From a virus, in the IMG/VR virus record IMGVR_UViG_3300034417_000014, positions 25,847 through 89,846 of that record: a stretch of DNA of 64,000 nucleotides; one strand, given 5' to 3'. The position numbers and the translations under genes are program-made. The notes beneath the pieces are model-generated. The model was given only the letters and a program-made list of their open reading frames with translations. It was not told the DNA's origin and did no database searches. Shown here in pieces: positions 1-64,000 of this stretch (within the stretch, counting starts at the first letter, position 1; each line of letters starts with the position of its first letter).

Positions 1-156
1 CTCACCGCAAAGAAAAGGATCAGGGAAGGTAAGAACTTACTTGAAACCTGGTCTCCCAAAGGTGCAATGAAACTCCAGATAGAAGCTGAGATGCAATCCT
101 GGAAAGAGTTGTACAACAAAGCGAAGTTCTTCTGGCAAAAAGAGATTGACCTCTAG
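1..156 (+). CDS. 3' end of a hypothetical early protein (truncated by window edge)
   Basis: Open frame from position 1 (LTAKKRIREG...WQKEIDL) to TAG at 154-156, overlapping the next promoter element. Confidence 0.6.
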   Translation, partial: LTAKKRIREGKNLLETWSPKGAMKLQIEAEMQSWKELYNKAKFFWQKEIDL

Positions 157-204
157 GACTTCCGGAAGTATACTGTACACACATTAACGCAACGGGACAA
201 GAAT

Positions 205-429
205 ATGGAACATTTCCCCTCCCAACAAGCTGCACTACAATGGATGGTCGAAGAACTTAATCAGAAAGATGAGTTCTGTATTGACAACGTGAGGTTTGCA
301 TTTAAGGATGACCCCGTTGCAATAGAGCACTACGAAGAGAAACGCGACAGTGGATGCTGTGGCAGCACTGACATGGATGTGAAAATCCTTGGCCGATTGG
401 CAACAATAGGCTGTAACTACGGACACTGA
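205..429 (+). CDS. small hypothetical early protein
   Basis: ORF follows the promoter at 146-174 and an RBS; has a GCCGS motif and ends in GCNYGH. Confidence 0.8.
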   Translation: MEHFPSQQAALQWMVEELNQKDEFCIDNVRFAFKDDPVAIEHYEEKRDSGCCGSTDMDVKILGRLATIGCNYGH

Positions 430-430
430 A

Positions 431-661
431 ATGAAAGTTGTACACCCGGCATATAAGTTTGTCGACTACATGGGGAACAGAATCCCGGTTCCCACCCACA
501 CTAGATTTATCGCAATGGATGCTGGCCACCACATACATGCGTTTCCTTACAAGCCAGTATACGGTGGCCTCGCTTGGGTATGTGACGGTAACGAATACAC
601 CCTCCTAGGCAAAGTTGAAACTGACTTACTCCCTGAACAGACACTGGTAGAAATCAAATGA
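431..661 (+). CDS. small hypothetical early protein
   Basis: Tightly coupled to the previous ORF; FIAMDAG motif typical of small phage proteins. Confidence 0.75.
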   Translation: MKVVHPAYKFVDYMGNRIPVPTHTRFIAMDAGHHIHAFPYKPVYGGLAWVCDGNEYTLLGKVETDLLPEQTLVEIK

Positions 662-870
662 AATACTTCCATCACTTTTGTGGCGTGCTTGGGTTGTACA
701 ATGTTGCCGTTGGCATATTAAAACTTCTGCAAGCATACAACACAGCAGAGTTGACAATTGGCATCACTGTGATATGTATGCTTGTCATGGCACTCAACAT
801 ATGGGGATTGATTATCCCATCCCTTAAACGTCTTCAGGCTGCAAATGAATCTACTGAACCTAATACCTAG
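658..870 (+). CDS. small membrane protein
   Basis: ATGA overlap; two hydrophobic segments. Confidence 0.65.
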   Translation: MKYFHHFCGVLGLYNVAVGILKLLQAYNTAELTIGITVICMLVMALNIWGLIIPSLKRLQAANESTEPNT

Positions 871-1120
871 GGCTGTTGCGTTTGTTACAGACTCTCTAGA
901 AGCAATCCCTTGGATTAAGAACCAGCGGCAAATCTTCCGTGCAAATAAGGAACGTGTAGCTAAGGCGCTGTTTGCTTTAGAAGTCGTGATTATGGTTGCA
1001 GTAATATACACCCTTTTCAATCCAATGCAAACTAATTTCCAAGAGCTCTTTTTCTTTTGGGCAATTGTGTTTGGGATTCTTCTAGATACTTACACTAGGT
1101 ATGTGGTTGACATTCGGTAA
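845..1120 (+). CDS. small membrane protein
   Basis: Two hydrophobic segments in the C-terminal half; continuous gene packing. Confidence 0.65.
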   Translation: MNLLNLIPRAVAFVTDSLEAIPWIKNQRQIFRANKERVAKALFALEVVIMVAVIYTLFNPMQTNFQELFFFWAIVFGILLDTYTRYVVDIR

Positions 1121-1157
1121 ATACCTAGCTAACATGTATCCAAGGAAGGAGTAGTAT

Positions 1158-1412
1158 ATGATTAGAAAGTATGGCCAATGGCTTATCGATCACAACTGTC
1201 GCTGGGTGCTACACACGATTGTCGTAGTGTATGCTGCACTAGCATTGATCCCTGTCAGCACGTATGCAGCGTTCTGTGCGTTCATAGACACCGTCGCACT
1301 AATGTTCCGCGATACTAAGGCAGTAATGGATCAAGTCAACGAAGCTAAGACTTCCCAGAAGATTATGGTTGACAAACTTGCACACTACAACGAGGACAAC
1401 TACGATGTTTAA
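1158..1412 (+). CDS. small membrane protein
   Basis: AAGGAG RBS; one hydrophobic segment. Confidence 0.75.
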   Translation: MIRKYGQWLIDHNCRWVLHTIVVVYAALALIPVSTYAAFCAFIDTVALMFRDTKAVMDQVNEAKTSQKIMVDKLAHYNEDNYDV

Positions 1413-1572
1413 GGCAATCAATGACTGGCTATATCGAACGTTTACTGAGCCGTTTGTTCCAGTTGACATCACATATCTCCCTGTAGTAAAATTGGAACCC
1501 GGGGATCTTGAAGGCTTCCCAGTCAAAATACAAGAGAAAGAATTAGAACCTCTCCCACCATTTATCTATTGA
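1405..1572 (+). CDS. small hypothetical protein (MFKAINDW...)
   Basis: GAGGA RBS before ATG 1405; its TGA stop lies inside the TTGACA box of the next element. Confidence 0.6.
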   Translation: MFKAINDWLYRTFTEPFVPVDITYLPVVKLEPGDLEGFPVKIQEKELEPLPPFIY

Positions 1573-1628
1573 CATTCACTTCCTTGTCACTTATAATGTT
1601 TACACACTAAACAACTAGGTACAAGCAA

Positions 1629-2042
1629 ATGGCATATGTATCCCAAGACTTTAAAAAGAAAGTTTCCCCGATCATTAAGCAGATCATGCAGAAGTACAAA
1701 CTGCGTGGCAGCTTGTCAGTAAACCATCACTCAACGCTTGTACTTACTATTAAGCAGGGCGAGCTTGACATCATTGGCAACTACAACGCACAGCTGAAAG
1801 AACGTAACCACACTGGCGAGCTAGTTTGCTACCGTGAGAAGTACATGGATGTCAACACATATTGGATTGGCGAACAGTACACTGGCAAAGTTAAAGAATG
1901 CTTGGAAGAGATTTTAGTTGCAATGAAGGGTCCAGACTTTTTTGACAAGACGGACATTATGACTGACTACTTCCACGTGTCACACTACATTAACATCCAT
2001 GTAGGTCGTTGGGATAAGCCCTACGTTGTGCAAGCTGCATGA
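1629..2042 (+). CDS. conserved-looking phage early protein with D-x-MTDYF motif
   Basis: Own promoter element; C-terminal DKTDIMTDYFHV motif recalled from phage early proteins. Confidence 0.85.
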   Translation: MAYVSQDFKKKVSPIIKQIMQKYKLRGSLSVNHHSTLVLTIKQGELDIIGNYNAQLKERNHTGELVCYREKYMDVNTYWIGEQYTGKVKECLEEILVAMKGPDFFDKTDIMTDYFHVSHYINIHVGRWDKPYVVQAA

Positions 2043-2266
2043 ACAAGCAGCGCATCATTATAGTAGACGAGTACGGTCCCGGCCGTGCTCAACTAGTAGC
2101 AGCGATCGAAGCACTGGGCATGGTAGTTTGTGAGCCCAGTGGCCACGGGTTGACAATTAAACTAACTGACGGCATGGAACATCTCGCGGAGTGTCGCATT
2201 GTAGATCCAGTCGAGAAGCCTTACTGGCAACGCAACAGTGGCAAAGGTAAACGCAAAAAGTGGTAG
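2039..2266 (+). CDS. small hypothetical protein
   Basis: ATGA overlap; basic C-terminus. Confidence 0.7.
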   Translation: MNKQRIIIVDEYGPGRAQLVAAIEALGMVVCEPSGHGLTIKLTDGMEHLAECRIVDPVEKPYWQRNSGKGKRKKW

Positions 2267-2370
2267 ACCAAGATGACCTACCTGTACAGATTTATCAACC
2301 AAGATGACCTGCAGAAAAAACCTAACCTCCAATGATTTTCTGCAGGTTTTATCTACAGAAATTGCCTAAC
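2267..2370. repeat. intergenic CCT(A/G)CAGAAA / CCAAGATGACCT repeat cluster
   Basis: ACCAAGATGACCT twice; CAGAAAAAACCTAACCTCCAA also occurs near 10004-10025. Confidence 0.7.
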
Positions 2371-2459
2371 AAGAAAGACTTTTCAAAATCGTTTTATCAA
2401 TAATTGACAACTAACTCTTTTCCACTTATAATGTTTACACACTAAGCAGGACAGATACA

Positions 2460-2663
2460 ATGGCAAGCGTGTTTACTGTAACACTAGCAGGCAGTGGCGA
2501 ACAAGAAGAGATCCTGATCGATGTTACGGACAGAGACAGCCTAGACTACTTCAAAGTGAACTCTGGCTGTTTAGAGTTTTACTCCCGCAATCAGTTTACT
2601 ATCTATGCTCCAGGAACGTGGACACTAGTGACTTCTAAAGAGGTGCAGGCCGGTGCGTGGTAA
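2460..2663 (+). CDS. small hypothetical early protein
   Basis: Promoter element at 2404; AGGA RBS. Confidence 0.8.
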   Translation: MASVFTVTLAGSGEQEEILIDVTDRDSLDYFKVNSGCLEFYSRNQFTIYAPGTWTLVTSKEVQAGAW

Positions 2664-2916
2664 GTATAGCCCGACAATCTCCGAAGCATACTATAACGAC
2701 CAGAAGTGGTTCGAAAGATATGCGAACGGCGAACAATATGATCCAGAAGGTTATGACTCGTACGGCTATGATGTTTACGACATTGACAGAGCTGGCAACC
2801 ACGAGAACGAATACTGTCGAGATGATCCTAACAGTGACTTCAACTCTAAGTATGATGCTGCACAACTGGATTGGGGATTCGATGGGACTAAGCCAGTACT
2901 AATCTCCGCAGCATAG
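2653..2916 (+). CDS. acidic protein with GYD-type repeats
   Basis: GAGG RBS with GTG start; YDPEGYDSYGYD motif. Confidence 0.75.
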   Translation: MRGKYSPTISEAYYNDQKWFERYANGEQYDPEGYDSYGYDVYDIDRAGNHENEYCRDDPNSDFNSKYDAAQLDWGFDGTKPVLISAA

Positions 2917-3099
2917 CATCGCCGCAAGCGCATGTCAACCGCCTACCTCCAGTCTCCACCAGCTTGCATAGTATAGCATCGCTGCCTGGGACCTGTCAAC
3001 CGAAAATGGAAAAATCTGCAAAAATCTTCAAAAATTCTAGACCTCAGCCAACCGCTGCTGCCATGGTGACAAGCTACGCGATCCCGCAATAGGTGTCAA
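2910..3099 (-). promoter_or_regulatory. three tandem leftward sigma70-like promoters
   Basis: Minus strand: TTGACA(2938-2933)-17-TATGCT; TTGACA(2999-2994)-18-TATACT; TTGACA(3099-3094)-17-TAGCTT. Confidence 0.6.
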
Positions 3100-3183
3100 C
3101 CTATTTTGTTGCAACAAAGTGGTAGACATTTGGGAGATTGCTTGCTATAATGTTTACACACTAAAGCAAAGCGGAGCTACAAA

Positions 3184-3399
3184 ATGAAAGTAACTGTAAA
3201 TAACACTACTGTAACTGTCAACAACAAAGACCTCCCCAGCGCGGGGAACGTTACGCTGCTGCAAAATACTGTAGAAGTTGTTGACGACGAGCTGCGTTTT
3301 GTTGTAGTATGTAACCCTGGCTCGCGGGAACCCAAGCGCCAATATGCTTGCGCGTTCACAATGCACGGGGAGCTATTAGGCTACTTTACAGTTAATTAA
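3184..3399 (+). CDS. small hypothetical early protein
   Basis: Promoter element 3123; GGAG RBS. Confidence 0.8.
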   Translation: MKVTVNNTTVTVNNKDLPSAGNVTLLQNTVEVVDDELRFVVVCNPGSREPKRQYACAFTMHGELLGYFTVN

Positions 3400-3498
3400 T
3401 TTACAAAAGTCAAGCACTTTATGTTGTGTAAAGTGCTTGCTCTTCCACTTTCGTTCCGCTATAATGCTAACACACAAACAGCAAAGCAGGGCCAAAAA

Positions 3499-3663
3499 AT
3501 GCAACAGCAACTTACAGTTCAAGATTTCGAAATCGACCTGCAAAAACTTGCTATCCGCTACAAGTCCAAAAACGTGCAGCGCAAAGCAGCGGGCCGCCTT
3601 GTTATTTCATTCTACGCACACATTGCCCCACAATGCAAGCAAATCATTGCCGCTAAGTATTAA
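3499..3663 (+). CDS. 54 aa basic early protein, paralog of 11342-11512
   Basis: Promoter element 3437; AGGG RBS; shares QDF.ID and YAHIAPQC with 11342-11512. Confidence 0.8.
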   Translation: MQQQLTVQDFEIDLQKLAIRYKSKNVQRKAAGRLVISFYAHIAPQCKQIIAAKY

Positions 3664-3755
3664 AAACAAAATGCAGGCACTGTAAAAAGTGCTTGCTCTT
3701 CCACTTTCGTTCCGCTATAATGTTTACACACTAAACAACAAGGGAACACAACAAG

Positions 3756-3944
3756 ATGCCTACTGTATACGCGCAGATTGCAGCATTGCTTAAAAACACA
3801 ACAGCAGAGCTAACTACAGAGGAAGTACGCGAGATGCTTGCAGACGGGGACACTGCAGACTTGTTAGCGCGTGTTACGTGCAATATACAAGACGAGGACA
3901 TAGTTGCGCAAGTAGAGACGCTTGTAGAGCAAGCAACAGATTAA
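3756..3944 (+). CDS. small acidic early protein
   Basis: Promoter element 3693; AAGGGA RBS. Confidence 0.8.
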   Translation: MPTVYAQIAALLKNTTAELTTEEVREMLADGDTADLLARVTCNIQDEDIVAQVETLVEQATD

Positions 3945-4017
3945 AAAGTGGTAGACAAGCGGCAAGGACGCTGCTATAATGTTTACACACTAACAGCAGC
4001 GCAACGGAGCAACAACT

Positions 4018-4377
4018 ATGTCGTACACGGAATCTTATACCTACGTCGAGGCACAATCTACGCTAACTAATGCCCAAGTGCTTGACTTCTGCAAAACCTT
4101 GCAATTGCAAGCGCCTGCTATCAACGCGCATAAAATTATGCAAAAAGCAACCAAAGTCTACGACCTGGACGACGACGTTATAGCATTAAGCAACGCCACA
4201 GTCAAGACAATTATGCAAGTCCTCAACCTTACGGAAGAGCAATTAAGCTGCCTGCATAGCGAGTTTAGTTTTAACAGCTCTACCGCCGAGGTTGACAGCG
4301 ACCTAATATTTGTGCGTCTGCTACGCGACACTAGCAAGTACATTTCGGAATGGGAGGCTATTGTAGCAGACCAATAA
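4018..4377 (+). CDS. hypothetical early protein
   Basis: Promoter element 3952; GGAG RBS. Confidence 0.8.
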   Translation: MSYTESYTYVEAQSTLTNAQVLDFCKTLQLQAPAINAHKIMQKATKVYDLDDDVIALSNATVKTIMQVLNLTEEQLSCLHSEFSFNSSTAEVDSDLIFVRLLRDTSKYISEWEAIVADQ

Positions 4378-4473
4378 ACAAAATGCAAGCACTTTATGTT
4401 GTGTAAAGTGCTTGCTCTTTCACTTTAGTTCCACTATAATGTTTACACACTAAAGCAAACGGGAACTAAGAAA

Positions 4474-4686
4474 ATGGCACTTAACATTGTAGTAAGCGAA
4501 GCTACTGTCGAGGGCACCCGCACTATTTCGATCAACGGCCAACCTACTGCGTACAAAATGCAACTAGACGAGAAGGGCTGGTGGCTTGTAACATACGGCG
4601 AGGAGTTTGTCGACTACTTTTTGCACTTGCATTGCATTTATTACACAATTGAAATAGACTACACAATTATCCGCAAAATGGGTTGA
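4474..4686 (+). CDS. small hypothetical early protein
   Basis: Promoter element 4412; stop codon lies inside the next -35 box. Confidence 0.8.
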   Translation: MALNIVVSEATVEGTRTISINGQPTAYKMQLDEKGWWLVTYGEEFVDYFLHLHCIYYTIEIDYTIIRKMG

Positions 4687-4742
4687 CATTCCTTTCCACT
4701 TTCGTTATAATGTTTACACACTAAACAAACGGAGTAGTAAAA

Positions 4743-4934
4743 ATGCTAACAGCAGAAGACGGCGCAAAGATGAAAGATCTCAAGGCGCGTGTATTGGCAA
4801 ACAAGCCAGTCTCCGATGTTGAGAAGCAGTGGATCTTGGATAAGCTAAAGCAAGAGAAGTCGCTTGTCAACCCCAAAGTTGTACAAGCTGCGCGCAACAG
4901 TGGCTTCAACGTAGATGGGATACTTGTCAAGTGA
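4743..4934 (+). CDS. small hypothetical early protein
   Basis: Promoter element 4683; GGAG RBS. Confidence 0.8.
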   Translation: MLTAEDGAKMKDLKARVLANKPVSDVEKQWILDKLKQEKSLVNPKVVQAARNSGFNVDGILVK

Positions 4935-5152
4935 AATTACTCGATCCGTTGCTTCCCTTCTTGTCAATACACGGAAACACGTACATTGTCAAGTCTGGCC
5001 ATATTGTTCGGAGCAATGACGTAGACGTTAGCTTCTTTTACGTGGAAGGTCAACAGGTCATTGCATACTTTGAGAACGAGCAGGACGGGGCCTACGAGGA
5101 AGTTATTCACAGTCTAAGCGTAATAAAAGTATTCGAAAGAGTTGACTTTTAG
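4931..5152 (+). CDS. small hypothetical protein
   Basis: GTGA overlap with the previous ORF. Confidence 0.7.
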   Translation: MKLLDPLLPFLSIHGNTYIVKSGHIVRSNDVDVSFFYVEGQQVIAYFENEQDGAYEEVIHSLSVIKVFERVDF

Positions 5153-5201
5153 TTCCACTTCCGCTATTATGTTTACACACTAAACAACTAGGTGCAAGCA
5201 A

Positions 5202-5420
5202 ATGGCGGAATACACTTTAGTTAGACAGCAAAAGAAGAGCAGCGGGTTCTCCGGGTACCTCCTGGAGCATGGGGAACAAGTCGCAGCAGTCACCCGACCA
5301 AACGGAACAGTGCGGGATTATAAAGTCCGGTGGTTCACTGATCGTGCTATAGCACGTTTCCAAACGTATTGCAACTGCCTATCCATCGAAGAAACACTCG
5401 AGGCATTAGAGCCAAAATAG
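5202..5420 (+). CDS. small hypothetical early protein
   Basis: Promoter element 5142; AGGT RBS. Confidence 0.8.
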   Translation: MAEYTLVRQQKKSSGFSGYLLEHGEQVAAVTRPNGTVRDYKVRWFTDRAIARFQTYCNCLSIEETLEALEPK

Positions 5421-5484
5421 TGGTAGACAAGCGGGGGAAACCCCGCTATAATGTTTACATACTAAAGCAAACGGAGCAAAGAAC

Positions 5485-5844
5485 ATGATCGAAGACTACA
5501 GCACAATCAAAGTTGGGCAGCAAGTATCCGTACAAAGCAGAGGGCACTCTGAGGGCGTTTACGAGGTAACTAAAGTAAACAAGATGCGCGTAGAAGTCAA
5601 GCGTATATCCGACGGATACGAACGTGCGTTTTCTGTCAAGACCCAAATTGAACTTAACCGACTTTACCGCGATCGTTACAACACAGCGCGCATTGAAACA
5701 GTGCATACCAAAATGGTGCGGGAAGCATGCGAAGCAGCGCGTAGAATTAAGCGTGAACTGTTTGACAAAGCTGCAGAAGCAGCTACACGTAACCATCTCG
5801 CAGATCTCAAAGAACTTGTCCAACAACTCGAAAACTTAGCATAA
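5485..5844 (+). CDS. hypothetical early protein (SH3-like N-terminus, helical C-terminus)
   Basis: Promoter element 5424; IKVGQQV...VTKVNK pattern. Confidence 0.8.
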   Translation: MIEDYSTIKVGQQVSVQSRGHSEGVYEVTKVNKMRVEVKRISDGYERAFSVKTQIELNRLYRDRYNTARIETVHTKMVREACEAARRIKRELFDKAAEAATRNHLADLKELVQQLENLA

Positions 5845-5854
5845 GGAAGGGGCA

Positions 5855-6166
5855 ATGTCAATGGTCAACCCAATCATCGTAGTATTGTGTTCCGTAGCAG
5901 TCCTATTCGTAGTAGGCTACATAGCTGTCCAGGGTGGCGTGAAGGAGTCACTGTGCGCGTTCCTTTGCTTTACAGCAGCAACAGTCACGATCATAACCTA
6001 CAACGCAGGGCACGGGAATCTTGTTGCTATGGGCTTTACAGGGGCGGTGGCGCTGCTCATGGCGTGCATGTGGTCATGGAAAAATCCACTCAACAAGGCA
6101 CTAACCCTCCTCCTAATACTAACAGCACTCTTGAACTCTGTCAACTTTTATCATTTGTTTAAATAG
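5855..6166 (+). CDS. multi-pass membrane protein
   Basis: AAGGAAGG RBS; about four hydrophobic segments. Confidence 0.75.
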   Translation: MSMVNPIIVVLCSVAVLFVVGYIAVQGGVKESLCAFLCFTAATVTIITYNAGHGNLVAMGFTGAVALLMACMWSWKNPLNKALTLLLILTALLNSVNFYHLFK

Positions 6167-6229
6167 TGGTAGACAAGTGGGTGAAAGCCCGCTATAATGT
6201 TTACATACTAAACAAACGGAGTAAAGCAA

Positions 6230-6517
6230 ATGGCTAAGCAAACAATGAAGCACAAAGTTAAAGCATTGTTGGACGAGAACGGCTTGGAATATGGCCGCAA
6301 CAAAGCAGGCGACATTGTAGTGCGCAAGGGCTACTTTTACAAAGGCAACGCTACGCACGAAGCATTGGCAACGCGCATTATGGGAATGTTGACACAGGAA
6401 GGATTACGTGCTACGGTGGTCGAGTCCTACGATCAATGGGCCCCGTTTAACGGCGGGGCAAGCACTGCAAAAAACTCCCACTTCGCAGTTGTACTCCGCG
6501 TAACAGAGGAAGCGTAA
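6230..6517 (+). CDS. hypothetical early protein
   Basis: Promoter element 6170; GGAG RBS. Confidence 0.85.
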   Translation: MAKQTMKHKVKALLDENGLEYGRNKAGDIVVRKGYFYKGNATHEALATRIMGMLTQEGLRATVVESYDQWAPFNGGASTAKNSHFAVVLRVTEEA

Positions 6518-6831
6518 ATAGTGGTAGACAAGCGGGGGAAACCCCGCTATAATGTTTACATACTAAACAAGTGGAGCAAAGCAAATGGCACATACATTTA
6601 CAACTTGGAATGCTTATGTAAACAATCGTAAGATTGACAGCGCGCATTACTTGTCGTCCATGACCAAAGAGGACGTGACCAAAGATATGCAAGTGTGGGC
6701 AGATTATTTCCTCCCTGTCAAGAAGGCATCCAAAATTGTAGTGCGCAAAGCCCGCAAATAGTGGTAGACAAGCGGGGGAAACCCCGCTATAATGTTTACA
6801 TACTAAACAAGTGGAGCAAAGCAAATGGCAC
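6516..6831 (+). repeat. perfect 76 bp direct repeat (6516-6591 and 6756-6831) flanking a 240 bp gene cassette
   Basis: AAATAGTGGTAGACAAGCGGGGGAAACCCCGCTATAATG...GCAAATGGCAC is identical in both copies. Confidence 0.95.
6585..6761 (+). CDS. 58 aa hypothetical early protein (MAHTFTTWNAY...), absent from the ORF track
   Basis: Promoter element 6525; GGAG RBS; TAG stop supplied by the next repeat copy. Confidence 0.8.
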   Translation: MAHTFTTWNAYVNNRKIDSAHYLSSMTKEDVTKDMQVWADYFLPVKKASKIVVRKARK

Positions 6832-7034
6832 GCAACATGTTAACATTGGAAACAGTACACGGCGTAATGTTTTGCAAGCTGGGAGCAAAGCGTCCAACCC
6901 CAGCGCAAGCGGCTACAGCACTGGAACAACTGTCCCCAGTAGTATACGCTAAACAAGTTTTGGGCGTACAGCGGGCAGCAGACAGCACTACAGCAGCGGT
7001 CCTGCGCTACTTGGAAGCAATTAAAAACGGTTAA
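6825..7034 (+). CDS. small hypothetical early protein
   Basis: Promoter element 6765; GGAG RBS. Confidence 0.8.
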   Translation: MARNMLTLETVHGVMFCKLGAKRPTPAQAATALEQLSPVVYAKQVLGVQRAADSTTAAVLRYLEAIKNG

Positions 7035-7113
7035 GAAAGATGCAATAAGTGGTAGACAAACGAAAGTTTACCACTTATAATGTTTACACACTAAAGCAAA
7101 CGAGTAAACAAAT

Positions 7114-7332
7114 ATGTTTCAAATATCCGGCTTTTACTTAGACCAAAAATTGGTTGACTTGTTCGACAAACTCACAGCAGTGCCAAACGTGCAGGCAGGG
7201 CAAGTGGCAGCGGGTATGAACGTGGCGTTGGGACAATTGACCAACTGCCGCACAATCCAAACTGCAAAGGACTTGACTTCTTTTGTAGAGGCAGTTGAAC
7301 ACTTTAAAGAAAACGAAACAGAAAAAGGTTGA
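7114..7332 (+). CDS. small hypothetical early protein
   Basis: Promoter element 7053; stop lies inside the next -35 box. Confidence 0.8.
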   Translation: MFQISGFYLDQKLVDLFDKLTAVPNVQAGQVAAGMNVALGQLTNCRTIQTAKDLTSFVEAVEHFKENETEKG

Positions 7333-7403
7333 CTTACCGAAACACTTCCACTATACTGTTAACACTTAAACAAACAACTTAACTAGCAAACGGAGCAACA
7401 GAA

Positions 7404-7784
7404 ATGAAAAAATTCACAGTAGCGGGTTTTAGCGTTTCCGAGAAAGGCGAACACAAAATGCGTTTTGCCAATCATCCAAACCGTGTACGTGTACTGCACT
7501 ATGCCGGCCACACAGACATCCAACTGTACAAGCTGCCACGCGCAATGGACAAGGACAAAGCTACAGCATGGCTGGAAGCAGGCTCCTACAAAGAGGTTGA
7601 GCAGATTGCATATGCTCCCCGCGCTGAAGCAGCTCCAAAAGAAGCTACACCAAAAACAAAGAAAGTCAAGACATTGACTTTTGAGCAAGCACTTGAACAG
7701 ATCCCATTGCGCGAGAAAGGACGCTTTATTAAGAAGGCAGTGCGCGAGGAAATGGCACGGGAGCTGATGGCAGCACAGGCGTAA
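7404..7784 (+). CDS. conserved hypothetical protein of large T4-like phages
   Basis: FTVAG...KMRFAN...GHTDIQL.KLP..M.K pattern; own promoter and GGAG RBS. Confidence 0.85.
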   Translation: MKKFTVAGFSVSEKGEHKMRFANHPNRVRVLHYAGHTDIQLYKLPRAMDKDKATAWLEAGSYKEVEQIAYAPRAEAAPKEATPKTKKVKTLTFEQALEQIPLREKGRFIKKAVREEMARELMAAQA

Positions 7785-7891
7785 CACAATCCCTCCAACA
7801 GAGCAAGCACTTTAAATAACATAAGGTGCTTGCTCTTTCTTTTCACTTTGCTTATAATACTTACACACAAACAGCAAAGGGAACACAAAAA

Positions 7892-8185
7892 ATGACTACT
7901 TATGTTAAACTTGTTAAATGCAATGTTAGCAGCATTTGGGAAGACATGTGTAGCTGCAACTACAACGAGCTGGGCGAGAGCTATACAGTAGCAACAGACG
8001 AAGACGAGGAAATGGTCTACGCTGACGACGTTGTTGTTGACAAAGTAGTAGAAGCTAGTGTAGTAACTATGATTGGCAGCGCGGGCGGGGAAGTACGCTG
8101 TTTTGAAGAGACGCACAAAGTTTTGCTTGACAAAGACGGAAACGTGTTTATTTTAGAAGACGATTTTGAGGAGTATTTTTGCTAA
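7892..8185 (+). CDS. highly acidic early protein (possible DNA mimic)
   Basis: Promoter element 7830; AAGGGA RBS before ATG 7892; D/E-rich. Confidence 0.8.
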   Translation: MTTYVKLVKCNVSSIWEDMCSCNYNELGESYTVATDEDEEMVYADDVVVDKVVEASVVTMIGSAGGEVRCFEETHKVLLDKDGNVFILEDDFEEYFC

Positions 8186-8262
8186 TAGCGTAACAAAGTG
8201 GTAGACAACAGGGACGTTGTTTGCTATTATGTTTACACACTAAAGCAAACGGAGCAGCGCAA

Positions 8263-8406
8263 ATGAAGATCGAAGCATACGGCGTGAAGGGCATGAAGAG
8301 CAAGCAATGGAGCAAAACCTTTGCAAGTGAAGCAGCAATGGAAGCGTGGTGCGAGAAGAACGATGCGCAAGTCCTGGGCTACAGGGAGGCAGAGCAAAGC
8401 AAGTAA
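8263..8406 (+). CDS. 47 aa early protein (MKIEAYGVKGMKSK...)
   Basis: Promoter element 8202; GGAG RBS before ATG 8263. Confidence 0.8.
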   Translation: MKIEAYGVKGMKSKQWSKTFASEAAMEAWCEKNDAQVLGYREAEQSK

Positions 8407-8465
8407 ATAATGGTAGACTAGCGGGGGAAACCCCGCTATACTGTCTGCACATTAAAGGAGCACAC

Positions 8466-8693
8466 ATGGAAACAAAAGTTAAAGACGTATTAAAAACACT
8501 CATGAAGAACCGTTGCAGTGAACTTTCCAGAACGGTTGACGGCCTTGGCAAAAAGATGCGTGAGGCAAAGAACGATCCTGACAAACTAGCAGAAGTCAAG
8601 CTGTTGTATGCTGAGTACAGGGGCAGGCTAGAAGAAGCAAAGAACGGATATCGTCAACTAGAAACTGCAGAACAATTAGCTAAGAACGGTTGA
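8466..8693 (+). CDS. small coiled-coil early protein
   Basis: Promoter element 8414; AAGGAG RBS before ATG 8466. Confidence 0.8.
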   Translation: METKVKDVLKTLMKNRCSELSRTVDGLGKKMREAKNDPDKLAEVKLLYAEYRGRLEEAKNGYRQLETAEQLAKNG

Positions 8694-8749
8694 CTTCCCA
8701 CTTCCATACCGCTATAATGTTTACACACTAAACAAGCGGAGCAACTAGC

Positions 8750-8938
8750 ATGTCCAACAACGTAGCCAAGCAACTAGCAGATAACAAGATCCCGTTTACT
8801 ACTAAGCGCACAATGAGCAACGGGTTCCACGGCACAGTGTTTTTGTTCCCTACAAGATACGCTGCTGTCAAGGCACAGAAGGTTACTGGCCTCACGTGGA
8901 CACGCTACAACAAAGAGTGGCAGTTTACAACCTATTAA
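8750..8938 (+). CDS. small hypothetical early protein
   Basis: Promoter element 8690; GGAG RBS. Confidence 0.8.
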   Translation: MSNNVAKQLADNKIPFTTKRTMSNGFHGTVFLFPTRYAAVKAQKVTGLTWTRYNKEWQFTTY

Positions 8939-9003
8939 TGTGGTTGACATGTGGAAAGGATTCCACTATAATGTTTACACACTAAGCAACTGAGTACAAG
9001 AAC

Positions 9004-9279
9004 ATGGCAAACCAACTGTGTCAACTAATTGATTTGTTAGGCGTGACATTGACAGACGACAGGATAGGCGTGCATGTTAGAGGTGAGCTAGACATCTACA
9101 TGTTGGTGTTGACAGACAAGGTAGAGTGGCAAGACCCTAATGACCCAACGTGTGGCAACGGTGATGGCTTGCTATACTTCACAGCTAAGGTACAGGCACG
9201 TGACTGGTCAGGCGAGCAGTATGAAGAAACACTCTTATGCGCCTACAGTCAAGAAGAAAACTTCATTTATATTAGTTGA
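9004..9279 (+). CDS. small acidic early protein
   Basis: Promoter element 8944; stop lies inside the next -35 box. Confidence 0.8.
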   Translation: MANQLCQLIDLLGVTLTDDRIGVHVRGELDIYMLVLTDKVEWQDPNDPTCGNGDGLLYFTAKVQARDWSGEQYEETLLCAYSQEENFIYIS

Positions 9280-9336
9280 CATTCCTTTCCACTTCCACTA
9301 TAATGTTTACATACTAAAGCAACGGAGCAAAGCAAA

Positions 9337-9528
9337 ATGGCAAAACTAATTACGTTACTGGTGTGTTTGGTTATGGTCATTGGTGGTGGTGGCTTTTTTG
9401 TACACTACGCTAAGGAGTGGATTGAGAAGTGGAACATGGACACTTGGGTAACTGACGTTGTGGTGCTTGGTTGTGCTGCTAACGTGTTTTTTATGGGCTT
9501 CATCCTCGCATACAGCATCTGCTACTAA
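9337..9528 (+). CDS. small membrane protein
   Basis: Promoter element 9276; two hydrophobic segments. Confidence 0.75.
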   Translation: MAKLITLLVCLVMVIGGGGFFVHYAKEWIEKWNMDTWVTDVVVLGCAANVFFMGFILAYSICY

Positions 9529-9529
9529 G

Positions 9530-9688
9530 ATGTCAACCTTAAACGTATTACTCCTGGCAGCGGCCATTGTAGTGCTAGTCTCCCGACCGGGTCTAGCACT
9601 GCTTATACTGTTCGTTATAGCGTGTATCAAATGGCCTTTACTGTTTATCATACTGCTAGTAATCCTTGTTATAGGAGCTGGCAAGTGA
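9530..9688 (+). CDS. small very hydrophobic membrane protein
   Basis: ATG directly after the previous stop; almost entirely hydrophobic. Confidence 0.55.
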   Translation: MSTLNVLLLAAAIVVLVSRPGLALLILFVIACIKWPLLFIILLVILVIGAGK

Positions 9689-9882
9689 GCATACGCTACG
9701 TCTACCACAAGGTGAAGGGTGACAGGTTTGAAGGCCCTTCCTACCAATTACTCTGTACCTACTCAGAGAAGACTTTAGCAGAAGGCGAGGCATTTGTCAA
9801 GTCTGCTAGGGAGAAGCTGAGTAAGAAGAACTCCTTCCATTCTATCGTTGTACGCAAAACCAAAGCCCCTGAACACTGGTAA
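9685..9882 (+). CDS. small basic protein
   Basis: AGGAG RBS; GTGA overlap start. Confidence 0.65.
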   Translation: MSIRYVYHKVKGDRFEGPSYQLLCTYSEKTLAEGEAFVKSAREKLSKKNSFHSIVVRKTKAPEHW

Positions 9883-9969
9883 GCAAAGGCTGTTTAAACG
9901 CTCTACGACGCCCGTACAGCAGTTCTAACCAGAGAAGTGTATCTAAGCAAGCCCCTTGGTCAAAACAGT

Positions 9970-10520
9970 CTACAGAAACGTTCTAGCCTCCAAGACCAAC
10001 CTACAGAAAAAACCTAACCTCCAAGACCAACCTACAGAAATAGGTTGACGAACCACTTTAGTTCCAGTAGAATGTTTATACAGTAAAGCAAGCGGAGTAA
10101 GGCAAATGGCTAAGTTCAAAGTAGGCGACACAGCATACTTGGGCGCAGGCGGCATTTTAGCTAGAGTGACAGACATACAGGAAGGTTGGTATAGTATGGT
10201 CGCAATGGAAGATGGCCTACGACGGAAGAAGGGAGACGCCTTCCGCTGGGAGATAGTATTGGAAGGCATGATGGTTGCTGAAGATAGATTGCCTAACCAA
10301 CCTACAGAAATAGTCTACAGGAATAACCTGACCAAGTCAACCAACCTACAGAAATAGATTGGAGGTGGAAGATTGTCTGCACAGATTGGTTGGCGAGGTT
10401 GAAATGTGTACACAGATTGGTTGACGACGGAAGAAAGAGCGTGTATATTGATTGGAGGTGGCAGATGACCTGCACAGATATTCTAACCTCCATGCCCGAC
10501 CTGCAGAAATAGATTGACTA
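9970..10520. repeat. CAACCTACAGAAA / GATTGG(A/T) repeat cluster
   Basis: CAACCTACAGAAA near 9997, 10028, 10298 and 10343; variants near 10468 and 10499; GATTGGAGGTGG twice; CACAGATTGGTTG twice. Confidence 0.75.
10106..10357 (+). CDS. small early protein (FKVGD SH3-like start)
   Basis: Promoter element 10045; GGAG RBS; 3' end runs into the repeats. Confidence 0.7.
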   Translation: MAKFKVGDTAYLGAGGILARVTDIQEGWYSMVAMEDGLRRKKGDAFRWEIVLEGMMVAEDRLPNQPTEIVYRNNLTKSTNLQK

Positions 10521-10588
10521 ACCTAGGAACCTTATGCTCTTTGTTTGTGCATTTCCTTTAGCTGCCTAGCTCTACCTACGCTTGCAGC

Positions 10589-10751
10589 ATTTTAACATCT
10601 TTCCTGCGTCCCTGCAACCAACTCCATCAACACCAACTCCATCAACACCATCAACACCAGTCTTCTTCAACCACCAGCTCTAAGAGGGCCACCAACTAGA
10701 GCTAGTTAAAAACTGTTACGCTACTATAACAGCAGCGTAACAGTATTGCAA
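10589..10751 (-). promoter_or_regulatory. two leftward sigma70-like promoters; the upstream one overlaps a terminator-like hairpin
   Basis: TTGCAG(10617-10612)-17-TAAAAT; TTGCAA(10751-10746)-17-TATAGT; 11 bp inverted repeat 10712-10722/10734-10744 followed by a T-run on the minus strand. Confidence 0.6.
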
Positions 10752-10758
10752 GCGTTAT

Positions 10759-11085
10759 TTAAAAGTTATTTAAAGTAGGTTTGCATTGCAAGTGCGCAAA
10801 CTGTACAAAATGTGCTGCATACAGCTCTTTTTGGTCGGCTTCGTCGTGGTGGACGATTGGGCTAAGCACACTACAAACACTAAACACAGTTTCAAACAGT
10901 AGGTCATATTGGTCGCTGGGTAGTTGGTCTATGTACGCTGCAAGTCCCTGGTCGTAGTGCTGCAAGTATTCTACTAGGGAGCGATCGCAAGCCCACCCGT
11001 TAGTAACGACGCTATCCCCTGCTTGCTCCGACATGTTGACAAAGTATACGCTACGTGCTATTGCTACGTTTAACAATGCGTCCAT
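10759..11085 (-). CDS. hypothetical early protein (108 aa, MDALLNV...), the only minus-strand gene in the early region
   Basis: AAGG RBS; own promoter TTGCAT(11193-11188)-16-TATAAT. Confidence 0.75.
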   Translation of the reverse strand: MDALLNVAIARSVYFVNMSEQAGDSVVTNGWACDRSLVEYLQHYDQGLAAYIDQLPSDQYDLLFETVFSVCSVLSPIVHHDEADQKELYAAHFVQFAHLQCKPTLNNF

Positions 11086-11341
11086 TTTTTTGGCCTTTTT
11101 TAAAGTAAAATTAAACAACTTTGTTATACAAAACAGCTAGTTGCTTACTGCTTTGTATGTTGTTTATTATACAGTAATGCAAAAACAATGCAAGCGTTTT
11201 TTTGCATTTTTTTGCATTTATTTTCACTTTTCTAGGGAGGCACGCATAAAAAATAAAGCAAAATAAAGTAAAATAAAACTTGCAATAAAGTGTAAACGCG
11301 CATATAATGTTTACACACAAACAGCAAAGCAGGGCCACAAA

Positions 11342-11512
11342 ATGCAAAACACAAATACGCTTAACATACAAGATTTCCAAATCGACCATTCTAAAGTCGC
11401 CTGCGCGCATAAGCAAGTAACAAAGCAAAAAAGCATTTTGCGCAAAATTATTGCTACGCACTATGCACACATTGCACCTCAATGTCAAGCGTATTTAAAA
11501 ACAATACGTTAA
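11342..11512 (+). CDS. 56 aa basic early protein, paralog of 3499-3663; absent from the ORF track
   Basis: MQNTNTLNIQDFQIDHSK...HYAHIAPQCQAYLKTIR; promoter 11280 and the same leader as 3499. Confidence 0.8.
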   Translation: MQNTNTLNIQDFQIDHSKVACAHKQVTKQKSILRKIIATHYAHIAPQCQAYLKTIR

Positions 11513-11605
11513 AAAATAAAACGCAAGTAGCGTAAAAAACTACTTGCGTTTACACTTTAGTCCCAGTATAATGCTTACACACAAACAGCAAAGCAGGGCC
11601 ACAAA

Positions 11606-12169
11606 ATGCAAAACGCACAACAAGTAGCAAACATTGTAGCAGCTCTTTTAAACAACGTGTCAACTACTTTTGCGCAAGTTAGCTATAGCACAAAAGTTGC
11701 TACAGCAGCAGCGCACAAAGCTGTAAACATACAAAAACACGTTGTCGCTAACGTGCAATTGTTTAGCAATATCAAAGCTGCAACAAGCGTTTTTACTAAT
11801 GCTGTTAAAAAAAGCGCAAGCGCAATTGCAAGCAATAATGCAGAGGACGTAGCACAATTTACTGCGCAAAGCAACTACTTTACACACACAAATTGCTATA
11901 GCATTGTACAGCATAAAACAAACAACAACTTATACTTATATTGCATATACAACAATGTGCAAAGTAGCGTATACACTATTAATAACGTAATTGCAACCAA
12001 ACAGCAAGTTGCGCAATATTTAACAGCAAGTGCAGCAAAAGCTATGCTAGAGCCTAGCACAACTGTACACAACAAAGCAAGCAATATAACGCATAACGTA
12101 ACAGTGCGTACTATTGCACTAAGCAACATTACTAGCATAACTGCAAACAAAGCGCAAGTTAATTTTTAA
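11606..12169 (+). CDS. 187 aa early protein of extreme composition (no Gly or Trp; 1 Asp, 2 Glu, 1 Pro, 1 Arg)
   Basis: Promoter 11544; AGGG RBS; long open frame. Confidence 0.85.
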   Translation: MQNAQQVANIVAALLNNVSTTFAQVSYSTKVATAAAHKAVNIQKHVVANVQLFSNIKAATSVFTNAVKKSASAIASNNAEDVAQFTAQSNYFTHTNCYSIVQHKTNNNLYLYCIYNNVQSSVYTINNVIATKQQVAQYLTASAAKAMLEPSTTVHNKASNITHNVTVRTIALSNITSITANKAQVNF

Positions 12170-12294
12170 CTGTACAAGTGTACAGCACTGTGTATACATA
12201 CAGTGCTGTGCATGTATACAGTAGTGTATGCCTATACAGTGTACGCCCATACAGCACTGTACATGTATACAGCACTGTACATGTATACAGTAGT
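12170..12294. repeat. about 7 imperfect 18 bp palindromic tandem repeats (TACAGCACTGTACATGTA)
   Basis: TACAG recurs every 18 bp (one 15 bp unit); two units identical; internal inverted symmetry. Confidence 0.9.
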
Positions 12295-12515
12295 AGCACG
12301 TAGCACACAGGAGAGGAGCTGTCAACCAGGACCTATGCGTAGCACACCAAAAACAGAAACGCAAGCAAAAAATTAAATTTAATTTGCTTGCAAAGTGGAA
12401 AAAAAGGCATTATAATATTTTTATACTAAAGTGGAGATACGGTGAGACCTGGCTAGAATCCAAAAATGGTGGAATGGCTGGGGGGTAGGCTTGCTGCGCC
12501 ACTGAAAAACCGTTT

Positions 12516-12560
12516 CCTAATCCTATAGGGCCCAATCCTAATCCTAATCCTATAGGCTAC
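12516..12560. repeat. short AATCCT / CCTAATCCTATAGG repeats next to a G6 run
   Basis: cctaatcctatagggcccaatcctaatcctaatcctatagg. Confidence 0.75.
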
Positions 12561-12634
12561 CCTTATAGCATAGCCCTGTGTCAACATTAGACTCACTGTT
12601 CTTGGTACACTGCGAAAATTTTTTACTAATTTTT

Positions 12635-12991
12635 ATGGAAACCGTGTATATGCCTCCTAACGTTAGAATGATCACATTTTATGACAAGTACTCTGAACAA
12701 CTATCAGCCAAACGTCAAGAGGCTAGAAAACTGTTCCCGCTACTGTTATCCTTACATCATATAGCATGGGCGGACCGTCCCCAGTTTCATGAACGTTTCC
12801 GGACGCACTACAGGGAAGCGGTTATTAACATTCCGGAAACTTCTGACAACGCTCCGTTTATACGCTGCAACTCAAAAGAAATTGCCTTTTTACTGTATAT
12901 GCAGTTTGGCGTAGCATTGTGGGAAGACAGTTCCTTAAACGACACGTATACGTCAGACCCCAATAATTATCAGGATGGGTCCAAGCTGTGA
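12635..12991 (+). CDS. hypothetical protein, distant member of the tandem paralog array
   Basis: C-terminal EIAFLLYMQFG resembles the array motif; start uncertain (12578, 12635 or 12650). Confidence 0.65.
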   Translation: METVYMPPNVRMITFYDKYSEQLSAKRQEARKLFPLLLSLHHIAWADRPQFHERFRTHYREAVINIPETSDNAPFIRCNSKEIAFLLYMQFGVALWEDSSLNDTYTSDPNNYQDGSKL

Positions 12992-13284
12992 AAAATTCCG
13001 CGCCACAAACCAGTGTCTATTATTATGTCACTCTCGATGGCTTAAACGACAAAGTGTTAAGAGAATTCAAGAGTTACTTTTTGGGCGTGTCTCCAATAGC
13101 GGCAGCACTAACTGTAAACTGGCAATGGCATTCTCAAGTTGAGGATGAAAATAGATATGTGCGTTATGGGAGAATTACTGTCACTGAATCTGACCGCATG
13201 TTCTTAAATTTGAAGCACGGTCTTAATGACCCTGACTTTACTAAAAAATGTGCGGGCTTACTTTACGAACGGGTGTGGTTATGA
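12988..13284 (+). CDS. tandem paralog 1
   Basis: RYVRYGRITVTESDRMFLNLK. Confidence 0.85.
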   Translation: MKNSAPQTSVYYYVTLDGLNDKVLREFKSYFLGVSPIAAALTVNWQWHSQVEDENRYVRYGRITVTESDRMFLNLKHGLNDPDFTKKCAGLLYERVWL

Positions 13285-13556
13285 AATATTTCTTTCTTAG
13301 GGCTTCTGCTAACTCCAGTAACGATTCTGAAGTGTTGCATTTTATTGAATCTGATATTTCTGGAATTACTCCAATCCATATAGAAATATCTGAAGATAGA
13401 TTCCTATCTTGGACAGAAGGATCTAATACTAGATATATTCGGTATGTTAGACTTACCTTAACTGACACCGACTTTATGTATATGTCTTTAAAAGTTGCGC
13501 AACCCGCTACTTCCCGGATTGTTTCCGGATTGCATTTTAGACCCGTAAGGAAATAA
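13281..13556 (+). CDS. tandem paralog 2
   Basis: ATGA overlap start; RYIRYVRLTLTDTDFMYMSLK. Confidence 0.85.
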   Translation: MKYFFLRASANSSNDSEVLHFIESDISGITPIHIEISEDRFLSWTEGSNTRYIRYVRLTLTDTDFMYMSLKVAQPATSRIVSGLHFRPVRK

Positions 13557-13557
13557 A

Positions 13558-13842
13558 ATGGCCCACGAATATTATGTCCGCTCTTATGTGGCTGATCCCG
13601 ATAATTTAGGAGAAGTGTTTTCCTATAAATTTGTGCAGGAAGTTATTGTGGGCATTGCTCCCCTAAAGATAGAACTGTCTAAGCCCAGGATGTTAACTGC
13701 CCACGGCACCTCCAATACTAGAAAATATGTTCGGTATGTTAAACTTACCTTAACTAACGAAGACTTTATGTTGCTCAAACTTAAAGGTAAGGAATCCGCA
13801 GATGATTTAATAATATTGGATATGGACTATTATGAAATTTGA
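13558..13842 (+). CDS. tandem paralog 3
   Basis: KYVRYVKLTLTNEDFMLLKLK. Confidence 0.85.
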   Translation: MAHEYYVRSYVADPDNLGEVFSYKFVQEVIVGIAPLKIELSKPRMLTAHGTSNTRKYVRYVKLTLTNEDFMLLKLKGKESADDLIILDMDYYEI

Positions 13843-14134
13843 ATCCCAATATTATTATATCCGCATACCATCTCGCATTGCTGAAATTGCTCCAGTTGCA
13901 GCAGTTGCGTTTAAAAAATTTAGTTCCGCCAGATGTGAGATATCCAACGAGTTTTTCCTAGCAATCCGTGATTCCTCTAGTGATGCGGCGTTTGTTAGAT
14001 ATGCCCGCATACTAGTTTCTCCCCAAGAATATATGCTGTTGACTTTGAAGAATGGCATCTGTTATAGTATAGAAAAGCCTAATAGCAATTGTGCTGGAAT
14101 AGAGTATAATGATTATTGTATAGGGGAACTATAA
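13832..14134 (+). CDS. tandem paralog 4
   Basis: FVRYARILVSPQEYMLLTLK. Confidence 0.85.
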   Translation: MKFESQYYYIRIPSRIAEIAPVAAVAFKKFSSARCEISNEFFLAIRDSSSDAAFVRYARILVSPQEYMLLTLKNGICYSIEKPNSNCAGIEYNDYCIGEL

Positions 14135-14449
14135 ATGGATAAGCCAGATCTGAAAACTTTCTGCTTTAGGGTAGTGCAAGCAGTTACTCCAGATCGAGCA
14201 TATCTAGGCAAAGTAGATTGGGTGCCCAAAATTAAAGAAGTATTGGGCGAAGTAGTTCCACTCCAATGTGAGATATCTGAAAAGGAATATAATGTCCTGA
14301 ACCAAGATTGGTCTGCGGGCTTTGCCAGATATGTTAGGTTGGTTGTTTCCGAAACTGATTATATGTTTCTAGTGCTCAAATATACTGACGAATATTCCAA
14401 AACTCCTTTTTATAATGAAGGTATTAGATACCAGAAAGTCGATTTATGA
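14135..14449 (+). CDS. tandem paralog 5
   Basis: FARYVRLVVSETDYMFLVLK. Confidence 0.85.
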   Translation: MDKPDLKTFCFRVVQAVTPDRAYLGKVDWVPKIKEVLGEVVPLQCEISEKEYNVLNQDWSAGFARYVRLVVSETDYMFLVLKYTDEYSKTPFYNEGIRYQKVDL

Positions 14450-14748
14450 AATATTACTATTGCTGTGCTTGGACTGATGTTAGTCCGGATGTCGACTTCC
14501 ATGCCTATGAAAATGTTGTTAATGTATTTATTGACTGCTTTATAGGAGACAATATTAAGCCAATAGCAGTGCAAGTTTCTGCAAAGACTTTTCCGGAAAT
14601 TGGCCGAGATTATAGATTTGCATCTTATATTAAATTTACCTTGACAGACGAAGATTATATGTATGTTAAGTTAAAGAAAGGTGACCCATATGAATCGGCA
14701 ACTGCTGTCCACAGTATGGATTTTATTGACATAGAGATTCTAGAATGA
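14446..14748 (+). CDS. tandem paralog 6
   Basis: FASYIKFTLTDEDYMYVKLK. Confidence 0.85.
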   Translation: MKYYYCCAWTDVSPDVDFHAYENVVNVFIDCFIGDNIKPIAVQVSAKTFPEIGRDYRFASYIKFTLTDEDYMYVKLKKGDPYESATAVHSMDFIDIEILE

Positions 14749-15017
14749 AAGAATATTATTGCCGCATCTCGATACCTGAGCTTAATCCGACTGTGGCCGA
14801 AGTTAAAGCCAAAGTCGAAGAAATTATTGGTCAGATAGAACCAATAACTATCCAGTTGTCCGTGGAGTATTTTTCCGAATGGGATGACCATGCGTATGCA
14901 ATGTATATTAGGTTACTGTTGCAAGATATAGATTATATGCAACTCAAACTTAAACGGGAAGATACTATTAAGTTTGCGCATTCTATTAAAACTTTGCAAT
15001 ACCGGAATTTAGAATGA
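14745..15017 (+). CDS. tandem paralog 7
   Basis: YAMYIRLLLQDIDYMQLKLK. Confidence 0.85.
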   Translation: MKEYYCRISIPELNPTVAEVKAKVEEIIGQIEPITIQLSVEYFSEWDDHAYAMYIRLLLQDIDYMQLKLKREDTIKFAHSIKTLQYRNLE

Positions 15018-15307
15018 CTATTGAATATATTAAGCCATTCCCAGGGCCTAGTCTAGATAAAGTAAGTTGCCAAATGCTTGACTTTTTTGAAGGCATTGCT
15101 TATAAAGAATTGTGGATATCTTATGCTTACCTAGACAACGACTTTAGGCCGTATTATTTTGCAACTGTTGTCCTCCAAGATGAAACTGATCTGTGCCTGT
15201 GCTTAATGAAGTTTGGCAAGGGAGAAAGCAATATGCAGTATACTGAGTTAAAGATAAGTAGAATTGACGAGGCGTGGCTAAAAGAGTACCCGTATGAACG
15301 AACCTAA
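15014..15307 (+). CDS. diverged array member
   Basis: VVLQDETDLCLCLMKFG. Confidence 0.75.
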   Translation: MTIEYIKPFPGPSLDKVSCQMLDFFEGIAYKELWISYAYLDNDFRPYYFATVVLQDETDLCLCLMKFGKGESNMQYTELKISRIDEAWLKEYPYERT

Positions 15308-15566
15308 ATTATATGCAGTGTATGTGTCTAAGGATGATGAAGCATCTTTCCAGATATTTTGTCGCGACAATATTAAATGGCGTACTGTCCATTCGACTAC
15401 TATAAATCCCCAAATGAAAGCTAGGAAGTATATTATAGAATATACCGATGCAGAAGATGCCTTCCTATTAAATTTAAGATATGGGAAGTCCCGTGTTATT
15501 AATGGGGAATTGTTAGATATGCTCAAGAGAAATTATTTCTCTAAAATTGTGTGTACTCGAGACTAA
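15294..15566 (+). CDS. diverged array member
   Basis: IEYTDAEDAFLLNLRYG. Confidence 0.75.
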   Translation: MNEPKLYAVYVSKDDEASFQIFCRDNIKWRTVHSTTINPQMKARKYIIEYTDAEDAFLLNLRYGKSRVINGELLDMLKRNYFSKIVCTRD

Positions 15567-15570
15567 ACTT

Positions 15571-15762
15571 ATGTCTAAAGCTAAAAGGAGATTTGAGATA
15601 CCTACTGTGAAAGAAGAAGAGTTCTCAGAGTATCTCGAGTTGATTTTGCCCAAAGCCAAAGTATATAGATTCTGGGATCCAGGTAAAGATAATATTATGT
15701 ACTATGTCTCAGACGATGACGAGATGGGTTTACTTGCCCTAAGATTAAAATATGACAAATAA
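15571..15762 (+). CDS. diverged array member
   Basis: LPKAKVY...DDDEMGLLALRLKY. Confidence 0.7.
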   Translation: MSKAKRRFEIPTVKEEEFSEYLELILPKAKVYRFWDPGKDNIMYYVSDDDEMGLLALRLKYDK

Positions 15763-15991
15763 TATTATTATGAATTCTTGGAAGCACCGAATGCAGTTTG
15801 TGTTTCCGTTTGGATCTAGTCAGGGTCAGGGCGATGCCATTGCCTTTAACGAGTATGTAAAAGCTACTTTTCCCAAAGCTAAAATTTATTACGACGGCAT
15901 TTTTGAATTTACTGTTGTCATGGATAATGACCATGACGCACTTGTACTAGGTATAAAATATGGACACAGAAAAAAGACTCAGAATTATTAA
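15752..15991 (+). CDS. diverged array member
   Basis: FPKAKIY...DNDHDALVLGIKYG. Confidence 0.75.
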   Translation: MTNNIIMNSWKHRMQFVFPFGSSQGQGDAIAFNEYVKATFPKAKIYYDGIFEFTVVMDNDHDALVLGIKYGHRKKTQNY

Positions 15992-16232
15992 AGTTGAAAC
16001 CAGGAATGAGTATTGGTCTGCGACTGGGTTTCTCCAATCCCTAATAGGGGATGCTGACTATAACTTTGTATTCTCAGACCACTATGAAAGAGAATGCCAA
16101 AAAGAGTCGTATTATATGGTTTCTGGATATCCGCATTCCGACGGCGCTTTAATTATAGTGCAGTCTTCTGACGATGATATTATGGAGCAAATTGACGAAA
16201 GGTTTGATCCTAAACTTCCCAGGTTTCTTTAA
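15960..16232 (+). CDS. small hypothetical protein, paralog of 16232-16498
   Basis: LRIIKV..RNEYW....LQSLIG versus IRIIRA..NAEFW....VQKIIG. Confidence 0.75.
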   Translation: MDTEKRLRIIKVETRNEYWSATGFLQSLIGDADYNFVFSDHYERECQKESYYMVSGYPHSDGALIIVQSSDDDIMEQIDERFDPKLPRFL

Positions 16233-16498
16233 TGAGTATTATAGGTATGTCCCCAAAGAAAGAAGAAATTAGAATTATTAGAGCAGATGGCAATGCTGAG
16301 TTCTGGCAGATTATTGGGAAAGTGCAAAAGATTATCGGTAGTTATCCATGGAAGGAAGCTATGTATTGCATAACTAAATCCCCAGCAGGCCAGACTGAGC
16401 TAGGATTGATTATGGTTATCTCATCTAATAAGAATGTTATATTGGCTGTTGATCTCCAATTTAATAGAATAATATGCCCAAGTAATGAGCTATATTGA
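16232..16498 (+). CDS. small hypothetical protein, paralog of 15960-16232
   Basis: TAATG overlap; shared N- and C-terminal patterns. Confidence 0.75.
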   Translation: MSIIGMSPKKEEIRIIRADGNAEFWQIIGKVQKIIGSYPWKEAMYCITKSPAGQTELGLIMVISSNKNVILAVDLQFNRIICPSNELY

Positions 16499-16516
16499 AA
16501 ACCGCTGGGGCGCGCT

Positions 16517-16549
16517 GAAAGAGAGGTGGTTCCGGCCCACCCCTTTTTC
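16517..16549. terminator. probable bidirectional terminator between convergent genes
   Basis: gaaagagaggtgg...ccacccctttttc imperfect stem with a T-run. Confidence 0.55.
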
Positions 16550-18451
16550 TTATTTCTGTTTGGCTTCTAGTGCTGACAACCTTGCGTCAATTTCTTTTAA
16601 GGCTTCAACAATTAATCCAACCATGTTACCGTATGCAACTGACTTGATTCCGTCTTCATTTTCATGAACGGCTTCAGGCAACACTTTCTCAACATCTTGG
16701 GCGATCAAGCCTGTGCCGCGTGTATTAATGTCTGTACGTGTAAATGTTGCTCCAATTAATTGCTTAACTTTATCAACAGCGTCTGTAATTTGAACAATAT
16801 CTGTTTTAAGGCTTCTGTCAGAGAACGCAGTTACGTCACCACGGGCCCAAAAGTTTCCAGAAACATCAGTAGAAATTCTAACCCCAACTGAGGTATCGTA
16901 TAAGCCTACTGCTCCAGCTGGCTGTCCATAAAAATACACTGTCCTGCCTGACATGTTCCAGCCAAGATCCAGTTCGCCACCCGCAGCATTAAAGAACAGC
17001 GAGCCTTGCATTGTGTCGCCTGACTTTCTAACAAACGCTGACGAATCTAATCCATCTAACAAGTCTGCGTCAAGTCCAGAACCAGATCCATCAGAACTTA
17101 AAATCTTGGACATAATGTCACCAGCACTATATGAGCTTGCTGGTAAGAAATATGAACTATCTCTGCCGTCTAACAAGTCTGCGTCAAGTCCAGAACCAGA
17201 TCCCATATATCCCGAATGCCAAACAACTCTTGCTGCACCAGGATAGTTATATGTGAGCTGTGAGCCATTGCCAACTAACTGTAATGGTTGTGATGCAACA
17301 CCAACATACACTCCACCGGAAGAACCAATGTCTAATACAGTTTCATAAGCAGACGACTGGTTTAGCAAGTTAATCGCTTGAGCATTTAATACACCGCCAG
17401 CAGATAATGTTATTGCACCCGTGCTAAGATTCACGTTCATTAACGATCGTGCGCCGCCGCCACGGTATGAGCTGACCAACGACAATGTCTCGCCAGCAAT
17501 ACCAAACTGCGCAGTGTTGTTCAATGCATCTGTAAATCTAACAACAGGTGTTGTGCCAGTACCATTTGAAACAATTAAGTCTTGCCCTTTAGCATAATAC
17601 TTCGTCGCAAGAGTTGATCCAGCTTCAAATATATTTTGTACATACAAGCTCTTATATTCATTAGCAGCAGAACCCAAGTCATACGTTATGTCTGTTGTTG
17701 GAATTAAGTTCTTGTTAATAGTAATGTTGTTTCCACTTACTGACGACAATGCGTTTGTGTTGGTAGTTGTTGCAGTAATTGCAGTAAATGGTGCAGCAGC
17801 TTTACCAAGAGAAACAGTACCTGACGGAACTATACCAACAGCATCCGATTGAAGGATTGCTGTACCTAAAGTAAGTTGTCCAGATATAGTTGAATTTTGA
17901 GAGTACACATTTGACCAAGCATTACTTGTTCGTCCAAGTGTCTGACTAGCAGTTAATGGATAAAATGCTCCGCCAGTAATTGTTGCATCGCCCGTAACAG
18001 CAAGTGCAATTGTGCCGTCTACGTTTGGACTTTCAATTGTAAATATGCCGTGAGTTGCATATAAGTAGTGCCATCTCTTGAGAGATGATCCTAAATCAAC
18101 TGATGCATCTATAGCTGGAATAACAGGAGTGGATACGTTTTGTAAAGATCCACCAACAGGTTGCCAACCAATAAATGACTCTGATGTGATGTCGTTGGCA
18201 TCAACGGGATCAGCACCTTGGTATTGCATTAGTCTATCGTCGTTTGTGTTATACCAAAGTTGACCTTTAATTGCGCCACGTGGAGGAGTTCCAGATGCGA
18301 AATTCTCCAGCAAACGTAAAGAATCCTGTGCAGCATATGCACCATAATTTTTTACGTTTCGACCACGCAACGACAAACTATATGTTTGATCGAGCGTTAA
18401 ATCTGGAACCGCATGTGTTGCTCCGGAAGATCTTTGAATATTATATGTCAT
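16550..18451 (-). CDS. tail fibre protein with C-terminal intramolecular chaperone (peptidase S74-type)
   Basis: GSGSGLDADLLDG twice; C-terminal SDRSLKTDI...GLIAQDVEKVLPEAV...VAYGNMVGLIVEALKE; N-terminal LENF...KGQLW module. Confidence 0.9.
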   Translation of the reverse strand: MTYNIQRSSGATHAVPDLTLDQTYSLSLRGRNVKNYGAYAAQDSLRLLENFASGTPPRGAIKGQLWYNTNDDRLMQYQGADPVDANDITSESFIGWQPVGGSLQNVSTPVIPAIDASVDLGSSLKRWHYLYATHGIFTIESPNVDGTIALAVTGDATITGGAFYPLTASQTLGRTSNAWSNVYSQNSTISGQLTLGTAILQSDAVGIVPSGTVSLGKAAAPFTAITATTTNTNALSSVSGNNITINKNLIPTTDITYDLGSAANEYKSLYVQNIFEAGSTLATKYYAKGQDLIVSNGTGTTPVVRFTDALNNTAQFGIAGETLSLVSSYRGGGARSLMNVNLSTGAITLSAGGVLNAQAINLLNQSSAYETVLDIGSSGGVYVGVASQPLQLVGNGSQLTYNYPGAARVVWHSGYMGSGSGLDADLLDGRDSSYFLPASSYSAGDIMSKILSSDGSGSGLDADLLDGLDSSAFVRKSGDTMQGSLFFNAAGGELDLGWNMSGRTVYFYGQPAGAVGLYDTSVGVRISTDVSGNFWARGDVTAFSDRSLKTDIVQITDAVDKVKQLIGATFTRTDINTRGTGLIAQDVEKVLPEAVHENEDGIKSVAYGNMVGLIVEALKEIDARLSALEAKQK

Positions 18452-18885
18452 TTGTTATCCTGTAGAAAATCTGGTTTCTCTGGTAGTTGCACATCTGGGA
18501 AACCTGGCTCGTTTGTGATGTTTCTTAATTCTTTTCTGTATGATTGCAAGTCTGCAAACTGTGTTGCTGACAAAGTTGTTTTTGCCTTTTCTTCTTTTTC
18601 ATCCCGGTGCCTAGCAACTAAGCCATCAGTTTTTGCTAATAAAATGTCTCTCTGATCTCTTAACACCACTGCTTTCATTTCAGTAGGTAACACAGCTTCT
18701 TTTCTGCCATCTACTAGCACTGCTTCGCCGTCAACAATACTTAATCTTTTATCTTTAGATATTGCTACAATTGCTTCTTGATGAAACTCTTCTGTGATCT
18801 CAACTGCGTCGTCAGGCATCTTGTCAACTGGCGTTATCGCGTCAAGATAAAATCCGTATTGTTCTTCGCTAAAATAGATTTTCAT
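18448..18885 (-). CDS. tail fibre assembly chaperone (Tfa-like)
   Basis: IYFS...GFY start; RD.LL..TD...YRKELR.IT..PGFP.V.LP.KP end. Confidence 0.85.
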   Translation of the reverse strand: MKIYFSEEQYGFYLDAITPVDKMPDDAVEITEEFHQEAIVAISKDKRLSIVDGEAVLVDGRKEAVLPTEMKAVVLRDQRDILLAKTDGLVARHRDEKEEKAKTTLSATQFADLQSYRKELRNITNEPGFPDVQLPEKPDFLQDNK

Positions 18886-20804
18886 TAATTGTATCTTCCT
18901 ATTGCAAACCAGTCGTATGTCGTGTATGTGTTGCCGTTGCCGTTAGATATGGCAAAGTTAGTACCTGTGTGGTACAGTATTCGAATAAAGTTACCTTCGT
19001 TACTATAGTTTTCTCTGTTTGTTAACTGTATGCTATACACCGCAGTAAATGTCCCATTAAATGGTACTGTCTGGTTGTTCGGTCCTGCTGCCAGGTTGTA
19101 GTTTCCCCATTGCATCATCAACCCGCTCGAGAACAAAAGTATTCCATTTTGGGAGATTGAAGAATAGCCGCCACCGCTCCACCAATTAACTAACGAGTCG
19201 ACATAGTCTTTGTTTGTTGCATCTCCAGCGGAAGACGGTTGTCCGAGACCGTTGATCTGAAGCCCCGACATATTTAACGAGCCGGTCATTGTGTCGCCAG
19301 TTTTACTTACTTTTGAGTTCAGTGATCCTGACATTCCAGCAACAGCAGAGTCAACGTATTGCTTCGGAGCTGCATGTAATCCTGCTGATGGGTTTGCGTT
19401 TAGTGTTAGGTACCCACCCATAGTATCGCCAGATGTGTTAATATATCTAGCATCTAGATCACCTAAATGATATCCATCAACAGTATCTGCGTCAAGGCCG
19501 GAACCATGCCCCATCAGGCCGGAGTGCCAAACAGTTTTTAATCCTGCACCATAATCATATCCCAGTGCTGGCACGTTCCCAAGTATCACTGACGATCTCG
19601 ACCCAATACCAAAATACACTTTTCCATCTGGCGCAATTTGTACAACTACTTCGCCCGCTGCATTTGTGTTTGGCTTTAGTCTTAATTTGTTCGTTATTAC
19701 ATCACCATAAGTAACTAAGTCGTTCGAATTAATATCTATGTAAAGCAGCGGCTTAGCTACTCCACCACGATAAGAACCTACTATTCTTGCTGCTTCTCCA
19801 GCAACATCAAAGTACGCTAATGTGTTGTTCACATTGTCTTTTGCGATAAATTGAGGCGAGTCTGAATTGGGTGGACTTGCTTGAAGAACAATATCTCCGG
19901 AAAACGTTGTCGATGGCTGACCTGCTTGAATATATTTAGTTGATAACGGAACACCGTTTTCTACAAAATTATTTGCATATACGTTGTTAAATTTCTTAGC
20001 AGAAGAACCTAAGTCAAATGTTATATTGGTCGATGGAACTAAATTACTTGTTAGTCCACCAGAACCAACAAACAGAGAAGCAGCGTCCACGCTATTGACA
20101 TACAACGATGCAAACCGCTGTGCGTTTTTACCAAGATTAACAATTCCATCTGGAAGGATTGTGTTAGGAACAAATGCGTCCGATGTAAGAGAAACGGGAT
20201 TGGTATTTGCACCCAGTGTTAATAAATTAGTAACCTTTGCAGTGTTTACCCAGACTTCGTTCCACGTCTTATCTGTTTTTCCTAAATTTATTGCATCAGG
20301 GTTAGTTGGGTAAAATGTTCCTGCAGCAATTGTTGCGTCGCCAGTTACTTGAAGTGCAATTGTCCCATCAGTATTTGGGTCTGAGGATGAATTAAATATG
20401 CCGTGTACACCATAAATTCTATGGAACCGTTTTGTTGCACTACCTATGTTTTTTGTTGCATCAGTAGATGGCAACAAGTCTGAAGTGATATTAGTAAAAT
20501 CACTACCAACTGCTTGCCAATGAGTTAATGCAACACTATTGTTGTCATTCGGTCCAACTGGGTCTGCCCCGATGTATTGCATCAATACATTGTTTGCACT
20601 ATTGAACCAAAGCTGGCCTTTAATTGCTCCTCTAGGAGGAACAGTGTTGGAAAAGTTTTCCAAATGTCTCAAATTGTCTTGCGCTACAGACTGGCCGAAG
20701 TTAGTGGAATCTCTTCCAAGCAGGGCGGCAGTGTATGTATAATCAATAACTAAGTCATTGACTACATGCGCAGTTCCATTTGATTTTGTAATATTATACG
20801 GCAT
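18885..20804 (-). CDS. tail fibre / receptor-binding protein
   Basis: GLDADTVDG; GDTMTG repeats; HAAPKQYVD; C-terminal GLMMQWG...WFAIG tip domain. Confidence 0.9.
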   Translation of the reverse strand: MPYNITKSNGTAHVVNDLVIDYTYTAALLGRDSTNFGQSVAQDNLRHLENFSNTVPPRGAIKGQLWFNSANNVLMQYIGADPVGPNDNNSVALTHWQAVGSDFTNITSDLLPSTDATKNIGSATKRFHRIYGVHGIFNSSSDPNTDGTIALQVTGDATIAAGTFYPTNPDAINLGKTDKTWNEVWVNTAKVTNLLTLGANTNPVSLTSDAFVPNTILPDGIVNLGKNAQRFASLYVNSVDAASLFVGSGGLTSNLVPSTNITFDLGSSAKKFNNVYANNFVENGVPLSTKYIQAGQPSTTFSGDIVLQASPPNSDSPQFIAKDNVNNTLAYFDVAGEAARIVGSYRGGVAKPLLYIDINSNDLVTYGDVITNKLRLKPNTNAAGEVVVQIAPDGKVYFGIGSRSSVILGNVPALGYDYGAGLKTVWHSGLMGHGSGLDADTVDGYHLGDLDARYINTSGDTMGGYLTLNANPSAGLHAAPKQYVDSAVAGMSGSLNSKVSKTGDTMTGSLNMSGLQINGLGQPSSAGDATNKDYVDSLVNWWSGGGYSSISQNGILLFSSGLMMQWGNYNLAAGPNNQTVPFNGTFTAVYSIQLTNRENYSNEGNFIRILYHTGTNFAISNGNGNTYTTYDWFAIGRYN

Positions 20805-20812
20805 GTATTATC

Positions 20813-21229
20813 CTATAAAAAATCTGGTTTTGCAGGCAAGTCTACGTTTGGAAAATCCTTATCATCAGTAATGTCTCGCAAGTCTTTTCGATATTGCAAT
20901 AATATTTTAAACTGAGCTTCAGTTAATGTAGTTTTTTCCTTCATGTCTTTCTGATCACGGTGTCTTGCAACTGCGCCGTCTGTTTGTTCTAATAATTTTT
21001 TCCTGGCAGCTTTTATGTCAGATTCTTTAAGATAAGAGTCGGAAAATTTTGGAATTTCTACCAATACTGGCAAAGCGCCAACTCTGTGCTTCAAATCAAA
21101 ACCAGCCTGTTTCTTTATCGTAAAACTTTCCCACTGTGCCTCTGAGATGCTAATTGCATCCTCTGGAATGACAACATGGATGTCTGAGTGATAAAAACCT
21201 CTTGTGGATGGTGCGTAAAAGTATGTCAT
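20813..21229 (-). CDS. tail fibre assembly chaperone (Tfa-like)
   Basis: YFYAPSTRGFY...IPEDAI.IS; paralogous to 18448-18885. Confidence 0.85.
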   Translation of the reverse strand: MTYFYAPSTRGFYHSDIHVVIPEDAISISEAQWESFTIKKQAGFDLKHRVGALPVLVEIPKFSDSYLKESDIKAARKKLLEQTDGAVARHRDQKDMKEKTTLTEAQFKILLQYRKDLRDITDDKDFPNVDLPAKPDFL

Positions 21230-21232
21230 ATT

Positions 21233-23164
21233 TTAATATCCTATTGCCATCCACATAAAGCCGTTGTATGAACCGCCGCTGTCGTAAGTGTGATATAGTT
21301 GTGTATAAAATCCTGTTGCAGACGGCATAGCAGTGTTTGACCCAATACATGCGTTAGTGTCTTGCACTCGAAACAACAATGTTATGTTAAGTGATAGTGT
21401 TTGCGAAGTGAATGCGTAAGGATAAGATGTATACACTACTTGCTCTCCACTTCTGACGTTAGTGTCTTTTCCCCACTGCATAATAAGTCCGTTGCCGAAT
21501 CGTATATACCCGTTGCCACCGGAAGGTGCTGCAATGTCTACAACGCCCCATCCTTTTGAATCAACATAATTTTTATTTGCTGAGTCGTATGGGCCAGCTG
21601 GGTTTGCCATGTTTGCAATCCCATAGCCACCCATGTTTAATGCGCCGGACATTGTGTCGCCTGATCTGTTTACTTTGGAATTTCCAATACCAGCAATAAG
21701 TGCATCTAGATATTGTTTCGGTACTGCATGTAAATTATCAGATGGGTTTGCATTTATTAGTGTTAGGAATCCAGACATTGTGTCGCCAGTAATGTTCACA
21801 TACCTGTTATCTAAATCGCTCAGGTGGTTACCATCAACAGTATCAGCATCAAGCCCGCTGCCGGAGCCCATATTTCCTGTGTGCCAAATTGTTTTTAATC
21901 CTGCACCGTAATCATAATTCAGAGCAGATGCATTGCCGTTTATAACAGTTGATCTAGTAGTATTACCAAAATACACTCTTCCATCGCCAGCAATCTGTGC
22001 AACAGTTTCATTTGTGAGTGAAGGAGTTCTTAATCTTAGTTTCCCTGCAATTATATCACCACTTGCAACATTCGCATCACCAGAGTTAACTTCAACAAAA
22101 AACAGTGTCTTATCAGATGTTGCACCTCGATAAGTTCCCATAATTCTTGCCGCTTCGCCAGCAATATCATAATACACCCTTGTGTTATTTACGTTGTCTC
22201 TTAAGACTAATTGCGGGGAGTCTGAATTTGGCGGTGTCGCCTGGAGAATAATATCACCAGTAAAAGTCGTTGCTGCGAGGCCAGCCTGGATATATTTTGT
22301 AGATAAAGGAACTCCATTTTCTACAAAACCGTTTGCATACACATTGTTAAATTTCTTAGCAGAAGAACCTAAATCATATGCAAGGTTTGTTGATGGAATT
22401 AAATTACTTGTTAGTCCACCTGAGCCAACAAACAAAGACGTAGTGTCTAAATTTGTTGCAAACACTGATGCAAATCGCTGTGCGTTTTTACCAAGATTAA
22501 CAGTTCCATCTGGAAGTATTGTGTTAGGAGAAAATGCGTCTGATGTAAGAGACACAGGGTTAGTGTTAGCTCCCAGCGTTAATAAATTAGTAACTTTTGC
22601 AGTGTTTACCCAAAGTTCATTCCAAACTTTATCTGTTTTTCCGAGGTTCAATGCATCTGTATTTGTTGGATAAAACGTTCCGCTAGTCAGAGTTGCATCA
22701 CCAGTTACTTGAAGCGCAATCGAGCCGTCCGTGTTAGGATCTGACATCGAATTAAATATGCCATGCACGCCGTAAATTTTATGGAAACGCTTTGTTGCGC
22801 TACCTATATTTTTTGTTGCGTCTGTTGCAGGCAATAAATCTGAAGTAATGTTAGTAAAATCACTACCAACTGCTTGCCAGTGTGTTACAGAAGCACTTGA
22901 GTTATCGTTCGGTCCAGTAGGATCATTTCCAATATATTGCATTAACACATTGTTTGCACTATTAAACCAAAGTTGGCCTTTAATTGCTCCTCTGGGAGGA
23001 GTGATATTGGAGAAATTTTCCAAGTGGCGCAAAGCGTCTTGGGCCACTGCTTGTCCAAAATTAGTAGAGTCCCGGCCAAGTAGAGCAGCAGTGTATGTAT
23101 AATCAATAACTAAGTCATTGACTACATGCGCAGTTCCATTTGATTTTGTAATATTATATGGCAT
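21233..23164 (-). CDS. tail fibre / receptor-binding protein, paralog of 18885-20804
   Basis: Near-identical N-terminal half; C-terminal GYIRFGNGLIMQWG...WMAIGY. Confidence 0.9.
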   Translation of the reverse strand: MPYNITKSNGTAHVVNDLVIDYTYTAALLGRDSTNFGQAVAQDALRHLENFSNITPPRGAIKGQLWFNSANNVLMQYIGNDPTGPNDNSSASVTHWQAVGSDFTNITSDLLPATDATKNIGSATKRFHKIYGVHGIFNSMSDPNTDGSIALQVTGDATLTSGTFYPTNTDALNLGKTDKVWNELWVNTAKVTNLLTLGANTNPVSLTSDAFSPNTILPDGTVNLGKNAQRFASVFATNLDTTSLFVGSGGLTSNLIPSTNLAYDLGSSAKKFNNVYANGFVENGVPLSTKYIQAGLAATTFTGDIILQATPPNSDSPQLVLRDNVNNTRVYYDIAGEAARIMGTYRGATSDKTLFFVEVNSGDANVASGDIIAGKLRLRTPSLTNETVAQIAGDGRVYFGNTTRSTVINGNASALNYDYGAGLKTIWHTGNMGSGSGLDADTVDGNHLSDLDNRYVNITGDTMSGFLTLINANPSDNLHAVPKQYLDALIAGIGNSKVNRSGDTMSGALNMGGYGIANMANPAGPYDSANKNYVDSKGWGVVDIAAPSGGNGYIRFGNGLIMQWGKDTNVRSGEQVVYTSYPYAFTSQTLSLNITLLFRVQDTNACIGSNTAMPSATGFYTQLYHTYDSGGSYNGFMWMAIGY

Positions 23165-23171
23165 GACTTCC

Positions 23172-23798
23172 TTAGCTCAATTGGATTCTAATAGTGTAAT
23201 CAATTTCTAAAATTCTATTTGCCGACTTCTGTATTGGGTGGAAAATTACATGCGTTATCATCAGTACATCTGAGCTATTTGTTAAGCTACCTACAATGCC
23301 AGCTGGGCCAGTGTACAGTGCAATCTCATCAAATACAGCCGAGCCGTTTGCTGTAGAAGTATTGCCTTCAATTTCCACGTTAGCTGCTCGGTCAATACTG
23401 TCTTGTACTAAGCCAGTCTCGATGAAATCCAATGTAACAGTTGTTTTAATATCTGTGAAGTTTGAACTTCCGATAATTGGAACAACAGTATTCCCAGGGG
23501 ATTGGTTAATCTCCTTCTTGTAGGTCTCATTATATAGAGAGGAACTAGGATCTCGGAACAAAGACACTTGCGGTTCACGATACAAAATTTCACCATTTTG
23601 TGAAATCCTAGTACCCCCGTTTCCAAATGCCATGTAACGAATGTGTCCATTCTCTAGCCCAGACAATGCTTGAGCAATAGACGATGCTAAATTACCAAAG
23701 TGAATGGCATTTGTAACATCTCTCAATACTTCGCCAGTTTCCTTGTCTCTAATTTTGACAAGTCCGACTACTGTGTAATTTGCATCTTCCCCAAACAT
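23172..23798 (-). CDS. virion structural (baseplate/fibre attachment) protein
   Basis: NAIHFGN, MAFGNGG, FDEIAL and THVIFHPIQKSANR..IDYTIRI motifs typical of jumbo T4-like baseplate proteins. Confidence 0.75.
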   Translation of the reverse strand: MFGEDANYTVVGLVKIRDKETGEVLRDVTNAIHFGNLASSIAQALSGLENGHIRYMAFGNGGTRISQNGEILYREPQVSLFRDPSSSLYNETYKKEINQSPGNTVVPIIGSSNFTDIKTTVTLDFIETGLVQDSIDRAANVEIEGNTSTANGSAVFDEIALYTGPAGIVGSLTNSSDVLMITHVIFHPIQKSANRILEIDYTIRIQLS

Positions 23799-23800
23799 TG

Positions 23801-23932
23801 TTATCCTCTTTTATTCAATAAAATTTTGTCTTCGCCTTTTACACGAATAAGTATATGGGCTTCAGCGTGGACAGTAACTTGCTCGTCCACGCATTCCTCT
23901 TTTTTGTTTGTTTCTGTGTTATTTTCTTCCAT
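23801..23932 (-). CDS. 43 aa late protein (MEENNTETN...LLNKRG), absent from the ORF track
   Basis: Directly downstream of a late promoter; HILIRVKG..ILLNKRG echoes the N-terminus of the next gene. Confidence 0.6.
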   Translation of the reverse strand: MEENNTETNKKEECVDEQVTVHAEAHILIRVKGEDKILLNKRG

Positions 23933-23937
23933 ATCCA

Positions 23938-23945
23938 TATTTATC
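23938..23945 (-). promoter_or_regulatory. gp55-type late promoter GATAAATA
   Basis: Same motif at 39528(-), 44464(-), 48247(+), 49794(+, GCTAAATA), 50346(-), 50422(+), 52908(+), 52928(-), 57094(+), 57391(+), 61411(+) and 63763(+), at or near gene boundaries; resembles T4 TATAAATA. Confidence 0.8.
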
Positions 23946-23971
23946 ACAAAAATTAACCACTGTTTTAAATG

Positions 23972-26900
23972 TTAGACATTTACTCCAGTTCCTGGTCTGT
24001 CTCTTAAAAATTCAGCTTGTTGTGTAGTAGACATCGCTAAACCGCCAATTGAATTTTCCCAGAATGGAACATCTGCATTTGGAACAAACTGTAAATTATC
24101 ACCAGATGTAACTTTTTTACCTATTGGATATGTAGTGTTTGCAGTTCCGTTTGGATTTCTAGTTGCCGCAATACTTGTTCCGCCAGTGTGTCTAAGAACA
24201 CCTTTTAATATATCTTTAGTGTATTCAACAGGTATCTCTTGTGTAGGATCAGTTGGGTTTGTTTCATATCTAATTACAGATGCGTCGTATTGTATTGCAA
24301 CATATGTAATTCTTTCTCCACCAATCCACACAACTCCTGGATGTCCCATTGTTGGTTTCGGCAACAATGACGCATCCTCAACACAAATCTCCTGCGAGTC
24401 TTCTTCCAATTTTAAGAACAAGTATGTAGAATCCTCGTCACCAATTCTAGTAAATGTTTTTGTGTCTTGTTCAGTAAGGTGCATTTTGAAACTTACTGGA
24501 GACAACTCATACTCTACAAGAATTTTTTGAGACATATTTGGATCCGAATCTTGCACTTGCATGTGATGCTGTGCGTTAAATATCACCATATTTGAATTGT
24601 TAAATATTTTAGTGAACTCAGGTGTGTCATAATTTACATCCATTGTCTGGCCTGCGCCCAACGGTGTTGCTAATACAATCGCTGTAGTTTTATTAGGATA
24701 CACTGCAAGAGTATATTCTACACCAAAGGTATACGTCGTTAATTTCCCATTGACGAATATGCTTATTATGGAATCAGGCACAATGGCAACTGTTGTTAAG
24801 AACGTAGTTTCTGATCCATCGCCAACGAATGAATCCTGTGTTGCCATAGGAGTTTTTGGATAAAACCCTTGCATATACCCGCGATATCTATTCTTCAACG
24901 AAGTTCTTTCATAAGAAGGATTCGTTTGCGCTGCCAAATATGTTAATGTTGGCGTAACAACATAATCCCCTCCAGTGCCAGTATCTTTATTTTGGAATAT
25001 AAAATTAGACACGCCTGTAGTAGTATCGTTCACAACATAAATGCGAACATCTGACAAGCTGGATGGCAATAAGTATTTGCTCTTGTGTTCTTCTGGGGTT
25101 CCGCTGTAGTATGGAAAAATTAACCCAACATCGTTGTCATCCATCCCAGTATAGTTATCCCATTCTTCTCCGTCCCAGCCCGCTTCGTCATCAACAACTG
25201 CTATTGGTTTGCCGTCAACGAATACTACTTGATTAGTAGTGTTTCCGTCATAATGTCTCGCATCGTCAGCACCGTAATATTGTCTTAGTGCGCCAATTCT
25301 ATAAGATACAACAATTGTTGAATCATCAACAGGCACTTCTACAAACGAAAGTACATATTTTCCATCGGCCGACACATTTAAAATCCACTGTGTTGTGCCA
25401 GTTGCATCTTTTTGTGGAATCACAACACCGTCCACAGTAACATGGTCAAGTGACACACCTTGTCCCAAATTTTGCACTAGTACAAATTCAAATTTGACAC
25501 CATCACCAAAGAAAGACTCATTTATTTTTCTTCCATTTGTGTCCACAGTTACAACTACGTTTTCGGAAGTTCTGTAAACTGCAAGTTCATCGGTCATGCC
25601 AATATCGCTTGGAGTAGGAACAAATACACTTCCGTCTAATACATCATTTTCTAACTGAACTTCAAAGTTGTGATCAGTAGTGTAGTGATATTTTATTAAC
25701 ACCGTGTTTCCATATGCAGGTGTAGTTGCTAGAGTAACGTATGTGTACCCTGGTCTTACAGAAGTTGTTGTGCTGACTGCTGCGCCATTGATAGTTGCAG
25801 AATCTACTTCGATCACATCATTGAATCTGTAAGTTGATGTTTCTCCATTAGCAATATTTGTAAAGTCTAAGATTGTTTCTGGACCAACAGATGTCACAAT
25901 GCGAGGAGTTACAATTCTTCTGTCCCATCCTGCAGATGACCATGGCTCTGTATCCCAACCAATAGAAGACAAATACTCAAACCGCTCAGCATCAATAATT
26001 TTTCCGCCGAACATTGCATTGTACTCTACTGAATACTCATAATTAAATGTTTGCAAATCCGCTAACTCTGCAACTGTTGCAGAATTTATTCCTTGTACTG
26101 TTGCGTATGAGGAATAGTTTATTGTGTTGCCTGTCGGGGCAAACGATAGCAAGTTAGTTGTGAGGTCAGTCCTAATGTGCAAATAGCTGTTTGCTGCACC
26201 AGAGTACACTGTAAACTGAGTAACTTTCTCAGGATCTGAAATTATAGATACGCCAGGAACATTCCAGCCGTACGTGTCCCAAGGTGAGCCGCCCCATCCT
26301 GTTTTTGGTGTTCCAGTATGTGCCAAGTCAATATCATAATTAACCACTTTAATATCAGCAGGGTTTGTAATCTTCATATTTACTGAAGTAAATCTTTGCC
26401 CTGTTGAATTATATTGCAATCTCATTTCTTCAAGTGCAGTGTGGGTAAAATTAACACCGGACACAACAGTGATGTTGTTAGACCCGAACGGCGGAATAAC
26501 ATCGAATATCACAATCAATTTTCCAGTTGTGGCATCTTCGTCAGTGTAATATTCATCTCTATCTAATAGACGACCGTTAACATATGCTTTCCACACACTA
26601 GTGATGTCATCAAATACAAACGAATTATTTACTCCGTCTCCAGATTTTGTCTCATCACCAAAGTAAACAAACATGCTCTTATCTACAAAGCCTGGCTGAA
26701 CACTATCGCGTATCACGTATGTGCTGTAATATCTTGGGACATCTTTAGGCGGATATGCAGGATTCAATACTGCATGTGTATATCCATCGGAATCAGTTGT
26801 GTATGCTAACGAGTCCATATCCCATGCTGTGCCAGTTGCATAATCTATCGGCAACGAGTATGAAACACTGTAGTCTCTAATTTTAGTCTGATATGGTTTA

Positions 26901-29900
26901 ACTTCGTTAACATAGCTAATGAAGTCGCCAAACGAGTCTGGGGAATAATTTCTATCGTGTGTTAATTCCTCTCCTGCTTGAGACAAGTTAATATATGTTG
27001 TTTTAAACGCCCAATCAATATCCTGCTGTTCAGAAAACGCATATGTTACCATTGCAAAGAACATGTTGTTTTTATAAACAATGTAATCGTTTATAAAAAT
27101 TCGTCCACTCAACGCATCTAAGATTTCTCTAATTTCTAAATTTAACGCCATGTTGTAAGTGACTGTATAAATTGTAGATTTTAATTGCATTGCAGTTTTT
27201 TCTCTGCGAACAATAATAAACACGTTGTTTGCCATATCATAAGAGTAGTATGTTGAATTGTCTAACACATACACTTTTACTATGCCACCTTGTCCAAGAT
27301 ACTCTTTATCTGCAGAAGACAAATCGGACAATGACTCAACTTCCATTAACGGAACTGTGTTAGTTTCATTATACCCAACTTCGAACCAGTCAACATATTC
27401 CCAGTAATCGTTAGTTGGCAAGTCTGCATTCCACAGTGGATCTATATCTTTAAGCTGTATAGAAATAAGATGAGAGTTTGCATTTTGAACAAACACTTTT
27501 CTTGCCATAGTGATATCTTCAAACCAAGTCTGTCTTGGACGTACACGGTTTCCATATTTTTCAAATACAGACAGTTTTGGATCTGGAACAATTCTTCCCA
27601 TCGAATCAAACCCAACTAAGCTATCAGTCATCTTAGCCCAGTATCTATCTGGAATCAAAGACGATGCTTTGTTTTTGGAAATCAACTTCCACTCAACATG
27701 TTTTGGATTTTGATTTTTAGTAAATCTGTAATTAATTTGTATTACACTATCCAAGCTAGAAATGAACACATTTAAATTGTTAAAAATGTATTCATATTCA
27801 TTAATAAAGCTGAACCACACATACCCGTTGCTTCTTGGATTGCTAATTAATCTAGAAACACTTAGCGCAGACATACTTCTGTGATTCAAGAATTGAGGCA
27901 CAGTTGTTTTGTCTCTTACCCAGAAGAAGTACACAGACTTAACGCTGTTGTAAAACGCATCATATGCAGAACGCACAACATAGTCAGTTGTGTTCTTCGG
28001 TGTTCCAGTTCCAGTATATTGTTCTGGAGGAACATCACTTGCTACCCATTCGTAAATCACAACTTCGGAACCCGGGAATAGTCTTCCCCAGTTTCCCATC
28101 ATGTACGCGTCTGTCCCTTGCTCGTAATACAAGTATTTTGCTTTAGATGTATCCCACCACAAATGCCCGACTTCTCTGCTGTCGAAAGAATTACTGTCGT
28201 CTAGCATTGTTGGATCAGCTGCAACACTGTAGCGAGTTGGATCCATATCATTTTTATAAGTTAAATTCTTATCTGCGATGCCTGGGATGAACCCTTTGAA
28301 CGGGTCATACACTGGGACGTCAATGATTGTTTTTCCTGTGTCTCTAGAGTAGACGTGCATAATGTCAAACAGTTCGGAATCTACTAGTGGGCCTTCCTTT
28401 CTTGCAGGTGTTGTATAATTTCCACTTGCATACACTGCCCATCCTGCACCAGCGTTATCAACCCATGCTTTTGGTTCTCCGCTAGCTTGTGCGTCAGCGA
28501 GAGTTGAGAATCTAACATTTTTAAACACATACGCTTCCACTGCTATTAACGGTATTACGTCAACAACTTTTCCATCAGCATCTTTTAATTCAGTAACATC
28601 TGAAATCGTTGCTGCATTTGTCGGAGTGTATGTGTATATGTCGTCGTTAAGAACAACGTAGCCAGGCAATTGATTTTGCGCAAGACTTCCAGTGAACAGT
28701 TTTAATACAGACCATTCTCGGTTAATATAATTTGCATTTGCAACCCACACATAGTCACCGGCAGTTGGAATTTCTTTTTGTGTGTCTGCCCACAACGCTG
28801 GGAGTTTTGCAATGTCGTATGTTGTGAAGTCAATGTCGTCTAAATGAACATATCCTGCATTTTTTACAACAGTGTCAACTTTGCTAAGTGTTGTTAAAGG
28901 AACAAAATTAAGATATGATTTTTCAAATGGACGTGAAAGCCAACGGATGTTATCGTCAATATCAATAACAATCTTCTCATCTGTAGGATCATCAACTGTA
29001 ATTTCATTTTTAGTAACTAGCAATGCAGTGTCTAACGATTCTGTTCCGTCAGCTTTAAAAATTGTAATGGTTGGCGTTTGCCCATATCCATTACCGGGGT
29101 TAGTTATCTTAATTGCAGTTAATTTGTTTTCAGTTAACACTAAGTCTGCTGTTGCAGCAGTCGTAAATGTGTCTCCCGAAACAGGTGTAATTTCTGCGTA
29201 TGGTTTGCCAGAATAAACTTCAGTAGCATTTGTGATAATTGCTTCTGACACAAATTTAGTATGTGATGGACCTTCTGGGAACACCAGTTGCACTAGTTGT
29301 GGATCTTGTTTTAATTCCGATCCGGAAATGCCAAACTCAATATAAGTATGGTCGTTTACAGATCCATATTCCCCTACTCTGAACGCCCACTCTTCATAAA
29401 TTTCAGTGTTCTCATTTCCTTTAATAAATGTTGAACGCAACAATTTATCAATTGGCTGCACTGTTCCTTTTTCTGGAAGCATGCCTTTATAGAACGAGTA
29501 CTGTGTGTCGCCTAGCAATTGCAAGTTATCGAGATAATCTCTGTTTTGATAACCAATCAAGTGCCGTGCTGTGTCTTCCATTTGTGGGTTATCAAGAGAT
29601 ACTTCACTGTTATAATAATCTCTAATTGAGTCAGTTAAGTTTTCAAAGTTAGGAATTAATTTATTTCCAGAAATAATATACCCATTGGCTTCTAATTTAC
29701 CAAACCAATTTCTAGATCTTAGCCCAATAACTTTTAGTCTCTTCTGTCTGTCCATTAAAACAGGATCATACATAGTATCGTTAAACACTGTAGTATTATC
29801 AAATACGAAGATGTTTTCTGTTTCCTTTGTTGTAATTCTCAAGCAGTATACACCAACACTTTCAACTTTGCTACGGATAGATATAGTTTGGTCATCTCTA

Positions 29901-32900
29901 ACAACATCAACATCTTTGGGAGATATCGAGTACCCGTATTGGTCAAGTATGTTGTATACACCAGTTTCAAACTTCTCAATACTAGTTGGGTATCCTTGAG
30001 ATACTGTTAACGTAACATTGTCTGCAATCGGGCTAATACAAATAGTATTATTTGTTGACCAAGAAGTAGTAGTCCAAAATGCAAAATCTTTTCCTGCATT
30101 TTTCCAATCTTTAATTACATTAGTGTCGCCGTCAACTTGTGTAAAATCCCAACCTTCACTTTTCAAATAATCGCCGTAACTGATTAAGAAGTCAAACACT
30201 GCTTGCACACTATCAAATTTTGTGCCATATTCTACTGTGGTTACATTCTTAACACCTTTAGTGCGGTATTGTAAATTATGTCCGCCGATGGATGGTAATG
30301 CTGACAGTTTTTTCCATTTACCTTCGCTAAATTTACTTACTGTTTGCACAGCAAGCGATTGATAAAATTGCGTGTTGTATTGAACAATGTCGCCGTCGTT
30401 ATACGAAGCAGACGAACTATAAGGTCTGAAATTTGCATTTGTTCCACCAACAGATAATGCAGTTGCTGGACTGTTGATGTCTCTTTCCAATATTTTGAAA
30501 TATGGAGTCAGCACATCGTAGCCATACACTTCATACTTTGCATCTTCTGTTATTCTAACAACCACACCACTATACACATACTCTTTTAATGGCAAGCCAG
30601 TGTGTATTTTTGTATCAATGTTTTCAATTGGAACAATTAACCCAGTGTTTGTAGAACCTGTTGAGGTACCTTCAAAGAAGAATTGAATAGTGTCAACGTT
30701 TGTGAACCCAGCGTAACGATGTCCTAATTTTACAGTTAAGTTTCTTAAATAATTTGCAAAATCAACAGTTACATCTTGCCCAAGGAATAACAACCTGTCA
30801 GTGATGAACCGTTGGTATCCATGATTAATAACTTTTACTCCGTCAATAGTTTCGCCATGCACAGTCAACTCACTGTTAGATGATCTAGTGTATGTTGGAG
30901 AACTAATAAGTTGAGATGGATTAATTTCTGCTTGTTGTAAAGCATACGGATCCCAGCACTTTTCAGCAAACTGCGACGGACGCATTACGTGCATTTTTTC
31001 CATTATCACATAGCGATATTCAGAACTGTTCATCCAGGATTCTTCAACAGGGCTGTTATCACCAAACACCCAGTCTGCTCCGCGGTCAATTTCTGCCGGT
31101 AACACTACAATCCCAATAGTAGAAGGCTCTTTATTTGCTCCACCTGCATCAACTGGAATGTACGCTGTTAAGCCTGGTCTAACGAAGTGCCAGTTAATTC
31201 CAGCTCGATTACCCTGACGTATTAATCCTGCTTCTAAATCCGCCCACAATTTTGCATTGGTGCTGCCGTAGCTGCTGCCATATTCTTCTACCCACCAAGT
31301 TGGCTCTTCAGTAAAACCCAACATCTCCCAAGGTGTTAAACCTGGAGTAATAGTGTCGTAAAAATATTTATAAATGCCTTTCCAGTTGCCTGGCAAATCT
31401 TCATTTGCTGGACGGTAATTCCATGTCATCCAATTATCAGGATCATAACTTAAATTAGTGGCGTAGTTTGCATTAATTTTTGTAACCCAACGCAAGAATG
31501 AAGAACGGAAAATATCGTTCGTCTCTGCCAAAGTAAACCCTGTGTCCCTAGCATAGCCTGGGATTAGATCTGCCCAGCCGTGTAAGAAGTTGTAATCCAC
31601 ACGGAATTTTTCAACTAAGTTATTGTAAATTCTAATTTCAAAATCTAATAAAATAGTATCTCGTAAATCAACATTCTCTGGACCTAAGGTTCCTGACATA
31701 ACGCCATCCATGATGTCCTTCGGAGTGTAAATTGGCGTACGGGATCCGTCGTGGCCTACAATCACGTATGTTGGTGTAACGTATGTGCTGTCTAACAACA
31801 TTTTAGGAACGCTCACTCCGTGACAGCCAATTTTTGTTGGCGTTGAAGGTATTGCAGCAGACAATGTGTCTTCGTAAAGTCGAACCACATAGTGACCTGG
31901 TGTAACAGCATAGTCTTGAATCTGTATAGTTATTGGGTTGCCTGGGTCAACAGTATATTCTGAATCTAATTTCAGCAACATATCTTTGCCGTTCTCGACA
32001 TAAAACACCAAAACACTATTTTTAAAATCAGCCAAATCTACATAGTTAGACAGTGTAAATTTTCCATCTAAAGTTGAGGATGATGCAAAAGTTTCTTCTT
32101 TAAATGAGTTTCCCCAAGCAAGCATATACGACATTGTAAATGCGCCGAAATACTCAGTTGTATTGTTAATTCTCTTAATGATCTCATTAAAAGTCTGATC
32201 TAAATGCAATGTGTTGATTTGTAATGCAGGCTTATAATGTTCTTTAGATAATTGACCTGCAATTTTTACTAACTTATCTTTAAAGCGAGTGTACTCTGTA
32301 GAAGAGAAAGTTAGGGCCGACACTAAGTTAATGTTATTTGCAGATGCAAAAAACATAGACTTTAGCATTGGGTTTTCAGTTTGAAGAATGTATTCTCCTA
32401 AAGAAATGTCCCTTGCAGTATCACGGTAATTGTTTTTAGAACTAAGTGCGTCACCTGTAAACCCAACTTGGTTTTCCATTATGCTAACAAAGTGGTTTGT
32501 TAATTCGTTTGCGCTATAAGTGTACACTTCCTCATTGTTAGGATTGTTTTCCAATTGTTTTGGAATTTCGTAATATCCAGGTGCCGCTGGATCTAACAAA
32601 TCTTTAGAATATGTTCTTACCTCTAACACGTCGTTCACTTGAAGTGTTTTATTTAAAGTAATCTCTCTTCCGTCAATATTAAAATCTGTGCCTTCATCTT
32701 TACTTATACCGTTCACAACAACGATAACGTCATTTCCAGATTCTAAAGTGTATTGCGGAGTAACACTCAGTGTAAATAGTTGAGGCAATGCTGCATCAAC
32801 TATTACAAATCTATCAATTACTCTTTGTTTAGATACTGTTTTAGACACAATCCATGACGTGTCATAAGTTGTACTTATTACGTCATTTGTCACCATGTCT

Positions 32901-35272
32901 ATATTGGATTTTTTATAGTAATAGTATCCTGGGATTTCAACAAATTCTGCGCCGTTGTTATAGTTGTATCTATCTGTAGTTAAATTATTTTCGAAAACAA
33001 TATCAGCAATTTGCCCGAGGTTTTTGTATTCGATTGGGAATCCAAGGATAGGGTCGTTGCCTGTCTCAGTTCCTATTTTGTAAGAGAATATTTTAGATCC
33101 TCTAAAATTGCTTTGCTCAAAATCAGATAAGTCTCTTGGCAAGCCATCTTTCAAATTTGTATAGTACAAGTTAAACAGTGGCGGCTGATTGATAGAAGTC
33201 TTAAGGTTTGTAGATTCTACCCATCGAGTTTCATTAAAATAGAAGTTTGTGTTTTTGTAAACATCGCCCTCAGTGACAAAAACAATGTCCCCATTTAAAG
33301 CAGGAGTGTTAATGTTTTCATAAGGCAGCAAATATGAAATGCCATCTTCTACTACAACTTTCCAAATATACTCTTCAACAGTTAATGTTATAGGAGTAGG
33401 CTGACTAACATACAACCTAAAAGTGCTATTGGTTGGGATTGCATACGCAGTAGTAATAACAATGCTTTGTGCAGTAATAGTTATTCCAGAAATAATACCA
33501 GTTAAGTCTGGGTCAGCAAAGTCATAGTCATATGAATCACCAGAGTGAATTACTGTTGGCGTAGTTGCATCTGCATGGTCAGCAGAGTAATTTGGACTTG
33601 AAGTAGTGAGGTCAGTAGTGTCTATGTTTCCAGGTGTAAAGTTTTTAATATTCACACTGATTAAATTTGCCATAGTTAAACCAGACTGATTACTAAACGA
33701 AAAACGTCTGTTGTTGTTTAACGTTGAGTTTGGAACAAGGCTTCTTATTCCGCCATTTACATGTACGTCAACAGTGTCCATTTCAGCAGCGGAATGGTAT
33801 TGCGAATCTAACAACCCGGACACATCGTCAGATGTTCCGTATTTTTCCTCGTCATCTAAGATAGTAGTTTCATAAACGTTGCTCAGGCCTGGTGTCCTAA
33901 CTGTAAAGTCTATAGTGTTGCTCTCATCAGACACGCTGTACCATTGTGGGTTATAAAAGAATTTTACTCCACCTGGTAAAGCACATGGTCTTTTTACAAT
34001 TGCAAAAAGTTGCATCTCATCTGAGATTGGAATCATACCCAGATCAGACGCAAGCCGATGTGTGTATGGCGGCGCAATTGGGTTGTAAGTACATTTGTTT
34101 GAAAAAGTGTGATGCGTATCTTCAGTTAAGAAAATCATCTTTTTCCCATCAGTAAGGGGAACGCCATCAACTGATAGTGGCAGTGGCTTGGCTTGCAACA
34201 AGTCAAACGGCACAATGCTTGCAATGTTAACTTCGCCGCGAGATCTTGTCCCAAAGTCGAACAATTCTAAATCTCTAATGAACTCAATTATAGGACGTCT
34301 TGCTTGTATTGAGTTAGTTAGCAAAGTTGTACTATTTAAAATTTGAGAAGTTGTTGCAACAACATCTTTGTGATACCACTTGTTAGATCTCGACCATTGG
34401 TTTCCATCTACACTTCCTCTTTGGATAGTGATATAGTCTGGATTTGATGTTGCAAAAGGATCGTCAATTAACACAATTGCTGACCCAACACCACTTACAA
34501 CTAGAACTTTGTTATAAGAACTGGAGTTGGAAAATTTTATTCTCATTCCATCAGCTAACTTAATTGTGCCAGCAGTGTACTGTTGTTTTCCTATAATGTC
34601 GCTGTCTACAATAATGTCAGTTATATCTGGAATTGTAACTACCGGTATATCCTCAACTAACATTATTCCTGTGCCGACGCCCTCAACAACATATTCTTGA
34701 GTGTGTGTTGCGGAGCCGGAAAAAGATACACGTAACCCATTTGTAAAAACTAAAGGGTTGCCACTTGGCATCATGTAACTGTAATGTAGCTGATTTAGAA
34801 TAAGAGTCTGTATATCGCCATCTGTTACATTCGGCAAGTCAATTGCTGGGAAATCGCTAATCCACATATACGCTTGGAAGTTGGTGAATTTATCATAGTC
34901 GATAGGAGGAGCAAAGGAATAATATTTTCCCTTAAACAGACGATCGTGATTTAAAGTATTTCCTTGAAGGAAATTAATCTCGTTAATTAGTTCCTCGTAA
35001 AACACTTCGTTCGAATTAGACAGTGTTGCATTGTCTGTGGATACAGCTATCGGCTCAAGCTGATACCATGTTCTCTCTTTTGTTGGTTGTGAAAGAAAAT
35101 AATCATTTATTGCATCATAAAATCCGGAAACCCTTCTTCCGACATAGCCAGTTTCTTTCTGGCTATCTTTTGCGGAAAATAATTGTTCAAATGTGGAATC
35201 GAAAAACTGTCTTTCAACTTCTGTTTGGAAGATACTTGGCAGTTTCTTAAAAATTTTATTTTTTTCGCTCAT
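23972..35272 (-). CDS. giant (3766 aa) baseplate wedge / virion structural protein
   Basis: Follows the gp6-like gene; PPIDYDKFTNF..Y.W, RPIIEF, EEWAFRVGEYG and YVNEVKPY.TKIR motifs of jumbo-phage baseplate proteins. Confidence 0.8.
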   Translation of the reverse strand: MSEKNKIFKKLPSIFQTEVERQFFDSTFEQLFSAKDSQKETGYVGRRVSGFYDAINDYFLSQPTKERTWYQLEPIAVSTDNATLSNSNEVFYEELINEINFLQGNTLNHDRLFKGKYYSFAPPIDYDKFTNFQAYMWISDFPAIDLPNVTDGDIQTLILNQLHYSYMMPSGNPLVFTNGLRVSFSGSATHTQEYVVEGVGTGIMLVEDIPVVTIPDITDIIVDSDIIGKQQYTAGTIKLADGMRIKFSNSSSYNKVLVVSGVGSAIVLIDDPFATSNPDYITIQRGSVDGNQWSRSNKWYHKDVVATTSQILNSTTLLTNSIQARRPIIEFIRDLELFDFGTRSRGEVNIASIVPFDLLQAKPLPLSVDGVPLTDGKKMIFLTEDTHHTFSNKCTYNPIAPPYTHRLASDLGMIPISDEMQLFAIVKRPCALPGGVKFFYNPQWYSVSDESNTIDFTVRTPGLSNVYETTILDDEEKYGTSDDVSGLLDSQYHSAAEMDTVDVHVNGGIRSLVPNSTLNNNRRFSFSNQSGLTMANLISVNIKNFTPGNIDTTDLTTSSPNYSADHADATTPTVIHSGDSYDYDFADPDLTGIISGITITAQSIVITTAYAIPTNSTFRLYVSQPTPITLTVEEYIWKVVVEDGISYLLPYENINTPALNGDIVFVTEGDVYKNTNFYFNETRWVESTNLKTSINQPPLFNLYYTNLKDGLPRDLSDFEQSNFRGSKIFSYKIGTETGNDPILGFPIEYKNLGQIADIVFENNLTTDRYNYNNGAEFVEIPGYYYYKKSNIDMVTNDVISTTYDTSWIVSKTVSKQRVIDRFVIVDAALPQLFTLSVTPQYTLESGNDVIVVVNGISKDEGTDFNIDGREITLNKTLQVNDVLEVRTYSKDLLDPAAPGYYEIPKQLENNPNNEEVYTYSANELTNHFVSIMENQVGFTGDALSSKNNYRDTARDISLGEYILQTENPMLKSMFFASANNINLVSALTFSSTEYTRFKDKLVKIAGQLSKEHYKPALQINTLHLDQTFNEIIKRINNTTEYFGAFTMSYMLAWGNSFKEETFASSSTLDGKFTLSNYVDLADFKNSVLVFYVENGKDMLLKLDSEYTVDPGNPITIQIQDYAVTPGHYVVRLYEDTLSAAIPSTPTKIGCHGVSVPKMLLDSTYVTPTYVIVGHDGSRTPIYTPKDIMDGVMSGTLGPENVDLRDTILLDFEIRIYNNLVEKFRVDYNFLHGWADLIPGYARDTGFTLAETNDIFRSSFLRWVTKINANYATNLSYDPDNWMTWNYRPANEDLPGNWKGIYKYFYDTITPGLTPWEMLGFTEEPTWWVEEYGSSYGSTNAKLWADLEAGLIRQGNRAGINWHFVRPGLTAYIPVDAGGANKEPSTIGIVVLPAEIDRGADWVFGDNSPVEESWMNSSEYRYVIMEKMHVMRPSQFAEKCWDPYALQQAEINPSQLISSPTYTRSSNSELTVHGETIDGVKVINHGYQRFITDRLLFLGQDVTVDFANYLRNLTVKLGHRYAGFTNVDTIQFFFEGTSTGSTNTGLIVPIENIDTKIHTGLPLKEYVYSGVVVRITEDAKYEVYGYDVLTPYFKILERDINSPATALSVGGTNANFRPYSSSASYNDGDIVQYNTQFYQSLAVQTVSKFSEGKWKKLSALPSIGGHNLQYRTKGVKNVTTVEYGTKFDSVQAVFDFLISYGDYLKSEGWDFTQVDGDTNVIKDWKNAGKDFAFWTTTSWSTNNTICISPIADNVTLTVSQGYPTSIEKFETGVYNILDQYGYSISPKDVDVVRDDQTISIRSKVESVGVYCLRITTKETENIFVFDNTTVFNDTMYDPVLMDRQKRLKVIGLRSRNWFGKLEANGYIISGNKLIPNFENLTDSIRDYYNSEVSLDNPQMEDTARHLIGYQNRDYLDNLQLLGDTQYSFYKGMLPEKGTVQPIDKLLRSTFIKGNENTEIYEEWAFRVGEYGSVNDHTYIEFGISGSELKQDPQLVQLVFPEGPSHTKFVSEAIITNATEVYSGKPYAEITPVSGDTFTTAATADLVLTENKLTAIKITNPGNGYGQTPTITIFKADGTESLDTALLVTKNEITVDDPTDEKIVIDIDDNIRWLSRPFEKSYLNFVPLTTLSKVDTVVKNAGYVHLDDIDFTTYDIAKLPALWADTQKEIPTAGDYVWVANANYINREWSVLKLFTGSLAQNQLPGYVVLNDDIYTYTPTNAATISDVTELKDADGKVVDVIPLIAVEAYVFKNVRFSTLADAQASGEPKAWVDNAGAGWAVYASGNYTTPARKEGPLVDSELFDIMHVYSRDTGKTIIDVPVYDPFKGFIPGIADKNLTYKNDMDPTRYSVAADPTMLDDSNSFDSREVGHLWWDTSKAKYLYYEQGTDAYMMGNWGRLFPGSEVVIYEWVASDVPPEQYTGTGTPKNTTDYVVRSAYDAFYNSVKSVYFFWVRDKTTVPQFLNHRSMSALSVSRLISNPRSNGYVWFSFINEYEYIFNNLNVFISSLDSVIQINYRFTKNQNPKHVEWKLISKNKASSLIPDRYWAKMTDSLVGFDSMGRIVPDPKLSVFEKYGNRVRPRQTWFEDITMARKVFVQNANSHLISIQLKDIDPLWNADLPTNDYWEYVDWFEVGYNETNTVPLMEVESLSDLSSADKEYLGQGGIVKVYVLDNSTYYSYDMANNVFIIVRREKTAMQLKSTIYTVTYNMALNLEIREILDALSGRIFINDYIVYKNNMFFAMVTYAFSEQQDIDWAFKTTYINLSQAGEELTHDRNYSPDSFGDFISYVNEVKPYQTKIRDYSVSYSLPIDYATGTAWDMDSLAYTTDSDGYTHAVLNPAYPPKDVPRYYSTYVIRDSVQPGFVDKSMFVYFGDETKSGDGVNNSFVFDDITSVWKAYVNGRLLDRDEYYTDEDATTGKLIVIFDVIPPFGSNNITVVSGVNFTHTALEEMRLQYNSTGQRFTSVNMKITNPADIKVVNYDIDLAHTGTPKTGWGGSPWDTYGWNVPGVSIISDPEKVTQFTVYSGAANSYLHIRTDLTTNLLSFAPTGNTINYSSYATVQGINSATVAELADLQTFNYEYSVEYNAMFGGKIIDAERFEYLSSIGWDTEPWSSAGWDRRIVTPRIVTSVGPETILDFTNIANGETSTYRFNDVIEVDSATINGAAVSTTTSVRPGYTYVTLATTPAYGNTVLIKYHYTTDHNFEVQLENDVLDGSVFVPTPSDIGMTDELAVYRTSENVVVTVDTNGRKINESFFGDGVKFEFVLVQNLGQGVSLDHVTVDGVVIPQKDATGTTQWILNVSADGKYVLSFVEVPVDDSTIVVSYRIGALRQYYGADDARHYDGNTTNQVVFVDGKPIAVVDDEAGWDGEEWDNYTGMDDNDVGLIFPYYSGTPEEHKSKYLLPSSLSDVRIYVVNDTTTGVSNFIFQNKDTGTGGDYVVTPTLTYLAAQTNPSYERTSLKNRYRGYMQGFYPKTPMATQDSFVGDGSETTFLTTVAIVPDSIISIFVNGKLTTYTFGVEYTLAVYPNKTTAIVLATPLGAGQTMDVNYDTPEFTKIFNNSNMVIFNAQHHMQVQDSDPNMSQKILVEYELSPVSFKMHLTEQDTKTFTRIGDEDSTYLFLKLEEDSQEICVEDASLLPKPTMGHPGVVWIGGERITYVAIQYDASVIRYETNPTDPTQEIPVEYTKDILKGVLRHTGGTSIAATRNPNGTANTTYPIGKKVTSGDNLQFVPNADVPFWENSIGGLAMSTTQQAEFLRDRPGTGVNV

Positions 35273-38200
35273 TACAATCTCATGTTAGTGTTAGTTAAGT
35301 TCGAAACAATATCAATGTCCGAAACTGTTGCTGTAGAGATAAAAATCTCGTTGGGCTCCGATTTCACCTGGAACAAATTACCAAACTGCGATGTGCCATA
35401 CGTTGGCACTAATACGACAGACGAAATAACTCCAGTCAACTGCTTATGTATGTATGCTGCAAGCTCAGTAAAATAAAATGTTTCACCGAAGTCCCAGTTG
35501 TCAATTCCAAAGAATGAATCTATTGCTGAGATCACTTTAGATTTTATCTCATTGTCCGAAAACGTCGTAGTTGTTGTTTTAATAACTTTAAATCTTGCTT
35601 GTAATTCTGGTGCTGCTGATCTTCCAAACAGTACTCTAAAGGACGCAGAGTTAAACACAATTTCATCTGACAGCATTTTATAATCATTGAACGTGTCATA
35701 TGCTACGGATAACTCTTGTGTGGTCGGTTTAGGTGGAAACTCAGTTATAGGAAGATTGCTATTTTTCCATGACAACACGCCGTTGTAGTATGCGTCTGTC
35801 AGCACAATCATATCCATGATGTTGCTAATACTTGGGTCTATTCTATTATCAATTGGCGCGTAGTGTCTCCACTTGAATGTAAACGGCTCAGTTTCAACAT
35901 TTGTGTTCAACGTAAATGATCTTCCGTTTCTAACAAAGTGTTCTGAATCTGTAACAAGCGACACTGGTGCTCCAGGTTGCAAGTTTATTATTTTATTAAT
36001 CTCTGCACTGTCAATCGACATTATATTTATCGGAGAAAAATTCGTCATATTATTGACAATAATTTCATCACTAATAGGTTCCCGCTTTTCAATATACACA
36101 ATCTTAGTTGCAATAATTGCCGCTTCAGCAGTTTGTGTCAAGTGAGTCGAAATCAAAGAGTTCACTGCATTAAGAAATGCAACTTGTGTTCCGTCTTTAA
36201 TTAAGAATAGTTCGTTTGACAGTAAGTCAGAATATGTTAATCCTGTAAATGGATCTATTCTAAAATCAGACCATTTAGATTGCCACAACAATCTAGTTTT
36301 GTTGTTGTCGCTGTCAATATAGTTAATTAAAAATATGATATCATCCTGAGACACAAGTCTGTTAAATAATTCTGGCTCATCTGGAATACCATCCTTGTTA
36401 GTATCGGCTGGAATAACTTCAACCTTGCTTGGATCTAAATAACCATCTTCCTCAAACACAGGATTAAACAAATTTAAAATTGCTTTGCTGCCAAGAGGTG
36501 TAGCATTATCTGTATACTTCACAATAATTTTATCAGTTGCGGATACAGCGCCAATGTCTGTAGCGGAAATAAATCCGTTATGGATAGGCAACGGAGCTCC
36601 GCTTGTACCAATGACTGTGTAAATTGATGCAGTTGCATTTGAATTAGATATCGACCTATCAGCTAAAAATATTCCAGTTCCTACGCTGTAAGATATAGAC
36701 ATGTTACTGGCATTAACCCAATAACCGCCAGACTGAATCCACGTCTCAGTGTAGTTTGGAGATGCGTTACTATCAAGGATTTCAATTTCATCTACATCTG
36801 ATTCAAGTGTTTGAACGTCGAAGTTTTCTTGGTTAGTATCAAAGAAGAATCTAACTTCCTGAAGTGACTCAAACACATATCTAGAACCACGAGAAACAAA
36901 AGTGTATGCCACTTCTGTCGGATCAAAAGTTGCATCCACCAGCCAGCTATTTTCCGGAGTCGACAAATTAAAATAATCATTTGATGGTGTAGACACCAGC
37001 GACCACAAATCCAACTCCACATCGTATGCAATTCCGAAATTATTTCTTTTTATCATTTCAGACGAAATGTTTGTTAGCTCAGCATCAGTAAATTCTTTTC
37101 TAAATGCTGGCATAATATCGTGTACTCGCCAACCTTTTGGTATTTCTACGCTAAACGTAAACATCACGCCGTCAACAAGCGTACCTGTGTGTTGTGTAAC
37201 TGAATCTACCACTGCCCATTGGAAGTCGCTTGATGAAGCTGGGTTAACAAATTTTACCATTGCACCTGGCTCAAAGAATCTGAAATATCCAAAATCCTTA
37301 TCGTAAATAGGAGCATTAGACACAGGGTGGTTTCCAACTTGCGTGCCTGGCTGTGCCAAATAATTAAACTTGGCTCCAGAAGCACTGAGTATGTTGCCAG
37401 TATTATTCTTTGCTGCGTCTGGCTGCGGGCTCCAAGTGTAAGAGCCTAAAAATTCATACACATTAAATTGATTGTATGTTGAAGAATTAAGATCATACTC
37501 AGATGATTTTAATCTTTTATACTCATTTAAATAATCACTGTAAAAGAAATTGCTCAGCTGTGTGCCTTTTAAAAATGCAGTTAAGTCACTGGACGCAATG
37601 GAGTATTCTTCACCTGGGTTATTATTAAGGTAAGAAGTAATAGTTGGAACTCGACCGTCTTTATATAACGCTCCGTCTTCTGCCAGCAATAACAAATTTT
37701 GATGGAAACCAGTTGGGTCGTTAATGTCAATATAGCGACTGTGCCCAGCATGTGTTCTGTTAATTGTCTTAATTTTTGCGATGCTGTTACCTTGCGACAG
37801 CGGGAACACGTTGTAGTCTTCGTTGTTCACCATTCGATTTTGTGTGTAATAAACTTGTGGAGCTCTAACTTTAATCTCTTCGTTTGTTTCAGACGGAGAA
37901 GAATTGTTGATGGATTCTTGCAAGCTGCATGAGAATGTCATCACGTACTGCAAGTTATCTGCACCGTAATAAGGAATAATAACTTCTAAGTTTTGTGCAT
38001 CTTCAGGACGCAACACATACGATGTCCCAGCAGATGTTCTTACCCATGTTCTGAATAAGCCTGTTGGGATTTCACCAAAGTTGCCATCTGGAAACTCAAT
38101 GTCGATTGCATCTCCAGTTTTTGTTATGACAGAATAAATCTTTCTAACATTTTTTGAGATGCTATTGAAAATAATGTTCTCGTTGCCGTTCGTGTTGTCA

Positions 38201-39126
38201 ACTTTTGTCCAGGATGCTTGCACTATACCGGCATTGTTAATTTCTTGTACCCAAACATCGTTCTCGTTAATGTTTTTATTAGGGATGCTTAAAACCCTGC
38301 TTGCAATTGGAAAGTCAAAACTATTGTCAATGTTAATCAAATCGCCTTGCTTGAAGTAAAAGAAAAAGCCAGTATTGTTTGAACTAAGTCCCTGCCCGTC
38401 GTTTCTGTAAATCAAAAACATTGCATTGTTAGGATCTGGCTCTCTTTCAAAAAAGTTTTCGCCGTCAGTGAAGTCTGGATTTACAACTTCCATCGGAAGG
38501 GATACGCCGTTAACATACACAGACACTGGATACGCAACTTCAATTCCAGGAATACTGTTCATTTGATAAAGGTGCGTATTAATATTATTTACAGATCCAG
38601 CTTTATATGGTTTCCCAAATGGATTAATAGACGAAAGTGTCGCATTAACAATCGCAATAAATTGCTCGTAGCTATCGCTGTTGTTTGGATCATCCCAAGC
38701 AATCGGCGTGTTACTAATATCTCTGCCAAGGCTATCTGTTAACGGCTCAGTTGTTTGAACCGTTACAATTTTAAACAATCCTTCTCCAGCAATATTTCTT
38801 TTTGGCTGGTAGTTCAACATTCTCGCCAAACGGATAATGCTCTCTTTTCTTTGAGCAGTATCCATAAAGTTTTCTCTGGAGTTCAAATCTACTCTGAACG
38901 CCAAGCTAGTCCCCAAATAAGATAACAATTCAATAATTGCAATAAATTCCGAACTCTCAATGTAGTCATTGAAATCTTCTGGGTAATGTGCGCTGATATA
39001 ATCTATCATCGACTGCTTTATAGAATCAAAGTCGTATGCTCTAAAATCGACGTTTTTAAAGCTCTGATAGATTTTTGTAAAATCTTCTGCGGCGAATAGG
39101 TTTTCCTGGCGGATGGATTGTGACAT
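35272..39126 (-). CDS. baseplate wedge subunit (T4 gp6-like)
   Basis: YDFDSIK...DFNDYIESSE...ENFMDTAQRKES; FPDGNFGEIP; SETNEEIKVRAP..Y.TQNRMV...DY. Confidence 0.9.
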   Translation of the reverse strand: MSQSIRQENLFAAEDFTKIYQSFKNVDFRAYDFDSIKQSMIDYISAHYPEDFNDYIESSEFIAIIELLSYLGTSLAFRVDLNSRENFMDTAQRKESIIRLARMLNYQPKRNIAGEGLFKIVTVQTTEPLTDSLGRDISNTPIAWDDPNNSDSYEQFIAIVNATLSSINPFGKPYKAGSVNNINTHLYQMNSIPGIEVAYPVSVYVNGVSLPMEVVNPDFTDGENFFEREPDPNNAMFLIYRNDGQGLSSNNTGFFFYFKQGDLINIDNSFDFPIASRVLSIPNKNINENDVWVQEINNAGIVQASWTKVDNTNGNENIIFNSISKNVRKIYSVITKTGDAIDIEFPDGNFGEIPTGLFRTWVRTSAGTSYVLRPEDAQNLEVIIPYYGADNLQYVMTFSCSLQESINNSSPSETNEEIKVRAPQVYYTQNRMVNNEDYNVFPLSQGNSIAKIKTINRTHAGHSRYIDINDPTGFHQNLLLLAEDGALYKDGRVPTITSYLNNNPGEEYSIASSDLTAFLKGTQLSNFFYSDYLNEYKRLKSSEYDLNSSTYNQFNVYEFLGSYTWSPQPDAAKNNTGNILSASGAKFNYLAQPGTQVGNHPVSNAPIYDKDFGYFRFFEPGAMVKFVNPASSSDFQWAVVDSVTQHTGTLVDGVMFTFSVEIPKGWRVHDIMPAFRKEFTDAELTNISSEMIKRNNFGIAYDVELDLWSLVSTPSNDYFNLSTPENSWLVDATFDPTEVAYTFVSRGSRYVFESLQEVRFFFDTNQENFDVQTLESDVDEIEILDSNASPNYTETWIQSGGYWVNASNMSISYSVGTGIFLADRSISNSNATASIYTVIGTSGAPLPIHNGFISATDIGAVSATDKIIVKYTDNATPLGSKAILNLFNPVFEEDGYLDPSKVEVIPADTNKDGIPDEPELFNRLVSQDDIIFLINYIDSDNNKTRLLWQSKWSDFRIDPFTGLTYSDLLSNELFLIKDGTQVAFLNAVNSLISTHLTQTAEAAIIATKIVYIEKREPISDEIIVNNMTNFSPINIMSIDSAEINKIINLQPGAPVSLVTDSEHFVRNGRSFTLNTNVETEPFTFKWRHYAPIDNRIDPSISNIMDMIVLTDAYYNGVLSWKNSNLPITEFPPKPTTQELSVAYDTFNDYKMLSDEIVFNSASFRVLFGRSAAPELQARFKVIKTTTTTFSDNEIKSKVISAIDSFFGIDNWDFGETFYFTELAAYIHKQLTGVISSVVLVPTYGTSQFGNLFQVKSEPNEIFISTATVSDIDIVSNLTNTNMRL

Positions 39127-39127
39127 G

Positions 39128-39505
39128 TTATAGGCTCTCTCTTATGTCTTTCTGAAATTCTATCAGTAAATGGTCTGCTGTGTGTTGTGGGATGAATAGA
39201 AGTTCTACGCCAACCCGTATGCCGTTGTCTATTTCTGTTAAAATCGGATCTGAAATTAATCGGACTCTAGGTTCATTCCCAATCACTTTCTTAACGTCGT
39301 TTAGGACGTCTTCTTTTGATATTGCATCTAGTGGATCCATAATGAGCTCATGGATAATAGAACCGAAGTTTGGAAGCATTACTCTCTCGCCAACACGAGT
39401 GTTAAACTCGTTTAGGATGTCCTGTTTTACCAGTTCGATGTCAGTTATCGTATAGGGAGGGGACAATCTTCCCACGGTTGTAAATCCCACATAGGTTGCT
39501 TTCAT
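39128..39505 (-). CDS. baseplate wedge subunit (T4 gp25-like)
   Basis: GERVMLPNFGS.I..L..DP...EPRV motif. Confidence 0.9.
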   Translation of the reverse strand: MKATYVGFTTVGRLSPPYTITDIELVKQDILNEFNTRVGERVMLPNFGSIIHELIMDPLDAISKEDVLNDVKKVIGNEPRVRLISDPILTEIDNGIRVGVELLFIPQHTADHLLIEFQKDIRESL

Positions 39506-39638
39506 CAGTTCTTCCTTTTCTTTTGTGTATTTATCTATAAATTTACCAGTGGTTTAACAAAGGACTTGACAATATAAATGCAGAGTGTATACTGTGTTGG
39601 CAGTTAACAATTCACTAACAAACCTGGAGTTCCACTAA

Positions 39639-39887
39639 ATGACCGATAACATTCTGAAACGCTACAATTCCATTAGCAAAGCTGCTGAACAATTGAACTC
39701 AGCAAACAAAGAAAAACGCTTTGTTCCAATGCAGCATGGGCGAAATGGCCGAGTTACAGAAGTTGGTATTTACGACTATTTTAACAAAAAATATGTCGTT
39801 ACAGATGTACGTGCATTTGATGCACTAGTAGTATTGGACGAAATGGAGGCACTTCTTAAGCAGCCTGGCAAGAAAAAATTCTGCTGA
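39639..39887 (+). CDS. small hypothetical protein on the opposite strand inside the baseplate cluster
   Basis: TTGACA(39566)-16-TATACT promoter; GGAG RBS; downstream terminator. Confidence 0.75.
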   Translation: MTDNILKRYNSISKAAEQLNSANKEKRFVPMQHGRNGRVTEVGIYDYFNKKYVVTDVRAFDALVVLDEMEALLKQPGKKKFC

Positions 39888-39906
39888 TTAGCCAACGTTA
39901 GTAGTC

Positions 39907-39930
39907 AAAAAAGGGGCTTCATGCCCCTTT
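39907..39930. terminator. bidirectional intrinsic terminator
   Basis: aaaaaaggggc-ttcat-gccccttt. Confidence 0.75.
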
Positions 39931-41412
39931 ATTTACGTGCTCTGGGCACGGTTCATAAGTAATCAACCTCGACGCAACAGTGTAAAGCTGTCCTGTCTTC
40001 CTGTTATATCTAAACGCATCGCTAAAATCTGCTAACACATTTGTCTTCTGATTTACAGTTGGTGGCGTCGCTGCCACGGCATCTGTAGCTGCTTGCGAGC
40101 TTGCTGCTGCGGGGCCATTTAAATGTATTGCAGCACCTGTCTGTACTATATTAGCCCCAGCTAAGACGTTTGTAGACGCTGCTGATTGCAAGTTTAGGGC
40201 GGCACCGCTCTTAACATTTAATGCTCCAGCTGATTGATAATGCGCAGTTGCATTTGTCTTAAGATGAAGTGCGCCGTTGCTAGTAACTTTTGTTACTGCT
40301 CCAACAACAGTGTCGGAATTTTGCCCTACACTGAAATGGTTATCCTTCTGTACAACCACATCTAAATTGTTTAGTGCTCTAATTTTTATGTCGCCACCTT
40401 GACCCGAACCTTCACTTCCTATATCGCTGCCTGGAGTTCCAGTATGATCTTTTGCTGCTTTTAAGTTCACATTTCTGCCAGCCTCAATATTCACATCTCT
40501 GTCTGCTCGGAAGTTGATGTCCTCTAACGCCCTTACTGACATAGACTTTGCGCCAAATATATCGACGTTGCCATCTGCATCCATTTGTATCCAGGAAGTA
40601 CCTTTTTTGTTGATGACATAAACTAAACCATTTGTCTCATCAACTTTTATTTGTGCTCCACTTTTAGTTCTGAATGCAATGTATTCTGTGCCTACGCCAT
40701 CATCAAAAACTAACTGACTGCCGCCGGTTCTGTGTCCAGGGCTTCCTGCAATTTCTGGTCCTGGTGTGGAAATTCCGTACACTTGTGATGGCGATTCTCT
40801 TCTAGCAGAACTAGAGTTCATTCCCCTCACTTTGTCTTGTGCAAGCCCTTGTTGTGAAATGCCGTTGTATGCAGTTGTATTAACTGGACGTTGAACACTG
40901 TCTGGATTAGGAATATCCGGACGTAATTTATTATATTCTCCAACTGGCAATGGCTTCCCTTTGCTTTCCCCGCCCACGTTATTTTGATAATGGTTAGAGT
41001 CTGCTGCATGGCCCGGAACTGAAAAGTTTGAGTACTGCTGTGGTACACAACCGAACCAGTATCCTCGAACAGGGTCTCCGTTTACGAAAAAGACTGTTAC
41101 TTGATTGCCAACGTCGGGCGGAACAAACCACATGCCGTATGATACTTGGCTGTCTTCATAATTTGGGCTACTAGATTTATTCTTAGTATAATCAGTGTGT
41201 CCAAAAAATGGAGAACAGTAGTTGACAATTTTCCATGAATTTTCGTTGTCTTGCATGCCGCCCATTTCTGGAATCCAGATTCTGAGCCTTCCATTTTTCT
41301 GTACATCGGAGTTATCTTTTATAAACCCAATGTATATGCCATTTAATTTAGTAATCTTATTACTAGATTCATGACTATGTGTGCCGTGCTTAGTTCTTTT
41401 ATATACTGGCAT
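39919..41412 (-). CDS. baseplate hub / central spike (T4 gp5/VgrG-like OB-fold plus beta-helix; no lysozyme domain evident)
   Basis: GRLRIWIPE, SYGMWFVPPDVG.QV.V.F..GD, RTKSG.QI..D and beta-helix repeats; likely start MPVYK at 41412. Confidence 0.85.
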   Translation of the reverse strand: MPVYKRTKHGTHSHESSNKITKLNGIYIGFIKDNSDVQKNGRLRIWIPEMGGMQDNENSWKIVNYCSPFFGHTDYTKNKSSSPNYEDSQVSYGMWFVPPDVGNQVTVFFVNGDPVRGYWFGCVPQQYSNFSVPGHAADSNHYQNNVGGESKGKPLPVGEYNKLRPDIPNPDSVQRPVNTTAYNGISQQGLAQDKVRGMNSSSARRESPSQVYGISTPGPEIAGSPGHRTGGSQLVFDDGVGTEYIAFRTKSGAQIKVDETNGLVYVINKKGTSWIQMDADGNVDIFGAKSMSVRALEDINFRADRDVNIEAGRNVNLKAAKDHTGTPGSDIGSEGSGQGGDIKIRALNNLDVVVQKDNHFSVGQNSDTVVGAVTKVTSNGALHLKTNATAHYQSAGALNVKSGAALNLQSAASTNVLAGANIVQTGAAIHLNGPAAASSQAATDAVAATPPTVNQKTNVLADFSDAFRYNRKTGQLYTVASRLITYEPCPEHVNKGA

Positions 41413-43472
41413 TAGTAGAAGTCCGAAATTTGTGTTAAGTCTAACAGATTGTCTCTGATACACTCTAGTTCTTGTGTGAACCATCCTTTGTCAAAAGAGT
41501 TCTTTACATTAATCACTGAGTAGACTGCGGTGATTAACGAGTTTCCAGAAAACTTCGGTGGCTGATTTCCTTCCCCAAACACTGCATTTATTTCTGGTGT
41601 CGCAGTTGTAAATAACAAATAGTTTTGAGAAAAGTTTACAGGAGCACATTCTTTTTTGCCGTTTGCGTAAAAGTCCTTTACTAATTGTGTTAGGCTTTCA
41701 TCTAGTGACGGTGCAGCAGCTTTTGAATTCGCCGGAAACGGACTATTCATCCAATATGGATCACCTTTAATTTTTAAATCTATAGTAATAAAATCTGCGT
41801 TTTTGTTGTGCATTAGCTGTGTAAACATCGCACTTAAGAATGTTTTTCCAGAAGTTTTACTGCCTGGCACGCCGTCAACATTACTGTTTGTGGAAGTGTT
41901 AAACTGCTCCACAATTGTTACTGGCTGCACTGTTTCTGGAACCCAACCTGGCCGCATTGGAATTGGCGTATTTGCAATATTTTGTGAGACTATAGTATCT
42001 GTGCCAAATATTGCTGGCGCTGGATCTGTCGATAGTGGGTTGTGATCAAATATCCTAGACATTGCAGTTGTAGCGAACGGAGTAGTGTTATCATTACTCG
42101 CGTTTTTGTTAGGCTCAGCTTCATACTGTCGTGCCTGCTCTCCAGCTCTGTCTGGCAACTCTACATACCAAGCGTAATTAAACTTAATATCAAATTCTCG
42201 TATTTGGTTATTTTTTCCTGTAAACAAATAGTCGTATCTTTTTGCAAGAAGAAACTTTTGTCGATACGTTTTATATCTATTTTTAGATCTAGGAATAACC
42301 TCTAGCATTTGGTCACGCTTAGTAATTAACGTTGAAATATTAAATAACACTATGCGGTATCTGTATATTCTTGCATAATCATTTCTAGTCAAATCATACG
42401 AAATTAAGTCGTTCCCAGTCTCAATTCTGTAAAGTTGTCTGAACACGTCTTCGCTAGATTGATCCTGCTGCTGACTGTCGGACACTGGCTCGCCTTTTAT
42501 TTTTTTCTCGAAATATGTAGTGTTTGCCAATACAGAGTCGATAACCCTAACTAAGTCTGTCTTAGGTTCAAACGAAATTTGAACTCCTCCAGGGCCACCT
42601 TTAAAATTTACATATCTGTCATTCCTTCCTTGCGGGTCAGGAACAATGCTTGAATTTAGCAGCGCATTTGCTTCAACGATGTAGCTTGTGGGAAGATCTG
42701 TTCTTACTAAAGATGTCCCAAATACTTGAAAATCCCATTTGTCAGGCACACCTTGCAAACTAGTGCCAGGGGCACGTTTTTTTATTCTTTCTTCCTGTGC
42801 TTTGTTCAGTGCTTCTTCTAAGCGGACTAAAAATTCCGCCACTGTGCCTGCGGTTATAGTTGTTGTTTGTTGAAGGTTTGCAATGTGATCCATGTTTCCA
42901 ATATTGTCTGCGCCAATGCAGTTAAAATCATAAGTGCTGCCTGAGGAATTTACATGTATATCTACACCAACTACAGTTACCGGCCAGACCCAAGTCTTTC
43001 CACCCACTGTTACTGGTTGAGAAGTGTGTTCGGATCTTCCTTTAAAAGACAACGCTAAAATATAAGTTGTTTTTAAGTGATTTGGTCTGCCAATCCTTAA
43101 CAAGCCAGATCTCAGCGTATCCATTAGATTTGCTGAATGCTGCTGTGTTATCGTGAACGAAATGTTTGTGCTTGTTCCAGTCCCAGCCTTTGATGAATAA
43201 CCAGGTATTGTTTCTATTTTTAAATTATCGATAATATCACTAGTCACACCAGTTTCTGCAATCAAGTAACTCTTAACTGGATTCAAGTATTGTCTTTCTT
43301 TTTCAGAACCCTCGTCAATTGCATAAAATTTAATATGGTATGTGCTTGTATCAACTGCATCTAATTCGTTAGGTAGCCAGTTAACAACAGTTTCGTTATT
43401 TACGGAACTGAGGGATTTATACGGAGTGGCACCTGCACCTGGCACATTTGAGATCATGTTAAAATCTGGCAT
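41412..43472 (-). CDS. baseplate hub protein (gp27-like)
   Basis: Lies between gp53 and gp5; DLKIKGDPYW and Y.VI.V...F..G.FTQEL motifs. Confidence 0.7.
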   Translation of the reverse strand: MPDFNMISNVPGAGATPYKSLSSVNNETVVNWLPNELDAVDTSTYHIKFYAIDEGSEKERQYLNPVKSYLIAETGVTSDIIDNLKIETIPGYSSKAGTGTSTNISFTITQQHSANLMDTLRSGLLRIGRPNHLKTTYILALSFKGRSEHTSQPVTVGGKTWVWPVTVVGVDIHVNSSGSTYDFNCIGADNIGNMDHIANLQQTTTITAGTVAEFLVRLEEALNKAQEERIKKRAPGTSLQGVPDKWDFQVFGTSLVRTDLPTSYIVEANALLNSSIVPDPQGRNDRYVNFKGGPGGVQISFEPKTDLVRVIDSVLANTTYFEKKIKGEPVSDSQQQDQSSEDVFRQLYRIETGNDLISYDLTRNDYARIYRYRIVLFNISTLITKRDQMLEVIPRSKNRYKTYRQKFLLAKRYDYLFTGKNNQIREFDIKFNYAWYVELPDRAGEQARQYEAEPNKNASNDNTTPFATTAMSRIFDHNPLSTDPAPAIFGTDTIVSQNIANTPIPMRPGWVPETVQPVTIVEQFNTSTNSNVDGVPGSKTSGKTFLSAMFTQLMHNKNADFITIDLKIKGDPYWMNSPFPANSKAAAPSLDESLTQLVKDFYANGKKECAPVNFSQNYLLFTTATPEINAVFGEGNQPPKFSGNSLITAVYSVINVKNSFDKGWFTQELECIRDNLLDLTQISDFY

Positions 43473-43473
43473 T

Positions 43474-43767
43474 TTACATTCCTTGCAACGAACTTCTAGA
43501 TGGCACGTATATTTCTAAGCCAGCCACAAAATCTTCAATTGGATCGTTTATTAAGTCTGGGTTTCTAACTGCAAACACCCAAAACAAACTTACTGTCCCA
43601 TATAAATCATAACTCATTAAGTCCGGCCGTTTTTCATACTTGCGTAGTATTTTCGTCAAGGAATCATTTGAGCTAGGTGCAATTTCTATCGGTTCCCATA
43701 CATCTAAATAAAATTCCTTAACTGATGTTTGAGCATAAAAACTTGTGGGCTTCTTGAGATATGCCAT
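43474..43767 (-). CDS. baseplate wedge protein (T4 gp53-like, LysM-like)
   Basis: YEKRPDLMSYDLYGT..LFWVFA.RNPD. Confidence 0.9.
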   Translation of the reverse strand: MAYLKKPTSFYAQTSVKEFYLDVWEPIEIAPSSNDSLTKILRKYEKRPDLMSYDLYGTVSLFWVFAVRNPDLINDPIEDFVAGLEIYVPSRSSLQGM

Positions 43768-44441
43768 TAAATATACCCTCCGTTGTGAGATCCATTACTA
43801 CCGGAAATCATGTTTCCACGTCTAAAGGAATCCAAATTAAACGAATTCATTAATTTGTTTGGATTATATTGATAGTCTAGTGTTACAGAGACTGTCGTAA
43901 GTGCCGGGACATAAGATATGTTTGTTTCTGTGTGTTTCACAGGAACATAATCTACCGTGTCTGACAATTCCATAGTGTATGATTTTATAATTACAGGAAC
44001 ATCTTTATACATGTATGTTCCGTTGTAATCAAACAGCAATATGGGAGGCGGTGTTCCAGATAAGCCTTGGCCTGCTGTTTGTGCTCCAGTATAGCTTTTT
44101 GTAACACTTCTTAAGAAGTGCAACACTGCAAGAGTATATTTTGCTTCATCCAATGTTTGCGAAACAAACTTCCCAGTAACAATAATTTCAGACGGTGTTG
44201 AGTTTTTATAAACCAACTGCTTGTAGTTACTGTGAGTGAATGCCAACTCTTCATAATTTGCAGTTCCAGCTACAGTTACAACAGGCGTGTATGGAAAAAT
44301 TAGCCCGCCGGTTGCATACAGCGGATATAATACATTCGCTGGATCGTTTGGTCCCAAAACCCACTCAGTAGATTGTTTAAATAATTCGCTACGTTGGCCT
44401 GGCTTTGCTTTCAGTCTTGCTCTATAATCTGTGGTTGCCAT
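43767..44441 (-). CDS. baseplate/tail-tube junction protein (gp48/gp54-like)
   Basis: GLIFPYTP, THSNY, HFLRSVTK and GTPPPIL motifs; AGGA RBS before MATTDY. Confidence 0.7.
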   Translation of the reverse strand: MATTDYRARLKAKPGQRSELFKQSTEWVLGPNDPANVLYPLYATGGLIFPYTPVVTVAGTANYEELAFTHSNYKQLVYKNSTPSEIIVTGKFVSQTLDEAKYTLAVLHFLRSVTKSYTGAQTAGQGLSGTPPPILLFDYNGTYMYKDVPVIIKSYTMELSDTVDYVPVKHTETNISYVPALTTVSVTLDYQYNPNKLMNSFNLDSFRRGNMISGSNGSHNGGYI

Positions 44442-44496
44442 ATCTAAGTCCTGTGTAATCATATATTTATCTTAAAAATTACCGCCCTTATAGCTC

Positions 44497-44525
44497 TTGA
44501 CAATTACTCAAAAAGAACATACAAT
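44497..44525 (+). promoter_or_regulatory. sigma70-type promoter for the gp55-gp47-gp46 operon
   Basis: TTGACA-17-TACAAT. Confidence 0.8.
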
Positions 44526-44552
44526 ACAACAATAATAATAATTAGGAGTACA

Positions 44553-45416
44553 ATGAATACACCGCCTGCACCTAAAAGGAATTACCTGAACAATAAAGAC
44601 ATGCTCAGGGAAATACACAAAAGCAAAACATCATACTGCGAATATATCGATAAAAAATACTCCGTTTACGATTTTATTGTAGAAAATGAACAAGAGTGTT
44701 TTCTTCCGGAAAGTATTGAAGCAGCAAAAGTGGTAAGAGCAGCAAGACTGACACAAGAAAAAATTGACGAATTAGCAGCAACATTGTCTGCAGACGTTAA
44801 AGTTTCTAAAAAGTCCGTCACTAAAGTTCTTCCAGAAGAGATACCAACTGAAGATTTAGTGTTTCGTGTCATGACATACGAACACATACCTCTTGCCCCT
44901 GGCAGAAAGAAAAATCCAAAACGCACAGCAGACAACCATGCTAAACTGAATTTCATACCATTTGTCCATGCTAAGTTCTCCACATTTGAATATGGTGTAC
45001 CAGTTGATCTGGAAATTGTTGGCAAATCACATCACAAGAACGGCAGCTATTCTTTAACTCACGGTGCAGTTACTGATACACTTGCGCGTATGCTTATGAT
45101 GTTGACACATCGTTACAGCCAGCGTTCTAACTGGCGTGGATACACTTATGTGGACGAAATGAAGGGACAGGCACTGTTCCAGTTGTCGCAGATTTGTTTA
45201 CAGTTTAATGAATTCAAAAGTGACAACCCGTTTGCATATTACACTGCAAGTATTAGCAATGCGTTTAAACGAGTGCTATTGGAAGAAAAAGAACATCAGA
45301 AAATTCGAGACGATCTGCTCGTAAATAGTGGTCAGAATCCAAGTTTCACAAGGCAATTAGAAGTAGAAGAAGAAATTCGACGCCTTAGAGAAGCACACGA
45401 CCACACTGACGTTTGA
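44553..45416 (+). CDS. gp55: late-transcription sigma factor (T4 gp55-like)
   Basis: NYLNNKDML, SNWRGYTYVDEM and KSDNPFAYYT motifs; upstream of gp47/gp46. Confidence 0.9.
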   Translation: MNTPPAPKRNYLNNKDMLREIHKSKTSYCEYIDKKYSVYDFIVENEQECFLPESIEAAKVVRAARLTQEKIDELAATLSADVKVSKKSVTKVLPEEIPTEDLVFRVMTYEHIPLAPGRKKNPKRTADNHAKLNFIPFVHAKFSTFEYGVPVDLEIVGKSHHKNGSYSLTHGAVTDTLARMLMMLTHRYSQRSNWRGYTYVDEMKGQALFQLSQICLQFNEFKSDNPFAYYTASISNAFKRVLLEEKEHQKIRDDLLVNSGQNPSFTRQLEVEEEIRRLREAHDHTDV

Positions 45417-45422
45417 GGAATT

Positions 45423-46439
45423 ATGACTAATTTATTTAAAAAAGCAGCATGTTTTACAGACATCCATTTTGGCGCGAAAAACAATTCCAGAGAACACAAT
45501 AACGATTGCGAAGATTTTGTCCAATGGTTTATTGACGAAGCAAAGAAGCGTGGTTGCGAGACCTGCTTCTTTCTCGGGGATTGGCACCAAAACAGAAACA
45601 GCATCAATGTTTCTACACTTAACTACACCAACACTAATTTAGAAAAATTAAATGACGCATTTGAACAAACATTTTTCATAATTGGTAACCACGATTTATA
45701 CTTCCGTGAGAAGAGAGAAATACACTCTCTTCCTATGGGGAAGTTTTTGCCACGTATTAAAATGATAGATGATATTTTTATACAAGGCGATGTTGCTGTA
45801 GTACCTTGGTTAGTTGAAGATGAATGGAAAAAGATTTCAAAAATCAAATCAAAATATATGTTTGGTCACTTTGAGATTCCAGGATTTAAAATGAATGCTA
45901 TGGTAGAAATGCCAGACCATGGTGGGATTAACAGTGGGCACTTTCCAAATCAGGACTTAGTGTTTTCTGGTCACTTTCACAAACGGCAACAAAAAGACAA
46001 CATTCATTATATTGGAAATGCGTTTGCACATAATTATGGCGATGCATGGGACAAGGATCGTGGAGCAATGTTCTTAGATTGGGATGGCGAACCAGAATAT
46101 GTAAATTGGGCCGATGGTCCTAAATACATTAATCTGTCACTTAGCGAATTAATTGCTGACCCTGACTCACATCTTACAAATAAGACATTTGCTAAAGTGT
46201 TAGTAGACATAGACATTTCTTATGAAGAGTCGTTGTTTATCAGAGAAACATTTATGGATTCTCATAAAGCTAGGGAAATCAAACTTATTATTGATAGAAA
46301 TAGCGATCACACTGAAGACAATTCATCAGCAGACATTAATTTCGAATCAATTGATAAAATTGTATTAACACAAATCGAAGGCATCACTAGTGACAACTTC
46401 GATAAAAAGAAATTAATAGAAATTTATAACTCACTATAA
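45423..46439 (+). CDS. gp47: recombination endonuclease subunit (Mre11/SbcD, T4 gp47)
   Basis: TDIHFG, LGDW, GNHD, GHFE and SGHFH metallophosphoesterase motifs. Confidence 0.95.
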   Translation: MTNLFKKAACFTDIHFGAKNNSREHNNDCEDFVQWFIDEAKKRGCETCFFLGDWHQNRNSINVSTLNYTNTNLEKLNDAFEQTFFIIGNHDLYFREKREIHSLPMGKFLPRIKMIDDIFIQGDVAVVPWLVEDEWKKISKIKSKYMFGHFEIPGFKMNAMVEMPDHGGINSGHFPNQDLVFSGHFHKRQQKDNIHYIGNAFAHNYGDAWDKDRGAMFLDWDGEPEYVNWADGPKYINLSLSELIADPDSHLTNKTFAKVLVDIDISYEESLFIRETFMDSHKAREIKLIIDRNSDHTEDNSSADINFESIDKIVLTQIEGITSDNFDKKKLIEIYNSL

Positions 46440-46457
46440 AAATAAAAAGAGAGACAC

Positions 46458-48224
46458 ATGCTCACAATAAAATCTGTAACCATGAAAAACTTCATGTCTA
46501 TTGGTAATGTTACACAATCACTAAGTTTTGATGACCAAGACTTAGTTCTAGTATTAGGAGAAAATTTAGATTTAGGAGGCAACGATAGTCGTAATGGGGT
46601 AGGGAAATCATCTATTGTCAACGCGCTGTCATATGCACTGTTCGGTGTTGCGTTAACCAACATCAGAAAGGATAATTTAATTAACAAAACAAACAACAAG
46701 GGCATGGTTGTTACTTTAGATTTTGAAAGCAACGGTAAAAAATACCACATTGAACGTGGCAGAAAACCAGCAGTTTTCAAGTTTCAAATTAACGATAAGG
46801 ACGTAACTAACCCAGATTCCGATGAGTCTCAGGGTGAGAGCCGGCTTACCCAACAGGAAATTGAAAAGACACTTGGCTTTTCCCACACAATGTTTAAACA
46901 CATTGTTGCTCTTAATACTTACACTGAGCCATTCCTGTCTTTAAAGACTGGCGAGCAGCGTGAAATTATCGAACAATTGCTTGGCATTACTAAGTTGTCT
47001 GAAAAAGCAGAAGTCCTTAAAGAATTAATTAGGGAAACTAAAGACAACATTAAAGAAGCAGAGTTTAAAATCAAAGCATTGCAAGAAGCTAATCGTCGAA
47101 CAGAAGAAAGTACAGGCACATTACAAAGAAAAGCATCTGCTTGGGAAACATCACACGCAAGATTAATTTCGGACTTGTCTTCTAGCATTGAGAAACTATA
47201 TGCGATTGATATTGAAACAGAAATTGTCAATCAACGACTATTAGAAGAAATTTCCCAGAACGAATCTAAACAACGTGCTTACCAAAGGGAACTAGCTTCT
47301 TACGAAAAACAACGGGCTCAATTAAACAAACAGCTTGCTGGACTTGTTTCGAGCCATGAGAAAACAGAAACTTGTCTTTGTCCAACTTGCGATCAAGCAA
47401 TTGATGCAGGGATTAAAGACAAACTGTCTAAAGATTATGAATTAAAAACTGCCGAGTTAACTGAATTAGTTCATGAAAAAGACATTTCCATAAGTGAACT
47501 TAACACCAAAATTGACAGTTTGAATATTCCGGATAAGCCCGACACATTTTACGATTCGTTAGACAGTGCATACAATCACAAATCATCATTAGAGACTCTT
47601 GTTTCCAACTTAGAAAAAGAGATGGCTGCAACTAACCCATTTGTGGAACAAGTTGAGTTATTGAAAAACAGCATTCAAGAAATTGACTTTACTGCAATTA
47701 ATGATTTAACTTCTAAAAAGGATCACCAGGAGTTTTTACTTAAACTGCTAACTAGTAAAGATAGTTTTATTCGTAAGAAAATTATTGACCAAAACTTGTC
47801 GTACCTTAACAAGCGTCTAGATAATTACTTGTCTAAAATTGGCCTACCACACTCAGTTAAGTTTATGTCGAACTTAGAAGTAGAAATTACTGAGCATGGC
47901 CGTGAGTTAGACTTTGACAATTTAAGTCGCGGTGAAAGAACACGCTTAATTTTATCCTTGTCGTGGGCATTCAGAGACGTGTTTGAAAGTTTAAACAGCA
48001 AAATTAACTTACTGTTTATTGACGAACTGTTAGATAGTGGTATGGATACGCAGGGTATGGAAAGTTCATTAGCTGCATTAAAGTCTATGGTGCGTGATAA
48101 TAAGCGAAATATATTCCTTATTTCCCACAGAGAAGAGTTAATTGGAAGGGTAGACAGCATATTAAAAGTAGTAAAAGAGGGTGGTTTTACCTCAATAGAA
48201 ATATCATCAGATAATCCCACGTAA
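46458..48224 (+). CDS. gp46: recombination ATPase subunit (Rad50/SbcC, T4 gp46)
   Basis: NGVGKS Walker A; CPTC zinc hook; LSRGE signature; LFIDE Walker B; ISH. Confidence 0.95.
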   Translation: MLTIKSVTMKNFMSIGNVTQSLSFDDQDLVLVLGENLDLGGNDSRNGVGKSSIVNALSYALFGVALTNIRKDNLINKTNNKGMVVTLDFESNGKKYHIERGRKPAVFKFQINDKDVTNPDSDESQGESRLTQQEIEKTLGFSHTMFKHIVALNTYTEPFLSLKTGEQREIIEQLLGITKLSEKAEVLKELIRETKDNIKEAEFKIKALQEANRRTEESTGTLQRKASAWETSHARLISDLSSSIEKLYAIDIETEIVNQRLLEEISQNESKQRAYQRELASYEKQRAQLNKQLAGLVSSHEKTETCLCPTCDQAIDAGIKDKLSKDYELKTAELTELVHEKDISISELNTKIDSLNIPDKPDTFYDSLDSAYNHKSSLETLVSNLEKEMAATNPFVEQVELLKNSIQEIDFTAINDLTSKKDHQEFLLKLLTSKDSFIRKKIIDQNLSYLNKRLDNYLSKIGLPHSVKFMSNLEVEITEHGRELDFDNLSRGERTRLILSLSWAFRDVFESLNSKINLLFIDELLDSGMDTQGMESSLAALKSMVRDNKRNIFLISHREELIGRVDSILKVVKEGGFTSIEISSDNPT

Positions 48225-48286
48225 TAACCGCAATGGCGTGAACTCCGATAAATAGCAGTTTAACACTATCTGCCCACGGAGTTCAC

Positions 48287-49798
48287 ATGTTCACCAGAAA
48301 AGAAGGTTTCGAAGACCGGTTCAAGAAATTAAAAGCTACTGTAGGTGGCATCAAAGATAACGTCGAGGATAATATTGACGATGTCTCAGATGCCATTACT
48401 GACAAAATCGAAGATACACTCGACGACATTAAAGATGTTGTTTCCGATAAAATTGAAGACATCATTGAAGATAGAATCAGTGATGCTAAAGATGTTATCA
48501 GTGACAAAATCAAAGATAAAATCGAAGACATTCGCGATGTTATTGAAGACATAGAAGGCAAAATTAAGTTTATAATTGTTCGAGTCAAAAATAAATTAGA
48601 AGAATTAGAAGATAAAATCGAAGATGTGAAAGACACGTTAGAAGACGTTGCAGACACCATCGAAGATTTTAAAGATAGAATTGAAGACCGTCGTGAAGAA
48701 CGGAAAGAACGTCGCGAAGATCGACGTGATGAATTAAAACAGAAAGTCAAAATACTGTTTATTCTAAAAAGAAGAGGCGATTATGGCGACCATGAGTCGT
48801 ACAGCAAGCCAGGTGTTTCTTCTGGATTGTGGAATTCTGCTCGTCTTGTTTCAGAGATGCTAACTAAAAATGGTGTTGCTTCTAAAATGGTAGAAGTAGT
48901 TGACAACAACAGCATTGATAGAGAAGTGACCTTATACAAACCAACGCACGTCATTATCGAAGCACTATGGGTTGTACCTAGTAAATTCGACATTTTGTCT
49001 AAACGCCATCCGAAAGTTAAATGGATCATCCGCTTACATAGCGAAACCCCATTCATCGCCAATGAAGGTATGGCGTTCGAGTGGATTAGAGATTATGCAA
49101 AACACCCAAATGTCTTACTTTCGGCGAATGCTGACAGAATGTTAAAAGAAACTAGATTCCTTGTTGCAGAGCAGCGCGGATTAAATAAACAACAAGCGAA
49201 AGACAAAGTGGTATTTTTACCAAATTACTATCTTCCAGAAGATGATAACCCACGCCACGAAAATCCAGACAGTGACATAATTAATGTCGGTTGCTTTGGT
49301 GCAATACGACCGTTAAAAAATCACATGATTCAGGCTGTTGCTGCACTTATGTTTGCTAAAGAGCTTGATAAAAAATTGCACTTCCACATTAACATTGGAA
49401 GAAGTGAAATGAAGGGCACACCAATCCTTAAAAATCTTATCGGTATGTTTGATGGGTTAAAAGAACAAGGACATGTGTTACATTTACACCAATGGATGCC
49501 GCACAGTGAATTCTTAGAAGTAGTTAAAACTATGGACATTGGATTACAAGTATCCTTTACTGAAACGTTTAACATTGTTGCAGCAGACTTAGTTGCTTGC
49601 GGAATACCAACTGTAGTATCTAAAGAAATTAGTTGGATGTTCCCATATTATGCTGACCCTGTATGTTCAGATGACATTGCTAGGAAATTAAATGTTACTT
49701 GGCTCCTAAGAGAAAAATTGCCTTGTGCTAACAAAGTGTTGTTGAAAGACTATGCTGAAAATTCCGAGAAAATCTGGGTGAAATATTTTACTAGCTAA
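48287..49798 (+). CDS. GT-B (GT4-like) glycosyltransferase with an N-terminal acidic helical repeat extension
   Basis: GCFGAIRPLKN and SFTETFNIVAAD...GIPTVVS; first ~150 aa are D/E/K repeats. Confidence 0.8.
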   Translation: MFTRKEGFEDRFKKLKATVGGIKDNVEDNIDDVSDAITDKIEDTLDDIKDVVSDKIEDIIEDRISDAKDVISDKIKDKIEDIRDVIEDIEGKIKFIIVRVKNKLEELEDKIEDVKDTLEDVADTIEDFKDRIEDRREERKERREDRRDELKQKVKILFILKRRGDYGDHESYSKPGVSSGLWNSARLVSEMLTKNGVASKMVEVVDNNSIDREVTLYKPTHVIIEALWVVPSKFDILSKRHPKVKWIIRLHSETPFIANEGMAFEWIRDYAKHPNVLLSANADRMLKETRFLVAEQRGLNKQQAKDKVVFLPNYYLPEDDNPRHENPDSDIINVGCFGAIRPLKNHMIQAVAALMFAKELDKKLHFHINIGRSEMKGTPILKNLIGMFDGLKEQGHVLHLHQWMPHSEFLEVVKTMDIGLQVSFTETFNIVAADLVACGIPTVVSKEISWMFPYYADPVCSDDIARKLNVTWLLREKLPCANKVLLKDYAENSEKIWVKYFTS

Positions 49799-49806
49799 AT
49801 ATCACT

Positions 49807-50220
49807 ATGGACACAGGACATTGGATTTGCAAGTTTGAATTAGACCCCTCGAAGTTTGAGGGGTTTGTTTATAGTATCACTCATACTGAAACTGGAAAGT
49901 TTTATATTGGCCAGAAGAGGTTTAATAGCACTAGACGAAAGAAAGTAAAGTGTAAAGGTGATCCAACTAAAAAGAAAACCTCAGTGATAAAAACAGAAAG
50001 TAACTGGAAAGAATACACAGGCTCTTCTGAAGAACTTAACGGCGATATTTTAAAACTCGGTAAAGATAAGTTCACTTTTGAAATCATTAGTCAGCATAAA
50101 ATGCGAGGCGAAACAAATCGCGCCGAAGCACTGCTACAGCTAAAATTATGTTTAACTGAAGACATTACTATCCACGACGATACTTACAACAAACAGATAC
50201 TGCTCCGCATCAGAAAATAA
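49807..50220 (+). CDS. GIY-YIG family endonuclease
   Basis: GFVYSIT...GKFYIGQK, Y.GSS, FTFEII, conserved E and YN. Confidence 0.85.
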   Translation: MDTGHWICKFELDPSKFEGFVYSITHTETGKFYIGQKRFNSTRRKKVKCKGDPTKKKTSVIKTESNWKEYTGSSEELNGDILKLGKDKFTFEIISQHKMRGETNRAEALLQLKLCLTEDITIHDDTYNKQILLRIRK

Positions 50221-50227
50221 AGTCAAG

Positions 50228-50255
50228 AAAAAAGGCGCCTGATGTGCGCCTTTTT
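50228..50255. terminator. bidirectional intrinsic terminator
   Basis: aaaaaaggcgc-ctgatgt-gcgccttttt. Confidence 0.8.
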
Positions 50256-50434
50256 AGATTAAAACCTTATCACATACTCCGGGAAGTAGCATCAGCCTAC
50301 TTTGGATTTCGAGGAGGGAGAGTCCGCAACTTGTTTTAACAATAATATTTATCAATGTAGTTAATTACCATATTGAAATATTGGTTGAAACCATTTTTTA
50401 CAGATATATTAAAAAGAGCTTGATAAATAGAATG

Positions 50435-51345
50435 CAGGCTGTTATAATAGCTGTTAATAAGTTACATCATATATGGATTTCACAATAATAATAAAAAAGA
50501 AACTACGGGATAACTCTACTGTAGGGACGTATAAGGCACAGAGTATCGGATTTCAAACTATTAATTTCCCCCTCATAAAAAACTTAAAATAAACTTAAAA
50601 TAAAATACAAGCGACCGAAGGCTAAAGAAATAAGGGATTTATACCCGGCTATTGTTAGTAGAAACTAACCCCATTGCACACAGCAATTTACCAATTGCAT
50701 GATGTTCTTGAAGTTGATCTTGGGTGTCGCAGAAAAACATGTAATAATTTAGCACTTTATTACCATGTAATGTTTTTCGAAATGTTTCAGAGCAAGTGCT
50801 CATTTGTTAATCGTGGTAGCACCTACTACCTAGTGCCTGACAGTTTATGTCCTGGGCGCGCAGATAATAACAACAGAATATAGGGATGCTTGTACTAGCG
50901 AGATACTGCTAGAGACTCCTATTAGTAAGTACGTTATAACAATGGTTGTGTCTGAGACGAAAAGATCCTGCTCTGCTGGAAAAAGAATTGGTTAATTAAG
51001 CCTTTTAGCAACAGGAACTTTTAGCAGGATAACCAACGGTTCTGCTGAAAGCTGCAACACTGGAAAGCGTTTTAGGACGTTAGTACACGATAAGTTAATG
51101 GGAAGATGGTGTTCGCCCAGAGCTGTAAGGCTTCACTCGTTTGGTCGCGTGGTACTATACTGAATCAAGTTCAGTTTTTCCTATGACTTTCGCCCCTCGG
51201 GGGCGAAATATCACATGTCCTACCTTAATCAAGTATAACCTTTAAACAAATAATAATTAATCAGTAAATAAAACAAACACTATATGTAACGAGCGACTAA
51301 GCGAAGTTAAAGTATAGTGTTTGTAGTTGAGCGTAGCGAGACTTG
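50435..51345 (+). ncRNA. candidate large structured non-coding RNA or origin-primer transcript
   Basis: No credible ORF; late promoter at 50422; many stems, including long-range 50611-50619/51140-51148; G-U pairs favour the plus strand. Confidence 0.5.
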
Positions 51346-51350
51346 AAGTG

Positions 51351-51821
51351 TTAAACTTTATGATTATATAATTTAACTAATTTCTTATGCCATAATAAGT
51401 TGGATCTGTATGGGCATAATGATTCTAAATGAGCTGTTATAGAAATAATGTTTTTTCCATAATTTGTAAAATTCAAAATGCCAGTGTATTTCTTAAAATG
51501 TATTTGTATAAATGCTAATATTCTAAGTTCTGAATTGCCATCAATTTCCTCTTTAATCCCTTGAGAGTCATGTTGACTTATCCATTTCACTTCTCCTTTA
51601 GCTAACATCACACATGTTTTTATTATGTCTATTGGGAGTTCTTCTATGAACACTGCGCCTGGGTCGTCGCCGATACTTATTGCAGGTAATTTAGTTCTGA
51701 ATTCGCCAGTTAAAAACGGGCTCCATGGAATTTGCTGCGAACTTAATATAAAGCCCGTGTTGAAAATCCAATTGTATTTTATTGGTGTTTCTACTACTGA
51801 TGTTGGTATCAAATTATCCAT
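51351..51821 (-). CDS. hypothetical protein
   Basis: 156 aa ORF coupled to the upstream gene. Confidence 0.7.
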   Translation of the reverse strand: MDNLIPTSVVETPIKYNWIFNTGFILSSQQIPWSPFLTGEFRTKLPAISIGDDPGAVFIEELPIDIIKTCVMLAKGEVKWISQHDSQGIKEEIDGNSELRILAFIQIHFKKYTGILNFTNYGKNIISITAHLESLCPYRSNLLWHKKLVKLYNHKV

Positions 51822-51822
51822 T

Positions 51823-52041
51823 TTACATATACTCTGTTTTGTCGCCTGACTCTTCTTTGTTTTTCTTATTGATTGCGTTGATGATACGTTCTCGCTGATG
51901 AAAGCTCAACGACCAAGCAGTATCAAAGGAAACTGCTCCAGCTGAATATATAGCAATGTCAGTAATTTGCTGTTCTAAGGCTGAAGTTTCCGTTTTAAAT
52001 CTTTCCAATAAATTCCTAATTTCTTCAGGTGTGGCTAACAT
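51823..52041 (-). CDS. baseplate hub / tail assembly protein (gp51-like)
   Basis: AWSLSFHQRE (W.L...ER motif); TAATG overlap with the gp26-like gene. Confidence 0.7.
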   Translation of the reverse strand: MLATPEEIRNLLERFKTETSALEQQITDIAIYSAGAVSFDTAWSLSFHQRERIINAINKKNKEESGDKTEYM

Positions 52042-52886
52042 TAGGAATTTGTGAAAAAATTTACAGGATTGTAATCAATAGGAAGATCCCATTTATTCTC
52101 GCATTTTTGGCACTCTGCTTCAATTGTGCTTTGTACACCGATTTCATTAATAACTTTTAGTAGTTTTTCTACTTCTTCAACTGTCTGAGAATCGATGTTT
52201 TCTAAAAACTCTGCAATATGTTTCTTTTCGGTAACAACCATCTCGCCGTTGTCCCCAACAATTTTGATTATTGCATTAACAATCAGCTCGTAGTTAAGTG
52301 TTGCGATTTCGTTAAATGCTTTGCCATATGCTGAGAATTTTTGGATGTCGTCAAGGGCATTGCTTTCTAACACTTTCATAATTTTTGCTTGTTCGAAACT
52401 TCTGAGTGTTGCTTTAATGAAGTCAACATACTCGAATGGCTTCACAAAGATGCTTAGTCCATTGTCTAAATTAACAACATAATCTGCGTCTAGCTTGCCA
52501 ATGTTTGCGCTGATGTAACTTAAATCTAGTGCATATGTATTTTTCTCTCCGCAAGCGGGGCAGTTACACTCTGTGGAAAATTCTTCACCGAAACTTGCAA
52601 GTCGCACAGCAACTACAATTGCATTGATGTCGTTAATCAACAGCTTCTTAGGGTTTTTAATAGTTGGGCAACAGCTTTTAATAACAGATGAAAGTGCCTC
52701 GCCGTTCAACAATGCGTCTGGATTTTTGAATATCATCTCATCTTTGCTTGTCATGGGCATGATCGGAATTTCGCCATTTACTGTAAACTCTACAGATTCT
52801 GGTGTGTAGTATGTTATACCGGAAGGCAAATTAATGTAATTTTTGACTTGTCTGTAATAGCCTTGTAGTGGGTTGTTTGTTGTCAT
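52041..52886 (-). CDS. baseplate hub assembly protein (T4 gp26-like)
   Basis: NPL..YYRQ...YI.LPS, PMT.KDE, PDALLNG, two CxxC motifs, ends NFF. Confidence 0.85.
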   Translation of the reverse strand: MTTNNPLQGYYRQVKNYINLPSGITYYTPESVEFTVNGEIPIMPMTSKDEMIFKNPDALLNGEALSSVIKSCCPTIKNPKKLLINDINAIVVAVRLASFGEEFSTECNCPACGEKNTYALDLSYISANIGKLDADYVVNLDNGLSIFVKPFEYVDFIKATLRSFEQAKIMKVLESNALDDIQKFSAYGKAFNEIATLNYELIVNAIIKIVGDNGEMVVTEKKHIAEFLENIDSQTVEEVEKLLKVINEIGVQSTIEAECQKCENKWDLPIDYNPVNFFTNS

Positions 52887-52961
52887 AGTTTTCTTCCTGA
52901 TTTATCAGATAAATAGCATTTATACAATATTTATCTTTAGATAATTAACTGGGATTTTTAA

Positions 52962-55379
52962 ATGGCTGATGACGTAAGAATTGCTGAGGTTGCCTTTAAC
53001 GGATCGGATTTACCCAAGTGGTCAACCGAAAAAACGTTACAGGAATTACTTAAACAGATTGAAAAGACGTATGACTTAGAGAAGTCTCAGCTAACTCAGA
53101 TTAATAATTCACTAAGTGCAATTGCATCCTCAACAAGTGCGTCACATGACAAGCTAGATGACGTGTCTAAAGAACTTAACAAGTCACACAAATATCGAGT
53201 AGACGAAGATAAGAAGGATAAAAAAGATCGAAAAGCTGAAAGTGACGGCTTACGAGCTGCAATTGAAGAGCAAAGTAAAAGCAAAGTTTCTAGCGCACTC
53301 AACAAAACTGCTGATTTTGGCACAAAGCTAGGGCTTAATACTAGTTCACTTTCTAAATTAGCAGCAGGTTTCGAATCCGTAACATCGGCAGCATTCATGG
53401 TAGGTGGCGCATTACTTTCCTTTGCTGGTTGGGTTGTAGGTAGTTTGTGGGATGCAGGCAAGAAGATTATCACTTCATATTTAGAACTGTATAAATCTGG
53501 ACTAGCATTGGGAAATAACATGAATGGTGTTGCCAATGGTATGACAGCGTTTACTCAAGCTGCGATAAATGGCAGCGTTACAATTGCTGATTTGACAGAT
53601 TTAACTAAGCGATTTGGTGTGTCTATCAGATCAATGGGTATAGAAAACTTTGGCGCTGCAATTAATGACACTTTTGAATTTGTAAACGGTGGGTTGAATC
53701 AACTAGGTCTTACATCAAGGGAAGCTGGTTTAGAAATTGCAACACAAGCAGATAGAACTCGTCAGTTTGGTGTAATGCTAGACGTTCGCAACAAAAAAGA
53801 CTTGGATATGTTAAACAAATCTATTGTTGCTACAACTAATTTTGCTAGATCCATGGGCATGGCGACTGAGGAATTAGAGAATGCCGCCGACACAGCATTT
53901 GGTGCAGCGTCAATAAGAAACTCTTTAGAATCATTAGGTGAGGGACTTAGACAAAACGCAGTCTTAGCTCTTACTCCGGTATTAGGTGTTCTGCAAAGCC
54001 AAGCACCGACCATGATGTCTGCGTTTGGTGACATATTACAAGCAATGTCTGCAGGAGCAAGTGCCCTGCAATTCCAAAATAAAGGCATTGTGATGCTTAC
54101 TGTTGCCGCAGGCCAAGCAGGTTCACAACTTGCAGATTCATTGCGTAACATGGCGCAACAAACTATGGATGGTCTTGATCCGAAAGATATTCAAGACAAC
54201 TTCGATAAGAGTTTAAAAGGCATTGATTTTAACAGTGACGAGTTTAAAAGTTATCAACAAAGATTGTCTCTGATGGCACAAAAGGGAGACCAAGGCGCAA
54301 CACAAGCATTGCAAATGATTAATCAAGCAAGGGATATAGAAAGAAAACGCCTGGCTAATCAAGAAGCACTGAGTAAAGGAACAGGTGCTTCGCCACAAGC
54401 TGTTGCCGCAGCAAGATTAGACAAAACAATGAACAACTTTAGTAACATTTGGACCTCGATTATTCAAGGAATATTAGGCAACGACACGTTGTGGAATACA
54501 TTTAATATGGTGGCGGAAAAACTTAACAAGTTTTTCGATGCAGAAAAAATAACTAAGATAGGAAATGCGTTTGCTATCTTAGTTGATAAAGCTGCCCCGT
54601 ACATTGAGAAGTTTGCAAACTGGATTATTAGTCTCGCTGAAGGCAATTTTGACATTAGTATGGATAACATATTAGGTAGTATAGGCACTGGCTTGATGCG
54701 GATGGCAGGTAATTTCCTTGACTGGATTGGCAAGTTTACATTTGGTCCTTTCGGCGCAATCGTCGGCGCACTTAGTGGGTTCTTCCTAGCAATGTCAGAT
54801 GATACACTGTCCGCAGGCGACACAATGTTACTGATGTTAGGCAAAGCATTAACTGGATTAATTGGCTTGCCCATGACTCTGTTGGATGCTCTTTACACTG
54901 GCTTTTATAATTTAGTTGATGAAGTTGTTAACGGTATTTTTGGACCTGGCACAATAGATACAAAAGGTATGTACGAAAAAATTAAGAGTGTGATGCAAGA
55001 TTGGATATTAAGTTTATTGCCGCCAGGCGTCGCGAAATATTTTAAATCTGGATCAACAGAAACAAAATCTGGAACTGAAAAAGGTAAGGCTGATGAAGCT
55101 GCTGTTAATGCTAGTAACGTTCCAGTGGAAAGTAAATCTAATACAGCAACAGTAACTACAAAAAGTGACTATAAAAAGCAACAAGATGAACAGATTAAGA
55201 AGTCGGCACCACAAACTGATGCCATGGCGAAGGATTCTCAGATAAATACAGTATCACTAAAAGACTTGGTAGAATTGCTGTCTGATTTATTAGATCAGAA
55301 TGCTGCATACTCTCAGGGACAAATAGAAGAACTTGAAAAATTAAATCGCGGCATTAGTATTATCGCGAGCAAGGATTAA
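52962..55379 (+). CDS. tail tape measure protein
   Basis: 805 aa, Ala/Gly-rich helical protein with hydrophobic segments; WSTEKTL..LL start; between gp26 and portal. Confidence 0.75.
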   Translation: MADDVRIAEVAFNGSDLPKWSTEKTLQELLKQIEKTYDLEKSQLTQINNSLSAIASSTSASHDKLDDVSKELNKSHKYRVDEDKKDKKDRKAESDGLRAAIEEQSKSKVSSALNKTADFGTKLGLNTSSLSKLAAGFESVTSAAFMVGGALLSFAGWVVGSLWDAGKKIITSYLELYKSGLALGNNMNGVANGMTAFTQAAINGSVTIADLTDLTKRFGVSIRSMGIENFGAAINDTFEFVNGGLNQLGLTSREAGLEIATQADRTRQFGVMLDVRNKKDLDMLNKSIVATTNFARSMGMATEELENAADTAFGAASIRNSLESLGEGLRQNAVLALTPVLGVLQSQAPTMMSAFGDILQAMSAGASALQFQNKGIVMLTVAAGQAGSQLADSLRNMAQQTMDGLDPKDIQDNFDKSLKGIDFNSDEFKSYQQRLSLMAQKGDQGATQALQMINQARDIERKRLANQEALSKGTGASPQAVAAARLDKTMNNFSNIWTSIIQGILGNDTLWNTFNMVAEKLNKFFDAEKITKIGNAFAILVDKAAPYIEKFANWIISLAEGNFDISMDNILGSIGTGLMRMAGNFLDWIGKFTFGPFGAIVGALSGFFLAMSDDTLSAGDTMLLMLGKALTGLIGLPMTLLDALYTGFYNLVDEVVNGIFGPGTIDTKGMYEKIKSVMQDWILSLLPPGVAKYFKSGSTETKSGTEKGKADEAAVNASNVPVESKSNTATVTTKSDYKKQQDEQIKKSAPQTDAMAKDSQINTVSLKDLVELLSDLLDQNAAYSQGQIEELEKLNRGISIIASKD

Positions 55380-55383
55380 ACGC

Positions 55384-57093
55384 ATGTCTTGGAAAAGGTA
55401 TTTCAAACCCGTCAATTCTGTTATGCCTGCACAAATGGGCTCGAACGGAACACCTATGTCTTCAGTATCTAAGTACAACACTTGGTTGCCTGAAATTTAT
55501 ATGGGTCCGCCCGATCGTTTGCAGCGTTATGTGCAATATGAGCAAATGGATATGGACCACGAAATTGCCGGAGCATTAAATATTATTGCGCAATTTTGTA
55601 CACAACCGAACGAAAGTATTGGTAATATTCCTTTCCAGTTTAATTTCCAAGATACTCCTAGCCCAACTGAAAGTAAATTACTAGACAGAGCACTTAAACA
55701 GTGGTGTGCTATTAATGAATTTAACAATCGTTTGTTTAAAATATTTAGATCCACACTTATGTATGGTGATCAATTCTTTATTAGAGACCCAGATACATAC
55801 AAACTGTATTGGGTTGATCCTAATAAAGTTGAGAAAATTATTGTAAATGAAAGCCAAGGAAAAGAAGTAGAGACATACTTTATTAAAGATATTGACTTCA
55901 ATATCCAGACTTTAGTTGCATCTAATCAGTCGAATAAGACAGCTTCTGGCTTTATAAACACTGCCAACTTTAGTGCTCCTTATTTTAGTCAGCAAACTTC
56001 TGCTGGTTCAGGACAGTCGTCTAATTCTTCTTATTCGTCGCAAGGCGGCGCAAATAACACATCTGCGCCAATTGATGCTTCATATGTTGTGCATATTAGT
56101 ATGACAGAAGGACTTGATAGTGCTTGGCCATTCGGAATTAGTATTTTAGAAACAATATTTAAAGTGTTTAAACAGAAGACTATGCTTGAAGATGCGCTAT
56201 TAATTTATCGCATACATAGAGCCCCAGAACGCCGCGTATTCTTTATTGATACGGGTAACTTGCCGCCAAACAAAGCGTTACAATATCTTGAGCGTGTTAA
56301 GTATGACGTGCAGCAAAAGCGTATCCCTAATAGAACTGGTGGCGGACAAAATGTTGTAGATGCAGCATACAATCCGCTTTCAACTTTAGAAGATTACTTC
56401 TTTGCTGTCGGGGCAGATGGCCGCGGATCTAAAGTTGACACATTGCCAGGCGGTGAAAACCTTGGCGAAATTAACGATATGTTGTACTTCAACAATAAGA
56501 TGCTTAGAGCGTTAGGCGTTCCTAGTTCTTATTTGCCAACTGGACCATCAGATGGCACTGCTTCCTCTAGCGATGGTAGAGTTGGATCAGCGTTAATTCA
56601 AGAGTTTACATTCTCAGAAACTTGCAAAAGACATCAACGTCAGATTATTAGAACTTTTGATCGGGAATTTAAACTGTTCCTGAAACACAAAGGCATTACT
56701 ATCGACAACTCAATGTTTGATCTTGCATTTACTCCTCCACAAAACTTTGCTAGATATAGACAGATTGAACTTGATGCAGCACAAGCAAGCGTGTTTGCAA
56801 CTATGCAAGAAGTTAAATATGTCAGCAAGCGTTTTGCATTAAAGCGGTACTTGGGCTGGACAGATGAAGAAATGCACGAGAACGAAAGACTTTGGGCAGA
56901 AGAAAATCAAGGTAAGAAGAAAAATAACGGCCCTGGTGCTGATGGCACTGGTGCACCTGGGTTAGGACAAGTTGGTATATCATCGTCAGACATGGCTCCA
57001 GAAGAAGGGGAAATGGACTTAGGGGACGAGGGTATGGATGATATGGGCAGCGAAGTTTCCGATACTGACGTAGAAAACTTCGGCGAAGAATAA
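55384..57093 (+). CDS. gp20: portal protein (T4 gp20-like)
   Basis: LEDALLIYRIHRAPERRVFFIDTGNLP, LEDYFF and VDTLPGG. Confidence 0.97.
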   Translation: MSWKRYFKPVNSVMPAQMGSNGTPMSSVSKYNTWLPEIYMGPPDRLQRYVQYEQMDMDHEIAGALNIIAQFCTQPNESIGNIPFQFNFQDTPSPTESKLLDRALKQWCAINEFNNRLFKIFRSTLMYGDQFFIRDPDTYKLYWVDPNKVEKIIVNESQGKEVETYFIKDIDFNIQTLVASNQSNKTASGFINTANFSAPYFSQQTSAGSGQSSNSSYSSQGGANNTSAPIDASYVVHISMTEGLDSAWPFGISILETIFKVFKQKTMLEDALLIYRIHRAPERRVFFIDTGNLPPNKALQYLERVKYDVQQKRIPNRTGGGQNVVDAAYNPLSTLEDYFFAVGADGRGSKVDTLPGGENLGEINDMLYFNNKMLRALGVPSSYLPTGPSDGTASSSDGRVGSALIQEFTFSETCKRHQRQIIRTFDREFKLFLKHKGITIDNSMFDLAFTPPQNFARYRQIELDAAQASVFATMQEVKYVSKRFALKRYLGWTDEEMHENERLWAEENQGKKKNNGPGADGTGAPGLGQVGISSSDMAPEEGEMDLGDEGMDDMGSEVSDTDVENFGEE

Positions 57094-57123
57094 CATAAAT
57101 AGTAAGTAGCAATTGGAGATACA

Positions 57124-57339
57124 TTGAAAGCTAAAGAATTAATACTGCGAGAATTTTATTCCCCTGAAGAGGATGAACTATCAAAGGCACACTTCTCCGA
57201 CATTAAACGTCCCAAACTGACGTTAAAGCACTTACACAGTTTGCGGAAAATGAGAGAAGTAAAAGATGTGGACGACCAAGAACATTTAGAGTTAGTCCAA
57301 AAGATTTATGCGCCTGCTGAAGAAGATTCCGGCTTATAA
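57124..57339 (+). CDS. small head-assembly region protein
   Basis: Late promoter; GGAG RBS with TTG start; RPKLTL..L..LRKMRE motif. Confidence 0.75.
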   Translation: MKAKELILREFYSPEEDELSKAHFSDIKRPKLTLKHLHSLRKMREVKDVDDQEHLELVQKIYAPAEEDSGL

Positions 57340-57446
57340 ATAAAAATACGTCTTTTTGGCGTATTTCCACACCTGTTTATTATATATAAACATAAATACC
57401 GTATGACAAAAGTTAACACTATACTTTTAAAAGGAGATTTCTAAAA

Positions 57447-58364
57447 ATGTCGCATCGTGAAAAACTTGAGCAAATTCTTGATTTACTGATCAACGAAGAA
57501 GCTGATCGTGCGTCTGAAATGCTTCATCAGGTTGTCGTTGAAAAGGCTCGTGAAATTTACGAAGAGCTTGTTGAAGACGAAGAGACGGACGAAGGTGCAG
57601 ACAGCGAAGAAGAAGTAGACGAAAGTTTTGGCGGAGACGTACAAGACCGTTTCTCGCAAAAAATTACAAAAGATAACAACGATATCGATTCTGATGAACT
57701 TTATGACGACGCTGAAGAAGTAGGCGACGATCAAGGTGAAGAAGGCGATGACGTAGATATGGGATTCCAGCCTGGTGAAGAAGGCCAAGGTGAGCAACCA
57801 GTTGAAGACCGCGTTTGCGATCTTGAAGCTGCACTTGCTGATCTTAGATCGGAATTTGATCGTTTAATGGCTGATGAAATTGGTGAGCCAGGACACGAAG
57901 ACTTAGCTGCTGAATACAGCGGTGAAGATGAAACAGATTTCCCAAGCGATGAAGAAGGCGAATATGGCCAAGGCGAAGAAGAAGATGACGTAGAAGAATC
58001 TATGTTTGAAGCTACTAAGTTTTATGCTGAAGTAGGTGATCTCGGCATGGGTTCGGAAGGAAAGTATTCCGGAACTGGTTCCAAATCAGCTGGAGCAGGA
58101 TCAGTTAACAAAACTACTCCTCTTTCCAAAGGCACTGGCAAAATGGAATATGGTCAAGGTCCAACTGAATTTGCTAAATCTGCTGGAGAAGGCAAACAAG
58201 CTGATAAAACAGCTCGTAAAGAAACAGCGCCAACTAACGTTAATGTAAAACAAGGAAGCGTAAATGCAGACTTGTCTGGAGAAGGTAAATTTTCTGGAAC
58301 TGGCGCACACAGCAAGAAAGGCGCAGTTAACACAAAAAGCCCACTTTCTAAAAAGCCTAACTAA
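57447..58364 (+). CDS. acidic prohead core protein
   Basis: AAGGAG RBS; very D/E-rich; between portal and protease. Confidence 0.75.
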   Translation: MSHREKLEQILDLLINEEADRASEMLHQVVVEKAREIYEELVEDEETDEGADSEEEVDESFGGDVQDRFSQKITKDNNDIDSDELYDDAEEVGDDQGEEGDDVDMGFQPGEEGQGEQPVEDRVCDLEAALADLRSEFDRLMADEIGEPGHEDLAAEYSGEDETDFPSDEEGEYGQGEEEDDVEESMFEATKFYAEVGDLGMGSEGKYSGTGSKSAGAGSVNKTTPLSKGTGKMEYGQGPTEFAKSAGEGKQADKTARKETAPTNVNVKQGSVNADLSGEGKFSGTGAHSKKGAVNTKSPLSKKPN

Positions 58365-58375
58365 GAGAAATAAAA

Positions 58376-59002
58376 ATGGCAAACCAGCTATTTGAGTACT
58401 ATGATCCACAACGAGCACACATACTTGTCGAAAGGGGCCCCACGGGCTCCAACGACTTGTTTATGAAGGGCATCTTTGTTCAGGGTGATGTTCGTAATCA
58501 AAATCAGCGTGTTTATCCATTGCACGAAATTACTGAAGCAGTAAATAACGTAAACGAAAGAATTAAGAACCAAATGTCAGTATTAGGTGAATTGGACCAT
58601 CCAGAAGAATTGTCCATTAACTTAGACAGAGTAAGTCACGTTATCACTGAGATGTGGATGCAAGGAAACGACGGCTACGGCAAGTTAAAAATCCTTCCAA
58701 CTCCATGCGGTGAGATTGCTAAAGCATTATTAAGTTCTGGAATATTATTGGGCGTTAGCTCAAGAGGGTCAGGAAACGTTGGGCACGACGGTAGCGTGAG
58801 CGATTTCGAGATGGTAACAGTCGATATTGTTGCACAGCCGAGCGCGCCAGATGCGTTTCCAAAAGCAATCTATGAGAGCTTGTTTAATATGCGTGGTGGA
58901 TCCAGAATACACTCGTTAGCAGAGGCCGCGGTCTATGATAACAGTGCTAAGGTACACCTGCAAACAGATATTATCAAGTTTATTAGAGAATTAAAACTGT
59001 AA
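58376..59002 (+). CDS. gp21: prohead protease (T4 gp21-like)
   Basis: NQNQRVYP, GELDHP, GVSSRGSG and DIVAQPSAPDA. Confidence 0.95.
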   Translation: MANQLFEYYDPQRAHILVERGPTGSNDLFMKGIFVQGDVRNQNQRVYPLHEITEAVNNVNERIKNQMSVLGELDHPEELSINLDRVSHVITEMWMQGNDGYGKLKILPTPCGEIAKALLSSGILLGVSSRGSGNVGHDGSVSDFEMVTVDIVAQPSAPDAFPKAIYESLFNMRGGSRIHSLAEAAVYDNSAKVHLQTDIIKFIRELKL

Positions 59003-59016
59003 GGAGACATGACAAC

Positions 59017-60123
59017 ATGGCATCTAAGTTTGAAAAGATCTTGAGTGAAAGCCTTGGTCTTCCACAAGAAGCTAAAGTACAAATTCAAGAAGCTTGGAAT
59101 GAACAGTTGTCTGAAGCAAAAGACAGAATTTCTGCAGAACTCCGTGAGGAATTTGCAAGTAAGTTTGAGCACGACAAGAATACATTGGTGGAATCCATTG
59201 ATAGATTCTTAGAGGACAAAGTTAAACAAGAAATTAGTGAATTTGCCCAAGACAAACGTGATCTCGCAGCTGAACGAGTAAAATATAAAACAGCTATCAA
59301 GGAGCATATTGGTGTTCTTGATAAATTCTTAATGTCTAAAGTCGCTGAAGAAATTCAAGAACTTCATAAAGACAGAGTTAAGATGAAAGAAAGTGTTACA
59401 AATCTTGAAGGATTCTTAGTTACACAATTGTCTGAGGAAATCAAAGAGTTCCACAATGACAAGAAAGAACTTGTGAATCAAAGAGTAAAAATGATCAAAG
59501 AAGGTAAGCAAGCCCTTGTTGAAACAAAGCGTGGGTTTATTACTAAAGCTGCTAAGTTAATTGAAGAAAATATCAACAGTGTATTAAGAAATGAAATTTC
59601 TCAGTACAGAGATGATATTGTTGCAGCTAGAGAAAATGATTTTGGACGTAGAATTTTTGAATCGTTTGTTGCAGAGTACATGACTTCTTACTTGAACGAA
59701 GGTAGTGAAGTTAAGAAAATGCAAAAAGCAGTTTCTCTTAAAGAGAAAGAAATCAAAGTTCTTGAATCTAAAGTTCAAGAAAAACAAGCGTTGACTGAAA
59801 GTGCAAACAAGAAGTTAGCGGTTGCAAACGATATGGTAGCAAGAAGTGCCGTAATGGGAGAGCTTTTAGCGCCGTTGAGTAAAGATAAAAAAGAGATTAT
59901 GAAAGACTTGCTTGGCACTGTTAAAACACAGAACCTTCGCGAATCGTTCAATAAATATCTTCCTGCTGTTCTTAATGAATCGGTAGCTCCTAAAAAAGCA
60001 ACTTTAGTTGAAAGTAAGAACACAGAAAAAACAGGAGATAGGGCACATTCTGTAGCCCAAACAGAAACCAATGCTAACGCTTATGATCTTGCTGAAATAC
60101 GCAGACTGGCCGGCATTAAGTAA
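59017..60123 (+). CDS. gp22: prohead scaffolding protein (T4 gp22-like)
   Basis: Coiled-coil, E/K-rich; between protease and capsid genes. Confidence 0.85.
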   Translation: MASKFEKILSESLGLPQEAKVQIQEAWNEQLSEAKDRISAELREEFASKFEHDKNTLVESIDRFLEDKVKQEISEFAQDKRDLAAERVKYKTAIKEHIGVLDKFLMSKVAEEIQELHKDRVKMKESVTNLEGFLVTQLSEEIKEFHNDKKELVNQRVKMIKEGKQALVETKRGFITKAAKLIEENINSVLRNEISQYRDDIVAARENDFGRRIFESFVAEYMTSYLNEGSEVKKMQKAVSLKEKEIKVLESKVQEKQALTESANKKLAVANDMVARSAVMGELLAPLSKDKKEIMKDLLGTVKTQNLRESFNKYLPAVLNESVAPKKATLVESKNTEKTGDRAHSVAQTETNANAYDLAEIRRLAGIK

Positions 60124-60145
60124 ACTAGGAGAGGATTAACCTAAA

Positions 60146-61333
60146 ATGAAACAAAATCTTTTCGAAAGCAATTGGGCAACAACTAAAGAAGCCCTTCTCG
60201 AAGGTGTACAAGGAAAACGTAAAGAGTCTTTAAGCGTAGTTCTTGAAAATACACGTAAATATATCGCTGAAAATGCGTCCGCTGGTGCTACACAAGCTGG
60301 TAACATCGCTACAATCAACAAAGTTATGCTTCCGTTGATTCGTCGTGTTATGCCTTCTGTTATCGCTAACGAAATTCTCGGCGTACAACCAATGACTGGT
60401 CCAGTTGGACAGATCCATACTTTGCGTGTTCGTTATGCGAATACAAAAGCTGGTATCACTGCTGGTACTGAAGCATTAGGACCATTTGATATTGCTAAAG
60501 CATATTCTGGTAACGAAGCACTTAACGGTGGCTCGAACCCACTTCCAGGCGCTGATCGTACAGCACGTCTTGAAGGTCGCGCTGGTAACCAAATGTCCGT
60601 GCAAATCTTGAAAGAAACAGTTGAAGCTAAAACTCGTCGTTTGAGCGCTCGCTGGACTTTTGAAGCTGCACAAGATGCTAACGCAATTCACGGCATCGAC
60701 GTTGAAGCTGAAATTCTTCAAGCATTGGCACAAGAAATCACTGTTGAAATCGACCAAGAGTTGTTGAACAACTTGCGCGTTCTTTCTGGACCAGCTCCAG
60801 TAACATTCGACCAAGCTGCGGTATCTGGTACTGCTACTTACGTTGGTGACGAGCACGCTGCTCTTGCAGTTATGATTAACCAACAAGCTAACCTTGTTGC
60901 TGCACGTACACGTCGTGGCGCTGCTAACTGGGCAGTTGTTTCCCCAAACACATTGACCATTCTTCAGTCTGCTACTACATCTAGCTTTGCACGTACAACA
61001 GAAGGAACATTTGAAGCTCCTACAAACACTAAGTTTGTTGGTACTTTGAACAGCTCCATGAAAGTTTATGTTGACCAATATGCTTCCGACGCTGAAAAAG
61101 TGTTGATCGGCTACAAAGGCGCAACAGAAACTGACGCAGCAGCGTTTTATTGCCCATACATTCCGTTAATGAGCGTTGGACCAGTTATTGATCCAAACAC
61201 ATTTGAACCTGTTGTTTCGTTCTTGACACGTTACGGATACTTGGAACTTACCAACACTGCTAACTCGCTTGGCAATGCGGCTGACTACTTGTCGTCCGTT
61301 GGTATCAACTCCGCTAACTTGAAATTCTTCTAA
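60146..61333 (+). CDS. gp23: major capsid protein (T4 gp23-like)
   Basis: GVQPMTGPVGQI, VEAKTRRL.A.WT.E.AQD, EIDQE and YCPYIPL. Confidence 0.97.
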   Translation: MKQNLFESNWATTKEALLEGVQGKRKESLSVVLENTRKYIAENASAGATQAGNIATINKVMLPLIRRVMPSVIANEILGVQPMTGPVGQIHTLRVRYANTKAGITAGTEALGPFDIAKAYSGNEALNGGSNPLPGADRTARLEGRAGNQMSVQILKETVEAKTRRLSARWTFEAAQDANAIHGIDVEAEILQALAQEITVEIDQELLNNLRVLSGPAPVTFDQAAVSGTATYVGDEHAALAVMINQQANLVAARTRRGAANWAVVSPNTLTILQSATTSSFARTTEGTFEAPTNTKFVGTLNSSMKVYVDQYASDAEKVLIGYKGATETDAAAFYCPYIPLMSVGPVIDPNTFEPVVSFLTRYGYLELTNTANSLGNAADYLSSVGINSANLKFF

Positions 61334-61360
61334 TACTAACCTGTTAGAAAACTTCATACT

Positions 61361-61383
61361 AAAGCCCCGCAAGGGGCTTTTTT
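61361..61383 (+). terminator. intrinsic terminator after the capsid gene
   Basis: aaagcccc-gcaa-ggggctttttt. Confidence 0.9.
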
Positions 61384-61442
61384 ATTGACTAAAGAAAATG
61401 GGTAAAAATAGATAAATACTAGAAATAATGTAAGGTGTGATA

Positions 61443-63764
61443 ATGTCTGATAAAATTAAATTTCTAGACCAACTTGTTTTTGTTAAGAACACTCCGACTA
61501 CAACTAAGAGAGTTTTCTTTGATATTAACAGCAGCGGCGATTTAGAAATTCGTGGTCCTGGAGTTAGAGATAACACTACTACAACTGCCACTGGTGGATT
61601 AAGAGTTTATTCAACGTCTACGTTTTTAGGTTCTCTCCATGCAGACGGCGGCATTGTAACTCCTCCAGGAGTTACTTCTGAGTTTAGCAGTATTACTGTC
61701 GGCTCACCAACAGATCCAACAACGACAGAAGTTGCATTAATTCAAGGTAGTTTGCGTATTACTGGAGATGTTGCTATTGCAGGAACAATTGTTAACACTA
61801 GTCAGGAAGATTTGCTAGTTACAGACAACAAAATAGTTTTAAATAGCGGCGAAACTGGCGATGGCATAACAACAGGCACGGCTGGTATACTTATAGACAG
61901 GGGAACACTTGCAACTGTTGCGATACAATTTATAGAAGGCACACTTGCTTGGGACTTAAACGCTCCTGCAAAGAAAAGCGACGCTGGCGCAGCAACCCTT
62001 TTGCCTGCCAACCCAAGAATTATTAACGTTGCAGATCCTGTTAATGCTCAAGATGTTGCTACAAAACACTATATTCAAACTGCCATATCTCTTGACACTT
62101 TAAACGATGTGGTTATAACTGCCCCAGCGGCAAAGCAATATGTTAGGCACAACGGAACAAATTGGACTAACTCCTCTTCGTATTTTACAGATTTAGCAGA
62201 TGTTTCTGTAGGTTTAGCAGCAGGGTATTTGCGATGGGATACAACATCTAGCACTATGAAGTATGACGCCCTTGTTCCGTGGGCATCGTTATCTAACGTC
62301 TCTGCTGTTTCTAAACTTGGTCAAGGCAGTTTAAAGTTTTTGACAGATGTTGATTCATCACTAAGCAGTGTTACTGCTGGCACAGTGTTGAGAAACGATG
62401 GCACAAAATGGACTCACGCGGTATTAGCGTACACTGATCTTAGTGGAACACCAACAAACAACACTTATACTTTTGTTGGTTTAAGCGACACTAACGATAC
62501 TAAAGTCAACAACGGTTTCTTAAGATGGAATGGTACTGCGACTACTATAAATTATCAAGCAACAATACCTGCTTCAGACATTACTGGACTAGCCGCAGTT
62601 GCTACTGGCGGAGCATTAAGCACTCTTGATAATATTGTTGACGTGACTCTTACTGCTCCTGCTGCTGGACATTTGTTGTCGCATAACGGCACTGTTTGGG
62701 TAAACGTTCCGCCTCCTTCCACTAGTAGAATTCAAGATGCTGCAAACGTAACATACGTCGATGTTGATGACGTTGCGAACACAGTTACAGTTAAAGCTAA
62801 CACGGGCGGCAACATCGTCTTAAACACTGCTGATGGTAAGGTAATCATTAGTAACGTTGCTAGTACAGAAAGTCAAATTACATCGCCTAATGGAATAAAC
62901 ATTGGTGTCAATTCTACAACAACACCAACAGTTAAAATCCAAGGGTTGCAATATCCGAATACTGATGGTACTGATGGGCAAGTGTTAAAAACTAATGGTG
63001 CAGCAGTGTTATCATGGTATACTCCGCCAGTACCAACATACACCTTTTTAGCATTAACAGATACTCCATCTTCATACACTAGTCAAGCTGGCAAACTGGT
63101 TTCAGTTAATACTGCGGGCACCGGGTTAGAGTTTATTGCGCCACCAAGTCCAAACAGCTCTCTTACTGGCAGTTTAGTTCCTGCAACAACTAACTCAATT
63201 AGTTTAGGATCAGCAGCTAATTATTGGGCCAACGGCTATGTTACTAATCTTTCTACACAGTCGATTTTGCCAGTAAACAGCAACACTGGGGTCGGGTCTG
63301 GTGCAATATCTAATATAGGTAGCACTACTGCACCGTACGATAAAATTTATGCTGCGAGCATACAAGGTTACTCTGCAGACTTAGCAGAACGATATGAAGC
63401 AGATGCAATTTACCCGATTGGAACAGTAGTTAAAATTGGAGGCGATAAGGAAATTACAATCGCAGACAAATATTTAGACAAAGATACATTTGGTGTTATT
63501 TGTGATAATCCAGCATACGGTATGAATAGCTGGGCAGGCACACAAGATACGCATCCGTTTGTAACTATGGTAGGTAGAGTTCCTGTTTTAATTCATGGCC
63601 CTGCCAAAAAAGGACAACGTATTATAACTGGGACGATTCCAGGGACTGCAATTGCAGTAGATTACGATAAAGGATGGCACAACAGCATTGTTGGTAGAGT
63701 GCTACAAGACAAAGCATCCACAGATGTTGGATTAACTCTGTGTGTTGTACAAGTAAAAATTTGA
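61443..63764 (+). CDS. fibre-like virion protein with C-terminal chaperone-like domain
   Basis: INVADPVNAQDVATK; repeated L..L.DV/DT motifs; C-terminal ADLAERY...GTVV...GRVPV. Confidence 0.8.
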   Translation: MSDKIKFLDQLVFVKNTPTTTKRVFFDINSSGDLEIRGPGVRDNTTTTATGGLRVYSTSTFLGSLHADGGIVTPPGVTSEFSSITVGSPTDPTTTEVALIQGSLRITGDVAIAGTIVNTSQEDLLVTDNKIVLNSGETGDGITTGTAGILIDRGTLATVAIQFIEGTLAWDLNAPAKKSDAGAATLLPANPRIINVADPVNAQDVATKHYIQTAISLDTLNDVVITAPAAKQYVRHNGTNWTNSSSYFTDLADVSVGLAAGYLRWDTTSSTMKYDALVPWASLSNVSAVSKLGQGSLKFLTDVDSSLSSVTAGTVLRNDGTKWTHAVLAYTDLSGTPTNNTYTFVGLSDTNDTKVNNGFLRWNGTATTINYQATIPASDITGLAAVATGGALSTLDNIVDVTLTAPAAGHLLSHNGTVWVNVPPPSTSRIQDAANVTYVDVDDVANTVTVKANTGGNIVLNTADGKVIISNVASTESQITSPNGINIGVNSTTTPTVKIQGLQYPNTDGTDGQVLKTNGAAVLSWYTPPVPTYTFLALTDTPSSYTSQAGKLVSVNTAGTGLEFIAPPSPNSSLTGSLVPATTNSISLGSAANYWANGYVTNLSTQSILPVNSNTGVGSGAISNIGSTTAPYDKIYAASIQGYSADLAERYEADAIYPIGTVVKIGGDKEITIADKYLDKDTFGVICDNPAYGMNSWAGTQDTHPFVTMVGRVPVLIHGPAKKGQRIITGTIPGTAIAVDYDKGWHNSIVGRVLQDKASTDVGLTLCVVQVKI

Positions 63765-63795
63765 TAAATAGTATTAATATTTGGAGATTTAGGAA

Positions 63796-64000
63796 ATGAC
63801 TTTAAGAGTACACGGCGGCATTATTACAGATCAAATGCTGAAAGGTAAGTTGCGTTATTACAAAATGACTGGCCCTTTTGCAAACACAATTAGCACCGGC
63901 ACTGTGATTATTCCGAATGCTTCTGTTTCTGGTGGCGACCCATTAGTGGTTGCACAGTTTACAGTTGGCGCCGGCATGCCAGTTCCTGGCAGCGCAGCAG
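63796..64000 (+). CDS. start of a late structural gene (truncated by window edge)
   Basis: Late promoter 63763; AGGA/GGAG RBS; open frame MTLRVHGG... to the window end. Confidence 0.7.
   Translation, partial: MTLRVHGGIITDQMLKGKLRYYKMTGPFANTISTGTVIIPNASVSGGDPLVVAQFTVGAGMPVPGSAA

Follow-up and report, generated by a model that had tools for sequence, protein, structure and literature searches.

In a genome fragment of what appears to be a jumbo phage (a window of 64,000 nucleotides, positions 25,847 to 89,846 of the IMG/VR record IMGVR_UViG_3300034417_000014), an island of about 1.3 kb is strongly depleted of four dinucleotides, GA, GG, TC and CC, that is, of G-purine and pyrimidine-C steps (GR/YC) read on either strand, hereafter forbidden steps. 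The ban on GR/YC is symmetric between the strands, depends on position and is conserved among related viral contigs, and it reaches into the composition of the encoded proteins. The lineage's own guanine modification is our tentative candidate for the agent that reads the banned steps. The features of the island and its surroundings are collected in Table 1.

Table 1. Features in and around the island (window positions; a dot marks a feature given without a strand)
Feature	Position	Strand	Observation
Acidic cassette, TC/CC purged on the message strand only	3756-3944	+	TC 0, CC 1, GA 16, GG 5
Second message-strand-only cassette	7892-8185		TC 1, CC 0, GA 28, GG 14
Weakly depleted gene pointing backward, at the island's graded edge	10759-11118	-	+ strand GA 7 vs TC 15, GG 16, CC 12
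Island depleted in GR/YC	11000-12290	.	53 forbidden steps in 1291 nt (4.1 per 100)
Sigma-70-like promoter TTGCAA-17-TATAAT, first cassette	11280-11308	+	0 forbidden steps in the surrounding 80 nt
51-nt module with -10 box, leader and start codons (ATGCAAAAC)	11303-11353	+	direct repeat
ORF P0002, 56 aa, partly purged	11342-11512	+	12 forbidden steps in 171 nt
Terminator-like hairpin between the two cassettes, T runs on either side	11519-11551	.	13 pairs, from the - strand scan
Sigma-70-like promoter TTGCGT-17-TATAAT, second cassette	11544-11572	+	3 forbidden steps in 80 nt
ORF P0001, 187 aa, widespread unnamed family, 15-letter amino-acid alphabet	11606-12169	+	10 forbidden steps in 564 nt
Array with 18-bp period, five perfect CTGT-N8-ACAG boxes, long inverted repeats	12170-12294	.	
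Final TTGCAA-17-TATAAT promoter ahead of the composition switch	12388-12416	+	
Right-hand boundary predicted for the long direct terminal repeat: TACGGTGAGACC, then a G6 run	12438-12490	.	predicted to within about 50 bp
CCTAATCCTATAGG repeats just past the predicted repeat boundary	12517-12565	.	

A dinucleotide count over 11101-12300 gives GA 6 (odds 0.08), TC 13 (0.22), GG 8 (0.27) and CC 13 (0.26), with the GC step over-represented (2.78); elsewhere in the genome, the GR/YC odds are normal, about 0.9-1.0. The hand count in the preliminary description, about 6 GA and 13 TC, is thus reproduced by program, as is its statement that 11881-12300 holds one GA, no TC and no GG (the same stretch has CC 5). 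A sliding-window scan shows the island as the single outlier of the 89.8-kb contig. Over the whole 89,846 bp, GA+TC per 600-bp window averages 63.3 (sd 11.5) and GG+CC 44.1 (sd 10.0); both fall to their minimum of 6 at 11655, the lowest windows all lie between ~10,600 and ~12,700, and the island is the sole region with a density of forbidden steps below 35% of the median (about 18 per 100 nt in the remaining contig). The core spans 11101-12290, with a graded left edge and an abrupt right edge. Non-coding DNA is purged as well, with 9 forbidden steps in the 241 nt of 11101-11341 and 3 in the 131 nt of 12170-12300, against 25 in the adjoining 160 nt.

The depletion could have been a by-product of composition, in which case it would vanish once composition is controlled for, but it persists in both of the codon controls applied to P0001. 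With codon composition held and codon order shuffled 1000 times, 26.2 (sd 3.2) forbidden steps are expected at codon junctions; 2 are observed, and none of the 1000 shuffles is that low. When codons are instead drawn anew from late-gene usage for the unchanged protein, a total of 45.8 (sd 5.1) forbidden steps is expected, against 10 observed. The protein itself contains no Gly, no Trp, one Asp, two Glu and one Pro, the very counts given in the preliminary description. The claim made there that the avoidance reshapes promoters as well as protein composition is likewise borne out: the proposed replacement of TTGACA by TTGCAA or TTGCGT is seen at 11280 and 12388 (TTGCAA) and at 11544 (TTGCGT).

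The cassettes of the island share further elements. A second copy of the 51-nt module ATGCAAAAC lies at 11567-11617, the two copies being 96% identical, and the sole GG/CC in the module's leader is CAGGGCC, inside which is an RBS-like AGGG. The sequencing run that best holds the sequence is a sediment metagenome. Other contigs from the source run join the cassettes differently, with recombination via the shared promoter modules. The CTGT-N8-ACAG boxes of the array downstream of P0001 have the pattern of the LexA (SOS) operator box and may serve as such operators; the contig contains 8 such boxes vs 1.2 expected, 5 of them in the array at 12170-12294 and one at contig base 13. No promoter overlaps the boxes of the array, the closest -35 element being the one at 12388, and an Rfam search yielded no gathering-score match, the array merely resembling long hairpins. 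Inward antisense transcription across the island was considered and rejected because no convincing minus-strand promoter is found to its right.

P0001 represents a family with 349 relatives at E<=0.01, to which a cluster look-up attaches no names. A scan of bacterial and archaeal genomes yields one 3.4-kb MAG contig, and neither megablast of 10500-13000 nor tblastn of P0001 against 50,697 phage records gives a match. Pfam and PHROGs assign no family to P0001, P0002, their neighbours, the normal-composition homologues or the other island ORFs, one of these searches giving sub-threshold matches only. A sequence profile search of the PDB returns one chance-level match (E 0.63), and the ESM Atlas returns no usable match, its own model of P0101 being poor (pLDDT 0.37).

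In related viral contigs, the ban can be complete. A family gene of ~500 bp in L002, L003, L009 and L010 lacks GA, TC, GG and CC altogether, and the longest forbidden-free runs reach 786, 783, 703 and 676 bp, compared with a maximum of 47-70 bp in island-free relatives. Of 65 distinct family genes from metagenomes, 10 have no forbidden step and 23 have 1-5; in restricted members, 0-4 forbidden steps are found at codon junctions vs 26-53 expected, and 0 of 1000 codon-order shuffles are that low. When 74 distinct family genes are pooled and the 37 with <=5 forbidden steps are taken as the restricted set, this set has 3 junction GR steps vs 632 expected and 4 junction YC steps vs 514 expected. 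Family genes of intermediate composition are also depleted equally on both sides (GR/YC 0.09 and 0.10; 0.40 and 0.34). The codon controls and this pooled symmetry agree with the original proposal that selection acts on the DNA itself, with GR/YC avoided on both strands. In the acidic genes of L004, GA and GG occur only within D/E/G codons (36 within-codon GR steps, 35 D/E/G/P/W residues), and GR at codon junctions amounts to 1, 0 and 2 observed vs 13.4, 11.0 and 16.4 expected, with YC 0. A comparison of homologues, which the preliminary description had suggested as a check, finds that the usage of D, E, G and P is normal in the non-restricted members of the family.

Where a purge occurs is set by position and not by gene family. 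This is apparent from L011, where the family gene is of normal composition (87 forbidden steps), yet the last cassette before the composition switch is free of forbidden steps (runs of 386 and 178 bp). Exactly one island is present in 6 of 6 island-bearing contigs scanned in full, and at most one in every contig scanned; island length varies from 0.6 to 8.5 kb. An 18-member family tree, mostly unresolved and flagged for composition bias, groups L001, L002 and L005, placing near and partial purges among close kin.

Sequence similarity and gene order place the contig, a genome fragment, with the PA5oct-like jumbo myoviruses. Among cultured phages, PA5oct is its closest relative, with a major capsid protein that is 80% identical and a collinear structural module, and the contig is collinear with 42-90 kb of PA5oct, with coordinates that agree to about 400 bp. 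The PA5oct record annotates a terminal repeat at 1-39,080, and the PA5oct paper describes a repeat of 39,080 bp whose 105 genes include many early ones. The motif TTCGGTG begins 17-18 nt ahead of both mapped repeat boundaries of PA5oct, and CTATAGG clusters after both of these boundaries as well as after the islands of L008 and L009; the contig and PA5oct have in common a boundary architecture of a G run followed by CTATAGG repeats. Because the contig is collinear with the phage in which this 39-kb repeat was mapped, the island probably occupies the final ~1.4 kb of a long direct terminal repeat of the PA5oct type, which would set its position next to an end of the virion DNA, with one copy expected to lie about 170 bp from that end. 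The preliminary description had considered a location near a genome end, and synteny suggests that this is probably so. The mean depths of the contigs left of 11.6 kb are 16.6-21.5 vs 11.4 for the contig spanning 11585-17084, contig means that agree only weakly with a doubled repeat, and the distances from the gene to the contig end show no pile-up among 80 metagenome loci. The repeat end of PA5oct itself is undepleted (37-57 forbidden steps per 250 bp). Unlike the island, the forbidden-free runs of PA5oct are promoter-sized only: there are four, of 141-217 bp, over TTGCAA-type promoter arrays close to 239, 265, 267 and 277 kb.

As for what reads the banned steps, the island is plausibly an unmodifiable stretch in a G-modified genome, with the lineage's own guanine modification as the reader, an interpretation that we prefer with less than even confidence. 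Selection keeps the island free of the G-purine step, read on either strand, and enforces the ban site by site in promoters, leaders, coding sequence and terminators, so that the encoded proteins have to do without Asp, Glu, Gly, Pro and Trp. The likeliest mark would be of the 7-deazaguanine type, at GA and/or GG as proposed for PA5oct, for which a recent preprint deduces from restriction digests that guanine is modified where it precedes A and/or G, and names QueE and QueD genes (bioRxiv 10.1101/2025.03.31.646159). The banned set, GA and GG with their complements, equals this modification context. DpdA-type 7-deazaguanine modification is also reported at GA and GGC in phage CAjan (PMC7544227) and at GA in phage iggy (PMC10484667); the banned set of G before A or G equals the reported target context of the DpdA systems (CAjan, iggy and PA5oct). 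Unlike these phages, the island phage is linked to guanine modification by its motif match, no modification gene having been found on its contig. A word search of the available text of the CAjan and iggy papers (PMC7544227, PMC10484667) found no description of a motif-free zone, and the PA5oct passages contain none.

If guanine modification is the reader, the island would be the sole stretch of the virion DNA that is not modifiable on either strand, and its strongly promoted cassettes would look like ordinary DNA. Modification-dependent nucleases of the END or type IV kind would be given no site, and host proteins would meet no modified base while the DNA end is in the cell. According to the same preprint, modification-dependent END nucleases act early, sense hypermodified bases and are countered by early phage proteins such as the inhibitor PA5oct gp52 (bioRxiv 10.1101/2025.03.31.646159). 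The END nucleases and their phage inhibitors offer a plausible selective agent; a profile search with the island proteins at E<=1, however, returns nothing from PA5oct. The preliminary description had listed among its options a gap in a phage base modification that allows the host RNA polymerase to read the first genes. The gap is the best-supported idea, given the matching motif in the PA5oct passages, but the purpose lacks support as a general rule: 23 of the 34 sigma-70-like promoters of the early region are of the TTGA type and hence contain GA, so that a modified G would be no general bar to the host polymerase, and the purge is symmetric, extending beyond the template strand.

The gene content bears on guanine modification in several ways. 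The PA5oct record includes a GTP cyclohydrolase and two QueD-like genes at 168-172 kb, outside the part covered by the contig (0-90 kb). No FolE, QueD or TGT-like genes are found on the contig or on seven island-bearing fragments (G000-G004, G008, G009) that are 11-45% complete, nor are QueE or QueC found on the 89.8-kb contig, which by CheckV's estimate lacks about 75% of its genome; one of the fragments, G003, retains the RNR-to-ligase block without modification genes. The PF01702 (TGT) model has no match in G000 and the contigs of 8 relatives and also misses PA5oct. Since both the Pfam TGT and the Radical_SAM models miss PA5oct's own genes, the absence of modification genes is weak evidence. 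Among six genomes or contigs with FolE and QueD scanned in full, five lack an island (PA5oct, Vibrio phage 2.275.O, G007, G010 and G011), and G005, which also encodes FolE and QueD, has short forbidden-free runs only. The co-occurrence of these genes does not support a simple link with the island. Palindromic 6-mers with and without GR are equally depleted in 11 of 11 genomes or contigs; among palindromic 4-mers, G009 (non-GR sites avoided) and G006 (GATC and GGCC avoided) alone hint in the direction expected of GR modification.

Two observations do not fit readily. GR does occur in the final ~165 bp leading up to the predicted end (25 forbidden steps in 160 nt). Furthermore, the cassettes at 3756-3944 and 7892-8185, for which the earlier tally of 0-1 TC each is matched by a recount of 0 and 1, are purged on the message strand only, and GR is kept at the codon junctions of 7826-8185 (12 observed vs 13.7 expected), so that a purely symmetric reader provides no explanation there.

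A bolder version of the modification scenario, which we consider rather unlikely, makes the island a programmed blank in a hypermodified chromosome, located at the first-entering end of the repeat in the manner of a T5-type first-step leader, with cassettes whose products would inactivate modification-dependent nucleases ahead of the entry of the modified remainder of the genome. The first-step-transfer DNA of T5 and BF23 is the terminal repeat and avoids a recognition motif (PMC10644984), and in Marinomonas Autographiviridae, the leading region decides the sensitivity to a Type I R-M system (PMC12455610). As in T5/BF23 and the Marinomonas phages, small, strongly promoted genes in a terminal or early location lack the reader's word, and the remaining genome keeps it; as in T5/BF23 and the T7-like leading regions, the island has fewer copies of a defined word than the remaining genome, beyond the effect of composition. 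In contrast to T5/BF23-type avoidance, the word here is a dinucleotide class, GR/YC, rather than a site of 4-8 bp, its avoidance is all but complete across 0.6-8.5 kb, and proteins are rewritten in 15 amino acids. The purged stretch of T5/BF23 is the whole long terminal repeat and enters first; here, the last part of the repeat alone is purged, in a probably subterminal position. Hiding from many restriction systems at once, another option put forward in the preliminary description, lacks support in so general a form: 4-bp palindromes made of allowed steps are plentiful in the islands (TGCA 314 and GCGC 203 in 19.4 kb; observed/expected 0.72-1.09). A literature search, together with word searches in the CAjan and iggy papers, turned up no printed description of dinucleotide-free islands.

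The reader could instead belong to the host or to a competing element and act on unmodified dsDNA at GR/YC on the entering end, with no involvement of phage modification; we judge this unlikely but worth serious attention. Candidates include a nuclease, a nickase, a TC/CC-directed cytosine deaminase and a DNA ADP-ribosyltransferase, the last two being kinds that the preliminary description had also raised, and the purge would let the cassettes survive to expression. The symmetric, site-by-site nature of the ban and the probable subterminal position of the island are consistent with such a reader, as are the lack of modification genes on the island-bearing fragments and of islands in most FolE+QueD genomes. 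However, no defence system is known to us that targets a bare GR or YC dinucleotide, nor did a literature search turn one up; the remaining genome, being normal in GR/YC, would stay exposed; and the exact match with the motif deduced for PA5oct would be a coincidence.

A constraint at the RNA level, by which the earliest messages would be maximally expressed, is in our view distinctly improbable. Without UC and CC, such messages would offer Rho no grip at primary sites and would not pair with the purine-rich ribosome-binding site, and without GA and GG, they would have no internal Shine-Dalgarno-like sites; a variant invokes a dinucleotide-specific RNase. The two message-strand-only cassettes, with cheap GR kept in 7826-8185, point this way, as does the location of the leader's sole GG within the RBS-like AGGG, and a published study reports Rho-avoidance selection on coding strands (PMC13323073). 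Yet the family gene loses GR and YC to the same degree and gives up D, E and G residues for it, which Rho avoidance does not predict, and the base composition of the island, with more C (246) than G (190), favours Rho. The -35 boxes and the DNA upstream of promoters are purged too, and the backward-pointing gene at the left edge, with 6 GR steps at codon junctions vs 12.5 expected, has the mirror pattern on the same DNA. The leader in L002 lacks GG and GA entirely, so the ban is not built around the Shine-Dalgarno site. The Rho-avoiding bias, as described there, is strand-specific, statistical, purine-rich and C-poor (PMC13323073). It resembles the present case in that nucleotide selection overrides the choice of codons and amino acids to protect expression, and it could bear on the two message-strand-only cassettes; unlike it, the ban in the island is symmetric and near-absolute, and the DNA has an excess of C over G and no such purine bias.

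We hold it highly improbable that the island is a PAM desert, in which the removal of CC/GG and TC/GA from both strands would block the acquisition of spacers from the first-entering DNA end. CRISPR adaptation samples the free DNA end most, and known PAMs include CC/GG (type I-F, NGG), TTC (type I-C and I-B) and AAG/CTT (type I-E). The subterminal position and a ban that is strand-blind and without exceptions are compatible with this possibility, but it would require at least two unrelated systems in every host to account for both halves of the ban. Moreover, the ban on ATC, GTC and CTC is no laxer than that on TTC, AAG/CTT abounds in the sequence examined, and the remaining genome keeps its PAMs. 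Finally, a mutational footprint of repeated TC/CC deamination of terminal DNA, or the import of cassettes from a donor of like composition, accommodates the graded left edge and the recombination of cassettes through shared promoter modules but is scarcely credible, given that the G+C content of purged genes is not below that of their flanks (e.g., 0.42 vs 0.39 in L002), the GC step is about threefold enriched, the family proteins are 60-78% identical over hundreds of clusters, which implies purifying selection, and no genome of such composition throughout is found among the contigs scanned.

That conserved natural proteins manage without Asp, Glu, Gly, Pro and Trp, since four dinucleotides are barred from their DNA, is a remarkable instance of selection on DNA prevailing over selection on protein, and such proteins constitute a ready-made natural experiment on reduced amino-acid alphabets. 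The ban further reveals, straight from metagenomes, which sequence an as yet unseen DNA reader recognises; should this reader be the guanine modification, both modification motifs and the liabilities of modified DNA would be inferable from sequence alone. The probable subterminal position links the effect to DNA entry or to the handling of DNA ends in jumbo phages that carry long terminal repeats, a little-known area, and the cassettes of the island are prime candidates for very early counter-defence genes. If the island were indeed a programmed blank, its price would be working proteins written in a 15-letter amino-acid alphabet.

The ban on GA, GG, TC and CC (G followed by a purine, GR, and the same step read on the other strand, YC) is real, extreme and conserved, and its cause is selection on the DNA. 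In window 11101-12300, the dinucleotide counts are GA 6, TC 13, GG 8 and CC 13, with odds ratios of 0.08-0.27 and a 2.8-fold enrichment of the GC step; 11881-12300 contains one GA, no TC and no GG. The recount agrees with the hand counts of the preliminary description in both intervals and with the residue depletion that it reported for the 187-aa protein encoded there (0 Gly, 0 Trp, 1 Asp, 2 Glu, 1 Pro). The non-coding DNA within this island is depleted in forbidden steps as well. Across the 89,846-bp contig, GA+TC averages 63.3 per 600-bp window (sd 11.5) and is lowest, at 6, at window 11655, which is also the minimum for GG+CC; no second stretch in the whole-contig scan approaches this level. 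No Rfam family explains any portion of the stretch.

When the ORF's own codons are retained and their order is shuffled 1000 times, 26.2 (sd 3.2) forbidden steps are expected at codon junctions versus 2 observed, and none of the shuffles is as low. When the protein is retained and the codons are redrawn from the phage late-gene usage, the expectation is 45.8 forbidden steps, and 10 are seen. Among 74 distinct family genes pooled, the 37 near-clean ones have 3 junction GR (632 expected) and 4 junction YC (514 expected), and the intermediate genes have lost the two equally. In the 8.5-kb island of L004, an IMG/VR locus carrying a relative of the gene, acidic proteins retain GA and GG solely within Asp, Glu and Gly codons, and the cheap junction sites are absent on either strand. 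Given the equal loss of GR and YC and the clearing of cheap sites on both strands, the reader of the GR step treats both strands alike and exacts a per-site cost. The depletion thus persists in the codon-shuffled control that the preliminary description had proposed, and its claim that selection acts on the DNA itself, on both strands, is borne out by the codon controls and the symmetric junction loss. Two of the L004 proteins (4641-5054 and 6490-6906) are very acidic paralogues of 137-138 aa that show this codon restriction and match no PHROGs family.

At E<=0.01, 349 relatives of the 187-aa protein were found, with identities typically of 60-78%; no Pfam domain was assigned to any of them, and their names are uninformative. 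Among 120 aligned relatives, 12 lack D, E, G, P and W altogether and 51 have one or two such residues; a minority have 12-29, exactly at positions of Q, N, A or S in the others. At the nucleotide level, 19 relatives from IMG/VR (L001-L019) were compared: the ~500-bp gene contains zero GA, TC, GG and CC in L002, L003, L009 and L010, 2-4 forbidden steps in L004, L006, L007 and L014, and 13-16 in L001 and L008, is partly depleted in L005 and L013, and is near normal in L011, L012 and L015-L019. The longest forbidden-free runs among the relatives are 786, 783, 703 and 676 bp, compared with just 47-70 bp in relatives' contigs without an island. A second sample, the best 80 of 122 metagenome loci, yields 65 distinct gene sequences, with no forbidden steps in 10, 1-5 in 23, 6-20 in 10, 21-50 in 7 and more than 50 in 15. 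Our literature searches found no printed description of such dinucleotide-free islands. In L002 (8970-11450), nearly all residual forbidden steps within the island lie between cassettes in short G/C hairpins of the TATAGAGGGAC type, which resemble the CTATAGG(G/T)(A/C)CC word at the repeat boundaries of PA5oct, a Pseudomonas jumbo phage.

The purge depends on position and not on the gene. The L011 family gene is of normal composition, and the restricted alphabet is found instead in an unrelated ORF, the final cassette ahead of the composition switch. Exactly one island occurs in each of the six island-bearing contigs that were scanned over their full length (the source contig G000, G001, G002, G003, G004 and G009); that of G008 is truncated by the contig start. 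The islands range from ~0.6 kb (L011) to ~8.5 kb (L004/G002) and are typically graded on the left and abrupt on the right; here, 12170-12300 holds 3 forbidden steps versus 25 in the following 160 nt.

Elements of the island and of the predicted boundary to its right (window positions)
Feature	Position	Remarks
TTGC-type sigma-70-like promoters	11280 and 11544	one for each of two tandem cassettes
51-nt module		-10 box, leader and start; common to both cassettes
First ORF		56 codons
Hairpin		between the two cassettes
Second ORF	11606-12169	187 codons
Array of five perfect CTGT-N8-ACAG boxes	12170-12294	18-bp period; directly after the purged 187-aa gene
TACGGTGAGACC	12438-12449	
G6 run	12480	
CCTAATCCTATAGG repeats	from 12517	

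The virus is represented by a single contig of 89,846 bp (CheckV completeness 25%), of which the window covers bases 25,847-89,846. Its products include a T4-type portal, major head protein and head protease, baseplate parts and a 3766-aa protein, together with a late sigma factor and SbcCD-like nuclease subunits. The closest cultured relative is PA5oct (NC_071039.1), whose major capsid protein shares 80% identity with the one encoded here. The 42-90 kb portion of the contig is collinear with PA5oct, with coordinates agreeing within about 400 bp (giant protein gene, 49,818-61,118 here versus 49,627-61,200 in the PA5oct annotation; capsid gene start, 85,992 versus 85,850). According to the PA5oct paper and the record annotation, the direct terminal repeat of this phage measures 39,080 bp and contains 105 genes, many highly transcribed early. 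Past the PA5oct boundary comes a run of closely spaced small genes, then leftward structural genes, an arrangement repeated here beyond window ~12,580. The two PA5oct boundaries each have a TTCGGTG that begins 17-18 nt ahead of the cut, followed by CTATAGG repeats 32-40 nt beyond it; L008, L009 and L004 have the same order of boundary elements directly after their islands. From collinearity, common gene order and boundary elements, the right end of the repeat probably lies near window 12,455 (+/- about 50 bp), so that the island would fall within its last ~1.4 kb, with about 170 bp separating one island copy from an end of the virion DNA. In the likely source run, depths of 16.6-21.5 for contigs left of 11.6 kb and of 11.4 for the one that covers 11585-17084 are weakly consistent with such an end, and contig ends across the best 80 of 122 metagenome loci show no pile-up. 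The subterminal position of the island is probable, and it is new information.

CTGT-N8-ACAG, which we take to be the LexA-operator pattern, occurs 8 times in the contig versus 1.2 expected; these boxes may serve as marks of the two repeat boundaries and not in SOS control. Besides the five in the array, a sixth box lies at contig base 13, outside the window and close to the left end of the contig. Over window 6000-9400, the cassettes are joined in different orders on further contigs of the likely source run, with skips and back-steps of 0.2-2.4 kb at shared promoter modules, which suggests cassette shuffling among co-existing strains. Three tail-fibre-like paralogues (633, 639 and 643 aa; window 16550-23164, minus strand) all match one PA5oct distal tail-fibre gene over ~300 residues.

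The best candidate for the reader of the step, tentatively held, is the phage's own GR-context guanine modification. For PA5oct, a preprint concludes that G is modified in a GA and/or GG motif, exactly the set banned in the island, and names QueE- and QueD-like genes (bioRxiv 10.1101/2025.03.31.646159); the PA5oct record contains one GTP cyclohydrolase and two QueD-like genes at 168-172 kb, and a comparative study assigns this phage a deazaguanine synthesis/incorporation system. The DpdA contexts on record are GA and GGC for CAjan (PMC7544227) and GA for iggy (PMC10484667), so DpdA enzymes are able to have GA/GG-type contexts. The PA5oct genome scan finds no island; four forbidden-free runs of 141-217 bp (about 60 bp expected by chance, a rough estimate), near 239.3, 265.0, 267.3 and 277.1 kb, cover tandem TTGCAA-N17-TATAAT promoters and show the ban, in weak form, in a cultured phage. 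Motif match, genes, DpdA contexts and promoter runs together make guanine modification the leading candidate.

Counted against guanine modification is the presence of GA in 23 of 34 early promoters. FolE, QueD and TGT-like genes are found neither on this contig nor on any of the seven island-bearing fragments (11-45% complete), a search in which PA5oct's own genes also escape the Pfam TGT and Radical_SAM models; the PA5oct modification genes fall beyond the portion covered by this contig, and G003 has the RNR-to-ligase block without such genes. Five of the six FolE+QueD genomes or contigs scanned in full lack an island (PA5oct, Vibrio phage 2.275.O, G007, G010 and the complete G011), and the sixth, G005, has short runs only. 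In the near-complete G006, modification genes and an island are both absent and the family gene has normal composition, a single case that fits the hypothesis. A rival is a host-side reader of double-stranded DNA at GR/YC.

Another rival is a constraint at the RNA level. In two acidic cassettes at 3756-3944 and 7892-8185, 4-8.5 kb away from the predicted boundary, the purge is limited to the message strand, with 0-1 TC, as the preliminary description had it, 0-1 CC and plentiful GA and GG; in 7826-8185, junction GR is retained (12 observed versus 13.7 expected). The symmetric reader does not explain these cassettes, and there may be a strand-specific layer, with Rho (PMC13323073) or translation as candidates. 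PAM avoidance is a further rival. The earlier proposal of stealth against many restriction systems finds no support as a general explanation: 4-bp restriction-type palindromes built of allowed steps are common within the islands. In the 123 kb of G009, the contig of L009, that lie outside its island, 4-bp palindromes without GR are strongly avoided (AATT 0.36, CTAG 0.39, CATG 0.53, GTAC 0.56, ACGT 0.58), and those containing GR are near expectation (0.78-1.03).

If guanine modification is the reader, the island would be DNA with no modifiable site on either strand. Asp, Glu and Gly are sacrificed to clear the non-template strand too, a symmetry that argues against a pure template-reading explanation. 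According to the PA5oct preprint (bioRxiv 10.1101/2025.03.31.646159), END nucleases sense hypermodified DNA early in infection, and PA5oct encodes an inhibitor. The symmetry would fit a sensor, e.g., a modification-dependent nuclease, that responds to modified bases whichever strand carries them.

Follow-up and report, generated by a model that had tools for sequence, protein, structure and literature searches.

A candidate family of structured non-coding RNAs in Pseudomonas phage PA5oct and related jumbo phages

The analysed stretch of DNA, 64,000 nt in length and referred to below as the window, covers part of the genome of an uncultured jumbo phage. Pseudomonas phage PA5oct is a relative (gp46 60% and hub protein 44% identical). 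Its longest gap without an open reading frame of 80 aa or more extends over 1130 nt, from 50221 to 51350, which agrees with the description of this region in an earlier note as the longest ORF-free stretch. At a cut-off of 60 aa, a 69-aa TTG frame (50674–50883) divides the gap, and both halves are still the top two gaps of the window. A gene for a small GIY-YIG nuclease lies directly upstream of the gap. The o156, o72 and hub genes of the late baseplate operon are encoded on the opposite (−) strand and converge on it. The features found in and around the gap are listed in Table 1.

Table 1. Positions of sequence and structure features in the gap of the window and at its borders
Feature	Position	Strand	Details
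Terminator-like GC stem	50229..50255	.	T runs both sides; directly after GIY-YIG gene
Sigma-70-type promoter	50420..50448	+	TTGATA, 17-nt spacer, TATAAT; TG before −10; 11/12 positions
Predicted transcript	50455..51215	+	~760 nt; ends by analogy with PA5oct ncRNA004
Conserved 5′ domain, four-way junction	50609..50731	+	Roughly 125 nt; RNAalifold, 3 and 5 sequences
Helix P1	50611-15 with 50726-30	+	5′ domain
Helix H1	50634-36 with 50644-46	+	5′ domain
Helix H2	50654-58 with 50665-69	+	Loop TAGAAA; 5′ domain
Helix P2	50670-73 with 50721-24	+	5′ domain
Stem	50732-40/50770-78	+	9 Watson-Crick pairs
Conserved block m3	50957..50986	+	30 nt; form ACGAAA-GAT-GCTCTG-GAAAAAGA
Helix P5	50965-72 with 51023-30	+	8 Watson-Crick pairs (8/8)
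12-bp hairpin, window-specific	51018..51051	+	51018-29/51040-51; 10 Watson-Crick and 2 G-U pairs
GC-rich hairpin without T tail	51188..51208	+	Probable 3′ end or protective stem
Perfect 12-bp AT-rich inverted repeat, 28-nt loop, then second GAGCG..GCGA motif	51273..51345	.	51273-84/51313-24; 12 Watson-Crick pairs

Homologues of the element beyond the window were found only in PA5oct, which carries three paralogous copies, and in the IMG/VR contig L229, which stems from a second uncultured jumbo phage. PA5oct copy A (75.9 kb) is the positional orthologue of the window element; the window and the matching PA5oct gap are related at a blastn E value of 3.6e-5 and contain the conserved blocks in equal order. 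Copies B (12.9 kb) and C (246.1 kb) show 84% and 83% identity, respectively, over the 5′ domain, and copy B, being located in the terminal repeat, is present twice. The L229 element has the same gene order as the window and adjoins homologues of hub (38% identical), o72 and o156. Copy C lies inside an annotated ncRNA, 246116–246734 of NC_071039.1, described as 'putative lncRNA; annotation based on RNA-Seq data' and corresponding to ncRNA004 of Lood et al. 2020 (PMC7318152). The annotated span runs from about 12 nt past the predicted promoter start to about 22 nt past a GC hairpin. Table 1 of that paper puts the share of ncRNA004 among the phage reads at 0.08% for the early time point, 0.03% for the middle and 0.02% for the late one. 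Within the family, RNA-seq support comes from this copy only, at low abundance; among the sequencing runs listed for the window sequence, none was of RNA. Copies A and B are not called as ncRNAs in the PA5oct annotation, and copy A is represented by four tiny hypothetical CDSs, which are probably mis-annotations.

The nuclease gene of the window is followed by a GC stem (50229–50255) that forms 10 pairs with a T tail on the − strand and has a T run on the + strand as well; judged by its terminator-like sequence, it would separate the GIY-YIG gene from the RNA unit. Phage promoters of the T4 late type carry TATAAATA at −10. A late promoter had been proposed at 50422, where GATAAATA is indeed found; this motif, however, is contained in the −35 hexamer of a promoter of the sigma-70 type with a predicted start near 50455. 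At the corresponding site, the three PA5oct copies have TTGACA and no such motif. The promoter of copy A agrees with sigma-70 at 12/12 positions, and those of copies B and C read TTGACA-17-TATAAT and TTGACA-17-TAAACT. The proposed late promoter is thus not of the TATAAATA type but a near-consensus sigma-70 promoter conserved in the window and all three PA5oct copies. All four copies with upstream sequence have a sigma-70 promoter of their own on the same strand, the L229 contig being cut off upstream. These promoters suggest transcription of the RNA by the host RNA polymerase early in infection. By analogy with ncRNA004, the window transcript would begin at 50455 and end at 51215. The leader between the −10 hexamer and helix P1 measures 163 nt in the window and 164 nt in copy A, versus 55 nt in ncRNA004.

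Downstream of this leader, the conserved 5′ domain folds into a four-way junction, and the same 5′ architecture results when the L229 element and each of the three PA5oct copies are folded singly. Across the five aligned domains, pairing holds in 96.8% of 94 cells, and 6/19 pairs show changes on both sides, a count matched by 0/500 shuffles, although related sequences can exceed this control. When the 3′ partners were slid by 1–3 columns, 33–50% of cells were paired and no compensations were seen. Helix P1 alone occurs as GCGAC/GUCGC, GCAGC/GCUGC and GUGGC/GCCAC among the copies. A covariance model, R1, was built from three copies including the window, with PA5oct B and C left out; it scored 114.9 bits for its training sequence at 50604–50745 of the window, and 91.5 and 95.4 bits for the untrained copies B and C. 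Compensating changes were found among the homologues both in this domain and in helix P5. The sample comprises six copies from three phage lineages, three of them paralogues of one genome, so that the covariation statistics are weak by R-scape standards.

The earlier note had let GCGAC at 50611–50615 open a long-range stem, 50611-19/51140-48, closing a domain of about 540 nt. The pairs exist (8 Watson-Crick and 1 G-U), but neither the helix nor the domain is conserved; throughout the homologues, GCGAC pairs instead with GTCGC at 50726–50730. The other stems listed in the note are likewise all present as written. G-U pairs on the + strand, adduced there as a sign of selection at the RNA level, occur in H1, H2 and P5.

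The second conserved part surrounds block m3, which is found in the same order in L229 and the three PA5oct copies as in the window. Its 5′ half pairs with a segment 30–66 nt downstream across the copies, with compensating changes. In the window this is helix P5, which had been put forward as a mutually exclusive alternative pairing; the pairing exists and proves to be the conserved one. In copies A, B and C, a 6-pair P5 partner is located 60–66 nt downstream in a common ACCAAC..CA context, and the two variable P5 letters are mutually complementary within each copy. Compensating changes affect 2/8 pairs (3 sequences). MAFFT put the P5 partners out of register, and P5 was therefore documented by a script: the window pairing was matched by 4/500 shuffles, and those of the other copies by 127–161/500, so that the pairing is significant singly in the window only. 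The 12-bp hairpin at 51018–51051 competes with P5 for 51023–51029 and is absent from the homologue alignments; competing pairings are present in the window and L229, and it is on these that the possible switch of the earlier note would rest. The region of the stem 50732-40/50770-78 yielded almost no consensus in a three-sequence alignment of the m2–m3 segment (RNAalifold).

The 3′ 300–500 nt vary in sequence and length between copies, and RNAalifold gave almost no consensus structure in the 3′ two thirds. The description of the whole region of about 900 nt as densely structured has to be narrowed accordingly, as demonstrable conservation is limited to the 5′ domain of ~125 nt and a region of ~70 nt around 50957–51030. 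The variable part ends in a comparable way in all copies. The GC-rich hairpin at 51188–51208 is probably the 3′ end of the RNA or a protective stem; in L229 and all three PA5oct copies, GC hairpins of different sequence occupy the corresponding position. In the window the hairpin is followed by a module (51273–51345) consisting of the inverted repeat and, after it, a second GAGCG..GCGA motif; a T run after the repeat (51273–51324) on the − strand means that it may terminate the convergent baseplate operon. In copies A, B and C, perfect inverted repeats of 13–19 bp and of other sequence follow the hairpin, and the loops of A and C are identical.

This arrangement bears on the main rival explanation, in which the element is a replication-origin module. 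An early transcript would act in cis and prime the leading strand, as in ColE1 RNA II or the T4 origins that combine a promoter with an unwinding element, by means of a persistent RNA–DNA hybrid near its 3′ end, with the AT-rich tract and inverted repeat serving as the unwinding or loading site. T4 uses several transcript-primed origins, and the PA5oct copies are dispersed over the genome, the one at 12.9 kb being doubled via the terminal repeat. Each copy is self-contained, with an early-type promoter, RNA, GC hairpin, AT-rich spacer and perfect inverted repeat, and the low abundance of ncRNA004 also fits a primer. However, the GC skew has no turning point at the element, its cumulative minimum being at 43–46 kb, where gene orientation flips. 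The conserved four-way junction lies 500–600 nt from the supposed priming site and is not needed by a T4-type origin, and motifs for origin binding or a primosome were not found. We consider an origin unlikely, even as the foremost of the alternatives.

The convergence of the element with o156, o72 and hub, seen in the window and in L229, suggests another role in cis. Transcription from 50420 would run head-on into the late baseplate operon and silence or time it by antisense pairing or interference; in PA5oct copy A, where the + strand gene gp337 begins ~380 nt past the hairpin, the transcript could form a long leader of that gene. However, over 600 nt separate the conserved letters and helices from the end of o156, and interference requires no structure. 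Moreover, copy B lies between two + strand genes with a further promoter before the next gene, copy C is flanked on both sides by − strand genes, and the window lacks a counterpart of gp337. A cis-regulatory unit of this kind is quite improbable.

It was also considered that no RNA gene exists and that the region consists of degenerated coding DNA or of several micro-ORFs, its conservation reflecting short peptides or DNA-binding sites. The four tiny CDSs annotated on copy A would agree with this, and block m3 can be read in one frame of three sequences as a common peptide, KD-AL-EK-E/D. The folding energy of the 5′ domain would agree with it as well. The whole region is modestly better than shuffled controls on the + strand (z = −2.06; 0/20 shuffles equal it) and less so on the − strand (z = −1.54; 2/20), but the conserved 5′ domain of the window taken alone is unremarkable, with z = −0.62 and 50/200 shuffles folding equally well. 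The comparison with shuffled sequences suggested in the earlier note came out modestly in favour of the region but not of its 5′ domain. Since energy only modestly above chance is insufficient for an RNA claim, conservation and covariation carry it.

No conserved reading frame with a consistent start codon was found across the compared copies. The candidate frames range from 12 to 50 aa, their register differs between copies, and the micro-ORF reading was dropped on account of these inconsistencies in start codon, length and register. Where m2 and m3 have changed, the complementary positions at a distance show compensating changes; the two m2 letters that distinguish the window from copy A have their matching changes 110 nt upstream. 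The recovery by the three-copy model of two copies not used in training and the correspondence of one copy to an RNA-seq-defined ncRNA likewise speak against this explanation, which we regard as very improbable, slightly more so than the cis-regulatory one. Seven short contigs (151–191 nt) from four DNA runs differed from the window by a single substitution (50956 G>A) and a single deletion, too little variation for a covariation analysis.

Searches of RNA and phage collections yielded few relatives. Rfam 15 gave no match at the gathering score in the 64-kb window, with GOLLD, ROOL, HEARO, OLE, group I/II introns, RNase P, 6S, tmRNA and self-cleaving ribozymes included, which is consistent with the earlier note, where no family could be assigned. 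With E values of up to 10, the region 49500–52000 produced nine sub-threshold matches of at most 26.8 bits, none of them inside 50326–51181. ARAGORN found no tRNA or tmRNA. A blastn search ('distant') with 50221–51350 against 50,697 phage records returned no matches, and the same search with the L229 element returned three chance matches of 20–37 nt only. Pattern scans of IMG/VR reported 63 stretches, of which L229 alone was real; 57, of which the L229 contig alone was confirmed by R1; two, namely the L229 contig and a chance match; one, a chance match inside a gene; and, in one scan, none. The two pattern scans of species genomes gave no match and three chance matches in coding DNA, respectively. 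The hub protein as an anchor in IMG/VR retrieved no loci. Among the cultured jumbo phages, XaC1, RsoM2USA and Atu_ph07 showed only weak, unconvincing matches to R1. The m1–m3 motifs occurred in none of the gp46-anchored loci (80 from IMG/VR and 80 from metagenomes), but two other structured RNA families, apparently unrelated to that of the window, surfaced at the same locus in related phages.

The first of these, fam7, is an RNA of ~600 nt found in jumbo phages of 360–385 kb (L084, L087–L093 and ~30 IMG/VR contigs). It occupies the same locus as the window RNA and, like it, is encoded on the + strand, upstream of the o156–o72–hub genes and opposite to them, and is of similar length. It shows strong covariation (46/128 pairs) and, as is the case for the window RNA, belongs to no Rfam family. 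An nhmmer profile of 42 fam7 sequences had no matches in the window or the PA5oct gap (E up to 100, 5.3 kb), and R1 had none in fam7 loci. The reciprocal model R2, of the fam7 central domain, found nothing in the elements of the window, L002 and L229 or in the whole PA5oct genome.

The second RNA belongs to a large marine clade of T4-like phages and begins, with a AAGGTTRGCGGGCC motif, where the orthologous GIY-YIG nuclease gene has its stop codon; the motif is absent from 50221–51350. The earlier note had suggested that the window RNA is a partner of the adjacent GIY-YIG protein. The gene order in the window and in the marine clade fits this, as does the nuclease homologue found after gp46 in 110/161 related loci. 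However, the complete PA5oct genome, with its three RNA copies, has no nuclease match at E ≤ 0.01, an empty result being weak proof in itself, and in the window the terminator-like hairpin and a separate promoter intervene between nuclease gene and RNA. The marine RNA, moreover, has no detectable relation to that of the window in covariance-model searches. The partnership is accordingly weakened, and we hold it to be extremely improbable.

The occurrence of non-homologous structured RNAs at one locus is a further point in favour of a locus-tied job such as an origin. A broader conjecture is that in T4-like jumbo phages the locus bordered by the recombination module with gp46 and by the baseplate-hub operon always contains a large structured RNA, drawn from at least three mutually unrecognisable families (that of the window, fam7 and the nuclease-linked marine RNA), with the PA5oct unit in three or four copies. 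Such RNAs might perform an essential job tied to the locus, e.g., as RNA-primed origins with the conserved 5′ part as a loading platform, or might be modular, joining a scaffold common to all copies to a 3′ effector part that varies from copy to copy. We offer this as a speculation that is slightly less probable than the origin explanation. If true, it would mean that a job is done by interchangeable RNAs at one locus, which is not known to have been described for phages.

Among known systems, the closest is ncRNA004 itself, a paralogue at a different genome position. It shares the 5′ four-way junction, m3 and P5 with the window RNA, as well as the sigma-70 promoter, the GC hairpin near the 3′ end and the inverted repeat downstream, but the 3′ parts of the two are not alignable. 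In the parts of the PA5oct report consulted (PMC7318152), no structure, family or function is given for ncRNA004. Like the window RNA, GOLLD (RF01998) and ROOL (RF03087) are large, phage-borne and non-coding, with function unassigned; both are reported to form multimers. The window RNA differs from them in that only about a quarter of it is demonstrably conserved and structured, and it matches neither at the gathering score or at E values up to 10. ColE1 RNA II and the transcript-primed origins of T4 involve promoter-driven, non-coding structured RNAs of 0.5–0.8 kb, the T4 origins being several per genome. The window-type RNA is similarly promoter-driven, structured and non-coding and, as in T4, occurs in several copies per genome; the window element differs in having no GC-skew signal.

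Taken together, the absence of an Rfam match, the + strand orientation, the own promoter, the compensating changes and the identity of a PA5oct paralogue with an RNA-seq transcript uphold the earlier proposal of an undescribed structured ncRNA. Our preferred reading, to which we assign a probability of roughly 0.6 as a whole, is a stand-alone + strand gene for a structured ncRNA of ~0.75 kb, belonging to a small uncatalogued family, transcribed early by the host and acting in trans as a recognition scaffold. Host RNA polymerase would transcribe the RNA from the sigma-70 promoter. The invariant unpaired letters around the junction and the repeated UAGAAA-type loops would then form a surface recognised by a protein or another RNA, and the RNA could function as a scaffold, decoy or regulator. 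The variable 3′ part may confer copy-specific specificity or simply stability.

With these comparisons, PA5oct ncRNA004, until now a single RNA-seq peak, becomes one member of an RNA family that is conserved, occurs in several copies and has a structure open to testing. Along with the two further RNA families at the locus, this suggests that T4-like jumbo phages regularly carry large structured RNAs, a component still unexplored. As PA5oct can be cultivated and has been proposed as a model phage and a therapy candidate, the function of the RNA is directly testable.

The record from which the window was taken measures 89.8 kb, with a completeness estimate of 25%, so the complete genome can be put at about 350 kb. 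The closest cultured relative is Pseudomonas phage PA5oct (gp46 and baseplate hub 60% and 44% identical, respectively). The gap singled out in the earlier note does lie in the longest stretch of the window free of ORFs of at least 80 aa (50221–51350). The second-longest such stretch (4378–5454, 1077 nt) contained no copy of the RNA in a search with R1, a covariance model of the RNA's 5′ domain. The features of the locus and of the related elements are listed in the table.

Features of the window locus and location of related RNA elements
Feature	Position	Strand	Remarks
Late sigma factor, gp47 and gp46 genes		+	upstream of the gap
503-aa protein gene		+	between gp46 and the gap
137-aa GIY-YIG protein gene	49807–50220	+	last gene before the gap; Pfam SegE_GIY-YIG, E 1e-27
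Terminator-like GC hairpin	50229–50255		T runs flanking both sides; between GIY-YIG gene and promoter
Sigma-70-type promoter	50420–50448	+	TTGATA, 17 nt, TATAAT, TG before −10; 11/12 positions match
P1	50611–50615 with 50726–50730	+	RNAalifold
H1	50634–50636 with 50644–50646	+	RNAalifold
H2	50654–50658 with 50665–50669	+	RNAalifold; loop UAGAAA
P2	50670–50673 with 50721–50724	+	RNAalifold
GC hairpin	51188–51208		near the end in all copies
AGTTTACGAA-GCGA or GAGCG..GCGA motif	window 51285–51345; L002 (PA5oct):13300–13330; locus L286:2135–2160; fam7 alignment columns 855–885
156-aa ORF, 72-aa ORF, T4-type baseplate hub		−	after the gap
Large structural gene		+	beyond the hub trio
PA5oct copy B	12.9 kb		within the terminal repeat, 910-nt unannotated gap
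PA5oct copy C	246.1 kb		inside annotated ncRNA 246116–246734
fam7 loci	L084:3676–4231, L087, L088, L089, L091, L092, L093; about 30 IMG/VR loci among L164–L213
Nuclease-linked RNA loci	L150:10428–10787, L154, L158, L114, L132 and others

The motif GATAAATA, previously read as a late promoter, sits within the −35 hexamer of the sigma-70-type promoter. Having this promoter of its own and a terminator-like hairpin parting it from the GIY-YIG gene, the window RNA appears to be a separate transcription unit. A nuclease homologue follows gp46 in 110 of the 161 related loci (L003–L163); the gene of the 137-aa protein, which consists of the nuclease domain only, is thus a resident one and the protein not a sporadic homing endonuclease. 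The suggestion that the RNA is a partner of this nuclease gained nothing from PA5oct, whose complete genome carries three copies of the RNA and gave no match in the nuclease search, an empty answer that proves little; such a partnership is among the less likely explanations.

Comparison of the gap with the matching PA5oct interval (blastn) gave two collinear matches (E 3.6e-5 and 0.005), and the alignment with this copy A comprises three conserved blocks, m1, m2 and m3, with an identity of 85–92%. The copy A interval is annotated as four tiny hypothetical CDSs; gp341, gp340, gp339 and gp338 (39–50 aa; L002:12043–12855, NC_071039.1 75704–76516) overlie its promoter and conserved blocks and are probably a mis-annotated RNA gene. 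Pattern scans of IMG/VR and species genomes revealed one further homologue, at the end of the 19.9-kb contig L229. It adjoins homologues of the hub (38% identical) and of the 72-aa and 156-aa genes and lies on the strand opposite to them, as in the window; that the RNA controls this convergent baseplate operon by antisense action or interference is nevertheless considered less likely than action in trans. With copy A as the query, two paralogues, B and C, came to light in the PA5oct genome, whereas R1 detected a single copy in the 89.8-kb record. The homologue set amounts to six copies from only three lineages. In run X5, a 188-nt soil-metagenome contig matched 50940–51058 (the m3/P5 region) with 3 differences and was unlike the window over the 69 nt before 50940, which hints at a further relative with the m3 region kept and a different upstream part. 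At the corresponding place, after gp46 and endonuclease VII and before the hub, Xanthomonas phage XaC1 has a 793-nt unannotated gap (L351:8213–9004, 208922–209713); with a weak R1 match on the + strand (8295–8441; 11.7 bits and, for the 15 kb searched, E 0.11), it may hold another divergent RNA.

The three PA5oct copies likewise have promoters. Copy A has a perfect sigma-70 promoter (12/12, with TG), copy B TTGACA-17-TATAAT and copy C TTGACA-17-TAAACT, and the distance from the end of the −10 element to the first conserved helix is 164 nt in copy A versus 163 nt in the window. Copy C is known to be transcribed: the PA5oct record describes its interval as "putative lncRNA, ncRNA004; annotation based on RNA-Seq data", and Table 1 of Lood et al. 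(2020, PMC7318152) lists 0.08%, 0.03% and 0.02% of phage reads for ncRNA004 in the early, middle and late stages. The predicted copy C start lies about 12 nt ahead of the annotated 5′ end, and the annotated 3′ end about 22 nt beyond a GC hairpin.

RNAalifold recovered the same four-way junction from three and then from five 5′ domains, and single-sequence folds of L229 and PA5oct copies A, B and C regained this architecture. Among the five sequences, both sides changed at 6 of 19 pairs, three of the covarying positions being in P1 alone, and 96.8% of 94 cells were paired; none of 500 shuffles reached the observed pairing and compensation. Shifting the 3′ partners by 1–3 columns left 33–50% of cells paired and no compensations. 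R1, trained on the window, L229 and copy A, scored the unseen copies C and B at 95.4 and 91.5 bits. The variable loop of the domain (50674–50707) contains, in the window only, overlapping, mutually exclusive hairpins ATTGC..GCAAT and GCAATT..AATTGC.

All the stems listed in the earlier note are present in the window. The alternative pairing 50965–50972/51023–51030 corresponds to P5, a helix formed between the 5′ half of m3 and a downstream segment: the variable m3 letters UU, AA and AU of copies A, B and C are complemented by AA, UU and AU within a common ACCAAC..CA context 60–66 nt downstream, and CC in the window by GG. Single-sequence significance is limited to the window (4/500 shuffles; 127–161/500 for the others); the case for P5 rests on the consistent partner context. 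The long-range stem 50611–50619/51140–51148 is not kept in the homologues, and the 12-bp hairpin at 51018–51051 is window-specific and in competition with P5. The alignments gave no consensus structure for the m2–m3 segment or the 3′ 200–450 nt.

In energy terms the dense folding first proposed is no more than modestly unusual, with z scores of −2.06 (+ strand) and −1.54 (− strand) for 50422–51345 and of −0.62 for the conserved 5′ domain alone. No Rfam 15 family matched the window at the gathering score; at E up to 10, the sole matches in 49500–52000 were nine weak ones below threshold, located at the gap edges or in flanking genes. No tRNA or tmRNA was found. A micro-ORF reading was rejected, the stop-to-stop frames of m2 and m3 giving short shared peptides without consistent start codon, length or register. 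The differing m2 and m3 letters are accounted for by compensation in P1 and P5, not by coding, and a non-RNA explanation of the gap is less likely. The window RNA is a conserved, structured, promoter-bearing + strand unit.

Downstream, the GC hairpin is followed by an AT-rich spacer and a perfect 12–19-bp inverted repeat with unrelated stem sequences; copies A and C have the same repeat loop over 32 nt. This module, together with the multi-copy, self-contained layout, would suit a cis-acting origin-primer, the main rival reading, but there is no GC-skew signal, and we regard it as rather improbable. A short motif of the form AGTTTACGAA-GCGA or GAGCG..GCGA recurs in each of the three RNA families considered here, immediately downstream of the RNA and in or beside long inverted repeats; it may be a common protein-binding or termination signal.

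The other two families occupy the same locus. In the seven metagenome loci nearest by gp46 (57–60% identical), a different RNA of about 600 nt, fam7, takes the matching place; it also occurs in about 30 more IMG/VR contigs of 360–385-kb phages, and the 50 pattern matches include 14 chance ones (12 distinct sequences). Its covariation is strong (RNAalifold, 46 of 128 pairs compensated). In more distant, mostly marine T4-like relatives, a conserved, nuclease-linked RNA of about 360–430 nt has its start exactly at the GIY-YIG orthologue's stop codon, and the roughly 500 nt beyond it are free of ORFs. Neither matched Rfam. R2, a covariance model of the fam7 central domain, gave weak matches at the 5′ end of nuclease-linked RNAs in six cases (E 0.007–3.9), which hints at a relationship between the two, and did not match the window-type elements. 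Neither R1 nor an nhmmer profile found any cross-family likeness; hence, the window RNA is a positional analogue of these RNAs and not a detectable homologue.

Our favoured reading, with a probability of about 0.6, is a stand-alone trans-acting RNA serving as a scaffold, decoy or regulator. Host RNA polymerase would transcribe it early, the transcript would end near the GC hairpin at 51188–51208, and invariant unpaired junction letters together with UAGAAA-type loops (in H2, in the region of m3 and, for the PA5oct copies, in a third hairpin) may form a recognition surface. One member has already been published as an RNA-seq peak, the phage lncRNA ncRNA004 of PA5oct; the parts of the literature found describe no structure or family for it. 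The present analysis is the first to define the ncRNA004-like family, together with its structure and multi-copy character.
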